A DNA stretch of 64,000 bases from an uncultured virus (IMG/VR IMGVR_UViG_3300025769_000102) (Duplodnaviria > Heunggongvirae > Uroviricota > Caudoviricetes), in the IMG/VR virus record IMGVR_UViG_3300025769_000102, one strand, 5' to 3'. A program made the position numbers and the translations under genes. This document shows, piece by piece, positions 1 to 64,000 of the stretch (position 1 is the first letter of the stretch; every line of letters starts with the position of its first letter). The notes beneath the pieces are model-generated. The model did no database searches. It had not been told where the DNA came from and saw only the letters and a list, made by a program, of their open reading frames with translations.

Positions 1-234
1 TTCTCGACTTCTTGCAGAATCTCTATCCTTTATTTCAAGTTCATACATTTCTTTAGTCTTGGCTAATGCTTCCTTCTTATCCTCAGGACTAATCTTATCA
101 TCTCTTTCAATAAGGTTTTTAACCATTCCCAAAACTCCTGCATCAGGAATTAAATTACCTGCAATGTCAAGTATGTGAGGAGCAGTATTTCCCAAAAATT
201 TTCCAAGTTTTGTATCTTTAAATTTCTTTTCCAT
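1..234 (-). CDS. Holin-like membrane protein, 5' part only (runs off window edge); paralog of 55902..56345
   Basis: Manual translation MEKKFKDTKLGKFLGNTAPHILDIAGNLIPDAGVLGMVKNLIERDDKISPEDKKEALAKTKEMYELEIKDRDSARSRE is nearly identical to the N-terminus of 55902..56345; directly follows an endolysin. Confidence 0.7.
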   Translation of the reverse strand, partial: MEKKFKDTKLGKFLGNTAPHILDIAGNLIPDAGVLGMVKNLIERDDKISPEDKKEALAKTKEMYELEIKDRDSARSRE

Positions 235-239
235 AATTT

Positions 240-686
240 TTATACATCAAATAAATAAACTTTCGGATTCTTTTCATCTTGGAATACGTCTAAGTGTACC
301 CAATTAATTGGACTGCCCTTTAAATTACGTTCTAATCGTACTTTGCAAGGAAACTTCTCAGGATGCGTTTTAATCCATTCTCTCACCTCGTTTGGTGTTA
401 CCCCTTCAATATTAAAATCAAATGCCTTACCCATCATATGAGCCGATAAATAGATGCTTTTTTTATTCTTTACCATTGGGCTTTGATTATGTCGCAAACC
501 TCTTTGACTAAATGTACTTCCAAATGCCCAATTATTAATTGTAATTGGATTACCGAAATGCTCACGAATAATTAATAAACATTCAAGCAATTTTTCGTCA
601 AAGAACTTCCAAGCACCTTCTCCGTGACGATTGTAAACTTCTGCGTCAACCAATTCTTTAATGTCAAAGTATTCCTTAATCTTCAT
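240..686 (-). CDS. Endolysin, peptidase M15 family
   Basis: R..S-x-H-x-x-G-x-A-x-D (SAHMMGKAFD) and WVHLD zinc-binding motifs. Confidence 0.85.
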   Translation of the reverse strand: MKIKEYFDIKELVDAEVYNRHGEGAWKFFDEKLLECLLIIREHFGNPITINNWAFGSTFSQRGLRHNQSPMVKNKKSIYLSAHMMGKAFDFNIEGVTPNEVREWIKTHPEKFPCKVRLERNLKGSPINWVHLDVFQDEKNPKVYLFDV

Positions 687-990
687 TTGACTTCTTTTTG
701 TTTACTCTTTTCTTAGCAGTCAATACAATTCTTTCCTCCAACCTTGCAATAGTTTCTGTTTGCTTCATTAGGATAGAATTATACTCTTCCAACTTTGCTC
801 GTAAAACTGCAATCTCTTCCTTCAGTTCTTGAATCGTTTCTTCGTGGTTTCGGACAATTGCTGCTGCCTGAATTGTTGCTACAATCCACCCTGTGATTTT
901 TTTGTAGTTTACAATAAAACCAAAAGCCAAAGCTGCAATTATTACTGTGCTAAATCCATGCTTGTTTACTAAATCTAAAAACTGCTCCAT
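676..990 (-). CDS. Membrane-anchored coiled-coil protein (lysis accessory/holin-like)
   Basis: N-terminal hydrophobic helix plus coiled coil; C-terminus RLEERIVLTAKKRV resembles KLEERMLHVAKNRV of 62087..62347. Confidence 0.55.
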   Translation of the reverse strand: MEQFLDLVNKHGFSTVIIAALAFGFIVNYKKITGWIVATIQAAAIVRNHEETIQELKEEIAVLRAKLEEYNSILMKQTETIARLEERIVLTAKKRVNKKKSNED

Positions 991-995
991 CTGTA

Positions 996-1193
996 TTATA
1001 GTTCTTCGTTGATTATCGGCATAGCTTCCACCTCTTCCATTTCTGAAAGGTAATTACTATTTTTAATAATGTACCAAAATCCATCTACTTCGTAAGGCTC
1101 TGCCCATTGAGTAGTCGTTCCGCTATAATTCTGTCCTGACGTTACAAATGCGTTGTAAGCATCGCACTCTGCTTTTGTTCCTTTATAATACAT
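996..1193 (-). CDS. Small tail-fibre-associated protein, near-identical copy of 62412..62609
   Basis: 65 aa; about 9 nt differences in 198 versus the other copy; follows tail protein. Confidence 0.75.
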   Translation of the reverse strand: MYYKGTKAECDAYNAFVTSGQNYSGTTTQWAEPYEVDGFWYIIKNSNYLSEMEEVEAMPIINEEL

Positions 1194-1195
1194 AT

Positions 1196-3160
1196 TTAAT
1201 AAATTGTGTAATGTGTATTTATGTTAGTTTCAATTGCTGCTCTATTACCTGATTGGTCGGATGGGTAAAGTATTAATTCTTGGATAGTACCTTCTAAAAA
1301 ATGTTCTGCACCGTCATTCCTTGCACCGATAACAAAATATTCTGTATTTGAATAAAAATTTGTACTCGCTCTTGTTTGTAAAGCATCTTGATTAACACTA
1401 ATACTGACATTTGAATTAGTATGCTTTGCGAAAAATAAATTTTGAAGCCCATTTAATAAAGTTGTAGGATTAGCAGTTTGACCATCTCCGTTATCTGCGA
1501 AGTATTTTCCAATGTTATAGCAACCAAGTCTAACCCTACCTATTTGGTAAGGATTACCTGTTCCTCCAAATGAATCATAAATAAAGTTAAAATCGAGTTC
1601 ATCTACTATTTTAGAAACTGCAAAAGTTGTAACTGTTCCTCCTACTGATAATTCATTTTGAATATAATCAGTTGTTCCATTAAACTTAACGCTTATCTTA
1701 CCATTCTCATTTATAACTGACCCACTACTTACAATTTGAGGTTGTGCAGATTGTGATACTTGTGTTGCATCATTATTCCCTACACCACTTTGGTCATACC
1801 ATTTAGCAACAAAAACATCTCCACCATTTGCAAAAGAAAGTAAAGAAGCTGTGTCTAAACTACCATCATAAAGGAAACCAATATCTTGAACAGCATTATC
1901 AGAACTTCTTCTAACCTCAATCGCAGCACCTGTATAAGCTGAGTTTAATGCTCGTAACGAATAGGCTGCCGCAGCGTTTGGATAATCATCTAATAAACCT
2001 GTTTGAGAACCGTCCCAATAGATGTTGTAATTTGAGTTTATGTTAGATTCAATACCTGCTTTGTTTTCTGATTGGTCGGAGTTATATGCTATAACCTCTT
2101 GAATTGTACCATTTAAGAATCTTGTTGCTACTTGACTACCTAACACTAAACCATTATTTTCGGTAGTTCCAACGTATGTGTCCGTAGTTCCTACTACTCC
2201 ATCTTTGTAGGAACTCATATTCTTAGAAGAATCAATAAAAGCAGATAACAATCTTTGATTTGCAGTATTCGAATACGATGCTAAATCAGAAGTATAAGTG
2301 ATTATCTCGGATGATGTTACTATTAAATTTCTCTTGACAGTAGTCCTTCTGTCGTTAAAAACTCTTATTGTGTAATTGTTTATTGAGTATTGGGAATGGA
2401 TTACTCCTGCAGATTCCGATACATCATTATTAGATACAGAAAAATAAGATACATCAGTAGTGTTTATAAACGCACTTGTAAAGTTAGATATATTATCATC
2501 TGTCCCATCAAATTTAACCGCAGGTGTACCATTTCTTTCTATGACAATCCCACTACTAACTATTTTAGGTTGTGCAGATTGGCTAATTTGTGCTACATCA
2601 TTCCCTTCTCCACTCTGGTCGTACCACTTAGTTACAAAGACATCTCCACCATCTGCAAAAGAAAGTAAAGAAGTTGTATCTAATTCTCCATTTACAAATC
2701 CAATATTTTGAATAGAGGTTTCACCACCAACTGTTTTTCTTACTTCAATAGCTGGACCTGTGTAATCAGTTCTTAGTTTTCTTAAAGAGTAAGCTGCAGC
2801 AGCATCAGGATATAAGTCTAATAGTAATTGAACTGCGCCAGGTTTTGTTCCACCAACAACAGAGTTGTAAGCCATTATAGTACCACTATCTATTGTCATA
2901 CTTTGGAATGACTCCCCTTGTGGTGCAACTATCAATGCTCCTTGTTTTAATGTAACCCCACTAAGACTCATAGATGCCTTGTAGTCTACATCGTTAGCAG
3001 CTGTTGAAGAATCCCCACCCGTAAGTACAGATATAACTGCATCCTCCTGAACAATAAACTCATTAGAGTTTACATTGGTGTGTGCTGCTACCCCTAAGTA
3101 CTTAGACCCAAATTGGTTCAAGAGTAGTTCCTCGCCTTGTTGATATATTGGGTTTACCAT
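1196..3160 (-). CDS. Tail fibre / receptor-binding protein with two tandem ConA/LamG-like modules
   Basis: Two internal repeats LLD.YP.AAAAYSLR.L...KWYDQSG..N..Q...QP.IV...FDG...G.IQE.I.Y.SDQS.N. Confidence 0.75.
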   Translation of the reverse strand: MVNPIYQQGEELLLNQFGSKYLGVAAHTNVNSNEFIVQEDAVISVLTGGDSSTAANDVDYKASMSLSGVTLKQGALIVAPQGESFQSMTIDSGTIMAYNSVVGGTKPGAVQLLLDLYPDAAAAYSLRKLRTDYTGPAIEVRKTVGGETSIQNIGFVNGELDTTSLLSFADGGDVFVTKWYDQSGEGNDVAQISQSAQPKIVSSGIVIERNGTPAVKFDGTDDNISNFTSAFINTTDVSYFSVSNNDVSESAGVIHSQYSINNYTIRVFNDRRTTVKRNLIVTSSEIITYTSDLASYSNTANQRLLSAFIDSSKNMSSYKDGVVGTTDTYVGTTENNGLVLGSQVATRFLNGTIQEVIAYNSDQSENKAGIESNINSNYNIYWDGSQTGLLDDYPNAAAAYSLRALNSAYTGAAIEVRRSSDNAVQDIGFLYDGSLDTASLLSFANGGDVFVAKWYDQSGVGNNDATQVSQSAQPQIVSSGSVINENGKISVKFNGTTDYIQNELSVGGTVTTFAVSKIVDELDFNFIYDSFGGTGNPYQIGRVRLGCYNIGKYFADNGDGQTANPTTLLNGLQNLFFAKHTNSNVSISVNQDALQTRASTNFYSNTEYFVIGARNDGAEHFLEGTIQELILYPSDQSGNRAAIETNINTHYTIY

Positions 3161-3170
3161 ATTATTTATT

Positions 3171-4403
3171 TTATTGTACTATTCTTGCGTGCCACACTGC
3201 TACGTTATTAGTATTAGATATTAATTTTAAAGTTGCAGAAGAATATCTATTTGTAAGTACAAAGTTAGATAACCCATTTATGGTTCCTGGATTAGCTCCA
3301 AGGTCTACCCTTACAGTTAATGTAGGTTGTGGCTGACCTACTCCAGAAGGCGTGCTATTATTTACAACTTCTATCTCTGTTCCAACTGTAAATTCCTCTA
3401 TAGATGATGCAGATGGTAATGTTAAAAACTTAGTATTAGACCCACCAAAAGAACCCTCAAAATTTATGTACTTACCACTGTCAGATAGCAATAGTGTTTT
3501 TGAATCTGCGGTAACTGTAATAATTGGTCTGTACCCTTGTATAGATACATTACCATCAATTCCTGTTACGGCAGTAACACCTGTGTTAGATAAACTAACC
3601 TCACCAGAAAACGCTCTAGGAGTAGCAACTTGAGTTGAACTACCAATCCATACATTTGCAGATGGTATGTTAGGTACGTCATTAGACCTACCAGTCGCAA
3701 TTATTTGTATACTACCAGCCCCAACTCCTGCGGATTTTAATATTATTCCAATGTTCTGTATTAAGTTACCTTGGTCTGGCTTAATACCTGTAAATCCTCC
3801 TCCAACTTTAACGTAAACTATATCCCCTACTCCTGGACTACCTTGAAGGTTGTTTGTTGCTATTCCGTCTAGAACACCAACAACAATCATTTCTCCAACC
3901 TCACCTTGTTCTATATCATTTGCCGCAACACCAACACAAGGCATTTTTGACCCTTGAGACGAATCAGCCTTACCTACAATTACTATAGATGTGCTATTAT
4001 TCCAACCTACTACATATAGAGGGTCTCCCTTAAATAAAGTTTCACCAGCCTCTATCGTTTCAATTACTTGTTGGTCTACAAAATCGTAACCTGTTCTACC
4101 AGCATTTACTGCTAATACTTGACTCCTATTGCTTGAAAGCAAACCTTCTTTACCAGTACCCCCATTAGCAACACCAACAACTCCTAACCCAACAGTTCCT
4201 GTAGTTGTTATAATACCACCCGTTAATGGAGCAGCAAACGTAATCTGGGTTACAGTACCAGTTCCACCACTACCACCACCACCTAAGGCTAATACGTTAG
4301 CGACAGTAACCTTCTTGGTTGAGTTGTCTACACTATCTATAATTAAGAACTCATCTGCCGTGGAGGGCGCACCCTTTACTGGGTATGTATAATTTATTGC
4401 CAT
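3171..4403 (-). CDS. Tail fibre protein (start placed at MAINYTYP)
   Basis: Gly/Thr/Val-rich fibre sequence (GGGGSGGTGTVT, GVANGGTG); central part homologous to 63510..64000. Confidence 0.7.
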   Translation of the reverse strand: MAINYTYPVKGAPSTADEFLIIDSVDNSTKKVTVANVLALGGGGSGGTGTVTQITFAAPLTGGIITTTGTVGLGVVGVANGGTGKEGLLSSNRSQVLAVNAGRTGYDFVDQQVIETIEAGETLFKGDPLYVVGWNNSTSIVIVGKADSSQGSKMPCVGVAANDIEQGEVGEMIVVGVLDGIATNNLQGSPGVGDIVYVKVGGGFTGIKPDQGNLIQNIGIILKSAGVGAGSIQIIATGRSNDVPNIPSANVWIGSSTQVATPRAFSGEVSLSNTGVTAVTGIDGNVSIQGYRPIITVTADSKTLLLSDSGKYINFEGSFGGSNTKFLTLPSASSIEEFTVGTEIEVVNNSTPSGVGQPQPTLTVRVDLGANPGTINGLSNFVLTNRYSSATLKLISNTNNVAVWHARIVQ

Positions 4404-4455
4404 TGTTGTTTCTTTTTTAGTTTTGCTTGTACAGCCTTTGGTAACTCCTTCATAT

Positions 4456-4656
4456 CTATTTCTTTTTATCTTCTTCCATCTTGTCAATTATCTCAATAGC
4501 TTTGATGTTTGCGTATGTTTGTTTTTGAAAATTAGTACCACACTTTTGTCCTGCTGGTATGTCTAAAACTTTCCCATCAGGTAGTAATATCTGCTTAGTA
4601 TCACTAAGTATAGCTTTGCTAATCTCAGTAGCAAACTTCATATCGTTGTAACCCAT
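4456..4656 (-). CDS. Hypothetical protein
   Basis: ORF in the - strand late gene run. Confidence 0.5.
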   Translation of the reverse strand: MGYNDMKFATEISKAILSDTKQILLPDGKVLDIPAGQKCGTNFQKQTYANIKAIEIIDKMEEDKKK

Positions 4657-4667
4657 TTAATTTAATT

Positions 4668-4934
4668 TTATTTCTTTTCTTTTTTAGTACCGTTACCGTC
4701 ATTACCACGGTTACGCTTTACAGACTTAAACTTACCGTCCTTGTGGTCGTAGTCCTTACCTCTTATATCCACCCCGTTTTTCTTGGCCTCGATTCTCTTT
4801 TTTCGGTTCTCAGCCTTCATCTTCATCCTCCTAGGGCTTTTAGCTATCTCTAAGTCTGTCTCCTCTTTTCTTTTTCTAGCTTTTGGACTTAAATAATCCT
4901 GCTTAGGTCCACCTTTTTTCTTTGGTTTAGCCAT
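4668..4934 (-). CDS. Small basic protein with degenerate HNH-like motif
   Basis: GKDYDHKDG...RNRG; strongly Lys-rich. Confidence 0.5.
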   Translation of the reverse strand: MAKPKKKGGPKQDYLSPKARKRKEETDLEIAKSPRRMKMKAENRKKRIEAKKNGVDIRGKDYDHKDGKFKSVKRNRGNDGNGTKKEKK

Positions 4935-5329
4935 TATTTTAAAAATTTACCGTCTTCAAATCTTTTATTCTTCCAATTACCTTCTCTAGCAAACTTTTTC
5001 ATCCTATTGCTTGACTTAAACTCAAACATCTCTCCCCTTTCTTTAGCTTCATCTTGGCTTTGCTCCTTCCACTCTCCAGAATCACTCTTATATATTGACG
5101 GCCAAGCTAACTTATCGCCATCATCTTCCATAAGATGAGTTGACCTACCTTCGTAACCATCAATTTGCGTGTCACTGTCCCTCATTCTCCTAGCTTTATG
5201 CCCCTTAAGAAGCTTTATGTTGTCTTCACCTATTTTATCTGCAAGACGTTTTCTTGGTAATCTTTTTTTTCTAAAATTAAAGCTATCTTCACCTATCTGG
5301 TGAAGCATTGATTTAGTTTTGTAGCCCAT
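4934..5329 (-). CDS. Hypothetical late protein with MGYKTKSM N-terminus
   Basis: Stop/start coupled to next gene; N-terminal octapeptide shared with 58440..59480. Confidence 0.6.
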   Translation of the reverse strand: MGYKTKSMLHQIGEDSFNFRKKRLPRKRLADKIGEDNIKLLKGHKARRMRDSDTQIDGYEGRSTHLMEDDGDKLAWPSIYKSDSGEWKEQSQDEAKERGEMFEFKSSNRMKKFAREGNWKNKRFEDGKFLK

Positions 5330-5468
5330 AATATTAACTTTATTTTGTAGCTGTTAAGAAATAACAGTCCACACTATATATTATTACCGATAATATTAGT
5401 TTTTTCCATAAAAGTTTTGTAACTTAGCACCGTTGATTGTTTATCACTAATGTTTTCATTGAGTTTAG

Positions 5469-5504
5469 AAGGGGGTGTTGTTTATTACAGCACCTCCTTT
5501 TTTT
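5469..5504. terminator. Intrinsic terminator-like hairpin
   Basis: AAGGGGGTGTTGT / ACAGCACCTCCTT stem followed by T run on +. Confidence 0.6.
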
Positions 5505-5934
5505 ATCTAATCCTCCTTTTCAACGTACTCAAGCTAATGTTCAATGCATCGGCTATATAAGCTAAAGGTTCATTCGGTAGAATCCCTTTAATCAACTCAA
5601 ACTTCTCCTTCACACCCAAACTTTCGTCCTCAGATATCTTCTTTACCTTCTTAGAGTCCTTATACAAAGAATCAAACCCATTTATAATACTCCTAGACAT
5701 ACTAACTCTCCTATCCATTAGCTCCTTACTCCAATTGTACGTCCAAAATCTAATAAGGTGGAAGTAGTAGCCGTGAGTCCTGTACTTAAACACAGAATGT
5801 AGCTCCCACTTACCGTCTAAATAGTGCTCCCAAATGAATCCTACCCTGTCATACCTTATCCTGTGGTTATGTGGGTCTGTTAGTTGTAGTAAATGGTCAT
5901 CTGACCACGATGTTTTTGCTTGTGATACTTCCAT
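5503..5934 (-). CDS. Putative DNA-binding protein with C-terminal helix-turn-helix
   Basis: LAYIADALNISLSTLKRRIR; own TAnnTTTG promoter element upstream. Confidence 0.6.
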   Translation of the reverse strand: MEVSQAKTSWSDDHLLQLTDPHNHRIRYDRVGFIWEHYLDGKWELHSVFKYRTHGYYFHLIRFWTYNWSKELMDRRVSMSRSIINGFDSLYKDSKKVKKISEDESLGVKEKFELIKGILPNEPLAYIADALNISLSTLKRRIR

Positions 5935-5970
5935 AAATGTGTCTAGGGTTTAAATATGTAAATTATGGTA

Positions 5971-5978
5971 CAAATGTA
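5971..5978 (-). promoter_or_regulatory. Bacteroidota sigma-A -7 element
   Basis: TACATTTG on - strand upstream of the HTH gene. Confidence 0.55.
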
Positions 5979-6385
5979 CACATAATTATTGACGTGACCC
6001 TCTGTTTTTAAAATTGGAGGGTCAAGAAAAATAAAGAAAGTAAGTAGTACAAGGGGTGTAGAGGAGGGGGTGGTGTCTCTTATAGAGTGGTTTTTTTACC
6101 ACGTCACATATTTAGGGATTTGGGGTTATAACACCGCACGCACCCGCCGAAGCTCACGGAAAATCGGTTTCATTTTACCCACCTCCCCCCCTTTTTTTAC
6201 CTTTTCGCCTTACCTTTTCGGGTTTTCCCCTCATTTCACCAACTATTTAGACTTTTTTGCGCAGGATTCCGACATTAATACGATGAGAATAGATACAAGG
6301 TGTAACACAATACTATGTTTTAACCCTAAAATAAAACAATAAACAAAACTTTACTTTCTAGCTACATCAGTACATTGAGAGCAAT

Positions 6386-6401
6386 GTGTCGTTGACGACA
6401 C
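6386..6401. repeat. 16-bp palindrome, copy 1
   Basis: GTGTCGTTGACGACAC. Confidence 0.95.
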
Positions 6402-6443
6402 AAATTAATTCTATGTTATCCACAAATAACCAACATTTATAGT

Positions 6444-6451
6444 TATATTTG
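6444..6451 (+). promoter_or_regulatory. Bacteroidota sigma-A -7 element of first early operon
   Basis: TATATTTG about 40 nt upstream of ATG 6494. Confidence 0.65.
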
Positions 6452-6493
6452 CATCGGCAATTGTGCCAATTATAAACTTTTTTTTTTAAAATT

Positions 6494-7156
6494 ATGAGTG
6501 AAATAACAACAACAACGGGAGTTTTGCCAATCGAAGCTAACTTCCTAACGAGAACAGATGTTCGAATGAATGCACGTTTAAATGAGATTAACCAATGTTC
6601 CGAAGACCTTAGAACATCAGAAGGGGTTAAGTATTCCATTTCCTTAAGAATGGCAGCACATCTCACCAAGTCAAACGAATGGTTCAAAAGCGATGCAGCA
6701 AAGGAATTAATGGCTGAAGAAGGTATCGAATGGAGCAAAAAAGAATTTGTCGAAAAGTCAACGGGAATCAGTTATACTTGGTTCTGTAAGCTAGTGAAAG
6801 CAGCCAAATGGGACGAAGTCATCAGAGATGCCTATAGACGTTATAATGAGGAACATAACGGCACGTTATCAATTGAAGGGTTAAACAAATTTGCTAGTAG
6901 TGTCAATCTAGATGAACTACTTGCAGCCAATGGAGAAGATGAGTTAGAAGATGCAATTATAGATGCAGTTTTGCTAGAGCAAGAGACTGAAGCAGCGGAA
7001 GTTAATGCAGCACCAGAAACGATTTTTACAATATCGTTTAAATGCGAAAGCGGCAATGTAGCTGCTAGAATTGACGAACTAGGTAACTTAATAACCACAA
7101 ATTCAGATGCACAAATTATAGATGCAATTGCTTTCTTAAGAAGTAAATTGTCTTAA
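6494..7156 (+). CDS. Hypothetical early protein
   Basis: 220-aa ORF, first gene after promoter, A-rich leader. Confidence 0.75.
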   Translation: MSEITTTTGVLPIEANFLTRTDVRMNARLNEINQCSEDLRTSEGVKYSISLRMAAHLTKSNEWFKSDAAKELMAEEGIEWSKKEFVEKSTGISYTWFCKLVKAAKWDEVIRDAYRRYNEEHNGTLSIEGLNKFASSVNLDELLAANGEDELEDAIIDAVLLEQETEAAEVNAAPETIFTISFKCESGNVAARIDELGNLITTNSDAQIIDAIAFLRSKLS

Positions 7157-7185
7157 TTAATTATAAACTTTTAAAACTTAAAAAA

Positions 7186-8103
7186 ATGATACTAGGTATA
7201 AATTTCAACGAAATATTTGCGGCTAACTGTGAAGACTTAACCGTCTCAGACAGATATAGCGGCGAAAGAAGGGTAGTGACTAGACACACATTGCTGAGAT
7301 ATCACGATGTTGGACGAATGGGAGTTATAGACTACACCAAAGGAGCAAAGAAAAGCGACATTAAGACAATGTCAAAGGCTGACAAGGTTAACGTAATAGC
7401 TGCTGAAGATGGACAATTTGAGTCTAGATTTGGTATAGGTTTTGAGATTGAGAAGAATCGTATTCCGAACAAACTTGCAACACCATTGATAGCAGGTTAT
7501 GAGTCTGATAGTAGTTGTGGTGAAGAAGCAGTAACCAACATCATTCCTTTGGTGGGCAAAGGTACATTGAGAAACAAGGTTAACAATATGATATTTGAAG
7601 CAAAATTAATTTTAGAAGATAGTTATTCACCTAGCAACTATAGCTGCGGAGGTCACGTTACACTATCTTGCAAAGGATTGTCTGGTGAAGAGTTATTTAA
7701 CGCAGTGAAACCGTTTATGGGCGTCGTTTATGCACTATTTAGAAAGCGATTGCTCAACACATATTGCAATAAAAATACTAGATTAGAAAGCAATTATGAC
7801 TATAGTAGATATTGCTCAGTTTTACAAAAGTCAAATGTTATTGAGATTAGATTGGTATCTAAATTTGAGACTACAAAGCAGTTAATGAGACGATACGAAT
7901 TAATGTATGAACTGTTAAACTTTGCCGTTAACAACCCAAATGGTAAGTTTAGTTCATTTCTTAAAAAAGTTAAACCAATCATCTCTAGAATGTACGCAGG
8001 TGACCAAGAAAAGGTTAAAGAAATCATATCACTATCTAATTCATTTAAGAAGTACATCGACAAAGGTACTATTTCAGACAACATTGCAGAATATGTAAGT
8101 TGA
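7186..8103 (+). CDS. Putative amidoligase (COOH-NH2 ligase, glutamine synthetase-like fold)
   Basis: FGIGFEIE, ESDSSC..E, SCGGHV, RY and IEIR motifs. Confidence 0.75.
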   Translation: MILGINFNEIFAANCEDLTVSDRYSGERRVVTRHTLLRYHDVGRMGVIDYTKGAKKSDIKTMSKADKVNVIAAEDGQFESRFGIGFEIEKNRIPNKLATPLIAGYESDSSCGEEAVTNIIPLVGKGTLRNKVNNMIFEAKLILEDSYSPSNYSCGGHVTLSCKGLSGEELFNAVKPFMGVVYALFRKRLLNTYCNKNTRLESNYDYSRYCSVLQKSNVIEIRLVSKFETTKQLMRRYELMYELLNFAVNNPNGKFSSFLKKVKPIISRMYAGDQEKVKEIISLSNSFKKYIDKGTISDNIAEYVS

Positions 8104-8107
8104 CGAG

Positions 8108-8123
8108 GTGTCGTTGACGACAC
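8108..8123. repeat. 16-bp palindrome, copy 2
   Basis: GTGTCGTTGACGACAC, 4 nt after amidoligase stop. Confidence 0.95.
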
Positions 8124-8137
8124 AATTAAAACCGCAG

Positions 8138-8165
8138 CCTCAAGACGTCAATGTCTTGGGGTTTT
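8138..8165 (+). terminator. Terminator-like hairpin
   Basis: CCTCAAGAC / GTCTTGGGG stem then TTTT. Confidence 0.6.
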
Positions 8166-8203
8166 GTGGGTAGGCGATGTTGCCTAATTTAATCTTATTT
8201 ATT

Positions 8204-8452
8204 ATGAAATGTTATGTTATTAAAAAAAGAGACGGTCAATTTTGGCAGTTGGATTCAAATGAATTTGACACCATAGCTGAAGCTAGAGTTAAGCTATCTA
8301 AAATAGCTGATGAATTAGCTGAGGGTGAATGGTGGAGTTATAACAATGATGAGTTGATATATGATGTATACACCTACAAAGTTGTCAAGTCATCAAGTGT
8401 AAGCTATGACCATAGCTATGGTGGTAGAAATTTTATTTCAATCAATCAGTAA
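8204..8452 (+). CDS. Hypothetical early protein
   Basis: ORF with ATTATG start context. Confidence 0.6.
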   Translation: MKCYVIKKRDGQFWQLDSNEFDTIAEARVKLSKIADELAEGEWWSYNNDELIYDVYTYKVVKSSSVSYDHSYGGRNFISINQ

Positions 8453-8513
8453 ACAATCACAGAGGGGGGAGTATTTCCCTCCTCTAACTAAAACTAATTT
8501 AAAACAAAACAAA

Positions 8514-8699
8514 ATGGAAAAGTATATCATCACAATCAAGAGTTACTACAACAACAAGTACCGTAACATCTACAGAGAGTTTGATTCTCAAGACAATCTA
8601 AACAAGTATGTATCTGCCGTAAATAATAGTGGGTATTCAAAGGTCATAGGGATTAAGAATGTAACAGAGCAGAGGTTAAAAAATGAATACGGTTACTAA
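8514..8699 (+). CDS. Hypothetical early protein
   Basis: ORF with A-rich leader between a hairpin and a terminator. Confidence 0.6.
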   Translation: MEKYIITIKSYYNNKYRNIYREFDSQDNLNKYVSAVNNSGYSKVIGIKNVTEQRLKNEYGY

Positions 8700-8714
8700 C
8701 AAATTAACATCAAC

Positions 8715-8745
8715 AACCCTACACCTTAAATGGTGTGGGGTTTTT
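8715..8745 (+). terminator. Intrinsic terminator
   Basis: AACCCTACACC / GGTGTGGGGTT stem then T run. Confidence 0.75.
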
Positions 8746-8846
8746 ATTGTGCAATTATGCTATACGATTATAGCGTAAGTACGAACGAAGGAAATAATAA
8801 TATAGGCTTTCCTCGTAAAGAAACTCTAACAAAAGCAATATAAAAA

Positions 8847-8862
8847 GTGTCGTCAACGACAC
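8847..8862. repeat. 16-bp palindrome, copy 3 (opposite orientation of central dinucleotide)
   Basis: GTGTCGTCAACGACAC. Confidence 0.95.
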
Positions 8863-8922
8863 ATTAACAATGAGGGTAACTATTTGACAATCAAGACAAT
8901 GAAAAAAAGATTAAATAAATCA

Positions 8923-8952
8923 TTGTCAATCCAAAAAGTTATCATACATTTG
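8923..8952 (+). promoter_or_regulatory. Bacteroidota sigma-A promoter
   Basis: TTG-N19-TACATTTG. Confidence 0.75.
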
Positions 8953-9029
8953 TCAATAATTTATAAACATTTAATACACTAATAAGTTGCGAATAACAAT
9001 CAATCAATTTAATAATTAAAACCTAAACA

Positions 9030-9236
9030 ATGAAGTATTCAACAATCACAGAATTAATCAATTCATATGAGCATATAGTATGCTATGAGGATGCCAATGG
9101 CATCGAATCTTTAGAAAACCTTTATAATTATGAATATGACGAAGGAGGCAATGCCATCTTATATTTTGAAGATAGCGAGGAAGATGCCATTAAGCGTATG
9201 GAAGAGATAATTAAATTTCAAAAATCATTAATGTAA
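9030..9236 (+). CDS. Hypothetical acidic early protein
   Basis: ORF flanked by 23-bp direct repeats. Confidence 0.65.
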   Translation: MKYSTITELINSYEHIVCYEDANGIESLENLYNYEYDEGGNAILYFEDSEEDAIKRMEEIIKFQKSLM

Positions 9237-9269
9237 TATCAATCAATTTAATAATTAAAAACTAAAACA

Positions 9270-9707
9270 ATGAGAACAATAGAATTAAAAGTTTACACCA
9301 TAAACAAACATCCAAATAAAGATAAATGCTTTGATTGGATTAGGAATAATTGGTACGATTTAAACGACCATTCAGTACACGAAGTATTAGATAGCTTGAA
9401 AGGATTGCAGATTGTAATTGGCGGAGATTTAGACTATTCAATATCATCATCACCTTGCAGGGGAGAATACATTACATTCAAAGATTATGATAAGGATTTA
9501 CTAAATGAATTGGATGCAAATGAATTACCATTGACGGGTGTATGTTGGGATGGAGACTTAATTGAAAGTATGCAAAAAGATGGAGATGCATATGGGGTAT
9601 TAAGCGCATTGCATCGAGATACTGAATACCTTTATTCAGATGAAGGATTGCAAGAACTTTGCGAAGCTAATGATTATGAATTTACAGAAGAAGGAGAAGT
9701 ATATTAA
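9270..9707 (+). CDS. Hypothetical acidic early protein
   Basis: ORF ending YLYSDE...CEANDYEFTEEG, very acidic. Confidence 0.7.
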   Translation: MRTIELKVYTINKHPNKDKCFDWIRNNWYDLNDHSVHEVLDSLKGLQIVIGGDLDYSISSSPCRGEYITFKDYDKDLLNELDANELPLTGVCWDGDLIESMQKDGDAYGVLSALHRDTEYLYSDEGLQELCEANDYEFTEEGEVY

Positions 9708-9763
9708 TAATAACCACAAGAGGGGAGGGCATTCCTCCTCTTAATTTAAACTATATATATATT

Positions 9764-10009
9764 ATGAAGACAAAAACAGAATTACTAGAATTAGTAAATA
9801 CGGCAATTTTAACCAACAAATTATTCAGTAAAACCGAATGGTTTATTGACTTTAATGGTCACGTTAATGTGATTTCAATTAGACACTATAGCTGCGGTTT
9901 TAAAGACTCTAAAAAATACAATTACCCAGCTGAGTCGGTAAGAATTTCACTATACAACGAAGATAGTATCCAAGAAGGATATTGGTTTATAAAAAATAGA
10001 ATTAAATAA
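9764..10009 (+). CDS. Hypothetical early protein
   Basis: ORF between hairpin and terminator. Confidence 0.6.
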   Translation: MKTKTELLELVNTAILTNKLFSKTEWFIDFNGHVNVISIRHYSCGFKDSKKYNYPAESVRISLYNEDSIQEGYWFIKNRIK

Positions 10010-10027
10010 AACAATCAAACATCAACT

Positions 10028-10057
10028 AAACCTATAGCGTAACTGCTATGGGTTTTT
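10028..10057 (+). terminator. Intrinsic terminator
   Basis: AAACCTATAGC / GCTATGGGTTT stem then T run. Confidence 0.7.
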
Positions 10058-10093
10058 GGTGGTAAATGAAATTATTAACTAAATTAAAAACAT

Positions 10094-11008
10094 ATGTGTG
10101 TTATAATTATTAAAGACAATAAAAACAAATTAATACCATTAGATGTATTGAAAAATGCTGCGAATATAAATCCTGATGGGTTGGGTGTTGTGTGGCTAGA
10201 TACATTTAAAGTAACCTATCACGATTCAACAGACTATTCTAGTCTTATAACAAGTAGACCATTTATTGCACATTTTAGATATGCTACAGTTGGTGCAGTA
10301 AACAAAGAAAATACCCATCCATTTGTATGCGGTACAAACACAGACGAACTGCTTATGATGAACGGAACTGCTCTAGGCTATGGAAGTAGAAATATAACTG
10401 ATTCTAGAGAGTTAGCTAACGAGTTAGGGGGCATACCAAGAAAGCGTTGGGATAGTCATTTAAAGATTGACGATATATGGTCGCCAAACTTATGTAGATT
10501 CGTGAGCATTAACACAAAAAGCAAGTCATATCAAATCTACAACAGAGAATTTTGGACAGAGTACGATGGAGCATTATATTCTAAGTCAAATGTGCTTGAG
10601 AGAAATATAGTGGCAGTATATGGAACTTTAAAGAAAGGGTTTAGCAACTACTACGCACATCTATCTAAGTCGAGACATATAGGTAAAGGAACTACGAAGG
10701 ACAAATATCCGTTGGTCGTGAGTGGTTTACCTTATTTGATAAACAACAAAGGGGTAGGTCATAACGTAGAGGTGGATGTGTTTAGTGTAGATAACAAAAC
10801 ACTAGAAAGATTGGACATCCTAGAAGGTCATCCTAAGTGGTACAAAAGAGAGAAGGTTATGATATCAATGCAGCAAGGACATCATCAAATACCTTGTTGG
10901 GTGTACTTTAACCCAATCAAAATAAACAATAACACTAAATTTCACAAGTCATTTAAAAGTAATCGAAACAATTCATATAATGGTATGAATGAAATTTCAT
11001 TCTACTAA
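10094..11008 (+). CDS. Class II (Ntn) glutamine amidotransferase fused to gamma-glutamylcyclotransferase (AIG2-like)
   Basis: N-terminal MC, HFRYATVG..NTHPF, MMNG; then VAVYGTLKKG...LDILEGHP.WY.R...WVY. Confidence 0.85.
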   Translation: MCVIIIKDNKNKLIPLDVLKNAANINPDGLGVVWLDTFKVTYHDSTDYSSLITSRPFIAHFRYATVGAVNKENTHPFVCGTNTDELLMMNGTALGYGSRNITDSRELANELGGIPRKRWDSHLKIDDIWSPNLCRFVSINTKSKSYQIYNREFWTEYDGALYSKSNVLERNIVAVYGTLKKGFSNYYAHLSKSRHIGKGTTKDKYPLVVSGLPYLINNKGVGHNVEVDVFSVDNKTLERLDILEGHPKWYKREKVMISMQQGHHQIPCWVYFNPIKINNNTKFHKSFKSNRNNSYNGMNEISFY

Positions 11009-11010
11009 AA

Positions 11011-11026
11011 GTGTCGTTGACGACAC
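11011..11026. repeat. 16-bp palindrome, copy 4
   Basis: GTGTCGTTGACGACAC, 2 nt after GATase-GGCT stop. Confidence 0.95.
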
Positions 11027-11085
11027 AAATGATTGTATGTATAACTACTTGATAAACAAGTAAATATAAATAATTTAAAAAATCC

Positions 11086-11116
11086 TTGTGAAAGTTAATA
11101 TAAATTAATACTTTTA
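11086..11116 (+). promoter_or_regulatory. Bacteroidota-type promoter (variant)
   Basis: TTG-N20-TACTTTTA. Confidence 0.5.
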
Positions 11117-11156
11117 CACAAATTATTAAACTTTAAACAACAAAAAACAAACAATT

Positions 11157-11450
11157 ATGGAAACTTTAGAAAAACAATTTAAGAAAACAATGTATGTGGG
11201 CTATGAAACATCTATGAGTCCGTACATAAACAGAGAAAAGAAGGTAATGGAATACAACGTGAGTTGGAACAAAGACGAAGAGAGAGGTTGGTTCGAGATG
11301 TATGACGAAGAGAGTGGTGGTTATGAATACTACGGTGTAGGTGGATTATTTTTTAACGGAAATGAATTGATAGACTACGATAGTGTATTTTCTTTAGACG
11401 AAAACATCATAGACTGCGTTAAAGAAATGGGTGCTATTATTAAACTTTAA
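11157..11450 (+). CDS. Hypothetical early protein
   Basis: ORF flanked by identical 33-bp repeats. Confidence 0.7.
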   Translation: METLEKQFKKTMYVGYETSMSPYINREKKVMEYNVSWNKDEERGWFEMYDEESGGYEYYGVGGLFFNGNELIDYDSVFSLDENIIDCVKEMGAIIKL

Positions 11451-11469
11451 ACAACAAAAAACAAACAAG

Positions 11470-11814
11470 ATGAAAAAATTAATGAAACACGAAGTTGGTA
11501 GTTTAACCAACGGAACTTATAAGACTAATACACTGAGAGGTGTAACTTACTACGAATTATTTAATACGTTAGGACAGCCAACATATAACGAAGCATCTGG
11601 AGATGACAAATGTCAATTAGAATGGGTTATTGAATGGCAAGATGAGGTATACACTATCTACGATTGGAAGACCTACGACAGAGAGTACACCATCAACGAA
11701 CTTAACACTTGGAGCATTGGCAGCAAAGTGCCATCAGATGACTTCTATCATTACTTAATTTATCAAGTAGAGCAAAAAGTTAAGGAAGAATTATTAATAT
11801 CAAAACTAAATTAA
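11470..11814 (+). CDS. Hypothetical early protein
   Basis: LGQPT...DDK..EW...TIYDWK...WSIG pattern seen in small phage proteins. Confidence 0.7.
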   Translation: MKKLMKHEVGSLTNGTYKTNTLRGVTYYELFNTLGQPTYNEASGDDKCQLEWVIEWQDEVYTIYDWKTYDREYTINELNTWSIGSKVPSDDFYHYLIYQVEQKVKEELLISKLN

Positions 11815-11815
11815 A

Positions 11816-12016
11816 ATGGACAAATACGAACAACTCGACAACATACTATCTGATGCAGATTGGTACTATATGAGGTCGGATAGCGACAGAACTTACAAGG
11901 AAGGATTGAAGGCGATGGAGGACTTAATACAAATGAGATTAGACCTACCCGACCAAAGTAGAGCAGATGAAATATGGAGTAAACATTCTCCTTTTACAAA
12001 TACTAAAACTAATTAA
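11816..12016 (+). CDS. Hypothetical protein
   Basis: Tightly packed ORF; DWYYMRSD. Confidence 0.6.
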   Translation: MDKYEQLDNILSDADWYYMRSDSDRTYKEGLKAMEDLIQMRLDLPDQSRADEIWSKHSPFTNTKTN

Positions 12017-12017
12017 G

Positions 12018-12260
12018 ATGACAAATTTATTAAGAGCCGCAAGCTTTGTGTTATGCGGTGACAATGTGGAAGAGCAATTGGAATCTCTTTACGATGCGTG
12101 TGACAAAAAACTACCAACACCAAGTGATGTAGCGGTGTGGGAGAAATTTGAACTTGAGAGTTGCGAGGTATTAATTGGAATAATTGAAGACTTAGAGATT
12201 CAATTTGATGAAGCGAACCAAGATTTTATAAAGCGTTTATTAAATTCTAAAATTAATTAA
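12018..12260 (+). CDS. Hypothetical protein
   Basis: Tightly packed ORF. Confidence 0.55.
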   Translation: MTNLLRAASFVLCGDNVEEQLESLYDACDKKLPTPSDVAVWEKFELESCEVLIGIIEDLEIQFDEANQDFIKRLLNSKIN

Positions 12261-12261
12261 G

Positions 12262-12525
12262 ATGAAGAATATAGAAGACTTACTATTTCCTAATAATCGG
12301 AAGTTGATACTCAATAAAGAAGAAGATTGCCTTGAAACTTGTATCGTTGATATAGAGATTGACCCAATAAATTGTACATTTATAGGTGATGGGTGTATAA
12401 AAATAAATACAGAAGACCTTACATATATAATGTTGGATTTTAATAATTTATACGATATGTTAGACTTGATTGACGAAGCAGATAGCTATTACGAAAAAGA
12501 ACACAATAACACTAAAAATAAATAA
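12262..12525 (+). CDS. Hypothetical protein
   Basis: Tightly packed ORF. Confidence 0.55.
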   Translation: MKNIEDLLFPNNRKLILNKEEDCLETCIVDIEIDPINCTFIGDGCIKINTEDLTYIMLDFNNLYDMLDLIDEADSYYEKEHNNTKNK

Positions 12526-12526
12526 G

Positions 12527-13057
12527 ATGACTAAGAGACAAGAACAATTAAATGGGATACTAACAGATGTATCCGACTACTATGGATTAAAAATTACAGA
12601 CGTAACAAGCAACTCAAGACTAAGCGAATTAGTTAGGGCGAGAGATATGTTCACCTACTTGTGTCGAGAGTACACAAGTGCATCATACAACGAAATCGGT
12701 CAGATGTTAGGTGGTCGTAATCACGCTACTATCATACACTCCAACAATAAGATAAAAGAGTACGCAGAGATGTATCCTGCAGTGCAAAAGCAAGTGCAGG
12801 AAATTACATTCCGCTCAGACCTATACGACAGACTTAGAACTCACGATGTAAAGGTTAGGCGAGAGAACTTAATTATGTCAGCAGTTAACCTACTATCGAA
12901 CCAACTAAAAGATTGGAACTTTGAATCTATCGAGCAGATGGAGATGAGTTACCCAATAAATAAAATCGTTCAAGACATCAAGCAAGGTGTTTGGCAGGAG
13001 ATGTTAAAAAATAAAAATAATAGCAATGCTAGAAAAACAGATAGAATTATACAATAA
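12527..13057 (+). CDS. Protein with DnaA domain IV (Bac_DnaA_C) helix-turn-helix
   Basis: VSDYYGL...SR..ELVRAR...YLCRE.T..S..EIG..LGGRNHATIIHS. Confidence 0.85.
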   Translation: MTKRQEQLNGILTDVSDYYGLKITDVTSNSRLSELVRARDMFTYLCREYTSASYNEIGQMLGGRNHATIIHSNNKIKEYAEMYPAVQKQVQEITFRSDLYDRLRTHDVKVRRENLIMSAVNLLSNQLKDWNFESIEQMEMSYPINKIVQDIKQGVWQEMLKNKNNSNARKTDRIIQ

Positions 13058-13241
13058 ACTAAGAATTGTGTATTTAATTAACGTATGCGATGCGAGGCTA
13101 GAGACACTTAACAATTGGGTTAGGTGTCACAACTCAGACTTCTTTCATATAAGTCTTTTATATCGTGATATTATACTAAGTACCAAAGAAAAGAGAGAGT
13201 CTCTTAGAGGGGCTTATATGCGTCTTGAGGGCATTAATTAA
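13026..13241 (+). CDS. Hypothetical protein
   Basis: ORF in the + strand run. Confidence 0.45.
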   Translation: MLEKQIELYNKLRIVYLINVCDARLETLNNWVRCHNSDFFHISLLYRDIILSTKEKRESLRGAYMRLEGIN

Positions 13242-13310
13242 TAATTATGCTATACGATTAAATAGTAAAGAAATAATTAGTAACTTTAAATAAATTAAAA
13301 CAATATAACA

Positions 13311-13553
13311 ATGGGGAAAAAGAAAATCAATTACGAGACTTGGAGGGTACACTATGACATCACCTCTAAGATTAAATTTGAAAATCTGCAATCAGAAGAA
13401 GAGATACAAAGTATAGTACTAAATAGATTAGGCTTGAGTAGTGTTGAAAATAATTTAGTATCTAACTACGTTAAGTCATTTTTATCCTCTGTAGACTACA
13501 ATTTAATATGTGAGTTAATAAACGATGAAGTAAAAGAAAACCTAAATAAATAG
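13311..13553 (+). CDS. Hypothetical protein
   Basis: ORF with A-rich leader; NYETW motif. Confidence 0.6.
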   Translation: MGKKKINYETWRVHYDITSKIKFENLQSEEEIQSIVLNRLGLSSVENNLVSNYVKSFLSSVDYNLICELINDEVKENLNK

Positions 13554-13555
13554 AT

Positions 13556-13846
13556 ATGACTGAAGAAGAGATGCAAAAGCTAACCGATATGATAGTTTCG
13601 GCTATTGATAAGAGGCAACGTGAACTTGATGAAGAGTTTTACAATAATACAAACTCGACAAACAATGTACCTATAGAGTATGTTATACAACTCGACCAAG
13701 AAAAGTCTGAGAAGGAGAGGTTGGTGGATAGGGTGAACGAACTTTACATCTCTCTTCAGCACGCTATCGACCAAGAGAGGTTTGAGTTAGCAAACGACAT
13801 CAAGGAGACAATCAAAGCGGTGAAAGACTTAATTAAAAGAAAATAA
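13556..13846 (+). CDS. Protein with C-terminal UVR (UvrB/UvrC) coiled-coil motif
   Basis: LQHAIDQERFELANDIKETI. Confidence 0.65.
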   Translation: MTEEEMQKLTDMIVSAIDKRQRELDEEFYNNTNSTNNVPIEYVIQLDQEKSEKERLVDRVNELYISLQHAIDQERFELANDIKETIKAVKDLIKRK

Positions 13847-13916
13847 ACCAACAACTCAATTAAACAATTAGTATAAACCATTAACACCTAATAGATATGT
13901 AACAGAAAAAATCAGT

Positions 13917-14675
13917 ATGAAGAAGTACGATATAGAGACCTATGGTCGCTACGCAATAGACCTTAAGGCATCAAAGCCTAAAGAGATGGAACTGCTAGAA
14001 TATAGCAGAGATGAATTAATAATAAAATTCTTACCACTAGTAGAGAACTTAGCAAGGAAGTTTCCAAGTTCAGAGATAGCAATTGGAGTTCTAAATATAT
14101 GCGACTTAATACAGATTGGTTCTGAAGCATTAGTTCTATCAGTTGATAAGCTAGACTACGAACACCTTAAACTATCTAGGGACGTTGAGAAGACACTAAA
14201 GTCTTTCTTTTCTAAGAGGATAAAGGGTGCAATTAGGAGGCGTATCGACATCAACAGAGGAAGTATGAGGATACCAGAATACAAAAGGAATTTGATGAGG
14301 AAGGAGTCGGGCGACAAGCAGAACGTAGAGATGTTCTTTCGTTCTATCTTTCTAACGATAGATGAGGAGTACAAAGAGAACTCTAACTATACTGCAAACA
14401 TCAACCATCTGCAAGATAAGTCTGAACCCTACAACATAAACATACTTAACGCATACCTAAAGGGTGTTATGAAAAAGCATTTAAGTGGGATAGAGTACGA
14501 GGTACTTAGGCTATCATACGGGCTTGACTGCAATAAGCATACGGGTCTTGAGATAGCAAACGAGTTAGGTATCAAGGGAATAAACAACTTCGTAAGGGTA
14601 TCTGAGATTAAAAAGAAGGCGGTTTTGAAACTAATTGACAATGTTGAGTACAATCAATTCATAGATATACTATAA
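13917..14675 (+). CDS. Phage sigma-70 family factor
   Basis: Region 2 LPLVENLARKF...DLIQIG..AL...VDK; region 4 VLRLSYGL...EIANELG...RVSEIKKKAVLKL. Confidence 0.85.
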   Translation: MKKYDIETYGRYAIDLKASKPKEMELLEYSRDELIIKFLPLVENLARKFPSSEIAIGVLNICDLIQIGSEALVLSVDKLDYEHLKLSRDVEKTLKSFFSKRIKGAIRRRIDINRGSMRIPEYKRNLMRKESGDKQNVEMFFRSIFLTIDEEYKENSNYTANINHLQDKSEPYNINILNAYLKGVMKKHLSGIEYEVLRLSYGLDCNKHTGLEIANELGIKGINNFVRVSEIKKKAVLKLIDNVEYNQFIDIL

Positions 14676-14679
14676 ACAA

Positions 14680-15078
14680 ATGAAAGCGAAAGAGTTAGCA
14701 ATGATTAAAAGGATTGAATCTAAATCTAATTCAGATATAGAACAATCCAATTACGAGTACAATAGATTTGATGCCTACAACGATAAATCTATTTTTGAAG
14801 TAAAACATCGTCACACATTCTACGAGGATGTTATGATAGAGTTTGATAAGTTTAGCTACAACCACGCATATGCAATGGTAAACAATCTAAACTTTGTATA
14901 TGCCGTAGAGATGAATGACATAATATACATATTCGACATTATTAATCTTGTTAAAGAAGGCTTTAACTTTAATTGGAATTGGAGAGAGATGCCAAAGACA
15001 ACTGAATTTAATAGAAAAGAAAAAGTTCAGAAGTATGTTGGATTCATAAACATTAAACACTCATACTGCGAGATATGA
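14680..15078 (+). CDS. PD-(D/E)xK nuclease-like protein
   Basis: RFDAY...IFEVKHR motif. Confidence 0.55.
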   Translation: MKAKELAMIKRIESKSNSDIEQSNYEYNRFDAYNDKSIFEVKHRHTFYEDVMIEFDKFSYNHAYAMVNNLNFVYAVEMNDIIYIFDIINLVKEGFNFNWNWREMPKTTEFNRKEKVQKYVGFINIKHSYCEI

Positions 15079-15210
15079 TAGAAAATAAAAACACTAGAAG
15101 GTTGGAACTATATAAAGAAGCTATACTTTTAGAAGCAAAAAAGAAGCTAAACATTAGGGACTTTATGGAGTTACAAAGACTATTCAACAAATTAAAAACA
15201 ATTAATAGAA

Positions 15211-15240
15211 TTGGTGATTAAAAAATAATTACTATATTTG
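15211..15240 (+). promoter_or_regulatory. Bacteroidota sigma-A promoter of recombination operon
   Basis: TTG-N19-TATATTTG. Confidence 0.75.
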
Positions 15241-15267
15241 CAAACGAAAACAATTAAACAATTCATT

Positions 15268-15819
15268 ATGAAAACTCTAAATGAGAAACTTGCGACAATA
15301 CAAACGCAATTTAAGTCAAAGAAATCAAGGTATAACAGCTTTGGAAAGTATAACTTCCGTAGTGCTGAGGACATCCTTGAGGCAACAAAACCATTCCTAT
15401 TAGACTTAGGAGTGTCGGTAACAGTCAACGAAGAACTCGTATGTACAGAGCCGTTCCCAATTCTAAAGTCAATAGCCACAATATCTGATGGCAAAGACTC
15501 CATAGAGGCAGTAGCAATAGTAGGTATAGACCTAGACCAAAAAGGTATGCAAATGCCACAGAAGTTTGGTAGTGCATCATCCTACGGTAAGAAGTATTCT
15601 TTAGGTAACCTATTCCTAATAGACGACACCGCTGATAGTGACGCTAGTAATAGTCACGACAAGTCATCTACAAAGCCCGACAAGAAGGCTATCAATTCTG
15701 TAAAAGATGAGGCTTATAAGAAGGCTGCTGAGTACATCAAGAGTGGTGGCAAGCTAGAAGCTATCAAGCAGAAGTACAACCTATCATCAAGTGTTGAGAA
15801 ATCTTTAAAATCTTTGTAA
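15268..15819 (+). CDS. ERF-family single-strand annealing protein
   Basis: N.FGKYNFRSAEDILEA.KP; Q.FGSASSYGKKY.L..LFLIDD..DSD. Confidence 0.9.
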   Translation: MKTLNEKLATIQTQFKSKKSRYNSFGKYNFRSAEDILEATKPFLLDLGVSVTVNEELVCTEPFPILKSIATISDGKDSIEAVAIVGIDLDQKGMQMPQKFGSASSYGKKYSLGNLFLIDDTADSDASNSHDKSSTKPDKKAINSVKDEAYKKAAEYIKSGGKLEAIKQKYNLSSSVEKSLKSL

Positions 15820-15820
15820 T

Positions 15821-16555
15821 ATGGAAACTAAAGAACAGATAATAGAGAAGTTGCAAGACGATACAATGTACTACGGAGAGTATGGACAGCAGTTTTTAAG
15901 TAACTCGAACATTGGTACACTACTGACCAATCCATTAGCATTAAAAGAAAAAACTAATACTACATCAGCAATGATATTTGGAAGTTACTTTCACACTGCA
16001 ATTCTTGAGAAAGATAAGCTACACAAGTTTAAAATAATTGACGCTAACACAAGAACGACTAAAGTATACAAAGAACTTAGTGGTGGAGAAATGTGTATGC
16101 TACAGCACGAGGTAGATATGGCTGACGCTATGGTGGATAAGCTACTAGACAACAATGTATTTTCATCTATGATTAATATAGGTGAGGTTGAACACGAAGT
16201 CCCAGGAGTTAAAGAGATTATGGGTAATATGTGGAAGGGTAAGGCTGACATAATCAACCACGATGACAAACTTGTAGTTGACATCAAGACATCCTCAGAC
16301 ATCAACTCGTTTCACTTCTCAGCTAGTAAGTACAACTACGATTCACAAGCATACCTATACCGTGAAATATTTGGATATGATATGGTATTCTTAGTAATTG
16401 ACAAGAACACGCATCAGATGGGTCTATTTGACTGCTCAGAGAACTTCTATGAGAAAGGTAGAGAGAAGGTCATTAAGGCTACTGAGGTGTACGATTTATT
16501 CTACAAGGACGAATCATTTGACGCAAAACAATTTTTTATAAACCGTACGCTATAG
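15821..16555 (+). CDS. RecE/exonuclease VIII-like PD-(D/E)xK exonuclease
   Basis: LSNS...FGS.FH..ILE; KGKAD...VDIKT...Y.YDSQAYLY. Confidence 0.85.
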   Translation: METKEQIIEKLQDDTMYYGEYGQQFLSNSNIGTLLTNPLALKEKTNTTSAMIFGSYFHTAILEKDKLHKFKIIDANTRTTKVYKELSGGEMCMLQHEVDMADAMVDKLLDNNVFSSMINIGEVEHEVPGVKEIMGNMWKGKADIINHDDKLVVDIKTSSDINSFHFSASKYNYDSQAYLYREIFGYDMVFLVIDKNTHQMGLFDCSENFYEKGREKVIKATEVYDLFYKDESFDAKQFFINRTL

Positions 16556-16575
16556 TACACAAAACAATTATTATT

Positions 16576-16938
16576 ATGAGTGATTTAACAATGACTGGCA
16601 AAATCTTAAAAATATTAGAAGTAGAAAAAGGTACTTCTAAAGCTGGTAAAGATTGGCAGAAAATTAACTTCGTACTATCAACTGGAAGTGAATACAATCC
16701 AGAGGTAGCTTTCCAAATCTTTGGAGAGGAAAAAGTAGCAAACTTTATTAAGTACAATAAGGTTGGTCAAGTTGTAGATGTTAGCTTCAATATATCTAGC
16801 CGTGAATATAATGGAAAGTATTTTCACAATCTAGATGCTTGGAAGATATTTAAGTCAGATGCAGCAGAACCAAATCAAGCCCCACTAAAAGAAGTTGAAT
16901 TAGAAAAAGCTTCAGCAGAAGACGATTTACCATTTTAA
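16576..16938 (+). CDS. Single-stranded DNA-binding protein (DUF3127 type)
   Basis: GTSKAGKDWQK..FV, SREYNGKYF..L.AWKI, acidic DDLPF tail. Confidence 0.85.
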   Translation: MSDLTMTGKILKILEVEKGTSKAGKDWQKINFVLSTGSEYNPEVAFQIFGEEKVANFIKYNKVGQVVDVSFNISSREYNGKYFHNLDAWKIFKSDAAEPNQAPLKEVELEKASAEDDLPF

Positions 16939-16957
16939 ATTAGTACTTTTACATTGT

Positions 16958-17051
16958 AGTTGCAGTCGAAACAAATAGGCAACTTAAGGAAACTATATAA
17001 ACCCTTGCGATGAAATCAGCTTCGACTCTGATGGATTTGCAGGGGTTTTTT
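16958..17051 (+). ncRNA. Structured leader: two hairpins with complementary loops, the second an intrinsic terminator
   Basis: Stem AGTTGC/GCAACT with loop starting AGTCGAA; long stem with loop CTTCGACT followed by T run. Confidence 0.6.
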
Positions 17052-17067
17052 ATTAAACAACAACGAA

Positions 17068-17748
17068 ATGAGTAAGAGATTAGGCTACACATTCTACCCA
17101 AAAGATTGGAGAAGTGATGACAAAGTTATAATGCTTAACGCAGAAGAAAGAGATATGTTTCGCTTCTTTATTGACGAGTGTCACATAAAAAGTTCAGCAA
17201 AACTTGAGTGGAACTTAGGATATCTTCGCAGAATCTTGGGGCATAACAAGCAAAAAGTTGAAAGAATCTTTAAAGTTTTATGTAGTTTTGAGTTAGTTTC
17301 ACGAGAGGGTGATTATGTGATTGTTCCTAGTGTTATCAATAGGTTAGGGTTTATTGAAGAGCAATCTGAGAGGGGTAAATTAAGTCGTATATCATCGAGT
17401 GAAAATGTAACCAAAGAGAAAGAGAAAGAGAAAGAGAAAGAGAAAGGGGAATCAGAAGACCCAAAGGTTAAATTCTTGAAGTGGTTTAATGAATCAAGAA
17501 CTAAACACTTAAAAATACCATCTAACTTTAACACCCTTACCAACCAAGACAGAATTAATCTAAGTGAATTGAGAAAGGATTATAGCAAGGAAGACTTTAA
17601 CAAGGCTATAAAATCTTTTTGTGAGGACAAGTGGTGGGTAGGTAAGAAGAACATAACACCTAAACACTTCTTAGACCAAGACAATTTCGCTAAGTTCTTA
17701 AATGCTTACGAACCTACAAAGACAATCGGACAAAAACTAATGGGATAA
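17068..17748 (+). CDS. Phage replication initiator (DUF1376/YdaU-like N-terminus)
   Basis: FYPKDWRSD..V..L..EER; KE linker; C-terminal WW....ITP..FL...NF.KFLN; precedes helicase. Confidence 0.7.
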   Translation: MSKRLGYTFYPKDWRSDDKVIMLNAEERDMFRFFIDECHIKSSAKLEWNLGYLRRILGHNKQKVERIFKVLCSFELVSREGDYVIVPSVINRLGFIEEQSERGKLSRISSSENVTKEKEKEKEKEKGESEDPKVKFLKWFNESRTKHLKIPSNFNTLTNQDRINLSELRKDYSKEDFNKAIKSFCEDKWWVGKKNITPKHFLDQDNFAKFLNAYEPTKTIGQKLMG

Positions 17749-17750
17749 TT

Positions 17751-18671
17751 ATGATATTAGAAAGAGGATTTGCAGACAAATATTTAGATGATGTAATTAA
17801 CGGAAGGATAAAGCTAGGCTTGGGCTTAGGCTTACCAAAATTTGATGACCACTTCCGATTCAAGCAAGGAGAGTTCACAATCATTAACGGCTTAGATAAC
17901 GTAGGTAAAACAGATTGGCTACTATGGTATTTCTGTGCATTAAGCGTAACACAAGGGCTTAAGTTTTGTGTTTGGAGTGGAGAGAATAAAGCAGGGCAGT
18001 TGGTTAAGAGATTAATACAATGGAAGATTGGTAAGTACATACACAAAGCTGATGAGTTAGATATCTACAACGCTAAAGCTTGGGTTGAGGAGCATTTTAA
18101 GTTCATTGATAACACGGGATTCTACAAGTCAGAAGAACTATTTGCAATGTTTGAAAGCTTAGATGTAAATGCAGTTCTTATTGACCCATACACGGGTATG
18201 AATAGAGACTATACTCACGCTGCTAACTACGACTTCTTAAACGAAAGCAGAAAGTTTGTTAACCAAACTAAAAAGAGTTTGTTTGTAAACACTCACCCTA
18301 ACACGGAGGCAGCGAGAAGAATCTACGGATTAGAACACGAATATTATGGCTATCCTATGCCACCAAGTCGTTCACAAAGTGAAGGCGGTCAACCATTCGC
18401 TAACAGACCTGACAACTTTATAACTATTCACAGACTAATTGGACACCCACTAATGAAGTTTAACACTCAAGTGTACATCAGAAAGGTGAAGGATACGGAA
18501 ACTGGTGGAGAGCCTAACGCAATTGATGACCCAATTATTTTTGAGTACAACAAAGGGCTTGGGTTTGTGAGTGATGGAATAAATATAGTGAATAAGGTCA
18601 TAAGACCCGACCTACAATTCCAACCACTGATACCAAATAATGATTTTGATAGTAACCAAGACCCATTTTAA
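17751..18671 (+). CDS. SF4 (DnaB/T7 gp4-like) replicative helicase without primase domain
   Basis: Walker A GLDNVGKT, SGE, Walker B VLIDPY, HP, DN.ITIHR, KVK. Confidence 0.85.
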   Translation: MILERGFADKYLDDVINGRIKLGLGLGLPKFDDHFRFKQGEFTIINGLDNVGKTDWLLWYFCALSVTQGLKFCVWSGENKAGQLVKRLIQWKIGKYIHKADELDIYNAKAWVEEHFKFIDNTGFYKSEELFAMFESLDVNAVLIDPYTGMNRDYTHAANYDFLNESRKFVNQTKKSLFVNTHPNTEAARRIYGLEHEYYGYPMPPSRSQSEGGQPFANRPDNFITIHRLIGHPLMKFNTQVYIRKVKDTETGGEPNAIDDPIIFEYNKGLGFVSDGINIVNKVIRPDLQFQPLIPNNDFDSNQDPF

Positions 18672-18673
18672 TT

Positions 18674-19042
18674 ATGTTAACAGACGAACAAATAGCTAAG
18701 GCAATAGACAGAAGGGAAGCATTCTTTTTTACAGACAAGGAGATAGAGAAGCTATGGTATCACGCAAGTTTAAAGAAGAACATTGAACTAATGACCTTGA
18801 ATATGACGCAGCATACCTTAATCTTAGATGCTATGTATTTAAAAGCAGTTAAGGTTGATGTTGACAAGGCGAATAAGATACTAGAAATAAAGAATTACCT
18901 TACAAAATCTATTCACGTTCAAAAGATTAACAACTTACAAGCAGATTTAATAGACGAAAGTAACTTAAAAATGTTTGAGAAGGACTTTAGGATAAGGGAG
19001 TTAGAGGAAGAATTAACTAATTTAAAACGTAATATAAAATGA
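18674..19042 (+). CDS. Hypothetical coiled-coil protein
   Basis: Tightly packed ORF. Confidence 0.6.
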   Translation: MLTDEQIAKAIDRREAFFFTDKEIEKLWYHASLKKNIELMTLNMTQHTLILDAMYLKAVKVDVDKANKILEIKNYLTKSIHVQKINNLQADLIDESNLKMFEKDFRIRELEEELTNLKRNIK

Positions 19043-19263
19043 AAATTAAAATACATAGGGTTTGCATCAACTCGGTTGTAGGGTGCAACTACGCAATTGA
19101 TAATTTTAAACGAGGTTTTCGTTACGAGATTATCACGATGGGAGTTAAGGAAGGAAAAGAAAGTTGGGTGTTTAAGGAGATGTCTTCAGAGCAGAAAGAG
19201 TTCTTTGTTGAAAAAGATTACGCAGATTTATTAATTAATAACGGAAACATTAAAAATTTATAA
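19039..19263 (+). CDS. Hypothetical protein
   Basis: ATGA overlap with previous stop. Confidence 0.55.
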   Translation: MKIKIHRVCINSVVGCNYAIDNFKRGFRYEIITMGVKEGKESWVFKEMSSEQKEFFVEKDYADLLINNGNIKNL

Positions 19264-19303
19264 TTATATTTGTTTCAATCCCCCAAATAAAACCATTTAA
19301 AAA

Positions 19304-19594
19304 ATGAGAGACTGGAAAGACCAACTAGACTTAGACAAGGTAGAGCTGAAGCCTCCCTTTGTAGAAGAAGACTTTAGTAACATTCCTAAGTACTACCTAT
19401 CTAATGGCATTGAAGCATCTAAGGTAGTCGCAGCATTCCAAGGTGACAACTACAACATAGGTACTGCACTAACTTACTTGATGAGGGCTGGCAAAAAGGT
19501 TTACGTTAACAAGTCTCCTAGAGATAGTAAGGTGGCTGACATTAAAAAAGCAATCAACCACTTGAATTTTGAACTTGATAGAATAAATAAATAA
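19304..19594 (+). CDS. DUF3310-like protein (T7 gp1.7 nucleotide kinase-related)
   Basis: PKYY..NGIE...YNIG.AL.YL.RAGKK...DIKKAI.HL. Confidence 0.75.
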   Translation: MRDWKDQLDLDKVELKPPFVEEDFSNIPKYYLSNGIEASKVVAAFQGDNYNIGTALTYLMRAGKKVYVNKSPRDSKVADIKKAINHLNFELDRINK

Positions 19595-19597
19595 ATT

Positions 19598-20782
19598 ATG
19601 AAAAGTGTAAGAAAGTACTTGAGTTCAGAAGAAGCCATTATTTTGGGATTAGACCCTAGACCAAACGAAAAATTTAGAACTAAAGCAAGGTATCGCATAC
19701 CAGAAGAGGACTGGAATAACATTCAAAGAAGTAGAGAAAAAGATAACGTAAGGAAATTTGTGGAAACACAAAAGAAATACGATAAGGATGGTCAGTTAGT
19801 TTCTACAGTTGAAAAGTTACAAGCTGACCCTATAGATATTCCAGAAGACTTTGAAGTAATAAAAGTATCCACGAGTAAAACTACTGGACAACAATGGGTG
19901 CAGTACGCTAAGAAGAAAGTAAACTTAGAGGATAAGATAGAAGAGCTTAGAGATAGACTTATAGAAGACCTTAAAGCTTACTCTCCTGCCTACCCAACAA
20001 TCAAAAGGAATAAGTCTGAAGATAGTTACTGCTTGGTTTTAGACCCCGCAGATATTCACATAGGAAAGTTAGCCACCTCGTTTGAAACTGGCGTGGACTA
20101 TAATAGTCAGATAGCCGTTAAGAGGGTTAAAGAAGGGGTGCAAGGCATCCTAGACAAAGCAAGCGGATTTGATATAGATAAGATTATTTTTATTGGAGGT
20201 AATGACATTCTGCATACAGATACTCCACAAAGAAAGACTACTAGCGGGACTCCTCAAGATACCGAAGGGATGTGGTACAATAACTTTCTTACCGCTAAAC
20301 AACTTTACGTTGATGTTTTAGAGATGCTTATCACTGTAGCTGATGTAGAGTTTGTTTTTAACCCATCTAACCACGACTATATGACTGGCTTTATGTTGGC
20401 TGACGTTATAAAGACTCACTTCAGACTATCCAAGAATATTAGTTTTGATTGCTCTATAGCCCACAGAAAGTATTCAACTTATGGAAGCTCTTTAATTGGA
20501 ACAACTCACGGAGATGGAGCTAAGCAAGTGGACTTAGGTCAGCTTATGAGTATTGAAGCAAAGGAACATTGGGCAGCTTCAGAGCATAGATACTTTTACA
20601 CACACCACGTTCACCATAAGACTGCGAAGGATTACATCAACGTAACTGTTGAGAGTTTAAGAAGTCCAAGTCCTGCTGACTCTTGGCATCATCGTAACGG
20701 ATATGTAAACAAAGCGGCAGTTGAGGGATTCATACATTCTAAAACTCAAGGTCAAGTAGCTAGGCTTACTCACTTTTTTTAA
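19598..20782 (+). CDS. Calcineurin-like metallophosphoesterase
   Basis: DIHIG, GNDILH, SNHD, THGD, HHVHH motifs. Confidence 0.85.
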   Translation: MKSVRKYLSSEEAIILGLDPRPNEKFRTKARYRIPEEDWNNIQRSREKDNVRKFVETQKKYDKDGQLVSTVEKLQADPIDIPEDFEVIKVSTSKTTGQQWVQYAKKKVNLEDKIEELRDRLIEDLKAYSPAYPTIKRNKSEDSYCLVLDPADIHIGKLATSFETGVDYNSQIAVKRVKEGVQGILDKASGFDIDKIIFIGGNDILHTDTPQRKTTSGTPQDTEGMWYNNFLTAKQLYVDVLEMLITVADVEFVFNPSNHDYMTGFMLADVIKTHFRLSKNISFDCSIAHRKYSTYGSSLIGTTHGDGAKQVDLGQLMSIEAKEHWAASEHRYFYTHHVHHKTAKDYINVTVESLRSPSPADSWHHRNGYVNKAAVEGFIHSKTQGQVARLTHFF

Positions 20783-20808
20783 CGTATTCAGATAAAAAAC
20801 AGTAAATT

Positions 20809-21006
20809 ATGAAACAAAAAGAAGAAAATATAATAGAAGTCAAGAATAAATATTCGTCTAATGGGATAATAGAATCTACTGACTATATAGTTAATGGTGA
20901 GTTAGTTGAAGGATTTTACAGTTTAGATAGCTTAAGGTCTACCTTAGAAAATATATTTAAGTTTAAAAATATAGTTGTAAAAAAATACGGAAAGTTAAGT
21001 ATATAA
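20809..21006 (+). CDS. Hypothetical protein
   Basis: Short AT-rich ORF with ATTATG start. Confidence 0.5.
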   Translation: MKQKEENIIEVKNKYSSNGIIESTDYIVNGELVEGFYSLDSLRSTLENIFKFKNIVVKKYGKLSI

Positions 21007-21047
21007 AAGGAAAAGTAAGTAACTATATTAAGCCCCCATAAGTACAA

Positions 21048-21497
21048 ATGAAGAAAAGATTTAAAAGAAAGAAAGGCCCTGTACAGGCAAATAAGGTTGA
21101 GTATAATGGTGTAAAGTTTGCATCGGGACTTGAGAAGTATATGTACATAGCACTTAAAGATGCTGGAATAGAGTTTGAGTACGAGTTCAGAACATTCCAA
21201 CTCCTGCCAACATTTGAGTTCAACCAAGTGGCTTATGAAAGACAAGCTAATGGAAAGGGTGAGTACAAAGACAGAGGCAACAAAAAGATGCTTGGTATAA
21301 AGTACACGCCAGACTTTGAGGGTTCTGACTTCATTATAGAGACTAAGGGTAGAGCTAATGATTCATTCCCTCTTAGGTATAAGTTATTCAAAGCACTACT
21401 AGCTGTAACAGAGCCAAGTATTTCGCTTTATAAACCACAAAATCAAGCCGAGTGTGATGAGACGGTTAAATTAATTTTAGAGAAACAAAAAAAATGA
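21048..21497 (+). CDS. T7 endonuclease I-like Holliday junction resolvase
   Basis: FASGLE...FEYE...YTPDF...IIETKG. Confidence 0.85.
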   Translation: MKKRFKRKKGPVQANKVEYNGVKFASGLEKYMYIALKDAGIEFEYEFRTFQLLPTFEFNQVAYERQANGKGEYKDRGNKKMLGIKYTPDFEGSDFIIETKGRANDSFPLRYKLFKALLAVTEPSISLYKPQNQAECDETVKLILEKQKK

Positions 21498-21660
21498 TTC
21501 AAGAAAATACAACTAACACAAGGATTAATAAGAGTATATCTAGAAAGAGGTATGCTGATAGGCAGTTTGGCAAGTGGGTTAAGTGGAGCATAGAACAAAA
21601 AGGGTGTGTTCTTTTTAAAGAAGTTATTAAAAAGCAAATAGAATATAAAATAATAACATT

Positions 21661-21864
21661 ATGAAGGTTGCATTTAAAAGTAATGACCCAACTGAAATAA
21701 AAAGATTGGCTAAATCAGCAGATATGGCTGCTTGCTTATGGGAGATAGTCCACAATGGTTGGCGAGAATTTAAGCATACTGATTATGATTATCAAAAGGC
21801 TTGGGATAAGATAATAGATATTGTTTCGGAACACAATATAGATGTCGATGATTTGATTGAGTAA
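21661..21864 (+). CDS. Hypothetical protein followed by attC-like site
   Basis: ORF; TGCCACATAAC follows the stop. Confidence 0.6.
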   Translation: MKVAFKSNDPTEIKRLAKSADMAACLWEIVHNGWREFKHTDYDYQKAWDKIIDIVSEHNIDVDDLIE

Positions 21865-21887
21865 TGCCACATAACTATTTTTTATAC

Positions 21888-22288
21888 CGTGTTATACCAC
21901 GTTTAATTTAAAATATAATAATATGGATATAAATATAAGTGAATCACCTGAAAGATGGGTGATAGTTAAATTGCCAAATAACTACTATAAAGTTTTTGGA
22001 ACTTGGACTGGTGGTTATTTAGATGGTGATAGATGGAAATTAAATTCTGGAATTAGTAAAGTAGAGCAAGACGAAAACTTTTATTATTTTATTGGTTTTA
22101 GTGGTAGTTGTTATAAGTGTCACAAAAAAGGATATGGAACTGCTACATCTTGGGGCTTAAGTGTTTTAAATAAAATAATAGAACAAGGGAACGGACAGAT
22201 TGAATTAATGGAGAATGTTGAAGATTGGGAAAATGTGGTATAACACGCAAATAAGGCGAGTTTCAATTCGCTTTATTTACTGTTATTA
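21888..22288 (+). mobile_element. Integron-cassette-like unit (gene bracketed by GTT.../...AAC inverted cores plus hairpin)
   Basis: CGTGTTATACCAC 21888-21900 and GTGGTATAACACG 22235-22247; hairpin ending GTTAT at 22282. Confidence 0.45.
21923..22243 (+). CDS. Hypothetical protein (cassette gene)
   Basis: P..WVIVK...YYKVFG.W.GGYLDGD.WKLNSGI...G.SGS.Y.C.K. Confidence 0.75.
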   Translation: MDINISESPERWVIVKLPNNYYKVFGTWTGGYLDGDRWKLNSGISKVEQDENFYYFIGFSGSCYKCHKKGYGTATSWGLSVLNKIIEQGNGQIELMENVEDWENVV

Positions 22289-22317
22289 TTATTTTAATTA
22301 TTAAATTTACAAAAATT

Positions 22318-22464
22318 ATGAAAGAAGAAAGAAAAGTTTGGTCACTAGCAATAGGTTTGTACCCTGGAATACTTTTAGGGTTTAGAACCTATGACCAAGG
22401 ACACCACAATGTGCACGTATTATACTTCCCATTCGTGGAGTTTGAGTTAACAATTTATAAATAA
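22318..22464 (+). CDS. Small hypothetical protein (48 aa, not in ORF track)
   Basis: MKEERKVWSLAIGLYPGILLGFRTY...; ATTATG start. Confidence 0.5.
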   Translation: MKEERKVWSLAIGLYPGILLGFRTYDQGHHNVHVLYFPFVEFELTIYK

Positions 22465-22470
22465 AAACAA

Positions 22471-22692
22471 ATGAAAGGACAAAAAGCAAGTAGGGTAGAC
22501 CTAGTAGAAAAAAAGATTAAAGCACTAATAAATGTTATGCAAAAGATGATGGATGACATTGCTCAACTGAAAGAACTTTCCAATGGTACGTTAGAAACAG
22601 TCAAGCTGATGCCTGACTTTCAGGAAGCGTTAGATAAGTTAAAAGAAAATTTAAAGAAGGAAGAGGAGGCTAAGGATGATGGTAGCAATTAA
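22471..22692 (+). CDS. Hypothetical coiled-coil protein
   Basis: ORF with A-rich leader. Confidence 0.6.
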   Translation: MKGQKASRVDLVEKKIKALINVMQKMMDDIAQLKELSNGTLETVKLMPDFQEALDKLKENLKKEEEAKDDGSN

Positions 22693-22911
22693 AATACTGA
22701 TAGCTCTTTCTTTTGTTTCAATTATTGCAACAGCAGGGTTGTTCTTTACGTTTTTTATGATTATGAAGGACATAAAAGGAAACAAAGATAATCTAATTTC
22801 AGAACAACTAAAAGAAATACTAAATAGGTTGTAGATGGTGTTGTTATACATTACATTTATTATACTAATAGGATATAACAAAGCAAAACATAAACTAAAA
22901 CAATAAAAACA

Positions 22912-24774
22912 ATGGAGATATCAAATAAAATTTTAAGCGAGATAACGGTGTATATGAAGTACGCCAAGTACATACCAGAACTAAACAGAAGAGAGAGTTG
23001 GGAGGAACTTGTAACTCGTAACAAACTAATGCACATTAAAAAGTACCCACAACTGAATGAAGAAATTGAAGAAGTTTATAAATTTGTTTACGACAAAAAG
23101 GTTTTACCGTCAATGCGGTCTTTGCAGTTTGGTGGAAAGTCTATTTCTATCTCACCCAATCGTGTTTACAATTGTGCTTATTTGCCTATTGATTCTATTG
23201 ATGCTTTTAACGAAACTATGTTTCTTTTACTTGGTGGGACAGGTGTTGGATATTCTGTTCAGAAACATCACATAGACAGTTTACCTGCGGTTAACCACCC
23301 ATACAAGAAAAGAGTTAAAAGGTTTTTAATTGGAGATAGTATTGAAGGATGGGCTGATGCTATAAAGGTTCTTATGAAGTCTTATATGGGAGAGAACAGA
23401 AGCTCTAAGATTGATTTTGATTACTCAGACATTAGACCAAAGGGGGCACAACTCGTTACATCTGGGGGCAAAGCTCCAGGGCCTCAGCCACTTAAGGAGT
23501 GTATTATGAAGGTAAAGGGATTGTTAGATGCCAAAGATGATGGCGACAAGCTTACTACACTTGAAGCACACGATATTATTTGCTACATTGCGGATGCTGT
23601 ATTGGCTGGTGGTATTAGACGTGCTGCACTTATAAGTCTATTCTCTGCTGATGATAACGATATGATTTCTTGTAAGTCTGGTTCTTGGTGGGAGAAAAAT
23701 CCACAAAGAGGTAGAGCAAATAACTCTGCTGTACTTATGAGACATAAGATTAGTAAGGAGTTCTTTATGGGCTTGTGGAAGAGAGTTGAGTTGTCTGGAG
23801 CAGGTGAGCCAGGGATATACTTTAATAACGATAAGGATTGGGGAACTAACCCTTGCTGTGAGATTGCACTAAGACCATTTCAGTTCTGTAACCTATGTGA
23901 AGTTAACGCAAGTGACTTAGAGTCTCAAGAAGATTATGAAGCTAGGGTAAAGGCTGCTGCGTTCATCGGAACAATGCAAGCTGGTTACACAAACTTTCAC
24001 TACCTTAGAGATGTATGGAGAGAAACTACAGAGAAGGATGCATTGATTGGTGTATCTATGACTGGTATAGGCTCAGGTGCTGTAACTAAATTAGATATGA
24101 CTAAGGCTGCTGAGGTTGTTAAAAAAGAAAACTCAAGGGTTGCTAAGTTAATTGGTATTAACTCTGCTGCTAGATGTACGACTGTTAAGCCTGCTGGAAC
24201 AACATCACTAGCTTTAGGTACATCGTCAGGGATTCACGCTTGGCACAATGACTACTACATTAGAAGGATTCGTGTTGGAAAGAATGAGTCTATGTATAAC
24301 TACCTAATTAACAACCACCCAGAGCTTGTTAAGGATGAGTACTTCAGACCTCACGACACTGCTGTTATTGAGATACCACAAATGTCACCAAAGGGTTCTA
24401 TACTTAGGACTGAGTCTCCGTTTGACTTACTTGAGAGAATTAAGAAGGTTGCTATGGAGTGGGTTGTCCCTGGACACAGAAGAGGCTCTAACACGCACAA
24501 TGTTTCTGCTACGGTATCTTTGAAGGAAGATGAGTGGGATAAGGCAGGAGAATGGATGTGGGACAACAGAGAACACTATAATGGTCTATCTGTTTTACCA
24601 TACGATGGAGGAAGTTACACTCAAGCCCCTTTTGAGGATATAGATGAGGCTAAGTATAACGAGATGATGAAGACCCTGAAAGATGTAGACCTATCTAATA
24701 TCTTAGAGGTTGATGATAATACCAATCTGTCTGGAGAGATTGCTTGTGGGGCTGATGGTTGTGAAGTTAAATAA
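22912..24774 (+). CDS. nrdJ: Class II adenosylcobalamin-dependent ribonucleotide reductase
   Basis: PSMR, YNC, GTGVG, TNPCCEI, FCNL, TTVKPAGTTS, C-terminal CGADGC; no beta subunit nearby. Confidence 0.92.
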   Translation: MEISNKILSEITVYMKYAKYIPELNRRESWEELVTRNKLMHIKKYPQLNEEIEEVYKFVYDKKVLPSMRSLQFGGKSISISPNRVYNCAYLPIDSIDAFNETMFLLLGGTGVGYSVQKHHIDSLPAVNHPYKKRVKRFLIGDSIEGWADAIKVLMKSYMGENRSSKIDFDYSDIRPKGAQLVTSGGKAPGPQPLKECIMKVKGLLDAKDDGDKLTTLEAHDIICYIADAVLAGGIRRAALISLFSADDNDMISCKSGSWWEKNPQRGRANNSAVLMRHKISKEFFMGLWKRVELSGAGEPGIYFNNDKDWGTNPCCEIALRPFQFCNLCEVNASDLESQEDYEARVKAAAFIGTMQAGYTNFHYLRDVWRETTEKDALIGVSMTGIGSGAVTKLDMTKAAEVVKKENSRVAKLIGINSAARCTTVKPAGTTSLALGTSSGIHAWHNDYYIRRIRVGKNESMYNYLINNHPELVKDEYFRPHDTAVIEIPQMSPKGSILRTESPFDLLERIKKVAMEWVVPGHRRGSNTHNVSATVSLKEDEWDKAGEWMWDNREHYNGLSVLPYDGGSYTQAPFEDIDEAKYNEMMKTLKDVDLSNILEVDDNTNLSGEIACGADGCEVK

Positions 24775-24869
24775 TACAATATTAATTAGTATATTTGCAT
24801 AGTATACTTTCATTGTGTATTTGTTTTTAATTATGCTATACGATTTGTTTTGTATTGCACATCGTAACT

Positions 24870-24904
24870 AAAAAACGCCAGTAATTAATTTTACTGGCGT
24901 TTTT
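24870..24904. terminator. Bidirectional terminator between convergent early and late arms
   Basis: AAAAACGCCAGTAA / TTACTGGCGTTTTT. Confidence 0.85.
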
Positions 24905-24933
24905 GATTATAGGTAGCTTTAGGTATGGTACGC

Positions 24934-25188
24934 CTATTTCTTTTTGCTCCCTTTCTTTATCTTCCCCACATTCTTTGAGGAAGTTTTCTTTCTCTTAAAG
25001 CTTTCCTTTTCAGACTTCGTTAGTTCACTTGCTGTAGTCGGTGTATCTTTAGATATTCTTTTACTTGGTCTACAAGCAGGGTATCCCTTTCTCTTTTCAC
25101 CCTCAGACCTTCCGCAAGGCTTTCCAGTCTTTATGTCAACCCACTTCTCTTTAAACCATCTGTTTAAGTTTCCTTCAGTCTTTGCCAT
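24934..25188 (-). CDS. Small basic conserved phage protein (DUF5872-like)
   Basis: L.RWFKEKWVD.KTGKPCGR...YPACRP. Confidence 0.7.
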   Translation of the reverse strand: MAKTEGNLNRWFKEKWVDIKTGKPCGRSEGEKRKGYPACRPSKRISKDTPTTASELTKSEKESFKRKKTSSKNVGKIKKGSKKK

Positions 25189-25352
25189 TACTTCTTCTTT
25201 TTAGAACCACCAAACTTACTTGGCCCTCCAGCCTTCGTACACTGAACTCCCCATCCAGAAGCATACGCACTAGGCCACACTTTAAACTTACTCTTAGCTG
25301 CTCTTTTGCACGCAGCGGATATAGCGTTAATTCCGTTGCCTTTAAATACCAT
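25188..25352 (-). CDS. Small basic protein (54 aa, not in ORF track)
   Basis: MVFKGNGINAISAACKRAAKSKFKVWPSAYASGWGVQCTKAGGPSKFGGSKKKK; TAATG coupling to next gene. Confidence 0.7.
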   Translation of the reverse strand: MVFKGNGINAISAACKRAAKSKFKVWPSAYASGWGVQCTKAGGPSKFGGSKKKK

Positions 25353-25354
25353 AG

Positions 25355-25996
25355 TTATTTGTTTTTAAGTACATAAAGACCATTAGGCATATTAAGACCA
25401 TTAGGAATATTAAGACCATTAGGAGTATTTTTATTTGTTTTGTTAGTATTTTTTTTGTATAAAAAACTTTTATCAGATTTGTAATTTTCAGAATTTTTAA
25501 AACCTCTCCCATCTGGAAGTATAGATTTTACTTTAGGACTGTCTACAATGCTCTTCTTTTTCTTTGCTGGTATATCCATAGCTCCTATGATTGAGCCTGC
25601 GAAGTTATTTGTTAAGTCTTCCGCAGTTTCAGCTATAACATCTGTAATTGGCATACCCTTTTTAAAGTTTGCATATCCTGCTTTAGCCTCGTGTGCAGCA
25701 CCAAGAATATTTGAAACCCCGACACTAACTAATTTATTTACAGTAGAGTTTGAGAATGGAATCATATCAAGTTTACTTCTTACACCCTCTGTAGTGTACT
25801 GAGCCGTGGTCATATGCCTAGCTCTATCTCTCCCCTTGTCAAATTCTCCTCCTTCATCTGTAGTGTACCTACTATTTACTTCATCAACAGCTCTCTTTGG
25901 GTTACCTAAGAAGTCATTAACTTTTGACTCCAAAGTTTTAGGTTTTTTATTGTCACCCCCACCTAACTGTGTGAGTCCATTCATTTTATATGCCAT
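25355..25996 (-). CDS. Hypothetical late protein with D..RH / HE / DL.NN..G motif
   Basis: RDRARH...AHE...EDLTNNFAG; 18-nt tandem repeat near the C-terminus. Confidence 0.65.
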   Translation of the reverse strand: MAYKMNGLTQLGGGDNKKPKTLESKVNDFLGNPKRAVDEVNSRYTTDEGGEFDKGRDRARHMTTAQYTTEGVRSKLDMIPFSNSTVNKLVSVGVSNILGAAHEAKAGYANFKKGMPITDVIAETAEDLTNNFAGSIIGAMDIPAKKKKSIVDSPKVKSILPDGRGFKNSENYKSDKSFLYKKNTNKTNKNTPNGLNIPNGLNMPNGLYVLKNK

Positions 25997-26014
25997 AGTT
26001 ATTTATTTAGTTAG

Positions 26015-29000
26015 TTATTTATTTAGTTTTGGTACTGTGGATTTGTTTAGTTTTGGTACTGTGGATTTGTTTAGTTTTGGTACTGTGGATTTGTTTAGTT
26101 TTGGACCTGTAAACCTGCTTATTTTGTTTGATTTTGAGGTTGCTGCATTTTTCCCTGCACCAAAAAGATATTTATTATATATTTTTCTTAGTGTTTTGTA
26201 TCCAGGAATAACACCACTATTGCCAGCTATTTCAAATGGAATCCTTGTAAGAAGCTCATCTAAGTTTCTATCTCTTGTCTCTTGCCTTTTAGACGCAGTA
26301 GCTCTAGTTATCAACTTCCCTGCTCTGTCTACTGTTTTTACCATAGGGGTATAAGACCCTAAAGAATTAATTACAACATTTGAAATCATATTGTCTTGAG
26401 GTTTTACTTCCATAGGTATCTTAGAAAAAACAATCCCATCCTTATATGCATTATAATCTCCTGAGAATGTTATTCCTTCTCCGTACTCTCTATTTAGCCA
26501 CTCAGCTCCATAGTTTACTGGCATTTGGGCTACATTGCCTAAATATCTACCTAAAGCTAATGTTGCAATAGCACCTAGAACTCCCTTACTAACTTCTTCA
26601 TCTATCTCTTTTTCATCATCTTCATCATCTAGACCCAGTAGAGAAAATACTACAGAAAAAGCCATATCTATTGCCATCTTATACATTGACATACGAATCA
26701 CAGTGGCAGTTAGAAGTAATGCTCCTTGAGACTTAGTTAAGTCCCCCTTACCAATCATTGACTGAACACCTTTTAAAGCAGAGTAGTACTCAAATGTTCT
26801 AAATCTTGACATATACCTGTTTACTGTTTGTAGTGCTTGCTTAATTGCACTTGCATCCCTATCAAGTATGTTTTTTGGTATTGCGTCAAATGGATTGTTT
26901 GATGCTGCGTTATCTATAACTGCTGCATCCCCATCTTCGGAAGCTTTCTGTATTGCACTATCAAATTTATTTCTATAATTTTCATCGTTAGCAATTTTTT
27001 CCCAGTTAGGCTTTTGACCTGTTGACTCTTCAAATGATGCGCTAAATGCCCCTATAAATAATGGCTTTGCAACTAAAGAATCTGGCTTTGTAATCAAGTC
27101 TTCGTTAAACTTCATAAAAGCTTTAGCAGGCTTTTTTAATACGCTAAATACTTTACCAATTCTATCTCCAAAATCTGATGTCATTTGCTCTTGTTGGAAT
27201 AGAGGTGCAGATGCATATAGTCTTTCTTCAATGTCTTTACTACCTCCTTCGTTTTCAGTTAATCTTGCGGTTTGAGTAGAATACAGATTATTCAAAGCCT
27301 TGTTAATAGTATCTTTAGGAACTTTACTTAAAACTTGAAACCCTTCATTAAAGGCTATTGGGTTATAAAGTATTGCGTGTGTAGCATTTGATGCTAATTC
27401 TACAGCAGCCTTTATCGGACCAGCAAGTTGAGCCAAGTATCCAGACCTTCCTAAGAAACTCAAAGCCTTCTCTATAAAAGCCCTATCTTTTGTTACGTTT
27501 TTGTACTCACTTCTTATTATAGAGTCATACACCTCTTCAAGTGAATTAAATAAATCTTTCTGATAGTCAGTTTTTGCATTAGCCTTTAGATTTGCTAACA
27601 CCCTTTTACCTATTTTTACCGCAGGAACCATATAGTAACTAACAGTAGCCTTCCTTGAAATAGCGTTAGCATTATAAATAGGGTCAAAAGATATTGAGTG
27701 AGGCTTACCATTTCTTTGAAACAGAGCCTTACTCTTCATACTGACTGGGTTTGCAAAGTTGTCGGCCAAAGCTTCAAACTCTTCCTCTGAAGTCATTGTA
27801 TTTTGACCCTTAGTAATTCTAGGTAGGTGAACATAATTTTTTCTTAGAACAAACGGAAGCCCTTGTCTTGCTGCATCCATCCGAGCCATTTCTTGTATGT
27901 CGCTATAAACCTTATCAATTAAAGCTAAAGACTTCTTTTCTTTGTCTGTAAAGCTATTAAAAATCTTGTCTGCGTCTATCTCTCCGTCAATAGATAAATA
28001 CTCATCCCTAATTTTTTCTATAGTAGCTCTCTCTCTATCTGAAAGGTCAACCAATGGGTCTTTAAGGGTGTGATTAATCATACTAATTGCAGTAACAAGC
28101 TCTGCGTTTGCTTTTTTACCCCCGTTAGAATCGTACTCCCTTTGAATTTGATAAATCATTATCTTAACCTTCTGGGCGTATCTTTTATTTCTACTTATAT
28201 CTAAAAATGCTCCAGCCCTGTCTAAATCTTTTTTAGCCATCTTCAGCTTCTTTGATGCTGCTTCAAAAGCAACTCCAGTTGGTCTAAAAACATTTTCATA
28301 AATCTTTGTAGATTTAAATCCTTTTGCTGCATCGTTAAGTATCTGGTCAATATTTTTAAGAGGTGTTGACCTAATCCTTTCCATTATTGGTGTAACTTGC
28401 TTATCTCTAGCTCTAAAGATATTCATTATGGTGGTCTTGGCTCTAGTTAAAAGTTTATCTATAAACCCTCTCTCTAAAGTCTCTCCTGTTGCTGTGTTTT
28501 TTGATAGCCTGTCAGCTTTAATAGTGTCTACTGACTGTATTAAATCTGAACCTATATACCCAGCCATAAGCCCTTCTAACCCTCTAACTAACTTTTGTAT
28601 TTCATTAGTGGTTAAGTTCTCAAGGTCTTTAAGTGTTAATGTTTTTACAATCCTAAGTACACTTCTTTCGTCATCATTTAAGTCTTTGAAAGATTTCGGT
28701 ATTCCTTGAATTGCTGCTTCAAAGTCTTCAGTTGCTTCACTTCTTCTTTCTTGAGCCGTCTTTGCCTTGTCCTCCGCTGAAACATTTTCCTTCTTAGTTT
28801 CGTTAATTTGGTCTTTAAATCTTACAAGCAACTCAAACTCTGAGTCTGTGATTTTATTTTCCTTTTTCATCTGGTTAAGATTCTCAAGGACACTCTTGTT
28901 AGGGTCAAGATTATTGTTTATTCTGTCTCTAATTATCTCCTGTGCCAACTTGTAATCAGCTTGGAAACTTGTTATAACTGCCTCAGCAAGAGATTTTAGC

Positions 29001-32000
29001 TCTATTCTTGATGGCATATCAAATTTTTTACTTACGCTTGCTAAAGACGATATTATTTTATCATATTTAACAAGTGTCTTATCTGATAAGTACTGTGGAT
29101 TTATTTTTAATGCATCAACAAGGATGTTGTTAAGCTCCTTTAGTGAACCTATTTTACCAATATTGCTCAAAGCTTTCCCAAGAGTTTTCTTTCTGTTATA
29201 TCTAGCTTGCCTTTTAATATCTCTGCTAATAACATCCATAACCTCAGCAACCTTCTTTTGCATTGTTGCTGGTGTTGCATTCTCAATATTCTTCATTATG
29301 CTTTTGATAGCTCTTTTGGATACGCTATCTAAACCAGAATTTTTTAATATTTCAGCAATCTGTTTTCTTACTTCTTTTCTTGCTTCTTTATTTCTGCTAA
29401 TCTTATTTTTGAATGTCTCTCTAATTCTATTTATTTTAGATTGCATTCTATCTAAAGCTTCTTCTACAAACTCTGAGTATATAAAGTCTGCATCTTCTGC
29501 TCTATCCTTCATAGAATTAAAAAACTCAAGGTATCCTTGTTTTATTATTTCTGCCTCTGTTAAACCACTACCAGTTAATTCATCAGTTAAAAGAGTTGCT
29601 TTCTGCTGACGTATAGATGGAGCGTCTGGGTCAAAGGTGGTGTTAGTGCCATCTGCTAGTTTAGCTTGTGTAGGTTCAAAAGCAACAATCTCTAACCCAT
29701 TATCAAAATCTACACCATCAAAATTTTCTTTTAAAAGAAATTCTTTAAATTCTTTATTTGCTTTCTTTAAAGCGGTTGGTGAGTCATATTTTCTACTACC
29801 ATTTGATGCCCAATTTAAAAGGTCACTCCATTCTTTATTAGTCCCCTTGTATGGGTTTTTTATGTTTAGAAAAAAAGCTCTTGCTTCTGTAAGTTTGTTT
29901 TCTAAAAAAGGGTTTTGCAATCCTCCAATGAATGCGTATTGGTCTGCTGCTGATTTATTGGATGCAAAGAAAAACCCTGCCTTTGCTATTTCAGTATTAG
30001 TTAAAGAGCCAAGTTTCTTTTTGTCAAACACATCAAAATCTGCTGCACTTCCGTGATACACAACCATAGGCTCACCATTCTCGTCCACTACTTTACTCGC
30101 ATTCTTAGGGTCATTCTCCCAATCTCCGAACCAATTCTTGAATGCAGGGGTGCGAACTGTGTCGTATTGTACATCAGTTAAGTTAGATTGGTTACCATTA
30201 GGAGCTAACCTTGTAGTTCTCTGCTGACGGGTTTCTGGTGCGTCTGTAAAAAATATCTGGTCTTCTCTAGCAACATCTTCTGTTTCTTGTAAGGTTGTAT
30301 CTCTACGTTGCTCAGGAGTCATATCCATTCTCTTTTGGACATTCCGTGATTCTACTTCTCCTGCTAATCTTTTGTATTTTTCAAAAGAAGTAAGATTGTT
30401 GTTTTTTAAAGTTTTATAAACAGTAGTTTCATCTACATCTATACCTCTGCTTAACTGTTGCTCTAACACAGAGGCGAGAGTTACTACTGTAGGTGAAGGT
30501 TTCTCTCCGAAAATTTCCTCATATTTTTTTACTGCATCGCTACCATATGTTATATCCCAACCTTTTTCAGGGTTTTTTATTGCAACGTCTTTAGCAAAAG
30601 ACCGAAGAGCATTAACATTGCTAAACCTCAATGTGTCCATTTCATTGTCAAACATTCCAGAATTTCCACCCCTTTCAAAACCTTCAATATCTTGTATTAT
30701 ATGTTGTATTTCGTGCAATAAAACAGATTTTCCAAACTCAACATCTCCATTAAAGATACCATCAGACATAAATATATCCCAACCGTTTCTTCTTTTTAAC
30801 ATCTGAGCCATAGTACCAAAGGAAGCATCAGACGTTAACCCTCTACCAACAAATACTTTCTCGCCAATTTGAGGATATAGTTTTAATAATTCTCCACTTA
30901 CTATATTTTTCAACTTGGTAACATATCCTTGTGCACCTTCCCATTCGTCAGTCCAAGGTGTGACATCCCCTGTGATGGTTATATCATCTATCTCATATCT
31001 CCACTTACCATCAGCACCACGCTCCCATCCTGTTGCTATACGAATAGTTTTAGCGTCTTTATTGTCGGTTTCCATTTGTCTCGCAACGCTAAGGTTATCC
31101 CTTACGTTTTGAGATAGTTCTGCGTTTTCTCCTATAATCTGCTTACGGGTTTCTGGTGCGGTTATATTTTTAACTGCACTTGGAACTGCACCACCATAAG
31201 GAGCTATGCTTGAAGTTTTTTCTGAAATACCTTTGCCTGATATTTTTTCTTTAATATCTGTAGGCATAATTTCTTCAGCGTTCATTTTAATATCTGGCAC
31301 ACCTACTAATTCTCCTAATATATCAGTAGAATAAGTAGAATGTTTGGATTTACCTCCTAATTTAGTTGGTTTTAAAACCAACATTATATCATTCTGAGAA
31401 AAATTATTTTCTTTATAAAAGCCATCCCTTAATTCATTTAAGTCTACAAACCCCCCTAATTCTTGAACTAATTTATGAAATTTAGTATTTGGTTTTTTAA
31501 ATTGTTCATTAACTGCTATTAAAAAAGCTTTTCTTCTAGTACTTTTTCTCATATCGGCCCAGCTATCAAACTCCTCTAAAGTTTCTTTTATTCCTTTAAC
31601 TGGGTTAGTAGCTAATGCTTTTTCCTTAAAAGATTCATAATCTCCTAACTTCTTTTTGTAAATATCAAAAACTTTTTTATTGAATAACTTACTTACTATA
31701 GGAGAACCGCTAATAATAAATATAAAATCAGCCTCTTTTATATTTTTATTTAATTTAACATCATCTAATCCACTAGCCCATATCGCTTTCTTTTTTCTGT
31801 TTTCAGGTTGTAAAGCAAAACTAGGTCCAGCATCCATCTGAACACCTTCATACTCTCCTAATCCCAATTGGTCAGCTACCCAGAACCAAACTTTTTGGTT
31901 CTTTTTAATTATGTCATCTATAAGTGAAATTAAATCTATTTTATCTTTAGAAGTTACTAATGACATTTTGTAAGACTCCTTAAAGTCGATTTGTTTTCTT

Positions 32001-35000
32001 TTTTCAAGAGATGGTTTATTTATTATGGTTGGATTCCCTATAGGAGCAGTTGATTGTAATATATCTATATCAGCTTGCTCAATAACTTCTCCACTTGCAA
32101 CCTTTTGAGATACAACTGATAAAAACTCTATAATATCCTTATCGCTATCTAACATACCTTTTATTGGTATATTAAGAACCTTAGCAAGCTTTCTTAACCA
32201 TTCGTTTATTAATTTCTTAACAGGAGATGAAGTCTCGTAGTTCTCTGCTAGTATACCAAAAAGTTCAGAAATGCTTTCCTCAGATTGAAGTCCGTTAGTA
32301 TACTTACTAGCAAATGCATCAAGTCGTTTAAGTAACTTTGGACTAGCTATCCTTCTAACAGCATCCAGCATATCTGATGTAATTCTCTGTGCCTCTTTGT
32401 TTGTTATTCCATCCTTAAGTAATATTGCGTGAAACACTTCGTGTGCAACAGTTCTTAGGTTTGCTTTTTCAAGGTTTATTTTTATAGTTTTTGTTGCTAG
32501 TACATACTCACCACCATCAATAGGATTACCTCCAGAAGCTTCATACTCTTTTTGAGTTTCGTATACCTCGATGGTAACACCCTTAGCAATATTTGATAAA
32601 GCCTTAATGGCGTTTTTAATCTGACCTCTAATTTTATTTTTTATAGCTTCACTATTAACTTCAGAACTATATTCTTTTTGAGACCTTTTATTTTCTTCTG
32701 ATTTTGATTCTTTTTTATATTTTTTTTCTAAAGATTGTCTTTCTTTTTCTAGTTTATTTTTTTTATCTCCTAACTCATTATTCTTTTTTTCATAAGAATT
32801 TTTAATCTTATCTCTTTTTGCTTCAAGAGCTTTTATTTTTTTTTGCTTTTCTTCCTTTGATAAATTTTTATCATCTTTTATCTTTTCTCTTTCGTCAAAG
32901 TTTTTGTCGGAATCTTCTTTGTACTTTTCCCGTTCTTTTTTTCTTTGAGCTACAACATCAGCAATTTCTTTTGTTTTACTTTCTACTTGAGATTTAGTTT
33001 TAGATTTAGTTTCTACAGTAGGTTTGGCTTTTGTTGTTTTAGTAGGCTTAGATTTTGTTGTTTTAGTAGCTTTAGGTTTTTTAGCTTCAACCTCACTAGT
33101 TTGTTGTGTTGGTTTAGAAACTTCTGTTTTTAAAGAGCTTATATTTCGTGGAAGTTGTATTTCTCCTTTAGACATTGCTACATCACCTTTTCTACCCTCT
33201 AACAAATTATCATATAATGCTTTAGGTATGGCAATTTTATAAACTTTTCTATTGCCCATTGCAGCATACCTCTCTGCCTCAGCTTTAAAAGGAGTAAACC
33301 AAGAGCCTGCGTTTCCTCTAACAGAAAGTGGTAAATTCTCTGTATCCACAACCTTTCCTTCTGCTCTATATACATTAATAAATTCAGTTCCTTCAGGTGT
33401 TTGATTTACATTCTTGTTATATAAAGTTTCATCTATATAATCAATGTTATCAACCTCACTAGTTGGTTGTGTAGTTTCTAAAGCAGCTTCTTCTACAGTA
33501 GGCTCAGTAAATGTTTTTAAAATTTCTTCTACTTCAGAAGTTTTATCATTAAAGATAGCTTGCTCCTTCTCAGTAAGCTCGGTATTATCTTTAACCTTCT
33601 GCGCTAATGAGTTTAATCTTTCATCAGTTACATTCCCATTGTCAACAAAATCTTTGTACTCAGAATCAGTTACATCTATTTCTATTGATGTACTTTCTTC
33701 TTCAATGTTTCCAATTTCTTCTAATCTAGATTGTACTTCTTTAAGTCTATTTGATTCAATCTTAGTTAACGATGCATTATCAACATCCTTTATTTTATCT
33801 TTTAGCTTTTTTTCCTCCATTAAAAGGTTTACAACCTCTGGTTTGTTTTCTTTTGATAGTCTACCAATCTTATTTGCGGTGTTTACAGCCCCCTGAGTGG
33901 CTCTAAAGTTTTCTTTTATAGTATCAGCTTCCTCTTGGGTCATTCGCCCATTAGCGACCTCTATTTCTACTTGCTCGTCAACTATGCTAGATGTGTTTTT
34001 ATTAGAAGCTAAATCTATTGTTGCTTGGTCAATATCTGTGTCTGGGGCAAATACAGATGAAGTATTTTTGTATCCTCCATCTTTGGCTGTTTTATTTGCT
34101 TGAACCCTCCCACTTACAACCTTTAGATTATTGTATGCAGCAGGCCCTACACTTAATGCTGCACCACCAAATTCTCCAATAGTTTCAAGAGCTATCTCTT
34201 TAATATCCATATCTTGACCTATCGCAAACCTAGCCGCAGCTTCACCAGCACCGCCACCTGCACCTTCTATTGCTGTACCACCAACAACAGCACCTGTTTT
34301 TATAGCAGCTCTAGATGCAACGCTTGTCCCTTTTTTTACTGCTTTTAAAGCAGCACCTGTAAATTTATTTGCAATTCCAAAAGTTATATAATCTACAGCT
34401 CCAATTATAGAACCTCTAGCAATAGCTTTTGTCCTTAATTCTGATAGTTTTTCTGGGTCACTTAGTACAGCTTTTACATTTTCAAATGTAAGTTCACCTT
34501 CTATTTCTTCTTGAAGTAGCTCATTAAAAGTTAATGTTGCCTCCATAGTTGCCTGCAAAGCCGCTTGCCCACCTCTAAGTGCAGCAAGAGCAGTAGCCCC
34601 AACAGCAACAGGGGCAGCTATGCCTCCAGTAGCGGCAGTGGCAGCAGCTCCAATACCTCCAGTAACAGCAGCACTAGCCCCAGCACCAGCAACAGTAGCC
34701 GCTATAACCTCTTCGGATTGAAGAGAGCCGACCATAGTTGCTAAAGAACTAGCCATTAACGGAACTGCAATTCCAGGATTTTCTATTGTTGCCATTAGAA
34801 TACCGTAAGCTCCTCCTCCATTTTCGTCAACAGCTTTATCCCAAGCCGCCATTTCATCTTGAATCTTTTGATTTTTGGCTAACTCTTTATTTATTCTTAT
34901 GTATTCATACAACTGCCTATCGGTAGCATCATCGCCTGCAATCATCAAATCCATTGTAGGGTCAACAGCGTCTGATTGAGCTAGTCCTGCATTAATAGCC

Positions 35001-35407
35001 CTATAGGTGTCTCCAATAGCATTAGTAATTACGTTTTTTCCAAACATCTCCTCAATAAGAGTGTTTTCTTCTTGTGATTTAAACGCAGTAAACGGAGCCT
35101 CTTCAACATCAACTTTAGGTTCATCTTTTTTTACAAGTATTCCTTGACTTACATAATCATCAAAGGTGTCAGGATACGCTTCTCTAAGTGCATTTTCTCC
35201 GTAAAGGTTCCCGTCATACTCATAAACCGAACCTACGACTTCTGCCTCAGTGTCTTGTTGAATTTCATCTTCAACAACTTCTTCTGACTCTTTTTTTAAA
35301 AGAATACCTTCAGATACATAATCATCAAATGTATCTGGATATGCTTCTCTAAGTGCAGACTCTGAGTAAGATGTTCCTTCGTATTCGTAAATGTTATCTT
35401 CTTCCAT
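26015..35407 (-). CDS. Giant polyvalent internal virion (ejection) protein with ART-like, zincin, LPD23-like and ART-PolyVal-like domains
   Basis: Hydrophobic Gly/Ala segments; VYRAE..GSWFT..A.RY; AHEVFH; TGWERGADGKWRYEI..LLHEIQH.IQ.IEGF..GG..Y.RLAGEVESR; FKNWFGDW..SKVVDENGEP.VVYHG..GFFF..FLNIKNP..FDGV. Confidence 0.85.
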   Translation of the reverse strand: MEEDNIYEYEGTSYSESALREAYPDTFDDYVSEGILLKKESEEVVEDEIQQDTEAEVVGSVYEYDGNLYGENALREAYPDTFDDYVSQGILVKKDEPKVDVEEAPFTAFKSQEENTLIEEMFGKNVITNAIGDTYRAINAGLAQSDAVDPTMDLMIAGDDATDRQLYEYIRINKELAKNQKIQDEMAAWDKAVDENGGGAYGILMATIENPGIAVPLMASSLATMVGSLQSEEVIAATVAGAGASAAVTGGIGAAATAATGGIAAPVAVGATALAALRGGQAALQATMEATLTFNELLQEEIEGELTFENVKAVLSDPEKLSELRTKAIARGSIIGAVDYITFGIANKFTGAALKAVKKGTSVASRAAIKTGAVVGGTAIEGAGGGAGEAAARFAIGQDMDIKEIALETIGEFGGAALSVGPAAYNNLKVVSGRVQANKTAKDGGYKNTSSVFAPDTDIDQATIDLASNKNTSSIVDEQVEIEVANGRMTQEEADTIKENFRATQGAVNTANKIGRLSKENKPEVVNLLMEEKKLKDKIKDVDNASLTKIESNRLKEVQSRLEEIGNIEEESTSIEIDVTDSEYKDFVDNGNVTDERLNSLAQKVKDNTELTEKEQAIFNDKTSEVEEILKTFTEPTVEEAALETTQPTSEVDNIDYIDETLYNKNVNQTPEGTEFINVYRAEGKVVDTENLPLSVRGNAGSWFTPFKAEAERYAAMGNRKVYKIAIPKALYDNLLEGRKGDVAMSKGEIQLPRNISSLKTEVSKPTQQTSEVEAKKPKATKTTKSKPTKTTKAKPTVETKSKTKSQVESKTKEIADVVAQRKKEREKYKEDSDKNFDEREKIKDDKNLSKEEKQKKIKALEAKRDKIKNSYEKKNNELGDKKNKLEKERQSLEKKYKKESKSEENKRSQKEYSSEVNSEAIKNKIRGQIKNAIKALSNIAKGVTIEVYETQKEYEASGGNPIDGGEYVLATKTIKINLEKANLRTVAHEVFHAILLKDGITNKEAQRITSDMLDAVRRIASPKLLKRLDAFASKYTNGLQSEESISELFGILAENYETSSPVKKLINEWLRKLAKVLNIPIKGMLDSDKDIIEFLSVVSQKVASGEVIEQADIDILQSTAPIGNPTIINKPSLEKRKQIDFKESYKMSLVTSKDKIDLISLIDDIIKKNQKVWFWVADQLGLGEYEGVQMDAGPSFALQPENRKKKAIWASGLDDVKLNKNIKEADFIFIISGSPIVSKLFNKKVFDIYKKKLGDYESFKEKALATNPVKGIKETLEEFDSWADMRKSTRRKAFLIAVNEQFKKPNTKFHKLVQELGGFVDLNELRDGFYKENNFSQNDIMLVLKPTKLGGKSKHSTYSTDILGELVGVPDIKMNAEEIMPTDIKEKISGKGISEKTSSIAPYGGAVPSAVKNITAPETRKQIIGENAELSQNVRDNLSVARQMETDNKDAKTIRIATGWERGADGKWRYEIDDITITGDVTPWTDEWEGAQGYVTKLKNIVSGELLKLYPQIGEKVFVGRGLTSDASFGTMAQMLKRRNGWDIFMSDGIFNGDVEFGKSVLLHEIQHIIQDIEGFERGGNSGMFDNEMDTLRFSNVNALRSFAKDVAIKNPEKGWDITYGSDAVKKYEEIFGEKPSPTVVTLASVLEQQLSRGIDVDETTVYKTLKNNNLTSFEKYKRLAGEVESRNVQKRMDMTPEQRRDTTLQETEDVAREDQIFFTDAPETRQQRTTRLAPNGNQSNLTDVQYDTVRTPAFKNWFGDWENDPKNASKVVDENGEPMVVYHGSAADFDVFDKKKLGSLTNTEIAKAGFFFASNKSAADQYAFIGGLQNPFLENKLTEARAFFLNIKNPYKGTNKEWSDLLNWASNGSRKYDSPTALKKANKEFKEFLLKENFDGVDFDNGLEIVAFEPTQAKLADGTNTTFDPDAPSIRQQKATLLTDELTGSGLTEAEIIKQGYLEFFNSMKDRAEDADFIYSEFVEEALDRMQSKINRIRETFKNKISRNKEARKEVRKQIAEILKNSGLDSVSKRAIKSIMKNIENATPATMQKKVAEVMDVISRDIKRQARYNRKKTLGKALSNIGKIGSLKELNNILVDALKINPQYLSDKTLVKYDKIISSLASVSKKFDMPSRIELKSLAEAVITSFQADYKLAQEIIRDRINNNLDPNKSVLENLNQMKKENKITDSEFELLVRFKDQINETKKENVSAEDKAKTAQERRSEATEDFEAAIQGIPKSFKDLNDDERSVLRIVKTLTLKDLENLTTNEIQKLVRGLEGLMAGYIGSDLIQSVDTIKADRLSKNTATGETLERGFIDKLLTRAKTTIMNIFRARDKQVTPIMERIRSTPLKNIDQILNDAAKGFKSTKIYENVFRPTGVAFEAASKKLKMAKKDLDRAGAFLDISRNKRYAQKVKIMIYQIQREYDSNGGKKANAELVTAISMINHTLKDPLVDLSDRERATIEKIRDEYLSIDGEIDADKIFNSFTDKEKKSLALIDKVYSDIQEMARMDAARQGLPFVLRKNYVHLPRITKGQNTMTSEEEFEALADNFANPVSMKSKALFQRNGKPHSISFDPIYNANAISRKATVSYYMVPAVKIGKRVLANLKANAKTDYQKDLFNSLEEVYDSIIRSEYKNVTKDRAFIEKALSFLGRSGYLAQLAGPIKAAVELASNATHAILYNPIAFNEGFQVLSKVPKDTINKALNNLYSTQTARLTENEGGSKDIEERLYASAPLFQQEQMTSDFGDRIGKVFSVLKKPAKAFMKFNEDLITKPDSLVAKPLFIGAFSASFEESTGQKPNWEKIANDENYRNKFDSAIQKASEDGDAAVIDNAASNNPFDAIPKNILDRDASAIKQALQTVNRYMSRFRTFEYYSALKGVQSMIGKGDLTKSQGALLLTATVIRMSMYKMAIDMAFSVVFSLLGLDDEDDEKEIDEEVSKGVLGAIATLALGRYLGNVAQMPVNYGAEWLNREYGEGITFSGDYNAYKDGIVFSKIPMEVKPQDNMISNVVINSLGSYTPMVKTVDRAGKLITRATASKRQETRDRNLDELLTRIPFEIAGNSGVIPGYKTLRKIYNKYLFGAGKNAATSKSNKISRFTGPKLNKSTVPKLNKSTVPKLNKSTVPKLNK
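26022..26104. repeat. 24-bp tandem repeat x3.5 encoding STVPKLNK
   Basis: TTTAGTTTTGGTACTGTGGATTTG units. Confidence 0.9.
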
Positions 35408-35425
35408 ATTATATTATTATGCTTG

Positions 35426-37825
35426 TTATAAGCTTAACCCTTTTCTAATTACATCATCTGTAAAATATCTTAAAGATTCTTTACCACCTTCTGCTATTGC
35501 AGTAGCTTTAATCCATTCAAGCATATTTGGATTTTTAACTGAATCTTTAATGCTAGTTAATCCTTGACTTTCGGCAATTATTTTAGCATAATTTTGCAAA
35601 TGAGGCATAAGCTTTTTATTCTTTTTATAGTATTCTTTTTCTTTTGGTTCTGAAGCATATCTATTTACATACTCTTCAATAGAATTAGTTGCGGATATGT
35701 TTTTCTCAATAACTTTAGCAAGTGCTCGAACACCCATTTCTGGAGTTTCAAACACTGCAAATGTTTCTTTTGTATTTAAATTAGTTTGACCTTCCCATTG
35801 ATTTGAAGATATATTTTTAATATTCCCTAAGTTGTTGTTTCTTACATTTAAACTATCTGATGAGTTAGTTGGGATACGTTTACTTACTGAAGATAAATCT
35901 AATTTTTTAATTTTATCTACATCTGTAATTGGCTTTTGTTTTTTAGGTGGATTTTTTTCTTCATTAACAAACCCTTCGTACTCTGGGCTCATCTTTATAG
36001 CACTCTCCATTTCTTTTGCGTACACATCTTGCCACCCATCTTCCTCTAAATCAATCTCAACTTTATCACCATTTGGTTTTGTTAAAAGTAAAGCGTCACT
36101 ACCAACATTAGTTTCCTCTAAACCTATACCTAACTTAGATAATCTTTTTAAATAACCACCCGATAAATTATCCATAAAATCTTCTTCCGATATATCAGAG
36201 TCTACATTTTTTATTGGATTAATAAGGTCCTTTACAATTGCAGCTTTAGGTATTTTTTTCCCTGGCTTAATAACACCTCTGACATCTTGTCCAAAAATAT
36301 CAAGCAAATTCCTTTCGGCTAGTCTTGCCCCTTCATCGGTATTTAAATTCATCGTTAAAATAAATTCATCATCTTTATCAAAAACATCAATATCTCCAGA
36401 TTTGTCATTTCTTACCTGAAAAATAGGTACATCTTTTATTCCTTGTAACGTAGAAAAATCTATCTCTTCATACCTTCCCTCCTTTGCAAGCGAACTATTT
36501 TTTTGAATTTCAGAAGATATAGATTCGGCTCTTTGACCTCTTGGTTTTCCTCTTACATATTCAGGGGCATTACTTTTTGTTTCTGTAGGTTTGTTTAAAG
36601 CACCATAAAGTTTTAAAGCGTTATCCACCCCTACTTTCCTTATTTTATCTTTCATCTCTTCGCTATAGCCATTATCTGGATATTTTGTAAAATCCCTAAC
36701 AAGCTCATCTTCAGATATAAGAATTTCTTCCCCATACTCTACCTCTCCTTTTTCATTTCTACCTTTTACTGGCTTGTGAACATAGTATTTTTTACCATCA
36801 ATTTCTCTTGTTTCTTTTACATTAGTTCTAATGTAGTCAAAAAGCTCTGGTCCTTTAAATCCAAACCAAGTATTCATAGTTGCGTTTACGGATGGAGTTA
36901 CTGCTGCGGTTGCATTAGCTATATCTACAGCTTTTCTCTCAACTAAAATTGAAATATCTTGACCTCCTTCTACTTTTTCAGTTCTTAATTGTTTCCCGTA
37001 ATTTTTACTGTATTCTTTGGTAAACTCACCTTTATCTATAACCTTATCTTGTTGTAGTTGATAAGCAATTCCAACTCCATTTTCACTACCGTCACCTGCT
37101 AAATCTGGTACTGTATGGAAAACGTGATAGTTATTAGTGCTTACCCCCTTTGCTGTTGTTTGTTCTTTTAATTCTCTTGTAGATATTTTATAGGAGTCAC
37201 CTTCTATACCCATCTCTTTATTTAGTTGTGCTATTTCTGGACCAGATGTAACATAAAATACATCATTCCCAACAACCTCATAACTATTTCTTGCGTTAAT
37301 ATTGTTTCCTGGTTTTTCAACATTAATCATAACTAAAAGCCTTGGGTCAGTAGATGAACTTATAGAGCCACCTTTTGAATCCATACCACCTTTTAACATT
37401 GCATCGTTAAAAATTGAAAACACAGATTCTTTTGCAGCAAGTTGCAGACCTAATTCGTAGTTTGTAAAATTTTCAAACTCTCTAATTTTAATTGCATCTT
37501 CCTCCATACCTTCGTATGGTTCTTTTGCCATATTATATCTAGCTGCCGCTTCTTTAAACTCCTTTGTTCTTGGCTCAAGTGCACTAAGTAAACTTTCAGA
37601 ATTTACTTTATTTTCTGTAGCAACCTTTGCTACATTTGAGGAAACTTCAGATTCGTATTGATTTATCTTTTTTGTTAATTCAAAGTTTTTTTGTTTATTA
37701 GCTGCTGCCATTGCAGCATATTTAGACATAGTTTCACTTATGCCCGAACTTACATCTTTTATCTGCTTAACAAAAGCATCTCCTAAAGTTGTATCTACTG
37801 TTGACCTTGGATTTCTATAGCTCAT
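35426..37825 (-). CDS. Internal virion protein with C-terminal lysozyme-like domain
   Basis: RNNNLGNIK...FAVFETPEMGVRAL...YVNRYA...NY...I...E; position between tail genes and giant protein. Confidence 0.7.
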   Translation of the reverse strand: MSYRNPRSTVDTTLGDAFVKQIKDVSSGISETMSKYAAMAAANKQKNFELTKKINQYESEVSSNVAKVATENKVNSESLLSALEPRTKEFKEAAARYNMAKEPYEGMEEDAIKIREFENFTNYELGLQLAAKESVFSIFNDAMLKGGMDSKGGSISSSTDPRLLVMINVEKPGNNINARNSYEVVGNDVFYVTSGPEIAQLNKEMGIEGDSYKISTRELKEQTTAKGVSTNNYHVFHTVPDLAGDGSENGVGIAYQLQQDKVIDKGEFTKEYSKNYGKQLRTEKVEGGQDISILVERKAVDIANATAAVTPSVNATMNTWFGFKGPELFDYIRTNVKETREIDGKKYYVHKPVKGRNEKGEVEYGEEILISEDELVRDFTKYPDNGYSEEMKDKIRKVGVDNALKLYGALNKPTETKSNAPEYVRGKPRGQRAESISSEIQKNSSLAKEGRYEEIDFSTLQGIKDVPIFQVRNDKSGDIDVFDKDDEFILTMNLNTDEGARLAERNLLDIFGQDVRGVIKPGKKIPKAAIVKDLINPIKNVDSDISEEDFMDNLSGGYLKRLSKLGIGLEETNVGSDALLLTKPNGDKVEIDLEEDGWQDVYAKEMESAIKMSPEYEGFVNEEKNPPKKQKPITDVDKIKKLDLSSVSKRIPTNSSDSLNVRNNNLGNIKNISSNQWEGQTNLNTKETFAVFETPEMGVRALAKVIEKNISATNSIEEYVNRYASEPKEKEYYKKNKKLMPHLQNYAKIIAESQGLTSIKDSVKNPNMLEWIKATAIAEGGKESLRYFTDDVIRKGLSL

Positions 37826-37837
37826 ATTTTTATATTT

Positions 37838-38470
37838 TTATTTTGCTTTTTTAGAGCCTGCTTTTTTAGAGCCTGCTTTTTTAGAGCCTATAGAGCTTAA
37901 CCCATAAGCCCCTCCCATAAGGCCTTCTGCGGCTAAGTCTCCAATAGCTTGTTGAGCTAATATTTGATTATTACTAGACGCTCTTTCTTGAGCATTTGCT
38001 TGGTCAGTTAAAGCCGCTTGTCTATCAAGCTGACCCTCCTCTCTTCTTTCTCTAGCATTGAAGGCATACAACTCTCCTTCTGCTCTCATTTTTTCATTAT
38101 TTGCTTCTTGTTGCTCTATGTTTGCAGATACATCTTTTTTACTTTGTAATGCAGCTTGTGCAAGTGCGGTAGCACCACCAGCCGCAGCACCAGTTGCTCT
38201 AATTGCATCTAGGGTGTTAGCTAAAGCAATGTCTGTTTGCTCTATTTGCATCTCGGCAGCCTGTGTTGCTACTCCAATATTTGCAAAAGGATTTGTTACA
38301 TCTTGCCTAGAATTTTCTAGTTGAGTTAATTTTTCTCTCATTTGAGTTGCGTGTGCTGCATCATCTGATGCTTGTTTTCTCATTGAGTCGTAAGTTTTAA
38401 GCGAGGTGTATAATTTAATTCCAACCCCTGCTAAACCTAAAACTCCTGATGCTATTTGTGCTGCTGGCAT
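37838..38470 (-). CDS. Internal virion/ejection protein
   Basis: Hydrophobic N-terminus, Ala/Gln-rich, GAAAGGATALAQAA; GSKKA x3 tail. Confidence 0.65.
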   Translation of the reverse strand: MPAAQIASGVLGLAGVGIKLYTSLKTYDSMRKQASDDAAHATQMREKLTQLENSRQDVTNPFANIGVATQAAEMQIEQTDIALANTLDAIRATGAAAGGATALAQAALQSKKDVSANIEQQEANNEKMRAEGELYAFNARERREEGQLDRQAALTDQANAQERASSNNQILAQQAIGDLAAEGLMGGAYGLSSIGSKKAGSKKAGSKKAK

Positions 38471-38484
38471 ATTATTTTATTTTT

Positions 38485-40173
38485 TTAAGATTTTACAAAA
38501 TTTGATGATACTGCAAATAAATTCTTTTGACCACCTAAATCTGTTGTGTTGTCTGTACTTATTTTTACTGTAGAGTAAAACCCTTTTATTCCACTCATAC
38601 TAGAGCCTGGAAGAACTTGTCCTGGCATTCCTTGAGGAATATTTGAATTATTAGATAAGGCCCCTTTGTTGATTAAGTTTGCAACATACTTGTTTTCTTT
38701 TAAGTTAAAACCAACTCTGTATGTTATCCCTGCCTCTAAGTAAGCCCCTTCGTTATAACTTTTTATTTCCGATGACTCATCCCTGTAATTAGAGTTTAAA
38801 GTATTTACTAACAAAGCTCCCGTTGGGTCTGATAAGAAATAATCTACTTGCCATCCGTTTGTTCCTTCATAGCTTACTGTCTGAAAGTTTTTAGATACAG
38901 ACACCATTGGATTAAATGATAATTGAACAGATGTTGGATTGTACACTCCATAGAAAGTCCCCCTATTATTAATTACACTTTCATCGTAATGTTTCCATAG
39001 AGAGCCACCTTTTGTTGTATAATAAGAGTTATTTAATGTACCACCAAAGCTTGGGTCATAATCCCAAAAGCTAGTCCATCCATTATTACTTTCGTTAAAA
39101 GAAAGAGTTTCATAGGCGTAAGATGTTGCTTCCCAATTCTGCATAGATACAACGTACTTGTCGTAGTAGTTGTCGTATGCCCCTACAACCCTGTCCATTA
39201 CACTACTTGATAGTATTACAGTAGACCCTAATGCAATAGTTGATGTTATGTTATCGTTTAGCGTTATTATTTTATTTATTTCGTCTATGTCAATAATGTA
39301 TAGCCCTGTTGGAAGTATGCCATCCCCTGATAAAGACATACCGTACTGAACTCTATCAAACGTATTAGTGTCCTCATCTAAATTTGACAATGTTAATTGA
39401 TTAGGAGATACAGCTGCTACGATTAACTCAACTTGAATTGTTTGTAAGTTTTCAGATATATTTGATAACGTATCACGGAAGTAGTCTCTCATACCATAAC
39501 TACTTATTTCTGTAAGACCATCTCTAGACAACCTCATTATAGCTCCTCTGTTTTTATCAGAGAAATACATTCTACCACCTTTAAAAGCAAAAGATTCTGG
39601 ATTGTCACTTATACCATACTCCCCGTTGTATTGATTTATTTGACCAAGTACAAGCTGTGACGCTGTAAGTGCAGGGTTTCCATCTGCTGTGTAGATTGCG
39701 TCCTTGTCTATTAATGCGTTACTAACCTTATCCTCTTGAAAGATTATTAAGTTAGTGTCTGTTGTGAATAGCCTTTGTATTGAACCATACCTAGGGTCAA
39801 CCTCTTTAGTTATGTTTTCTGCTGTAGAAAATACATTGGTTTCATTAATACCAGTTCTAGAGTTGTATATTCCAGAGTATATTAATCCGTTAGTAAGCCT
39901 TAACTCAGAATCTTCAGACTCTGATATATAAGCCTTTGCTCCAAAATCAACTTGTTTATTGTTGTATCCACCCCTTATCCTTGACTCTTCAATATACCAA
40001 GACACTTGATTAGCAAGGGTATCATCCCACGCTAACAAAGGAAACTTTGGATACCCTACTGGGTTCCAGGGTAATGAAGGCCAAGTAGCCTTGCCAGCAG
40101 CCCCGCTATTTTCTTCTACAACTTTCTTTACTAAAAAAGAATTGAAGTATGTTATTTCTTTTAAAAATCCCAT
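38485..40173 (-). CDS. Tail tube/stabilisation (nozzle-like) protein, part 2
   Basis: YGSIQRL, YGISDNPESF, YFSDKNRG..RLS.DG, GWTSFWDY; podovirus tail position. Confidence 0.65.
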   Translation of the reverse strand: MGFLKEITYFNSFLVKKVVEENSGAAGKATWPSLPWNPVGYPKFPLLAWDDTLANQVSWYIEESRIRGGYNNKQVDFGAKAYISESEDSELRLTNGLIYSGIYNSRTGINETNVFSTAENITKEVDPRYGSIQRLFTTDTNLIIFQEDKVSNALIDKDAIYTADGNPALTASQLVLGQINQYNGEYGISDNPESFAFKGGRMYFSDKNRGAIMRLSRDGLTEISSYGMRDYFRDTLSNISENLQTIQVELIVAAVSPNQLTLSNLDEDTNTFDRVQYGMSLSGDGILPTGLYIIDIDEINKIITLNDNITSTIALGSTVILSSSVMDRVVGAYDNYYDKYVVSMQNWEATSYAYETLSFNESNNGWTSFWDYDPSFGGTLNNSYYTTKGGSLWKHYDESVINNRGTFYGVYNPTSVQLSFNPMVSVSKNFQTVSYEGTNGWQVDYFLSDPTGALLVNTLNSNYRDESSEIKSYNEGAYLEAGITYRVGFNLKENKYVANLINKGALSNNSNIPQGMPGQVLPGSSMSGIKGFYSTVKISTDNTTDLGGQKNLFAVSSNFVKS

Positions 40174-40187
40174 TTTTTTATATTAAC

Positions 40188-43100
40188 TTAAGATAATGAA
40201 CTCCCATAAACTCTAACATACACAGATATTTTATTCCATCCCTCACTGCCAATACCATAAGACCCATTAGAATAATTCGTAGAGTCTCTAACTTTCAATA
40301 CTAATTTGTAAACCACATCTCTAAAAGTTCCTATAGGAGTTACTTGGACTTTATTAAACCATTGTAATCTGCTTCTTACTGCTTGTATCTCAAGGTTTCC
40401 GTTTTGGTTAACCAACAAACTAAAAGTATTTATTCCTTCAAGAACTTTTTGGTCTCTATTTTCAGGTACTACACGTTGAATATATTCTTGGTCTGTTATA
40501 TCCACCCATTTAGAATATTGAGAGCCATTAGGGTCAAAGGGAATAATCCATTCATCCCAGTATAAAACATTCTCTATCACATATGACATTCCTTCTTTGT
40601 CCAAAAGAGGACTTAATGCTCCATTTCTAAAGTCAAGAACACCTATAGTTTCATTAAAAGCAACAAAGCTAGAAAGTTTTGTTGTATATATTTGATGACC
40701 TAACCTATATTCGTATTGTCCTAGAGGGTTTTTCCACTCCCTACTTCTAAAGCCTCCAAAAAACTTCTCTGCATAAGTCCAATCATAATAGGAGAAATCA
40801 ATAGTTGTCACTGGAGATACAAGTTTAGGAAAAACATTTTGTAACCTACTTGAACCATAATCTTGTATTATTCTTTGGCTAGTAACTAATCCAGTTGCAA
40901 TATCTGTTGTTGTAAACTCAAAAACAAATTTCCAATTATCAACCTGATAACTATTGCTTTTGTATACAAAGTTTGCGTTTGGTCCAGTTTCTATTTGAAA
41001 TTTTTTGTTAGCAGTTTGCTTTAGTATAAAAAGTTTATTATCAACAACAGATTCATTAACACCGTTAACAACATCAACAATCTTACCTGTTAAAGTTATA
41101 GTTGAGTCTAAAGCTTTTTGAGATAAAGATAACCCTTGATTAGTTAATATATCAAAAGAGTTTAAACTTATAATTGTGCTAGGGGCTGTTGATTCGGTTA
41201 AATTAAAAGACCACCCATCTATGGATGCTGGAATCAACTCAGTTACAGCTGTTTCTATTGATTGATTTAGTTCAGATATTAATCCTGACGTTCCTGTCTC
41301 GTAAAATATATCTAAATTAGATTCTACTGGAGCCGTTTCGTAAACATTAAGCCTTGTTAAATTAAAAGAAACTTGAGAATTATTTGTTAAATCAGGCCCA
41401 ACGTTATCTCCTCCAGTTGCTCCTATTAATTTTTGCGTTGACACCTCTCCAATGTATGGGTTTGCACCTGTTTGTGTTGATAATACAGGGCCTCCTGATG
41501 GAGAAGGAATGCTATAAAATGGAGAAACGGTGTATGGCTCTCCATCTACCATTTTATCTAACCCAATTTCATTCCTAGTTCCTATTAATGTAACTTTATC
41601 AGGAGTTGTATTTGGGATAAACTGCTTAGATGTTGGTTCTGTTCCATCCCACTCATTGTTATAAACCCTGCCAAATAAATTTACTGAACTTGAAAACTGC
41701 AAGTCTTGTGCCCCCACTTCTTTTAAATCTCTTGGAACCTTATTTATGTTGTCTGAAAATAAAGTTATAAATGCAGTGCTTTGTGATTTTGTAGGTACTG
41801 GTGTAACTGGTGTTGGATTAGGAGGGTCAAGTTGTTTTCCTGCATTTTCTTGAGGGTAATTATTTAATATTGTTGGTAAAAAAACATTGTAGTAGTCTTG
41901 TTCTTTTTGTTGGACAACAACCTTGTATGTATACCAACCCAAAGGATTTGTTTCACTATATAACCCTGCATATCCTGGGACATCTAACAACTCTGGTATT
42001 TTAGATATAAAGTCTACCTTTAAAGAGCTTCCTCTGTAAATACTTTTTTCAGTTGCAGAATCAGTTATAAAGTCTCCTGGAGTATTTCTATACTCACAAT
42101 ACACAGTAGAATTTTTAGACGTAATAACATCAGATTGTCTTCCAAACTTATCAGCTAAAACAATACCTACCTTATAAGACCTGTTTTGTTTTAACACACT
42201 ATTTGGGTACTCTAGTTCACTAAAAGAATTAAAGTTACCTAATTTATTTTTTTCGCTAGTTGTAGCAATATAGTTTATTGAGTTTGGCCTTGCAGTCCTA
42301 ACTAAGTAGTTACCATAAATTACTCTATTACCAGTCACCTCTTGGGTTTTAGCTCTAATAGGAGTTTTGTCAGAAGCCCTAGTAGAATCGTTTGTTGGTA
42401 GCGTCTTTACAGGTGACTGAGAAGAGTATTTATATGAAATAGTATCAGAGTCCTCTAACCTTAAATCTGAGTTAGATATAGTATCTAATACTTGAATAGA
42501 TGTTTTGTCTGACTCTTTATAAAGTATATCTATTTCTTGAACTTTTAAGATGTCAACTAAAGATTCTCCATTAGGTATATCTTCTGGTAGTGGTATAATT
42601 AACTCAGCTTGATTTATTTTATTTTCAAAAAAACTAATGATAGTGCTTTTTACTGCATTGTTTTCGTCTGAATTTGCGTCATCATCATTTATGTTAGATG
42701 GAACTGAATCTTCTAAAAAATACCCATCTTGATTTGGTATAAATGCAATCTGAGAGAACGGTGCAGATAAAGAGTATTCGTTGTTGTCATACTTAAATCT
42801 GTAGCTAAATCTTATAAACTTGTCAGATAAAAAATTAGAGTCCCCATTAAATGTATTACTATAATAAGGATTTGCACCAAGAGTGACTATGTCATCTTGT
42901 TGAATTTCAGATATTTCCGTATGAGTTATTGTAAGGCCATCAATAGATACGTCAGTTATAGTTATACCTGATAAAGCATTAAATCTTTCCTGAGAGTTTG
43001 GTGGCGGCTGAACTGCTGATATTGTTGCACCTACCCAATTACCACTAATAGCAGATGCAACCGTAAACTGAGTGTTACTTATTTTAGTAGCAACCGTAAC

Positions 43101-44045
43101 CGTAGCAGCTCCTGGAAGGTTTTTAGATGTAACATCTTTAAGAGTTGATTCTTTTTTAATGTTATCTTTTGAAACCTTTAATACAATAGGATTATCTAAT
43201 ACAAGAGTTGGAATAGCTGATATAGTTATCGTATCTCCTTCGTTAAACCCTTGACCTCCAGAGTCAATTACGATAACGCTACTAACAAAGTCATTAGTAA
43301 AAAAAACTTTCAAAGTAGCCCCACTTCCAGAGCCACTTGTATCATATGAGGTTACTTCGTATCCTGAACTACTAGCTCCAACGACATTAACTGTATCAAT
43401 TATTTCTAAACGTGAGTTTACTTGCAATGCATAAGGAACTTCTGTTTCTTCATTCTTTAAAAAACTAATTGGCTTCCAAGGGTAATACCTAGACACAGAT
43501 ATGTCTTCTTCTTTTGAGTAGTAAACATAAGTAGAACCACCAGCCCTTGCGTTAGCATTTTCAATAGCGGTTTTTACATTTATTTTTCTTGGTTGATTTC
43601 TGTCGTCTGTAAAAAACAGTAAGTCTTCTAGCAAGTTAATACCAAGTATTCTTTTATTTTTTGCAAAGTTTAAAAAACTTCCACTAACCAAAACAGTTCC
43701 CTGAGCAGAGTTAAGGTCATACAAACAAATGTAGTGACTTGATGTTGATGGAGCGTAGTGAGAAAGTCCATCAGAAGATGTGTCGTTCCAGTCAGTTATA
43801 AAAGCAAAAATTCTATTGTTTGTACTATCTATATAAAAACCAATTATTTCTAAATTAACACCTGTTAATCCGAAGTCAGTTAGCAAAACATTACCACTAA
43901 CATTTTGTAATAAACCAGAGTCACTACCCTCAGAATTTATTATTGCCGCATTTCTTGCGTCTATGTACTCTTGGTTTGAAATCATCCTTGGGTTAAGGTC
44001 TTTGTTCATCTTAGCCCCGACAAATATATTTTTAACTTCTGGCAT
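40188..44045 (-). CDS. Tail stabilisation (nozzle-like) protein, part 1
   Basis: KMNKDL.PR...EY.DA.N, LFFTD.RNQPRKIN, RFSYRFKY..NEYS..APFS, GNRVIYGNY, YKVGIVLADKFGR. Confidence 0.7.
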   Translation of the reverse strand: MPEVKNIFVGAKMNKDLNPRMISNQEYIDARNAAIINSEGSDSGLLQNVSGNVLLTDFGLTGVNLEIIGFYIDSTNNRIFAFITDWNDTSSDGLSHYAPSTSSHYICLYDLNSAQGTVLVSGSFLNFAKNKRILGINLLEDLLFFTDDRNQPRKINVKTAIENANARAGGSTYVYYSKEEDISVSRYYPWKPISFLKNEETEVPYALQVNSRLEIIDTVNVVGASSSGYEVTSYDTSGSGSGATLKVFFTNDFVSSVIVIDSGGQGFNEGDTITISAIPTLVLDNPIVLKVSKDNIKKESTLKDVTSKNLPGAATVTVATKISNTQFTVASAISGNWVGATISAVQPPPNSQERFNALSGITITDVSIDGLTITHTEISEIQQDDIVTLGANPYYSNTFNGDSNFLSDKFIRFSYRFKYDNNEYSLSAPFSQIAFIPNQDGYFLEDSVPSNINDDDANSDENNAVKSTIISFFENKINQAELIIPLPEDIPNGESLVDILKVQEIDILYKESDKTSIQVLDTISNSDLRLEDSDTISYKYSSQSPVKTLPTNDSTRASDKTPIRAKTQEVTGNRVIYGNYLVRTARPNSINYIATTSEKNKLGNFNSFSELEYPNSVLKQNRSYKVGIVLADKFGRQSDVITSKNSTVYCEYRNTPGDFITDSATEKSIYRGSSLKVDFISKIPELLDVPGYAGLYSETNPLGWYTYKVVVQQKEQDYYNVFLPTILNNYPQENAGKQLDPPNPTPVTPVPTKSQSTAFITLFSDNINKVPRDLKEVGAQDLQFSSSVNLFGRVYNNEWDGTEPTSKQFIPNTTPDKVTLIGTRNEIGLDKMVDGEPYTVSPFYSIPSPSGGPVLSTQTGANPYIGEVSTQKLIGATGGDNVGPDLTNNSQVSFNLTRLNVYETAPVESNLDIFYETGTSGLISELNQSIETAVTELIPASIDGWSFNLTESTAPSTIISLNSFDILTNQGLSLSQKALDSTITLTGKIVDVVNGVNESVVDNKLFILKQTANKKFQIETGPNANFVYKSNSYQVDNWKFVFEFTTTDIATGLVTSQRIIQDYGSSRLQNVFPKLVSPVTTIDFSYYDWTYAEKFFGGFRSREWKNPLGQYEYRLGHQIYTTKLSSFVAFNETIGVLDFRNGALSPLLDKEGMSYVIENVLYWDEWIIPFDPNGSQYSKWVDITDQEYIQRVVPENRDQKVLEGINTFSLLVNQNGNLEIQAVRSRLQWFNKVQVTPIGTFRDVVYKLVLKVRDSTNYSNGSYGIGSEGWNKISVYVRVYGSSLS

Positions 44046-44051
44046 ATTATA

Positions 44052-45212
44052 TTATTTTATCCACTTAGATTTACCTCTCATAAGCTGCGTAAGCTCACCA
44101 ATTTTAATGTTAGATAACCTTATCTTAGCGTTTCTTAACTTTGCACTCCTCTCTCTTTTTAATCTATTAACGATGTACTCAGGTTGGTTAATTCTTGTAG
44201 AAATAATTGCGTGGCTTATATGGGCATACATAGCGTCTTCTATCATCTTCGGGACTCTAGTATCCAAGTCATACGCTAAACCGTCTGAGATGTACTCTAT
44301 GACGATTATACGGCCTTTTAAATTGCTTGAGAAAGTAAACACTCCTCTTACCTCATCAATTCCAAACCATCCGTTATTTTGAGTTAGTACAGGGTCTGCT
44401 CCATATCTTTGTCCGTATGCTCCTCCCCAATATAAACTGTTAGCGTACATATCGTCAACATTGTATCCTGCATTTATAGACTCTTCAGTGTATAGCCCAG
44501 TTACTTTTTTAGTGTCTGCTGCTCTCCATCTTTCCACCGTTTGAGATGGGTCTGTGTTTACATTCTCCCCAAGATTATCTTGAACAATTTCACTTGTTGA
44601 GTCTTGTTCAGGAGCTTCTGCTGGATTTATTGTAAGGTTTGTATTTGGGTATATGATTCTTTTTACACCTAAGTCATCAATCCAAGATAGCCTAACGTAG
44701 TTCACATAGTCTTGTGGTATAACTGCTGTTAGACTTGGCGATATAGTTAGCTCTTGTGACTTAATACTTTTTAGTGTGTCGTAACTAAACTCTTGCATTC
44801 CACGTTTTGCGTGAAATATTATGTCAGTTCTTTTAGCACTTGGTATAAGCTTCCCTGCTCCAACGTAAGCAACGATAAAGTTATTTATGACATCATTTAA
44901 CGATGTGTACTGATAACCTCCGTAGTTCCCTTCTTTTGCTGTTTCAATAAGACTTACAACAACTGCGGCATCGTTAATAGGTGCTACATCGAATGTAATT
45001 GTATTTGTTGCAGATAAGGTATAGTTAGTTACAATTATTCCATTAACTGTTACAGAAAAGTTTGTATTAGAAACACCTGCTACCGTTGCAACTAAATCAG
45101 TGTTAAATGTGCATATAAAAATTCTGTTGACTGCATCTCCAGTAAAAGCCTGCTGTCCAGCGTAGTATTGTGCATTAGTTTCGGTGATTAAACCACCATT
45201 TGGATTTGGCAT
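44052..45212 (-). CDS. Tail adaptor/ring protein
   Basis: FHAKRG.QE.SYD, PQDYVNYVR, EYISDG; position after capsid genes. Confidence 0.65.
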   Translation of the reverse strand: MPNPNGGLITETNAQYYAGQQAFTGDAVNRIFICTFNTDLVATVAGVSNTNFSVTVNGIIVTNYTLSATNTITFDVAPINDAAVVVSLIETAKEGNYGGYQYTSLNDVINNFIVAYVGAGKLIPSAKRTDIIFHAKRGMQEFSYDTLKSIKSQELTISPSLTAVIPQDYVNYVRLSWIDDLGVKRIIYPNTNLTINPAEAPEQDSTSEIVQDNLGENVNTDPSQTVERWRAADTKKVTGLYTEESINAGYNVDDMYANSLYWGGAYGQRYGADPVLTQNNGWFGIDEVRGVFTFSSNLKGRIIVIEYISDGLAYDLDTRVPKMIEDAMYAHISHAIISTRINQPEYIVNRLKRERSAKLRNAKIRLSNIKIGELTQLMRGKSKWIK

Positions 45213-45218
45213 ATCTTA

Positions 45219-46280
45219 TTAGCTTTTTTCGTTTATTTCATCTCTCTGTACTTGGCTTGCAGCAACCTGCACAATCTGTGGGTCTTTTATTACAACACCA
45301 AAGTAAAATAATGTTCTAAGTATAAAGTTAGTCTGCTCAGATACATCAAGTTCAATTTGAGTGGAACCATATGTGCTGTTACCATTAAAGTCTGATGCCT
45401 GTAAAAGAATTTCAACAGGACCACTAGCTAAAGGTGTTCCAAAAACACTTTCATCTACAGTTATTTGTTGACCTCCTGATGGAAGATAGTTTATTCCTGG
45501 AGCGTTAACACCAACACTTGAAACAACTCCGTTTAATATTGTAATTGAAATATCTAACCCAGAACCTGGACCAAAAGAGTTCCACTCAGGGTACAAAGGG
45601 TCATTAACAATTCCTCTATAAGTTCCGTCTATAGGATAATTTGTAACAGAACTAATTACACTATTTGTTAATGAGTTAGGCCCTGTATTTACAGATGTTA
45701 CGTTGTATACATTACTGTCGTATATGTATTGTCCAACACTACCAACAGAGTACCCCCATCTAGGTTCAGAAGGTATTCTTAAGTAGCTAACACCTATTGA
45801 AGATGTTATTGTACTTGGCTTTACATAAAGCCTATTATTCTCAAGTAAGTATGTTGGAAATGATTCTGTAGATTTTGTTAGAGGAGATTTTTGGATGTTG
45901 TAGAACTCCATTCTTTGAAGTCTTTGTAGTTCAACTTCGTCTTTGTATGTTACAGCCCCTAGTCTGTAAATTGGTAAGTCCTTACCTGCTTCTTTTAATT
46001 CAAAGTATATATCAGATGGAACATTTGCATTATACGTTGTACCACTAAATGTTTTAAATATTGAAATCTTTTCATCAATATTGGCAATCCTGTCTGCGTA
46101 ATCTGTATCACTTTGAGGAACCCTTAACTGTTGGTTTAAGTCATCACAGTACTGCTCAAAAATTTCTAATTGAACTTGGTTAGATATTCTATTAAACTCA
46201 TCTGGAGTAACATATCCCCTTTCCTCTTTGTTAAGTATTAATAATACAGTCTTATATACCGTATCTATATTTATTGCCAT
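45219..46280 (-). CDS. Tail adaptor/ring protein
   Basis: VYKTVL.ILNKE.RGY.TP.EFN; YLR.P..P.WGY. Confidence 0.65.
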   Translation of the reverse strand: MAINIDTVYKTVLLILNKEERGYVTPDEFNRISNQVQLEIFEQYCDDLNQQLRVPQSDTDYADRIANIDEKISIFKTFSGTTYNANVPSDIYFELKEAGKDLPIYRLGAVTYKDEVELQRLQRMEFYNIQKSPLTKSTESFPTYLLENNRLYVKPSTITSSIGVSYLRIPSEPRWGYSVGSVGQYIYDSNVYNVTSVNTGPNSLTNSVISSVTNYPIDGTYRGIVNDPLYPEWNSFGPGSGLDISITILNGVVSSVGVNAPGINYLPSGGQQITVDESVFGTPLASGPVEILLQASDFNGNSTYGSTQIELDVSEQTNFILRTLFYFGVVIKDPQIVQVAASQVQRDEINEKS

Positions 46281-46351
46281 ATTAATATTTTGTTTTATTT
46301 ACAAAAATAGGCCAACCGAAGTTGACCTACCCCTGTAAATATAGTTACATA

Positions 46352-47119
46352 TTAAGAGAATTTTTTCTCTATACTTTTGTATACTAGCATACCCTCGTCA
46401 GTTTTAAACCAACTAGCTAATGCTGAGTATGGGTGTTCGTCAAATGGTACTTCCATTAACTTCTTGCCATTAACAGACCAAGCAAATGTCTTCTGGTCAG
46501 ACGATAACTTTATAATACCAGCTTCTGTTGCTTTAATCCCAAAGCTTCTAAGTTCAACATTTTCATCGTTTGCAAGACTAATAAATAATGCTGGATTGTT
46601 TTTAGCAAGTAGCATTAAGTCTCTTTTTAACTCTTTGCTTGTCATTTTAGACACAGCACTACCAAGCTCGGTTCTTAGTATTGCCTCTGCGTGGTCAACC
46701 TCTAATTGTAGTGCTAAATTTAAAGCTTCAATTTCAAGCTCAATATCCTCTAACTCGTTTACTGCTTCAGCAACTTGGTCTTGCTCTGCATACATCTTGT
46801 TTCTTAAAGGATGGTATAGAGACAAAAGTTTTTGTAAGTTTTGTTTTTCTTTAGGAACCATTAACACTCCATTTTTAAAAACAATATGAGCCAATGTTAC
46901 AGGCCCATTTTGTTCATCTACAAATGGGGATAGTTGATTTGTTGCGTACCTAAGTTCTCTTTCGTATCCTAGTTCTGGGTCAAAGTACATTAGTGGATGT
47001 CTTTGAGAGTGCTTAGATGCCAATGTTAAAGTTAAAGGCGATACGTTATTTTTTAGATAGTAAAGTCTATCTTTAATTTCCCACTTTGCAGTAGAATTTG
47101 TTTTTTCTTTTTTTGCCAT
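46352..47119 (-). CDS. Conserved protein downstream of major capsid gene
   Basis: RELRYATNQ.SPFVDEQ; long ORF in morphogenesis run. Confidence 0.7.
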   Translation of the reverse strand: MAKKEKTNSTAKWEIKDRLYYLKNNVSPLTLTLASKHSQRHPLMYFDPELGYERELRYATNQLSPFVDEQNGPVTLAHIVFKNGVLMVPKEKQNLQKLLSLYHPLRNKMYAEQDQVAEAVNELEDIELEIEALNLALQLEVDHAEAILRTELGSAVSKMTSKELKRDLMLLAKNNPALFISLANDENVELRSFGIKATEAGIIKLSSDQKTFAWSVNGKKLMEVPFDEHPYSALASWFKTDEGMLVYKSIEKKFS

Positions 47120-47162
47120 AATAAAATATAATATAATATAAAAAATAATAATAAGAGTAATA

Positions 47163-47191
47163 GTTACCCCCGTCTAAAAAACGAGGGTAAC
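47163..47191. terminator. Hairpin downstream of major capsid gene
   Basis: GTTACCCCCGT / ACGAGGGTAAC. Confidence 0.6.
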
Positions 47192-47211
47192 ATTACAATA
47201 AATGATTGCTG

Positions 47212-48711
47212 TTACGCAGTCTTTGTAAATAATACAAAGTTGTTAGCAGCTTGAGTAACTAAACATCTTTCAGATAAGAAGTTAACTCTCATTACATCTT
47301 CAGCAGAAGTATAAGCACCACCTACAGAACCAGTAATCCAAGACTTCATTCTTCTGTCGTCAGCTTCAGAAGCTCTGTATCTAACGTGCAAGAATGGTCG
47401 TCTGATGTTAGTTCCTAACATTTGGTCATACACTGTACTTGTTCCAGCAGGAACCATAACACCTTCTACGTTATCAATCAACCCACGAGTTGAAGCATCG
47501 TTTAAGTATTTCCAGTCAGTCTTATAGAAGTCGTAAGAACCTCTTCTAAATCCGCTAAATCCTAAGTTTAACGCCATTTCTTCAGAGTTCTCAAAAACAC
47601 CATAAGAAGTACCACCAGCACCATAAGAGTTCTGAGCAGCTAACATATCATCAAAATCAAGAGTTGTAGCTCTGTCTAAAAATAACATATTTTCCTCAAT
47701 AGCTCCTTGCTTGTCAAGGTTTTCAAGAATGTTGTCAAAGTCTTGCAAAGCACTTCTTTGTCCAGCTCCAGAAGTTCCAGTTCCATTAGCATAGTTTTGG
47801 TATACATTTCCTCTTGCAGTAATTGCAGCAAAAAGACCTTCAGTACCAGCACTAGAAACTCCAGCAGTTGACAAAGCAGCAGGAACAGCAGAAGTAGCAA
47901 CAGCTAACTCTCCTTCAACCATTGCCATTTCTAAGTAATCTTGAAAACGTAATCTTGTTTCCCCTTCAGACTTCAAGTACCACAAATATCCATTTGTTCC
48001 ATCTTCAGCAGCAACTTCAACCCATCCAATTTGTGCAGCATCAGAACCATTAATTTCGTAGTTATCCTTAATGATAATTGGCTTGTTGCTGTACTGTGTA
48101 AATGAAGCCTCTAAAGAACCATCCATCCCAAATTGACCTTTAGCAAACTCAGAACCATAAACAAATATGTTTATTGTGTCGTTTAATGCAAATCCAGCAG
48201 TGCCTAAATTAGAAGCAGTATAAGGTAATACTGTAAATTCTTTAGCATTGTCGCCATCAGGGTTTATTGCCGAAACATAACCTTTAATTGTAACTCCTAC
48301 TCCAGTTCCAGTAACACCTTCAATAACAACTGTGTTTCCTTTTCTAATTGCCATATTATGACCTGAACCTAAAGTAATTCTACCATCGGCAACAACTCCA
48401 ACTGTAACAGATTCAGCAGTATTAGCAGCTCCTGAAGTCTCGTATCCAATATGCAATCTATTTTGTTCAGACCATACAACTTGGTCAGAAGTCATTGGCA
48501 TTTCTGCACCAACCATTCTTAAGAATCCTGATAGAGTTCTGTTTCCGTATCTCTCTACCTCAGCTTCGTAAAGTTCTGGTAGGTATTGTTGTGCAAAGTT
48601 TCCACCTGTATCGCTAGTGAAATCAATGTAATTAGATGCCAATAAAGATTTAGTTGGCATTGGTTTTAGGTCAAATACACCTAAAGGGTCGTTAGTTCCA
48701 AATTGTCCCAT
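47212..48711 (-). CDS. Major capsid protein
   Basis: QQYLPELYE.EVERYGNR, W.EQNRLH, strongly biased codon use, position after portal and scaffold, downstream hairpin. Confidence 0.8.
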   Translation of the reverse strand: MGQFGTNDPLGVFDLKPMPTKSLLASNYIDFTSDTGGNFAQQYLPELYEAEVERYGNRTLSGFLRMVGAEMPMTSDQVVWSEQNRLHIGYETSGAANTAESVTVGVVADGRITLGSGHNMAIRKGNTVVIEGVTGTGVGVTIKGYVSAINPDGDNAKEFTVLPYTASNLGTAGFALNDTINIFVYGSEFAKGQFGMDGSLEASFTQYSNKPIIIKDNYEINGSDAAQIGWVEVAAEDGTNGYLWYLKSEGETRLRFQDYLEMAMVEGELAVATSAVPAALSTAGVSSAGTEGLFAAITARGNVYQNYANGTGTSGAGQRSALQDFDNILENLDKQGAIEENMLFLDRATTLDFDDMLAAQNSYGAGGTSYGVFENSEEMALNLGFSGFRRGSYDFYKTDWKYLNDASTRGLIDNVEGVMVPAGTSTVYDQMLGTNIRRPFLHVRYRASEADDRRMKSWITGSVGGAYTSAEDVMRVNFLSERCLVTQAANNFVLFTKTA

Positions 48712-48732
48712 TTTTTTTTTAATTTTTAAAGT

Positions 48733-49911
48733 TTATTTTTTTATTTTTAATTTTGAAGAGTCCACTCCGCTTATAGCCTTAATTCTAAGTCCATTTATAA
48801 ACACGCTATCACCAGAAGTTTGCCTTGGTTTGTCTGATAGATTCTTAGAACCATTCACAACCTCCTTAACAGCATCGGCTTTACCTTGCTCATAAAAGTG
48901 ACTTGCAATCTTGTCTACGTTAGACGCAGCATACATCGCTTTATGATAGCCTTTATGGTCTGAAACTTCTCCCTTGTCATTCAGGAACTTCCCGATTATG
49001 TTAGAAAGTTCAGATTGTTTTTCAGCAAGACTAGTTGGGTTATTAACGCCATACCTGAATTTTTTGTCACCAATATTAAAATCAAAACCTTTGAAATCGT
49101 TGTTGAACATTTCAGATGTAGCTTTTTTAAACCTGTCGTGCTTTTGGCTATTTAAGCTTTTCTCTTCGTTGTATCGGTTAAAGAATTCCATTGCTTTTTG
49201 TTGCTCTTGGGTTACGCCTGGTCTTAACTTAATCTCATCGTAATATTTACCCTTTAAGTCTTCTAAAAAGTTTTTGGCTTCTTGAACCTCTTCTTTGAAC
49301 GCAAGCTTTTTCTTGCGTATATCTCTTTCTTCATCTAAGTCTTCGTCATACGAAAATTTATCTTCTAAAAGGAAATTAATCTCGTCATCATCAAGATGCG
49401 GTTTGCTTTTTTTGTAATACTCTTTTAATAATGTGTTATTGTCTACTGTGCTGTAGTCAGCATTTAATCTAACATAATCTTCTACAGTACCACCTGTTTC
49501 TTCCATAAAAGAAACTAGCTTCTCAACATTTTCAGGTAGTGGCTTTCCAGTAATGTTTGAGTCTCTAACAGCCTCTGACATTTCTTTTGAAACACTCTGA
49601 ATCTCTTCTTCTTCTTCTTCTTTTATTTCTTGGATAGTAATAACCCCTTCATCTTGAATGGAGCCTTCCCCTGATGATACTTCTGTATCCACTTCTTGTA
49701 CAGTTTCGGTTGGTTTATCTGCAACCACTGTTGTTGTTTCTTGCTCTTTATTGGCATTGTCTTGGTTTAAGTTAACCTTAGTAGGTTCTTCTTCAACTTT
49801 TTTATCTGTAGATAAATTTACTTTAGAAACTTCAGGGGTTTTACCTAACTTTTTCATTTTAGGTTTACTCTTTATTTTAAAGTCACCTTCTTGTTTTACT
49901 TCTTCTGACAT
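48733..49911 (-). CDS. Putative scaffolding protein
   Basis: Acidic disordered N-terminus, helical C-terminus (HFYEQGKADA); lies between portal and capsid. Confidence 0.6.
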   Translation of the reverse strand: MSEEVKQEGDFKIKSKPKMKKLGKTPEVSKVNLSTDKKVEEEPTKVNLNQDNANKEQETTTVVADKPTETVQEVDTEVSSGEGSIQDEGVITIQEIKEEEEEEIQSVSKEMSEAVRDSNITGKPLPENVEKLVSFMEETGGTVEDYVRLNADYSTVDNNTLLKEYYKKSKPHLDDDEINFLLEDKFSYDEDLDEERDIRKKKLAFKEEVQEAKNFLEDLKGKYYDEIKLRPGVTQEQQKAMEFFNRYNEEKSLNSQKHDRFKKATSEMFNNDFKGFDFNIGDKKFRYGVNNPTSLAEKQSELSNIIGKFLNDKGEVSDHKGYHKAMYAASNVDKIASHFYEQGKADAVKEVVNGSKNLSDKPRQTSGDSVFINGLRIKAISGVDSSKLKIKK

Positions 49912-49943
49912 AATATAATATAATATAAATTAAAAAATTCTAT

Positions 49944-52349
49944 TTACTTTGGGTCAAATTGTCCTAAACCAATCCCCCCCATAACATCATTACCTAAACT
50001 TTCAAAGTTTTTCGGTAATAGGTTATTTTTTCTTTGGTCAATTAACTCAGATTGCTGAGTTCCTTGTATCTTTACTCTTTTATCTTTTCTATCTTCAATA
50101 TTTTGTTCCTTTGACAATTCAGCATTTGCTCTAATCTGAGCTAGTTGCATATTAAAGTTAAACTCTTCAGCCATAAGACCTCTTTTTATTTCGGCCTCTG
50201 CTTGCATTCTTTCTATTTCAAACTGAGATTTAGCTTGCTCAATACTAATTTTTTCTGCTGTTATTACTTGTTGCTTTTGAGTTTCAGCCATTGCAGCAGC
50301 TTCAGATGCTTGTGCGTTAGCTTGACTTTGAGCTTGTATATTTGCTTGCTGTGCTTGTTGTGCTTGTTGAATTTTCTTTTTTGTTCTATCCTTAAGCATT
50401 TCATTTGCAAGTTGAAGATTTTTTATTCTCCTTATATCAATAGCATCTTCAAGATTTATTCCTCCAGATTGCAAAGAAATTTGTATGTTTTGTTCTAACT
50501 GTGCTTTTTCTTCATCATCAGGCTCTAACTCAAAAAATATTCCAAAGTCGTGTAAATTTAAATTAGCTACTTCTTTTAATGTTTCCACATTAAAATTAGT
50601 AATACTATTTATAAGAGAGTTAGATGTTAATGCAAACTGCAATGAATCAGCAATTCTCATAGATATATTTTCACAAGCTCTAAGAGTTAAATAACAACTT
50701 GCTTGTAATATGTGTCTAGTTGCTACATTAGATTGATTAGCGGCCATTTTTTGAAGCCCTACAAGTGCATCCTTAGATGGAGCAGAACCATCTCTTGCCT
50801 CGTTCAATCCTGTAACGTCTCTTATCATTTGTAAGTAGTACTGATACGTTTGGATTAATGACTGTATCTTAGCTCCACCACTTGAGCTTGTAAGCTCTTG
50901 GATTGGAACCTTACCTCTATTCATTTCTCCATCTTGTGTCATTGACCTACCTAATACACTACCTGTTTGAAAGTACATATTAAGAGCTTCTGCTGGATTG
51001 TAGCTAGTTCCGTTTCCTAAGTCAACCTCTGCCAACCCGTCCACATCTAAGAATACTCCATCAGGAACCATCTTTGTCATAACTTGCTGTAGTTTCAAGT
51101 GTGTTATTTGAATCATATCAGCAAATCCTGTAATCTTACTTACAACAGATTCAATCCTTCCATTATACATTCTTGGTGCACACAGAACATAGTTCATTTC
51201 TACCTTAGTAGTATCTGCGTATGGTCTTGTCATATTTTCAGACAGTTCCCACTTCAACATTGTATTTGTTCCAAGAATTTTAGCACCACTGTAAAGAACC
51301 TCTATACTCCTTGATACTTTTTTAAATGTATCATTTTCAGGTGGGTTAAAGTCATCTGATTTTTGTATAACTTTTTCTAACCCGTTTGGTCCTGTCTTTA
51401 TTTTAAATACTTGGTTGTTGTAAGTCTTGTACTCAAAGTATAAAACTTGCACTGTATTTTCGTCATACCCTTTCCACCCAGTCAAGTACTCTCTATTGCC
51501 TGGCATATCTTCAATTCTTTTTAATTCCTCTTGAGGTATATTTGGAAATTGTTTTTTAAGTTCTGGTATTGTAACAGCTTTAACTTCTCCAATATAATAT
51601 ATATCTTCAAAGTTAGGGTCTTCAGTGTATGAATAAACTAAATTTGCAGGGTCGCAGTACTCTACCTTTACCCCATTAGCTTTATTCCAATTTGTTTTGA
51701 CAGCACCTATACCAAGAATGGTTAGGTCGTAATTAAATCTTTTTCTTATTTCATCAAACTTGTTTTTTGCAAGCACTTGATTTATGACTTCTTCTTCCGC
51801 TATCTCTATTGATTGTTTATAGTCTAATTGCATATGAAGAGATAACTCTTCTTTAGATTGAGGTAATTCTTCTGGATTGCTGGTATTGAAGGCATCTATA
51901 CCTAAATTTTCTTTAAGTTTTAATAGTTGCTCTTTTGCCGCCATATCTTGCATTAAAGCAGAAGCGTAGTCAGTTCTTTTCTTTGCTGATTCGGGGTCTT
52001 GTGCATAAGCACTAATTTCATATTTTTTTTCTGTTATTCCGTTTGCAACTATATCTACAAACTTTGAAATTACAGGTACTGGTTTCCAGTCTAAGTTTAG
52101 ATAAGAAAGGTCTCCATTTATAGCAAGTTCATCTTTATATTTTTGCACAGGTTGCTCACCTCTAGCGTATAATCTTAAACTATGAAAGTGATTATAATTT
52201 GTAGCAAATCTATTTCCATACCCTCCTTGATTAAACCACTCAGACTCTATAGCTTGAGCAACTTGCCTTCCATATTCTGGACTATCTTTCTCAGCGTTAG
52301 TAACAACCTGGCTAGGAAATACGCTATTTGGATTTGCAACTACATTCAT
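49944..52349 (-). CDS. Portal protein
   Basis: 801 aa after terminase; LRLYARGEQ, PVISKFVDIV, IRDVTGLNEARDG, Gln-rich C-terminal coiled coil. Confidence 0.8.
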   Translation of the reverse strand: MNVVANPNSVFPSQVVTNAEKDSPEYGRQVAQAIESEWFNQGGYGNRFATNYNHFHSLRLYARGEQPVQKYKDELAINGDLSYLNLDWKPVPVISKFVDIVANGITEKKYEISAYAQDPESAKKRTDYASALMQDMAAKEQLLKLKENLGIDAFNTSNPEELPQSKEELSLHMQLDYKQSIEIAEEEVINQVLAKNKFDEIRKRFNYDLTILGIGAVKTNWNKANGVKVEYCDPANLVYSYTEDPNFEDIYYIGEVKAVTIPELKKQFPNIPQEELKRIEDMPGNREYLTGWKGYDENTVQVLYFEYKTYNNQVFKIKTGPNGLEKVIQKSDDFNPPENDTFKKVSRSIEVLYSGAKILGTNTMLKWELSENMTRPYADTTKVEMNYVLCAPRMYNGRIESVVSKITGFADMIQITHLKLQQVMTKMVPDGVFLDVDGLAEVDLGNGTSYNPAEALNMYFQTGSVLGRSMTQDGEMNRGKVPIQELTSSSGGAKIQSLIQTYQYYLQMIRDVTGLNEARDGSAPSKDALVGLQKMAANQSNVATRHILQASCYLTLRACENISMRIADSLQFALTSNSLINSITNFNVETLKEVANLNLHDFGIFFELEPDDEEKAQLEQNIQISLQSGGINLEDAIDIRRIKNLQLANEMLKDRTKKKIQQAQQAQQANIQAQSQANAQASEAAAMAETQKQQVITAEKISIEQAKSQFEIERMQAEAEIKRGLMAEEFNFNMQLAQIRANAELSKEQNIEDRKDKRVKIQGTQQSELIDQRKNNLLPKNFESLGNDVMGGIGLGQFDPK

Positions 52350-54563
52350 TTAGTTTCTTATTTTTGAATAACTTCCAGAGTTGTCATATTTTTTAAACCC
52401 TAGACTTATGTTTTTTCTTACTACTTTATTTACTGGTGCGTAACGATTTCTGTTACAAGCCATAATGGCTAATCCTGAACTTATAGAAGCATCGTGAGAT
52501 GTCCTGTTGTTTATATTAAACCTTGCCCAATCTTCTAATGTTCTTTGAAAATAAACATCTCCCATCTCATCATCTCCTAAAATTCCTACAAGTTCCTCAA
52601 TATATGTTTCTATTGCAGCAGCGTGAGCTTGCTTTATATCTTCACTAGAGTTAGGTAATCCCCCAATTTCTCTTTCTGTTACTGATAGTCTTGTATACTT
52701 TTTATCAGGTCTATTCATTGAGTATCCTCTATACCCTCTGTTCTTAAAGTGATACAATAACCTTGGTTTGTTATTTTCTGCTAGTATTGGCATACCGTAA
52801 AATACACAAGCCATTAATACATCCTCAAAAAATATCTCTGCTGTTTGAGGTCTTGCAATGTACTCTAAAAAGAAGTGGTTACTTGGAGCATCTTCCATAC
52901 TAAACTTAGTTAGTCCGTGAAGAGAACCATTAGAACCTCTCTTATCTACTGTTCCCGATATGTCATATGGGTCACATCCAAAAGCTCCTAAATGCTCATT
53001 ACCTGGGTAATTTGTTCCACCTTTAGAGATAACTCTGTTTTGTAAAGATACAGGAGGAATCCAAGTTATATAAAACCTACCCTTTGGGTTTGGCATAAAC
53101 ATTACTCTTGTATCTTGAATCCCATTCTCCCATTGAAAGTTTCCTCTAGTTATTAATGAACTAGACTTCATCCCTTCGTTGTGGTCTATCTGTTGATATA
53201 TCTTTTCCAAATTAAATATAGACTCCTTTGCTTCATCTCTAAATGCGTGCTGTTCCGTTCTAGGGAACTGTCTATAAAATTCATTTAATCCATCTTGGTC
53301 GTTTTTAAGACCTTCTACTTCATTCTCCCAATAATCTATTACCCCTTTACTAATTAAATTTCCGTATGTGTCTTTAATTGGTTTCTCTGGCTTATCGAAT
53401 ACAGGTAATCCATAAGAATCAATGTATCCCTCGTAGTTCCATTCCATAGGTATGAACAAAGAATATAGTCCTGAAGCAGTCTGTCCATTGCTATTTCTGT
53501 TCGTAACGTCTGATGCATAGTATAACTTTTTAAAATTATCTCCTCCCTTATCTAAAGCATTTGATGTTGAACCCATCATACACTTACCTATTATCCTGCT
53601 ACCTAACCTAAGACAAGTTTTTGTTACCCTCCAGTTATTAAGTATGTTGTTAGGTTTCTCCCACTTACCAGACTCATCGTGTACAAGTAACTTTAATTTT
53701 TCTCCATCATAGGAGTTGTCGCCTGTATTCTTCCAATCAATAGTAGTATCCAACCCTTTGATATCTTCTTGCTTTTCGTTAGAATCAAGTTTCCTCCTCG
53801 TAAATTTCGATGCTGGTACTCTATATGCAAGTTCAGTCTTGGGTCTGTCCATTCCATCTTGTATAGGTTTAAAGAAGAATGGGTAGTTGACTGAGATTGG
53901 TACAACTTTGTCGGTAAACATCTTTTTTGCATCAGGTCCTGACTTTGATAGTATCCCATATCTTGAGTCAACTGATATTGTGGCAAGGTTAACTGTTTCT
54001 CCCGAAGACATAAAGGAGAATCCACTCCGTCTATTTTTAAGGTAGCACATTCCAAAGCACCTTGTGTCAGCTTTGCAGGCTTCCCAAAATATGTAGAACA
54101 ATCTATTTGATTCTCTAAAGTCGGGGTGTCCAACGTCAATCTTTGACCATTGCAAGTACATATAATGAGAGCCAGTAATATAAGTAGGCTCACCCTTATT
54201 ATTAAACCAAAATCCGTTTTCCCTTCTTTCAAATTCTTTTTCAATGTAATCGTACCATTTTTCTTTAAATTCTTCTGGATACTCTTCCCAGTCAAATATT
54301 GTTTTTATTCTACTAAGTTCTTTTGGATACTCAATATTAGACCACTTATTTCCTGGTAGTTTTTTAACATCAAACTCTTTTGGTAGTGCAATTTTTAAGT
54401 TTTGTATCTCGTAAATCTCACCTATTTGACCTGTCTTACTTATTACAACAACATCAAAATCTTCATTGTATCCGTACTTCCAAGACTTAGATATATTCTT
54501 TTTATTTAGTGTTGATGGTTTTATGTGGTTGTCTAGTACTCTGTATAAACTTTGCTCGTACAT
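52350..54563 (-). CDS. terL: Terminase large subunit
   Basis: Walker A KNRRSGFS, Walker B LLVHDESGK, GST, nuclease GCDPYD, ENN, HD. Confidence 0.9.
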   Translation of the reverse strand: MYEQSLYRVLDNHIKPSTLNKKNISKSWKYGYNEDFDVVVISKTGQIGEIYEIQNLKIALPKEFDVKKLPGNKWSNIEYPKELSRIKTIFDWEEYPEEFKEKWYDYIEKEFERRENGFWFNNKGEPTYITGSHYMYLQWSKIDVGHPDFRESNRLFYIFWEACKADTRCFGMCYLKNRRSGFSFMSSGETVNLATISVDSRYGILSKSGPDAKKMFTDKVVPISVNYPFFFKPIQDGMDRPKTELAYRVPASKFTRRKLDSNEKQEDIKGLDTTIDWKNTGDNSYDGEKLKLLVHDESGKWEKPNNILNNWRVTKTCLRLGSRIIGKCMMGSTSNALDKGGDNFKKLYYASDVTNRNSNGQTASGLYSLFIPMEWNYEGYIDSYGLPVFDKPEKPIKDTYGNLISKGVIDYWENEVEGLKNDQDGLNEFYRQFPRTEQHAFRDEAKESIFNLEKIYQQIDHNEGMKSSSLITRGNFQWENGIQDTRVMFMPNPKGRFYITWIPPVSLQNRVISKGGTNYPGNEHLGAFGCDPYDISGTVDKRGSNGSLHGLTKFSMEDAPSNHFFLEYIARPQTAEIFFEDVLMACVFYGMPILAENNKPRLLYHFKNRGYRGYSMNRPDKKYTRLSVTEREIGGLPNSSEDIKQAHAAAIETYIEELVGILGDDEMGDVYFQRTLEDWARFNINNRTSHDASISSGLAIMACNRNRYAPVNKVVRKNISLGFKKYDNSGSYSKIRN

Positions 54564-54564
54564 A

Positions 54565-54855
54565 TTACTTAGTATTAGCTCTTCCCTCAGCAAACCCTCT
54601 AAACTCTTTCTTTTTAGTTTCTTCTTTAGGTTTTTCGTTTAGTATATCTTCTTCATTTTGTATACGTTGAAGTATTTCAAATGCATCAAATATTGCAAGT
54701 TTTTTAGTTGCTGCTGCATTCTTTAATCTATCCGCTGTTATGTCATCCCCTGAGTCTATGATAGCTTCTTCAGCAACTTTAATAAGTTCAAGAACTGCTT
54801 TTTGCCCAGCTAGGATTATACTCTCTTTCATCTCCTTTACGTTCATAGCTTCCAA
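54565..54855 (-). CDS. Small helical protein upstream of terL (terminase small subunit candidate)
   Basis: Position; ADRLKNAAATKKLAIFDAFEIL. Confidence 0.5.
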   Translation of the reverse strand: MEAMNVKEMKESIILAGQKAVLELIKVAEEAIIDSGDDITADRLKNAAATKKLAIFDAFEILQRIQNEEDILNEKPKEETKKKEFRGFAEGRANTK

Positions 54856-55387
54856 CGATATTAATAAATTTCATACAATATAATAATTCCCCATCTATAA
54901 TAAACTCAAACTCAGATTCAGGTCTAAATGAAACAAGGTCTCCCTCATTTATACCTAAGTTTGTTAGTCCTTTGTTGCCATACTTTAAAATACCTATAAG
55001 TGGTTTTTCTTTTGTTAAAGAAAATATACTATCACTTTGTATTGGCTTTACGAAACAATAATTAAGATGAGTCTTATTTTTTCCATACATATATATTTGC
55101 TCAGGTGAACAAGCATACATATCTTCTTTAATGAAGCTTCTACTATTTTTTTCGTTCCCTCTAATGTCATAGAATCTTCTAAATACGTTATGGTGTACTA
55201 CTACTTTATCTCCAACTTTAATGTCAGTTTTTATAGATAAAGGCAAAGCGACAACTTCTGCCACCTTGCTTACACTTTTAAATTCCTCAATTCTTGTATT
55301 TATAATGAGGTCAACATCGTCAACCTTAACAGTATTATTGTATCGACCCTCTATGGGTTTTACGATAAAATCGTGAATACTTTTCAT
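54788..55387 (-). CDS. Tandem GroES-like domain protein
   Basis: Two repeats of FIVKP/FVKP ... IKVGDKV/INEGDLV. Confidence 0.6.
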   Translation of the reverse strand: MKSIHDFIVKPIEGRYNNTVKVDDVDLIINTRIEEFKSVSKVAEVVALPLSIKTDIKVGDKVVVHHNVFRRFYDIRGNEKNSRSFIKEDMYACSPEQIYMYGKNKTHLNYCFVKPIQSDSIFSLTKEKPLIGILKYGNKGLTNLGINEGDLVSFRPESEFEFIIDGELLYCMKFINIVGSYERKGDEREYNPSWAKSSS

Positions 55388-55614
55388 TAATACTGCAAGT
55401 CATATTCAACAGATATTGCCATATTAGAATTAAACTTTTTCCAAGGCAATGTTTCTTTTTCTTTTTGAATATAGATGTTATAAGAGTTATCTTTCTCATT
55501 GAAAAGAATATCAGATATTTCGTGACCACCATACACCTGCTGTCCAACAGAGTAGTGCATAGCGTCATTTTTGTAATCAGACCCTATGCTGATTTTTCTT
55601 ATAACATTACTCAT
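55387..55614 (-). CDS. Hypothetical protein
   Basis: Translationally coupled ORF; IRKISIGSDYK..AMHY.VGQ. Confidence 0.7.
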   Translation of the reverse strand: MSNVIRKISIGSDYKNDAMHYSVGQQVYGGHEISDILFNEKDNSYNIYIQKEKETLPWKKFNSNMAISVEYDLQY

Positions 55615-55853
55615 TATTCCTTAATTGTATCTTCAACCTCGGAGTAACTTCCATCGTCAAGATTAATATTTACACGACCATACTTTTCTTCAAGTTTGGT
55701 TTTTGTTTCTTCGACTTCTTGATTTACATCAAGCATTACGACCATAACCTCGTGCTTCCTAAGCTCTAGTGTTCCGATGTCTTGTTTAATTTGAGCAATT
55801 TTTGTTTGTTGCTCTCTGATAAGCTCTAGCTCTTCATCTGTAATTCTATTCAT
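55614..55853 (-). CDS. Hypothetical coiled-coil protein
   Basis: Helical hairpin ending LEEKYG.VNINLDDG. Confidence 0.7.
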   Translation of the reverse strand: MNRITDEELELIREQQTKIAQIKQDIGTLELRKHEVMVVMLDVNQEVEETKTKLEEKYGRVNINLDDGSYSEVEDTIKE

Positions 55854-55901
55854 ATTAAATTAAATTTGATTCTTACTCTTTTTATAATTACTTATTTTTT
55901 A

Positions 55902-56345
55902 TTATTTTTCTGCTGATGTCCCATAATAGTAGGCAAATATGTTTGAAATTACCACACCTTCAACCATACCCATTAAATGTACAAAGAGTTCGTTATGTAA
56001 AACTCCTTCCTCGTAAACTACTGCGTATATGATAAATAAGAAAGAAGCTAACCCAACGATACCTGTAAGCATCATCATAGTATCTTTCCCACCTGCCTTT
56101 TTAACTTCAACCTCTCTATTTCTAGCAGATTCTCTATCCTTTACTTCTAACTCATACATTTCTTTAGTTTGAGCTAAAGCTTCTTTTTTGTCTTCTGGGC
56201 TAATCTTTTCGTCTTTCTCTACAAGGTTTTTAACAATGCCTAAAACACCTGCGTCTGGTAATAAGTCTCCAGCTATATCTAATATATGTGGAGCAGTCTT
56301 ACCTAAAAACTTACCTAACTTTGTATCTTTAAATTTCTTAGACAT
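55902..56345 (-). CDS. Holin-like membrane protein
   Basis: DRESAR.RE followed by two TM helices ending YYYGTS. Confidence 0.7.
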   Translation of the reverse strand: MSKKFKDTKLGKFLGKTAPHILDIAGDLLPDAGVLGIVKNLVEKDEKISPEDKKEALAQTKEMYELEVKDRESARNREVEVKKAGGKDTMMMLTGIVGLASFLFIIYAVVYEEGVLHNELFVHLMGMVEGVVISNIFAYYYGTSAEK

Positions 56346-56688
56346 TGTATTTTTTATCTTTATATTTAGTTTTAGATTTCTTATAAGCCTCTGCTTCCCA
56401 AGGAGAATTAGATGGACTTGCCATAGCTATCTTAGGATTATTCTTTGAGTACTTCTTACCCTTCCAATAAATGTTCTTATCATCATAATCTAAGTCACCT
56501 CGTGACATTTGATTTATGTGGACTTTTTCGTGCCTAATAACCTCATCGTGAAACTTAGGGTCTAGCTTCTCATTTATTATGATAGTGCCGTTGTTATTAC
56601 TTTGCCCAAGAACACCTTCCCCCAAGTCTGCTTGATAGACTGGAGTCGGTTCGTTCTTATATGGTGGGTTAGATAGCTTAAACGCCAT
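56338..56688 (-). CDS. Small zincin-like protein
   Basis: VIRHEKVH.NQ ... PWEAEAY. Confidence 0.7.
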   Translation of the reverse strand: MAFKLSNPPYKNEPTPVYQADLGEGVLGQSNNNGTIIINEKLDPKFHDEVIRHEKVHINQMSRGDLDYDDKNIYWKGKKYSKNNPKIAMASPSNSPWEAEAYKKSKTKYKDKKYNV

Positions 56689-57056
56689 TATCTTTTCATA
56701 TGTTTACCTACTTGGCTTCCACACATTTTTAGTTCACTACCTTTCATCATTGGCTTGTCATAAGAACCCATAGAGGTTCCTGCCATATTAATGTTTGAAG
56801 GGAAAAAGTCATTAAAAGTTTTTGGAGGATTTTCTTGTGCCTTTTTACTTTTGATAACTTGTTCTTTAAAATTTTGCTCTGCCTTATTTTTTATTTTTGA
56901 CGAATCCCCTATTGTGTTGTCTTGCGTAACCGTGCCGTTTAATAAAATTGACCGATTAATTTGATGTCTTGGATATTCCGCAGCTTTAGATGCACTTCGA
57001 ACTTTATTTCTAAAGCCTGGTTTTAGTTGAACTTTATTTTTTGTTTTTTGTTCCAT
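56688..57056 (-). CDS. Hypothetical protein
   Basis: Coupled ORF. Confidence 0.5.
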   Translation of the reverse strand: MEQKTKNKVQLKPGFRNKVRSASKAAEYPRHQINRSILLNGTVTQDNTIGDSSKIKNKAEQNFKEQVIKSKKAQENPPKTFNDFFPSNINMAGTSMGSYDKPMMKGSELKMCGSQVGKHMKR

Positions 57057-57075
57057 TTCTATATATGTTTATTGT

Positions 57076-57351
57076 TTACCATTTAACTTTATCCGCCCAG
57101 TAAGCAGCAGACATTTTACCTTTAGCTATATTCTTTCCGTGTCTAGCCTTAAAACTTTTTCTCTTAGCTTTCATCTTAGCAGACTCTCCAGCTTTTGGCT
57201 TTCCTGCCGTACTAGCACCCTGCTGACCAAACCTAATTATCTTTTCTTTTCCACCCTCACAAGCCTTTACAACGTGAGACTTCTTAGGGTGTCCAGATGT
57301 TCTCTTTGGCTTATTACAAGCCATATCTTTCTTACTTACCTTCTTTGCCAT
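57076..57351 (-). CDS. Small basic conserved phage protein
   Basis: KKSHVVKAC..GKEKIIRFGQQG...RKSFKARH...SAAYWA. Confidence 0.75.
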   Translation of the reverse strand: MAKKVSKKDMACNKPKRTSGHPKKSHVVKACEGGKEKIIRFGQQGASTAGKPKAGESAKMKAKRKSFKARHGKNIAKGKMSAAYWADKVKW

Positions 57352-57812
57352 TATATTACAATATAAACAGTTCTACCATTTTCCTTTACAGCTCTTAAAC
57401 ACCTGTTTCTATTTTTATCTTCTGATACATAAGAAACGTGCACCCAATCAGGATTCTCATCGTCACCAAATTCCCATATCATTTGGTCAAAGCTAAGGTT
57501 GTCCTTAATAAACTTATACATATCTGCGTTTGACATATGACCGTAAGAGTCATCTAAGTCAAAAGCTTCTCCTTTACAGTGCTGAGACGTACCACTTCCA
57601 CCTACTGCTTTATTTAGTTCCTTAGACCTAAAGAAGCTATTAATGCGTATAGGGCCATTTACAGCCTCTCTAAGAGGCTCAAATACATTTTTGGATATAG
57701 ACTTCATTCTCTTTAAATCAAACTTAGTAGGGGTGTTCTCTATGCCTAATCTTTTAGCAGTAGAACTTCTAACAGCCTCCTTGTATGATATGTGTTCACT
57801 AATCTTTTCCAT
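57351..57812 (-). CDS. Endolysin, peptidase M15 family
   Basis: INSFFRS.ELN.AVGG..TSQHCKGEAFD, FDQMIWEF, WVHVSY. Confidence 0.9.
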   Translation of the reverse strand: MEKISEHISYKEAVRSSTAKRLGIENTPTKFDLKRMKSISKNVFEPLREAVNGPIRINSFFRSKELNKAVGGSGTSQHCKGEAFDLDDSYGHMSNADMYKFIKDNLSFDQMIWEFGDDENPDWVHVSYVSEDKNRNRCLRAVKENGRTVYIVI

Positions 57813-57963
57813 CTTTGTATTTTTTAATAGCAGATAGCCACTTAAAAATAGTGTAACCTATTGTGACAACTAATAAAAGTATTTTAAGTATGACTTCTAT
57901 GTCTGACATAGTTATCATCATTACTAATGCATTAGCAACGTAGAGCTTTAAGTCTGCCGCCAT
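57799..57963 (-). CDS. Small holin candidate (54 aa, not in ORF track)
   Basis: MAADLKLYVANALVMMITMSDIEVILKILLLVVTIGYTIFKWLSAIKKYKDGKD, overlapping the endolysin start. Confidence 0.65.
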   Translation of the reverse strand: MAADLKLYVANALVMMITMSDIEVILKILLLVVTIGYTIFKWLSAIKKYKDGKD

Positions 57964-57966
57964 TAC

Positions 57967-58176
57967 TTAAAACTTGAATCCCTTTGCTTTTTCTGTAATA
58001 GGTCCTGGCTGGTATGCTGGCATATTTTTAGCTAGTAACTGAATACCCTTACATCCACTACTTGAGCCATACCCTCTTGGCATATTATCCATATTTAATG
58101 GACCATTCCAAATTGCGTCAAACCCTTGCTCTTCTGCGTAAGGTCTTTTTGTTTCTACCATCTTCTTGCTTTTCAT
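57967..58176 (-). CDS. Hypothetical protein
   Basis: ORF in late run; G.GSSSG..G. Confidence 0.6.
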   Translation of the reverse strand: MKSKKMVETKRPYAEEQGFDAIWNGPLNMDNMPRGYGSSSGCKGIQLLAKNMPAYQPGPITEKAKGFKF

Positions 58177-58186
58177 AGTTTTGTTT

Positions 58187-58438
58187 TTAGTAACCTCTAG
58201 CTACATCACTACCGTATGTGTAGTCAGCAACTGATTTGGTTGTTGGTGAAAAATTGTTAGCTGTTGGAACTACTGGTGGAATTACAGCAGGGTCTGTTGT
58301 TGGCATCATAGGATTGGTAGCCATAGGGCCTTGAACGGCAGGACCCATAGGATTCATACCTAACACCTGTAGCTCTTGTGGGGTTGCCCCTTCTAAATTA
58401 GATGCTGTAGCACCTAGTTGATTGAGTATATTTTTCAT
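58187..58438 (-). CDS. Hypothetical Pro-rich protein
   Basis: ORF in late run. Confidence 0.55.
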   Translation of the reverse strand: MKNILNQLGATASNLEGATPQELQVLGMNPMGPAVQGPMATNPMMPTTDPAVIPPVVPTANNFSPTTKSVADYTYGSDVARGY

Positions 58439-58439
58439 A

Positions 58440-59480
58440 TTACTTTTTGTATTTGTTTTTTCTTAACATTCCTTTATTAAATCCGTCTCCTGTCATTTGA
58501 AATCCAAAAAATTCTCTAGGAGTTGGTATCTTATCAAAAGAAAAATTAGGAAAATCTTCACGAATCCAATCTCCAGTTGCTTTCTTAACTTTTTGAACCG
58601 TTCTATCCAAATAAGAAGAAGGGTTAAAATCGTATTGGTCTTTAGTTTTACCTTTAACTTTAGTAGCTTGATTTGCATTTGGACTAAACAGTTGAATCTT
58701 CTTAGCTAATGTTGGGTCTATTATAACTTGAGAATTATTTTTAACTACATTTTCTGGCTTTTGTGCTCCTTTTTTTATAGCTTTATCTCTATCTGGATTA
58801 AATTTAACAAAAGTGTCTTGGAAAAAATCTCCTGTTTTTATACCTGAATCTATTTTTGGTAAATCTGCTCCTTTAAACCCTTTTGTAAGACCTTCACCAT
58901 CAAAATTGCTAGAGCCTTTCTTTTGAAATTCTTTATGTTCTTTTTTAGCAGCTCTTTTTACTTTTTGTTTTTTGCTTGAAGCTTTTGATGATGCTGAAAT
59001 ATTTTGTATTGTTCCGATTAATAAAGAATTAAAATCTGTTCCTGCTAGTTCAGCTTTTTTAAAGCTTGTATCAACATCTTTTGCAGCTTCTTTTCCTACT
59101 GCTCTTGCTTCCTTTCTTTGAGACTTTTTATATCCTCTTTCTCCTCCCTCATTAATATAAGTACCTATTGATTTGGCTTGTTTTTTATAAGCTTTATCAC
59201 TTTGTTTTTTATCGGAATTTTCTTTTGGAGAGCTAGTAGGTAATAAATTAGAAGTTGTTGTAATTTTTCCATTAAAACTTGTTGGAATAATTTTACTTCC
59301 AAACTCACCTTTACGGTCTCCAAATCCAGAAACCCCAACTGTTGGTGTTTGTTTATTAGTAGTACTTACTTTATTTTTTTTTGGATTAGAGTCAGTATAC
59401 TTATTAAGCTCTTGTTTTAATTTGTAATTAACATCTAAACCAGAAGCTTGGTTTATCATTGATTTTGTTTTATAACCCAT
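58440..59480 (-). CDS. Lys-rich low-complexity late protein with MGYKTKSM N-terminus
   Basis: 346-aa ORF. Confidence 0.65.
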   Translation of the reverse strand: MGYKTKSMINQASGLDVNYKLKQELNKYTDSNPKKNKVSTTNKQTPTVGVSGFGDRKGEFGSKIIPTSFNGKITTTSNLLPTSSPKENSDKKQSDKAYKKQAKSIGTYINEGGERGYKKSQRKEARAVGKEAAKDVDTSFKKAELAGTDFNSLLIGTIQNISASSKASSKKQKVKRAAKKEHKEFQKKGSSNFDGEGLTKGFKGADLPKIDSGIKTGDFFQDTFVKFNPDRDKAIKKGAQKPENVVKNNSQVIIDPTLAKKIQLFSPNANQATKVKGKTKDQYDFNPSSYLDRTVQKVKKATGDWIREDFPNFSFDKIPTPREFFGFQMTGDGFNKGMLRKNKYKK

Positions 59481-59934
59481 TGTTTATTGTTTTATCTTTA
59501 TTAACGTCTTTTATTGATTTTATAAGAACTTTATCTGTGTAGGTCGCCCCTTTCATTATACTATTACGTCTTGTACTTGTTGGTATGTCTTCCTCTCCAA
59601 CCATTATCTTGTAGATTCTATTGATGAGGTTCTTACCCTTGAATGATACCTTGTAGATATTCTTCTTAGTGTTAACTCTATCTCTCTTTGAGAATACTGT
59701 CAACCAACCACCATCCATAAGCCTAGACCACCTTGCACTATCCCAACTGTGTGAGTACTGACCATCTATAAAGTCTAACCTATTAAATAGACCAACGCAA
59801 TCTAAGTATATTAGTATCTCTAAGTCTGTTGTACTAATATCGTTATTCTTCGCTGCCCACTTTCTAATAACTCTGTAGTGCTTAAGTATGCTTAAGTCTC
59901 TTAAGTCGGAGTACTCTAACTTTCCACCTCTCAT
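59470..59934 (-). CDS. Winged-helix (MarR-like) protein
   Basis: IS..DLEILIYL...RL..GGW...YKVSFKGKNL. Confidence 0.55.
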   Translation of the reverse strand: MRGGKLEYSDLRDLSILKHYRVIRKWAAKNNDISTTDLEILIYLDCVGLFNRLDFIDGQYSHSWDSARWSRLMDGGWLTVFSKRDRVNTKKNIYKVSFKGKNLINRIYKIMVGEEDIPTSTRRNSIMKGATYTDKVLIKSIKDVNKDKTINNGL

Positions 59935-60194
59935 TATAAAACAACTACTACGTCAAACTCCTTGATTACTTTGTAAATTACCTTGTCAATCTCCATATCA
60001 AACCCTGCGTGTCTGTCGTAATAAATGGTATCCCCATCTTGCACTCCTTCAACTAATGTTCCTATGGTTTTTACTTTAGCCTCTCTGTATCTTATATCTT
60101 CTCTGTGACTCTCTCCTAAAATTAAACCACCTTTTGTAGATACTTCGTTTTCCTTTACAGGCTCTATCAACATATACTTTCCTACTGCCTTCAT
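59934..60194 (-). CDS. groES: Co-chaperonin GroES
   Basis: MKAVGK..LIEP...TKGGLIL...V..GD.IYY...G; adjacent to groEL. Confidence 0.9.
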   Translation of the reverse strand: MKAVGKYMLIEPVKENEVSTKGGLILGESHREDIRYREAKVKTIGTLVEGVQDGDTIYYDRHAGFDMEIDKVIYKVIKEFDVVVVL

Positions 60195-61732
60195 TATGCT
60201 CTTAAGTTATTAATTACACAATCAGTTGCAAGTATCGTATTAGCTACAGATGCCGCATTTTTTAATGCACTCTTTGTAACAAGTAGTGGGTCAATAATTC
60301 CTGCCTTAATCATATTGACTATTTCTCCCGTAACTACATTGTACCCACGTCCTTTTTTAGTAGGGCATTCAAACTTAGTGATACCAGCATTGGACATTAT
60401 AACTTCAAATGGAGCTTGAATAGCCTTTAGAAGTATTTCTTCTCCTATGTTAGATGGGGTTACCTTATCACTAGCGTTAAGTAATGCAATTCCACCACCT
60501 GGAAGTATACCTTCCTTAATAGCAGCTTTAGTAGCACAAATAGAATCCTCTACTCTGTCAGCTTTTTCTTTTAACTCAACTTCTGAGTTTGCCCCAACTT
60601 TAATTACACCAACCTTACCAGCTAGTCTTGACAACCTTTTTTCAAGCAAGTGTTTCTTACCATTAATCTTTGTTGTCTTAAGTTCTTTTTTAATCTGCTT
60701 GATTAGAGCCTTTGTGTCGTCATTAATCTCCTCTACTTGGATGATAGTATCATCTTGTGTAGTAATGGCCTTTAAGCAGGTTCCTAGGTGGCTTACGTCA
60801 ATTAAATCCATATCGTCACCTAAGTCCTCATTTATTACAGTTGCTCCAGTCAATGCAGCAAAGTCTTGTAATGTTTGCTTTTTATTAATACCGTAGTCAG
60901 GTGCGTCAATGATATTAGCTTTAATGTTACCCTTAGATACGTTCATTGAAATCGCTGTAACTAGCTGTTCATCGGCATCTCCGATAATTAGTAGTTCCTT
61001 GTTATTCTTAATAACGTACTCAAGAATACTTTGTACCTTTCTTACGTTAGGTATCTTGCTTTCTACAATTAATACAAGTGGGTTATTTAACTCACAAGTA
61101 CCTTTCTCTTTGTTATTAATAAAGTGGTGATTCTTTAATCCTTTATCAATTGAAGCCCCATCAACTATCTCTGCCGATGTTTCCTCGTCATTAGATATTT
61201 CCATACTAACAACACCATTCTCTCCTACATCCTCAAAAGCCTTAGCTATAATTTTACCTAAGCTAGAGTCGTTGTTAGAAGATATTGTAGCAACCTGCTT
61301 TAGCATATCGCCACTAACTTCAACTGATTCGCCCTCTAAGTACTTAACGACCTTTTCAACTGCTGAGTTAATACCATCTCTGATTTCTCTTGAGTTGTAG
61401 TTGTCTGTTGCAAATGCCTCTTTTAATATAGAGTGTGCTAGTACTGTAGCAGTAGTTGTTCCATCCCCTGCTTCTTTAACAGTTTGTCTAGCTGCTTCCT
61501 TTAAAAGCGTTGCACCCATATTTTCAACAGGGTCTAGAAGTATAACTGAATTTGCTACAGTTACCCCATCCTTTGTGATTAGTGGTTTGCCAGATGAGTC
61601 CTCAAGCATTACACACTTACCGCTAGCTCCTAATGTGGAACTAACGGCTCGTGTTAATTTTGATACACCTTCAAACACTTTATTTTTACCTTCGTCTCCG
61701 AAGTTTAAGTTCTTAACGATTTCGTTAGACAT
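60194..61732 (-). CDS. groEL: Chaperonin GroEL (phage type, no GGM tail)
   Basis: ITKDGVTVA, AGDGTTTATVLA, IKVGA.SEVELKEK.DRVED, EGILPGGG, GIIDP. Confidence 0.95.
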   Translation of the reverse strand: MSNEIVKNLNFGDEGKNKVFEGVSKLTRAVSSTLGASGKCVMLEDSSGKPLITKDGVTVANSVILLDPVENMGATLLKEAARQTVKEAGDGTTTATVLAHSILKEAFATDNYNSREIRDGINSAVEKVVKYLEGESVEVSGDMLKQVATISSNNDSSLGKIIAKAFEDVGENGVVSMEISNDEETSAEIVDGASIDKGLKNHHFINNKEKGTCELNNPLVLIVESKIPNVRKVQSILEYVIKNNKELLIIGDADEQLVTAISMNVSKGNIKANIIDAPDYGINKKQTLQDFAALTGATVINEDLGDDMDLIDVSHLGTCLKAITTQDDTIIQVEEINDDTKALIKQIKKELKTTKINGKKHLLEKRLSRLAGKVGVIKVGANSEVELKEKADRVEDSICATKAAIKEGILPGGGIALLNASDKVTPSNIGEEILLKAIQAPFEVIMSNAGITKFECPTKKGRGYNVVTGEIVNMIKAGIIDPLLVTKSALKNAASVANTILATDCVINNLRA

Positions 61733-61792
61733 AATTATATTGAATTAAATTAAATTAGATTGTTACTCCTTTAACCTAGAGTTTAGGTTTTA

Positions 61793-62041
61793 CTATGCTC
61801 CTGTGAATGTAACTAGTGTACCTGGAGTTCCACTTACAGTACATACTTTTATCGTACCATCAAAAAAGTACATATCGCCAGCAATGTTTGATTCAGGTTC
61901 TTCTGTTACAATTTTGATAAACCCTGCGATGTCATTGATTTTTACACCTTGGTTGTTTGTTCTTGTGTTTTTTGGTTGTAAGTCTGTTCCACTATCGAAA
62001 CCACTAAATACCGTGTCTAAGTTAATTACTTCGTTTGCCAT
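61793..62041 (-). CDS. Hypothetical (virion decoration-like) protein
   Basis: ORF in late run; P....AGDMYF. Confidence 0.55.
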   Translation of the reverse strand: MANEVINLDTVFSGFDSGTDLQPKNTRTNNQGVKINDIAGFIKIVTEEPESNIAGDMYFFDGTIKVCTVSGTPGTLVTFTGA

Positions 62042-62086
62042 TTTTTTTATTTGTTATTTTTGTTACTATTATTATTACTTGTTTTT

Positions 62087-62347
62087 TTACTTTTTTACTC
62101 TATTCTTTGCAACGTGCAGCATTCTTTCTTCTAATTTAGATACCCTTATCGTTAACTCAAGTATAGTTTGATTAGCTTCTTTCAGCTCATCCTCTAGTTC
62201 TTCTATTCTTTTTTGCTTGTAGCTATTATGGCTTGAGGACACAGAATGGTTAATATCCATCTTCTTTTTTATGATGTTCCAAACCTCTTTAATCCCAAAC
62301 GCACCAGCTAAACCACTTACTATTAATATAAGGCTCTCGCTATCCAT
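62087..62347 (-). CDS. Membrane-anchored coiled-coil protein, paralog of 676..990
   Basis: N-terminal hydrophobic helix, coiled coil, KLEERMLHVAKNRV. Confidence 0.6.
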   Translation of the reverse strand: MDSESLILIVSGLAGAFGIKEVWNIIKKKMDINHSVSSSHNSYKQKRIEELEDELKEANQTILELTIRVSKLEERMLHVAKNRVKK

Positions 62348-62411
62348 ATGCTTTTGTTTTTATTGTTTATGTCATAGAGTAGATTTAATTAGATAAAGTT
62401 GCTTTGTTGTT

Positions 62412-62609
62412 TTATAGTTCTTCGTTGACTATTGGCATAGCTTCCACCTCTTCCATTTCTGAAAGGTAATTACTATTTTTAATAATATACCAAAATCCAT
62501 CTGCTTCGTAAGGCTCTGCCCATTGAGTAGTTGTTCCGATATAATTCTGTCCTGCTGTTACAAATGCGTTGTAAGCATCGCACTCTGTTTTTGTTCCTTT
62601 ATAATACAT
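62412..62609 (-). CDS. Small tail-fibre-associated protein, near-identical copy of 996..1193
   Basis: 60/65 aa identical by manual comparison. Confidence 0.75.
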   Translation of the reverse strand: MYYKGTKTECDAYNAFVTAGQNYIGTTTQWAEPYEADGFWYIIKNSNYLSEMEEVEAMPIVNEEL

Positions 62610-63508
62610 TATGGATAAATTGTGTAATGGTTATTTATGTTAGTTTCAATTTCTACTCTGTTAGCTGTTTGGTCGGATGGGTAAAGAATTATTTCTGAAA
62701 CCTGCCCAACTAAACTCCAAACATTTGCATATCTTGCAAAAACATTTATTTTTGAAGTTCCTGTTTGAGGAATAAATCCTGTAACTCCTCCACCTGAAAC
62801 CCCATTGAGAAAAACCTCTGAGTTTGTGCTATTCAATAATGACGTAAAAACTACATCGCTATTCGCTGTGTAAGGTGCAGTTGCATTAGATGCAGGGTCA
62901 TTATTTCTTGACAAAGCAATTCCAGTATTAAACGCAATAGGAAAAAATAAATTTGTACCCCCATCTACATAACTTACTCCTGCTTGTAGGCCTGACGCAC
63001 TTGAGTTTAAAACAGAAAAAGATGACCTTTCCCCTAAATCTCCAACCACAGGAACGCTATTGCTATCTGTATACATCGCTTTACCAACAGAACCCAATAT
63101 TGTAGGCTTTCCATTCAATGTAACTACTGAACCTAAATCAACAATTTGTGGCTGTTGGGCAGCAAATGGTTGTAATGCGTCATATCCACCACCACTTTGG
63201 TCATACCACTTGCTTACAAATCCATCTCCTGCGCCTACAAATGCAAGCAAAGAAGCAGTGTCTAATTCATTACCTACAAAACCAATGTCTTGCTCTGTAT
63301 TGTCTGAACTTCGTCTTACCTTAATCGCTGAACCCGTATAAGCAGTTCTTAGCTTTCTCAAAGAATAAGCAGCCGCAGCGTTTGGATATAAGTCTAATAA
63401 TAAAGCACCACCTGCTTTTTCCCATACTAAGTTGCCACCAAGATAAACCTTGTTCACATCAGTTGCTCCAATCTTTACTGCACTTACATCGTTTGCTCCT
63501 AACTTCAT
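62609..63508 (-). CDS. Tail fibre / receptor-binding protein with one ConA/LamG-like module
   Basis: LLLDLYPNAAAAYSLRKL...KWYDQSG...ILYPSDQ..NR..IETNIN.HYTIY shared with 1196..3160. Confidence 0.75.
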   Translation of the reverse strand: MKLGANDVSAVKIGATDVNKVYLGGNLVWEKAGGALLLDLYPNAAAAYSLRKLRTAYTGSAIKVRRSSDNTEQDIGFVGNELDTASLLAFVGAGDGFVSKWYDQSGGGYDALQPFAAQQPQIVDLGSVVTLNGKPTILGSVGKAMYTDSNSVPVVGDLGERSSFSVLNSSASGLQAGVSYVDGGTNLFFPIAFNTGIALSRNNDPASNATAPYTANSDVVFTSLLNSTNSEVFLNGVSGGGVTGFIPQTGTSKINVFARYANVWSLVGQVSEIILYPSDQTANRVEIETNINNHYTIYP

Positions 63509-63509
63509 A

Positions 63510-64000
63510 TTATATTATAAAATAAATTGTTGTTGCATCAGGTGTATCAATTGCATCATACTCAGCCTGCGTTACTGTTGTCAATGCATTTGTTGTATAT
63601 GTTGTTCCTATGTTCTTTTCAATCCTGTTACTAATTGCCGTAACATTCGTTGCAATATTACTTGTATTTGTAGCAATGTTGGAAGTGTTTGTTGAGATAT
63701 TACTTGCATTTGTAGAAACTCCGCTTGTGTTAGTTCCAATATTTGTTACATTGGTAGAAATCGCAATAACATTCGTTTCAATATTACTTGCATTTGTAGC
63801 TATATCTGAAGTAACTGTTGCAACAGGAATTGAATTAATCGTTCCAACTGTGGTTGCTCCTGTATTATCAATGGTTACATCTCCACTCATTGCAACAGAA
63901 ACCGATTGATTAGATGCATTTCCTAAAAACATCTTTGCAGAATCTAAGTTAGGTGTTGCGTTTGCTCTACCTGCTCCTCCTACTTTTATAATTCCTGCAC
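63510..64000 (-). CDS. Tail fibre protein, 3' part (open to window edge), with trimeric coiled-coil heptads
   Basis: AGIIKVGGAGRANATPNL...SGDVTIDNTG matches AGSIQIIATGRSNDVPNI...SGEVSLSNTG of 3171..4403; IxxNxxx heptads. Confidence 0.75.
   Translation of the reverse strand, partial: AGIIKVGGAGRANATPNLDSAKMFLGNASNQSVSVAMSGDVTIDNTGATTVGTINSIPVATVTSDIATNASNIETNVIAISTNVTNIGTNTSGVSTNASNISTNTSNIATNTSNIATNVTAISNRIEKNIGTTYTTNALTTVTQAEYDAIDTPDATTIYFII

Follow-up and report, generated by a model that had tools for sequence, protein, structure and literature searches.

In the late control of lambdoid phages, the constitutive promoter PR' gives rise to a short leader RNA that is terminated at tR', and transcription beyond this point depends on antitermination by Q. 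In the CI RNA of phage P4, seqB is complementary to both seqA and seqC, and the C4 RNA of P1 and P7 is an antisense RNA for which Rfam holds a family. Kissing or attenuation mechanisms also control plasmid copy number, as in ColE1 (RNA I/II), R1 (CopA/CopT) and the rep leaders of pT181 and pIP501, as well as in pMV158. Moreover, kissing loops are found within riboswitch aptamers, such as L2-L3 of the purine class and L5-L13 of the cobalamin class. Bacteroidota have an unusual promoter type, with a sigma-A consensus of TTG near -33 and TAnnTTTG at -7, and are without Shine-Dalgarno-led initiation. To our knowledge, gene regulation in the phages of these bacteria is almost unexplored.

The locus described here lies in the window (the whole 64-kb stretch of DNA from an uncultured virus that was analysed) and consists of a leader in which the loop of a 5'-terminal hairpin is complementary to the apical loop of a predicted intrinsic terminator. 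Judged by sequence comparison, this loop-loop pairing is real and has been kept by matched mutations across many uncultured phages; the element belongs to a large group of structured leader RNAs in such phages that has so far not been catalogued. The leader most likely acts in cis as an attenuation gate in front of the replication module.

Architecture of the leader RNA

The original prediction had described two hairpins with 7-nt complementary loops, and all of its coordinates, re-read on the window sequence, are correct (Table 1). RNAfold places both hairpins in the minimum free energy and centroid structures of the leader, whose fold (-28 kcal/mol, z = -2.63) was equalled in stability by 3 of 200 shuffled sequences. 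Hairpin 2 alone has an energy of -21.6 kcal/mol and the duplex between the two loops of the window one of -8.3 kcal/mol; TTCGACT in the apical loop is the exact complement of AGTCGAA in loop 1. When the letters of the second loop were shuffled in 28 loop classes (see below), a complementary run of at least 7 nt arose in 15 of 5600 cases. A chance origin of the match is unlikely, the decisive observation being its recurrence with covariation in relatives rather than the single instance.

As had been proposed, hairpin 2 has the features of an intrinsic terminator as far as sequence goes, namely, a G+C-rich hairpin with a CCC/GGG base and six U. It is missed by a simple terminator scan because its compound stem and its loop fall outside the rules of the scan. 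In close relatives, the changes A17001G and C17008U still permit pairing, as G-U and U-G, respectively. The A-rich tail of loop 1 probably has the length needed to span the groove of the loop-loop helix. A covariance model detects a single copy of the element in the window (16919-17055, 86.6 bits) and one copy per related locus.

Table 1. Positions of the leader, its parts and the flanking genes in the window
Feature	Position	Strand	Remarks
Upstream gene, DUF3127-type single-strand DNA-binding protein (SSB)	16576-16938	+	product ends ...EDDLPF
Leader RNA element	16938-17051	+	folded RNA of approx. 95 nt just 5' of the replication genes
Promoter-like box AATTAGTACTTTTA	16938-16951	+	Bacteroidota-type -7 element, one letter off TAnnTTTG
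Hairpin 1	16958-16984	+	6-bp stem AGTTGC 16958-16963 / GCAACT 16979-16984, 15-nt loop; RNAfold
K strand AGUCGAA	16964-16970	+	nt 1-7 of loop 1; partner is 17021-17027
A-rich 3' tail of loop 1, ACAAAUAG	16971-16978	+	AYYAUA(R) conserved among relatives (tail statistics)
Single-stranded spacer UAAGGAAACUAUAU	16985-16998	+	length tightly conserved across the family
Hairpin 2, two-tier intrinsic terminator (predicted)	16999-17048	+	outer stem, internal loop, inner stem, apical loop
Outer stem of hairpin 2, 12 bp	16999-17010 with 17037-17048	+	
Internal loop of hairpin 2, 4x4	TGAA 17011-17014 and GGAT 17033-17036	+	UGAA/GGAU invariant in the family
Inner stem of hairpin 2, 5 bp	ATCAG 17015-17019 / CTGAT 17028-17032	+	
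Apical loop of hairpin 2, 8 nt, CTTCGACT	K' strand UUCGACU 17021-17027	+	K' strand is the last 7 nt of the loop
Terminator U run	17046-17051	+	read from the sequence
First downstream gene, 226-aa putative replication organiser	17068-17748	+	N-terminal GYTFYPKDW motif
Second downstream gene, RecA-fold replicative helicase-like	17751-18671	+	PHROG 18375 DNA primase/helicase, E = 9e-29

Promoter box and flanking genes

The -7-like box that had been noted at the start of the leader (TACTTTTA, 16944-16951) agrees with TAnnTTTG at 7 of 8 positions and ends 6 nt before hairpin 1. The homologous box is an exact TAnnTTTG, 2-6 nt 5' of hairpin 1, in 73 of the 85 distinct leaders described below and is one letter off the consensus in 12, as it is in the window; the box is promoter-like in the family, and the copy in the window is an imperfect one. 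A -33-like element, defined as TTG 17-23 nt upstream of TAnnTTTG, accompanies 23 of the 73 exact boxes. A copy of the box matching at 17 of 18 nt occurs at 11103, before the gene at 11157, and the consensus box matches promoter regions directly before genes in cultured Flavobacterium phages. Transcription would start from this box, and its type suggests that the hosts are Flavobacteriia or other Bacteroidota.

The upstream SSB gene (Pfam DUF3127, E = 6.7e-23; PHROG 4932 SSB, E = 1.5e-27) is the last gene of a co-directional operon, and no terminator is found between it and the leader. The location of the leader directly before a putative replication organiser and a helicase is confirmed by the PHROG 18375 match and by the genes behind the leaders in relatives, most of which encode DUF6291, DUF1376-like or similar putative replication organisers. 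Of the initiator-helicase operon originally proposed, the helicase part is backed by this match and by weak AAA_25 and DnaB_C matches of the same protein. The putative initiator, in contrast, is a 226-aa protein with no Pfam or PHROG match of its own; it has 137 relatives in viral contigs, and two of the five relatives aligned with it (alignment A4) reach DUF1376 (best E = 6.2e-5), so the name initiator describes a presumed role.

The start codon at 17068 lies 16 nt past the U run, and the corresponding distance is 13-48 nt in all 85 leaders; since this gap is too short, no second promoter is expected behind the terminator. At another junction in the window (22249-22330), the usual order of terminator, promoter and gene is found. 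A promoter-plus-terminator unit with no gene behind it is present at 24784-24908. Most early open reading frames (ORFs) of the window have no family assignment. Among the 63 window ORFs scanned against PHROGs (13 of them also against Pfam), there was no known antiterminator family and no integrase, repressor or lysogeny gene; no Q-like protein or qut-like site was identified among them either.

A family of covarying leaders

Related leaders were retrieved with a pattern that described the terminator scaffold alone and specified neither hairpin 1 nor the loops. It located at least 120 loci in viral contigs, from which 85 distinct leaders were obtained. All 85 have loops that are complementary over 6-10 nt by Watson-Crick pairing, and these fall into 28 loop-sequence classes (two rows, L105 and L110, were parsed by hand for the loop counts). 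Mean complementarity is 7.6 nt for cognate loops vs. 3.8 nt for non-cognate loops, and the mean duplex energy is -11.8 kcal/mol for cognate loops vs. -3.5 kcal/mol for pairs from different classes. Loop complementarity in homologous leaders, set beforehand as the test of the prediction, has been kept through many compensatory changes.

Covariation was scored in a covariance-model alignment (A5), the model of which was built without the loop-loop helix. In A5, 89.6% of the cells of this helix pair, and double-sided changes are seen in six of its seven pairs. The covariation score of the whole structure is 0.511, compared with 0.181 after shuffling (none of 500 shuffles reaches 0.511), and it is at most 0.160 when the partners are slid. 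Covariation in the MAFFT alignment A3 points in the same direction. The stems covary as well: in A5, all five modelled pairs of the hairpin 1 stem are altered on both sides, and both the inner and the outer stem of hairpin 2 covary in relatives. Matched double changes separate even near-identical neighbours, e.g., L039 and L040. RNAalifold, run on the MAFFT alignment A2, recovered hairpin 2 and nothing else. Rows of the window subgroup are counted as unpaired because A2, A3 and A5 misregister their 15-nt loop 1 and 8-nt loop 2; the pairing of this subgroup was established by anchored script counts rather than from the A3 and A5 alignments.

The compensatory changes, together with linker lengths that permit stacking, are those of a kissing-loop or H-type pseudoknot. 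In 72 of the 85 leaders, the loop-loop helix is flush with both stems, the linkers being 1-2 nt on one side and 5-8 nt, A-rich, on the other. Because no unpaired nucleotides intervene, the helix between the loops can stack on hairpin 1 at one end and on the inner terminator stem at the other, forming one rod. The spacer and the outer 5' strand together measure 22-27 nt in every leader. Moreover, the U run is 6-8 nt long in 82 of the 85 leaders, though the pattern demanded just four T. The stems contain conserved U-G wobbles (e.g., UG at one pair in 80 of 86 sequences), which would be A-C mismatches on the opposite strand and thus identify the sense strand as the RNA strand. Variation in the stems (16 stem types and 21 inner-stem types) is comparable to that in the loop-loop helix.

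Other scaffolds and distribution

More distant initiator relatives are preceded by leaders of the same design with different scaffolds and different loop letters, such as TGTGCG/CGCACA (L011), CTGGAAG/CTTCCAG (L012) and GGTGCAT/ATGCACC (L005); L022, L024 and L028 make up another such group. A generic scan of 62 distinct upstream regions of initiator relatives found an upstream complement of at least 7 nt for 21 of 93 terminator loops, compared with 3.6 per permutation when the same loops were paired non-cognately; the other 72 loops had no complement of this length. No leader is present before the initiator relatives L006, L010 and L014. Since the flanking genes vary on both sides, the element is a portable cassette that is not bound to one initiator.

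All relatives found are metagenomic. Among 50,697 cultured or deposited phage records, neither the window region (blastn) nor the 226-aa protein (tblastn) found a match, and two consensus leaders matched through the promoter box only. The whole window has no match in Rfam 15 at the gathering score, and at E up to 10 the region 16800-17200 yields six weak, unrelated matches (snoRNAs, TUG1 and a frameshift element) far below their gathering scores, with none to C4 antisense RNA, phage pRNA, Flavo-1 or riboswitch classes. These searches bear out the earlier remark that the element could not be assigned to a known family; likewise, no description of it was found in the non-subscription literature searched.

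Proposed function

The order of promoter, hairpin, terminator and gene makes an attenuation gate the most likely function: transcripts that start at the one promoter nearby, like those arriving from the operon upstream, have to read through the terminator before they reach the first replication gene. Transcription would begin at a host-type promoter box 2-6 nt before the 5'-terminal hairpin. The first 7-9 nt of loop 1 pair with the final 7-9 nt of the terminator's apical loop, approx. 35 nt downstream, in a kissing-loop or pseudoknot-like Watson-Crick helix, and the UGAA/GGAU internal loop and the fixed-length spacer would let the molecule close on itself. Termination would occur at hairpin 2 and gate the genes behind it, so that the outputs would be an abundant terminated RNA of approx. 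95 nt and a limited or factor-dependent read-through fraction. The pairing may strengthen termination, weaken it, or merely mark the site for a factor.

A riboswitch-like exchange between alternative folds, which the original prediction had also considered, finds no support in the family. Scanning for mutual information in an anchored alignment with 74 distinct rows returned the hairpin stems and the loop-loop pairs only, with no antiterminator pairing, and thus nothing points to how read-through would be regulated; the conserved alternative pairing of a riboswitch or competing-fold attenuator is absent from this alignment. A weak 4-bp match between the spacer and the outer strand was noticed by eye. 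As an alternative fold, pairing of the spacer with the outer stem amounts to 4 bp at most, is unsupported by mutual information and was set aside. A leader peptide starting from the invariant AUGAA was also rejected: by eye, in the two sequences compared, the frame runs for 21 codons in the window and for only four in L146.

A bolder and unlikely proposal sees in the loop-loop helix the active component of a novel termination switch. The loops could pair first, since hairpin 1 is already available by the time the terminator loop is transcribed. Such early pairing would close the 5' strand of the terminator stem into a ring and impede (or, if a factor takes part, allow) the closing of the lower stem at the U run. 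Entry of the polymerase into the replication genes might be decided by a self-contained RNA fold or by a phage protein, or a rival leader RNA, recognising the variable loop "address". If true, this would amount to a widespread form of antitermination or copy-number sensing, specific to Bacteroidota phages, that has no described counterpart.

Alternative explanations

Several other readings of the element have to be weighed against the attenuation gate. The terminated transcript of approx. 95 nt might be a stand-alone small RNA with targets in the host or the phage, which it would contact in trans through the spacer and the loop 1 tail; the loop-loop helix would provide compactness and stability, and downstream genes would be fed by leak-through. 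A strong consensus promoter, a 5'-terminal hairpin and a 3' terminator are the classic layout of a small RNA, the unpaired spacer and loop tail are conserved, and the window contains the gene-less promoter-plus-terminator unit mentioned above. There is also a precedent in Stx phages, in which the terminated PR' leader is reported to be the small RNA StxS (PMC7547250). However, a search of the window identified no target: the only other occurrence of the loop 8-mer (CTTCGACT, at 55709) is inside a coding region, is within chance expectation and was rejected as a second target. Moreover, the terminator would control the replication genes regardless, because its position is fixed and leaves no room for a second promoter. 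As the whole explanation, a small RNA is therefore unlikely, although it is compatible with a gate and the two can coexist. Still less probable is dosage or immunity control by kissing in trans, as in P4 CI, P1/P7 C4 and plasmid copy-control RNAs, in which terminated leaders would pair with nascent leaders of the same type and alter their termination, thereby sensing copy number or excluding related superinfecting phages. The letters that vary between loops would then serve as a specificity code. The many loop classes, which differ between phages with near-identical flanks (L033, L039 and L040 share an upstream gene), fit this idea, and the position before replication genes parallels that of P4 and plasmid rep leaders. 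However, both partners reside in one short RNA, the linker and spacer lengths of which suit an intramolecular fold that would occupy the loops. In addition, the loop classes are not orthogonal, many being one pair apart, and non-cognate runs reach 7-9 nt in 55 of 756 class pairs; the stems are about as variable as the loop-loop helix, which matches drift under structural constraint.

The complementary words might also act as DNA, the 7-9-bp words forming an inverted repeat to which a protein binds, as at an operator or an origin for the downstream initiator, or the hairpins forming in single-stranded DNA and serving as a priming signal. An inverted repeat would yield identical complementarity, the element adjoins replication genes, and in two scaffolds the 18-nt inner hairpin is found facing either way with respect to the genes. 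Against this, each word sits exactly in a hairpin loop, flush with covarying stems whose G-U wobbles are mismatches on the other strand, and the structure is framed by the promoter box and the U run. Furthermore, the word CATCCTAC is followed by at least eight different genes, and at least five loop words are found before a single family of downstream genes, so that the loop word does not track the downstream protein. Action at the DNA level is accordingly very improbable, although these features would also fit a structure in single-stranded DNA of the sense strand. Finally, hairpin 2 is a good terminator that also closes the upstream operon, and it might be no more than an ordinary terminator after the SSB gene with a chance match in its loop. 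This is hardly credible in view of the covariation, the complementarity in 85 of 85 relatives and the recurrence of the design in other scaffolds. As a negative control, the same scaffold pattern was run against cellular genomes and gave at least 120 matches; the 17 with a best upstream complement of at least 6 nt were read and none has the design, the other 103 listed were scored only and have best complements of 2-5 nt, and no prophage copy is among the matches listed.

Significance

Comparative support for this compact RNA class, which stands where the replication module begins, is very strong and comprises at least 120 loci, 28 loop classes and further scaffolds. A tertiary contact with the loop of a predicted intrinsic terminator is an arrangement not found in the literature searched and offers a testable case. 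The covariance model can be used to annotate genomes of uncultured phages, and the natural matched loop pairs form a study set for the effects of loop-loop contacts on termination, RNA stability and phage-phage specificity.

Comparison with known systems

The attenuation gate proposed here resembles the lambdoid PR'-tR'-Q arrangement in that a promoter is followed by a short terminated leader and by a gene block reached by read-through, the terminated leader accumulating as a by-product, as would also be the case here. Unlike that system, the present leader serves a replication module in a phage of a probably Bacteroidota host, involves the terminator loop in a loop-loop contact, and is not accompanied by a Q-like protein or qut-like site identified among the 63 window ORFs. 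In lambda, a hairpin element and a terminator (nutR-tR1), under the control of N, similarly separate the early promoter from O and P, the replication genes. However, tR1 is Rho-dependent and boxB is bound by N without pairing with the terminator, whereas here the terminator is predicted to be intrinsic and the hairpin pairs with its loop. The put element of HK022 likewise comprises two hairpins close to the promoter and acts in cis on RNA polymerase, but it has neither a terminator nor loop-loop pairing. The pRNA of phi29 shares two loops kept complementary through covariation; its pairing is intermolecular, builds the packaging ring and is far from any terminator. Neither element gave an Rfam match here.

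P4 CI and P1/P7 C4, the comparison drawn in the original prediction, share with the present element short complementary words in one leader upstream of replication or anti-repressor genes, and their pairing is linked to premature termination. In contrast, both are processed RNAs of temperate elements, each acting in trans on two target sites; here, one loop pair lies within one fold of approx. 95 nt, without a C4 match and without lysogeny genes among the 63 ORFs. In plasmid copy control, loop-loop helices of 6-8 bp govern access to the initiator gene, and the pT181-type output is an intrinsic terminator; however, the partners there are sense and antisense transcripts, whereas here both loops belong to one strand and one RNA, and at the leader a U run occurs in the sequence on the sense side only. 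Riboswitches with kissing loops share with the element a leader that is organised by an intramolecular loop-loop contact and has a terminator at its end. Their contact is internal to the aptamer, and their terminator is in competition with another fold, whereas in the present leaders, for which the mutual-information scan made no alternative fold or ligand pocket evident, the terminator loop is itself one of the partners.

Structure of the leader RNA

The leader RNA (approx. 16938-17051, plus strand) consists of hairpin 1 and a two-tier terminator hairpin, hairpin 2, whose loops are complementary, and all elements listed in the original prediction are present in the window sequence where it had placed them. 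Both hairpins belong to the minimum-energy as well as the centroid structure computed with RNAfold. The fold has an energy of -28 kcal/mol (z = -2.6), which is equalled by 3 of 200 shuffles, and the loop duplex by itself has -8.3 kcal/mol.

Elements of the leader in the window
Feature	Sequence	Coordinates	Strand	Basis
-7-like box	TACTTTTA	16944-51	+	window sequence
Hairpin 1 stems	AGTTGC / GCAACT	16958-63 / 16979-84	+	window sequence
Hairpin 1 loop, 15 nt	AGTCGAA first	16964-70 (AGTCGAA)	+	window sequence
Hairpin 2 outer stem, 12 bp		16999-17010 with 17037-17048	+	window sequence
Hairpin 2 internal loop, 4x4	TGAA and GGAT		+	window sequence
Hairpin 2 inner stem, 5 bp	ATCAG and CTGAT		+	window sequence
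Hairpin 2 loop	CTTCGACT	17021-27 (final seven letters)	+	exact complement of AGTCGAA
Six T after hairpin 2, 16-nt gap, start codon	ATG	17068 (ATG)	+	window sequence

Conservation and covariation of the loop-loop helix

Viral contigs were searched with the pattern TGAA-N16-22-GGATTT-N1-2-AGGGGTTTT, which fixes just the internal loop, the 3' outer strand and four T of hairpin 2 and leaves hairpin 1 and the loops free. At least 120 stretches matched. Altogether, 121 loci including the window were parsed (117 with full flanks); L068, L091, L101, L102 and L140, which lack hairpin 1, were excluded as chance matches, and the final set comprises 85 distinct leader sequences. Loop complementarity in homologs, on which the original prediction depended, is found throughout: a Watson-Crick run connects the loops in 85/85 leaders (6 nt in one, 7 nt in 25, 8 nt in 55, 9 nt in three and 10 nt in one), and the loop pairs fall into 28 classes.

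An exact TAnnTTTG lies 2-6 nt 5' of hairpin 1 in 73 of the 85 leaders, and the remaining 12, the window among them, deviate from it in one letter. The hairpin 1 stem measures 4-8 bp (5-7 bp in 82/85) and its loop 13-15 nt in 84/85; the U run has 6-8 nt in 82/85, and the spacer and outer 5' strand together span 22-27 nt. In 72 of the 85 leaders, the loop-loop helix extends from the first loop-1 nucleotide to the last loop-2 nucleotide. Within loop 2, a linker of 1-3 nt lies ahead of the helix in 83/85 (1-2 nt in 77); within loop 1, an A-rich tail of 5-8 nt, AYYAUA(R), comes after it. Coaxial stacking in pseudoknots requires zero-length junctions together with one short and one long linker. By this geometry, the loop-loop helix would be stacked coaxially between hairpin 1 and the inner stem; the spacer could then close the molecule only with a bend in the internal loop. 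Since the search pattern imposed the UGAA/GGAU internal loop, which may contain a tandem G-A arrangement, finding it unchanged in every leader is no evidence; it also occurs in L007, L008 and L013, loci found via the protein.

In A3, a MAFFT alignment of the leaders (majority register), the loop-loop helix pairs in 73.9% of cells versus 53.0% in shuffles, its covariation score is 0.387 versus 0.132 (reached by 0/500), and 7/8 pairs show changes on both sides. The covariance model R1, built on the nested helices only and leaving the loop-loop helix out, aligned one match per source in 85/85 sources. In this alignment, columns 47-53 pair with 108-114 in 89.6% of cells, although it was not fitted to that helix, and six of seven loop-loop pairs changed on both sides; whole-structure covariation is 0.511 versus 0.181 after shuffling (0/500 reach it) and at most 0.160 with partners slid. 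The rows counted as unpaired, 10-13 per pair, come mostly from the window's subgroup, whose 15-nt and 8-nt loops are aligned out of register; pairing of this subgroup is shown by the anchored loop-pair counts of the 85-leader set. Changes on both sides also affect 5/5 pairs of hairpin 1 and 4/5 of the inner stem. The comparative sequence data make the leader structure as good as proven.

Relatives of the initiator and of the inner hairpin

With the putative initiator (the 226-aa product) as query, 14 viral-contig loci were matched. In three close loci, the 128-nt intergenic region hardly varies, and the end of the upstream single-strand DNA-binding protein gene is rewritten; the two changes in hairpin 2, A17001G and C17008U, keep the pairing as G-U and U-G. 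Initiator relatives at only 31-42% identity have the same upstream design with unrelated loop letters, which amounts to covariation of the whole loop.

Complementary loop words upstream of initiator relatives
Locus	Loop 1	Loop 2
L011	TGTGCG	CGCACA
L013	CTCTCAC	GTGAGAG
L007	CATCCTAC	GTAGGATG
L008	GGCTTCACA	TGTGAAGCC
L005	GGTGCAT	ATGCACC
L012	CTGGAAG	CTTCCAG

The exact 18-nt inner hairpin is present in 18 viral contigs, 15 of them window-like. The other three (L022, L024 and L028) have another scaffold, with genes on the opposite strand; in gene sense they display the architecture of the window leader, starting with a -7 box followed by a first hairpin, ATCAG[AGTCGAAG]CTGAT, a spacer holding one extra hairpin, and a terminator hairpin whose loop displays CTTCGAC, with an ATG approx. 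15 nt further. This ATG opens a helicase gene in L028 and, in L022, a small ORF followed by a DUF1376-like and a dnaB-like gene.

An initiator N-domain profile matched 137 relatives; the best 80 of the 137 were retained. A generic detector run on 62 distinct upstream regions of more distant relatives found an upstream Watson-Crick complement of at least 7 nt for 21 of 93 terminator loops, 16 of these complements within a local hairpin loop, versus 3.6 and 1.5 in non-cognate permutations of the same scan. New loop words include GTGAGATTT, GTGGTGG, GTAACGG and GATCCA. The other 72 of the 93 loops in these regions have no such complement, and the initiator genes of L006, L010 and L014 have no leader at all. 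L007 also carries, at 1057-1147, a promoter-like box, a hairpin, a plain terminator and an ATG 8 nt on (R1 E = 0.28), in which loop complementarity is absent; this suggests that these phages employ the promoter-terminator-gene order repeatedly, also where there is no kissing contact.

Genomic setting and promoters

The window is a tailed-phage genome with terminase, portal and structural genes, endolysins, a 3130-aa ORF and GroEL/GroES-like genes on the minus strand and an early block on the plus strand (approx. 11 to 25 kb). None of the 63 ORFs scanned is annotated as integrase, repressor or antiterminator. The leader is preceded by genes for an ERF recombinase, an exonuclease and a DUF3127 single-strand DNA-binding protein (end 16938). 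The 226-aa protein directly downstream has no family hit with its own sequence; DUF1376 is touched by two of five aligned relatives, and the next gene is primase/helicase-like (PHROG 18375, E 9e-29). The genes behind the leader can reasonably be taken for a replication module.

Elsewhere in the window, the 3130-aa ORF (26015-35407, minus strand) matches solely PHROGs of unknown function, and a GroEL-like (60194-61732) and two GroES-like proteins (59934-60194 and 54788-55387) are encoded on the same strand. Two 200-nt segments with 187/200 identical positions (1001-1200 and 62417-62616) adjoin paralogous endolysins (240-686, 57351-57812) and paralogous virion structural genes (1196-3160, 62609-63508). 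The repeat is a duplicated, diverged module rather than the product of genome wrap-around. In several relatives, a ~150-aa protein with a helix-turn-helix-like ...NHAT(I/V)... motif, reminiscent of DnaA domain IV, is encoded just 5' of the leader (L049, L050, L052, L054, L069, L075, L076, L088). HNH/NUMOD4 and GIY-YIG homing-endonuclease genes lie immediately 3' of the leader in L092, L135 and L145, which fits a leader at a recombination-prone module junction.

In cultured Flavobacterium phages, sequences like the consensus box and its flank (…AATAATTATTATATTTGT…) stand at promoter positions between genes, and a host from Bacteroidota (Flavobacteriia) is therefore likely. In those phages, the box occurs in the ordinary order terminator, promoter, gene, which is also seen at 22249-22330 of the window; the order promoter, hairpin, terminator, gene occurs in the window only at 16938-17067. 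Six AATTAnTAnnTTT[AG] boxes of the early block (plus strand; 11103, 13275, 15227, 16938, 22296, 24784) each lie just 5' of a gene or RNA, two further plus-strand boxes lie in the repeated segment (1052 and 62468), and none was found on the minus strand of the window. Boxes 11103 and 16938, with 17/18 letters in common and a TTTA ending versus the consensus TTTG, may mark a second promoter class. A sigma-like protein is encoded at 13917-14675.

At 24784-24908 (plus strand), a consensus box, AATTAGTATATTTGCA, is followed by approx. 100 strongly folding nucleotides (24775-24960: -47.1 kcal/mol, z = -5.3) that end in a 14-bp hairpin; with an A run on one side and a U run on the other, this hairpin could terminate in both directions. 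The element lies where the early and late blocks converge, no plus-strand gene follows it, and it is thus a candidate stand-alone small RNA; loop-loop complementarity is absent from it.

Possible function of the leader

In 85/85 leaders, only 13-48 nt separate the U run from the ATG, which leaves no space for a second promoter, so the replication genes could be transcribed only by polymerases passing hairpin 2. The upstream operon has no terminator of its own before the leader, and polymerases entering the replication genes would have initiated either in that operon or at the box of the leader itself. The element is single-copy. As these genes would be reachable only past hairpin 2, the leader is by position an attenuation gate, and read-through gating of the replication module is the reading with the most support and, on balance, the probable one. 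Such a gate may be a fixed valve or may be opened by a factor. No conserved competing fold was found, and no known antiterminator was recognised among the 63 window ORFs scanned. The loop word CATCCTAC precedes at least eight different downstream genes, and a DUF6291-type gene follows at least five different loop words; the word is not tied to the downstream gene, nor closely to the upstream one. This independence speaks for a structural role and makes it less likely that the product of a neighbouring gene recognises the helix by its sequence. The interesting part is how the loop-loop helix may affect termination.

Several rival explanations have to be weighed against the read-through gate. 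One is chance pairing of the loops. In cellular genomes, searched with the same pattern as a negative control (at least 120 matches), the best complement in the upstream 53 nt was, among the matches listed, 2-5 nt in 103, 6 nt in 13, 7 nt in three and 8 nt in one. None of the 17 listed matches with at least 6 nt has the promoter-hairpin-terminator layout. Among the viral leaders, the mean complementary run is 7.6 nt in cognate versus 3.8 nt in non-cognate class pairs, the mean loop-duplex energy is -11.8 kcal/mol versus -3.5 kcal/mol in different-class pairs, and shuffling loop 2 yields a run of 7 nt in only 15 of 5600 cases. A repeat acting at the DNA level would also contain complementary words; the outer stem, however, has U-G wobbles at fixed places (at one pair, 80 rows have UG and 5 have CG). 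These would be mismatches if the other strand folded, which assigns the structure to the sense strand. Further rivals are a trans-acting small RNA and a control of dosage or immunity by kissing in trans.

Comparison with known systems

The original prediction could not assign the leader to a known family; Rfam 15 likewise contains no matching family, and no description of the element was found in the full-text literature searched. Its proposed likeness to phage P4 CI and P1 C4 RNA holds for complementarity within the same leader but does not extend to the other features of those RNAs that could be tested. nutR-tR1 resembles the window leader in lying before replication genes. The lambdoid PR'-tR' leader waits for Q, and it is this leader (PMC7547250) that comes closest to the window leader in its probable function.
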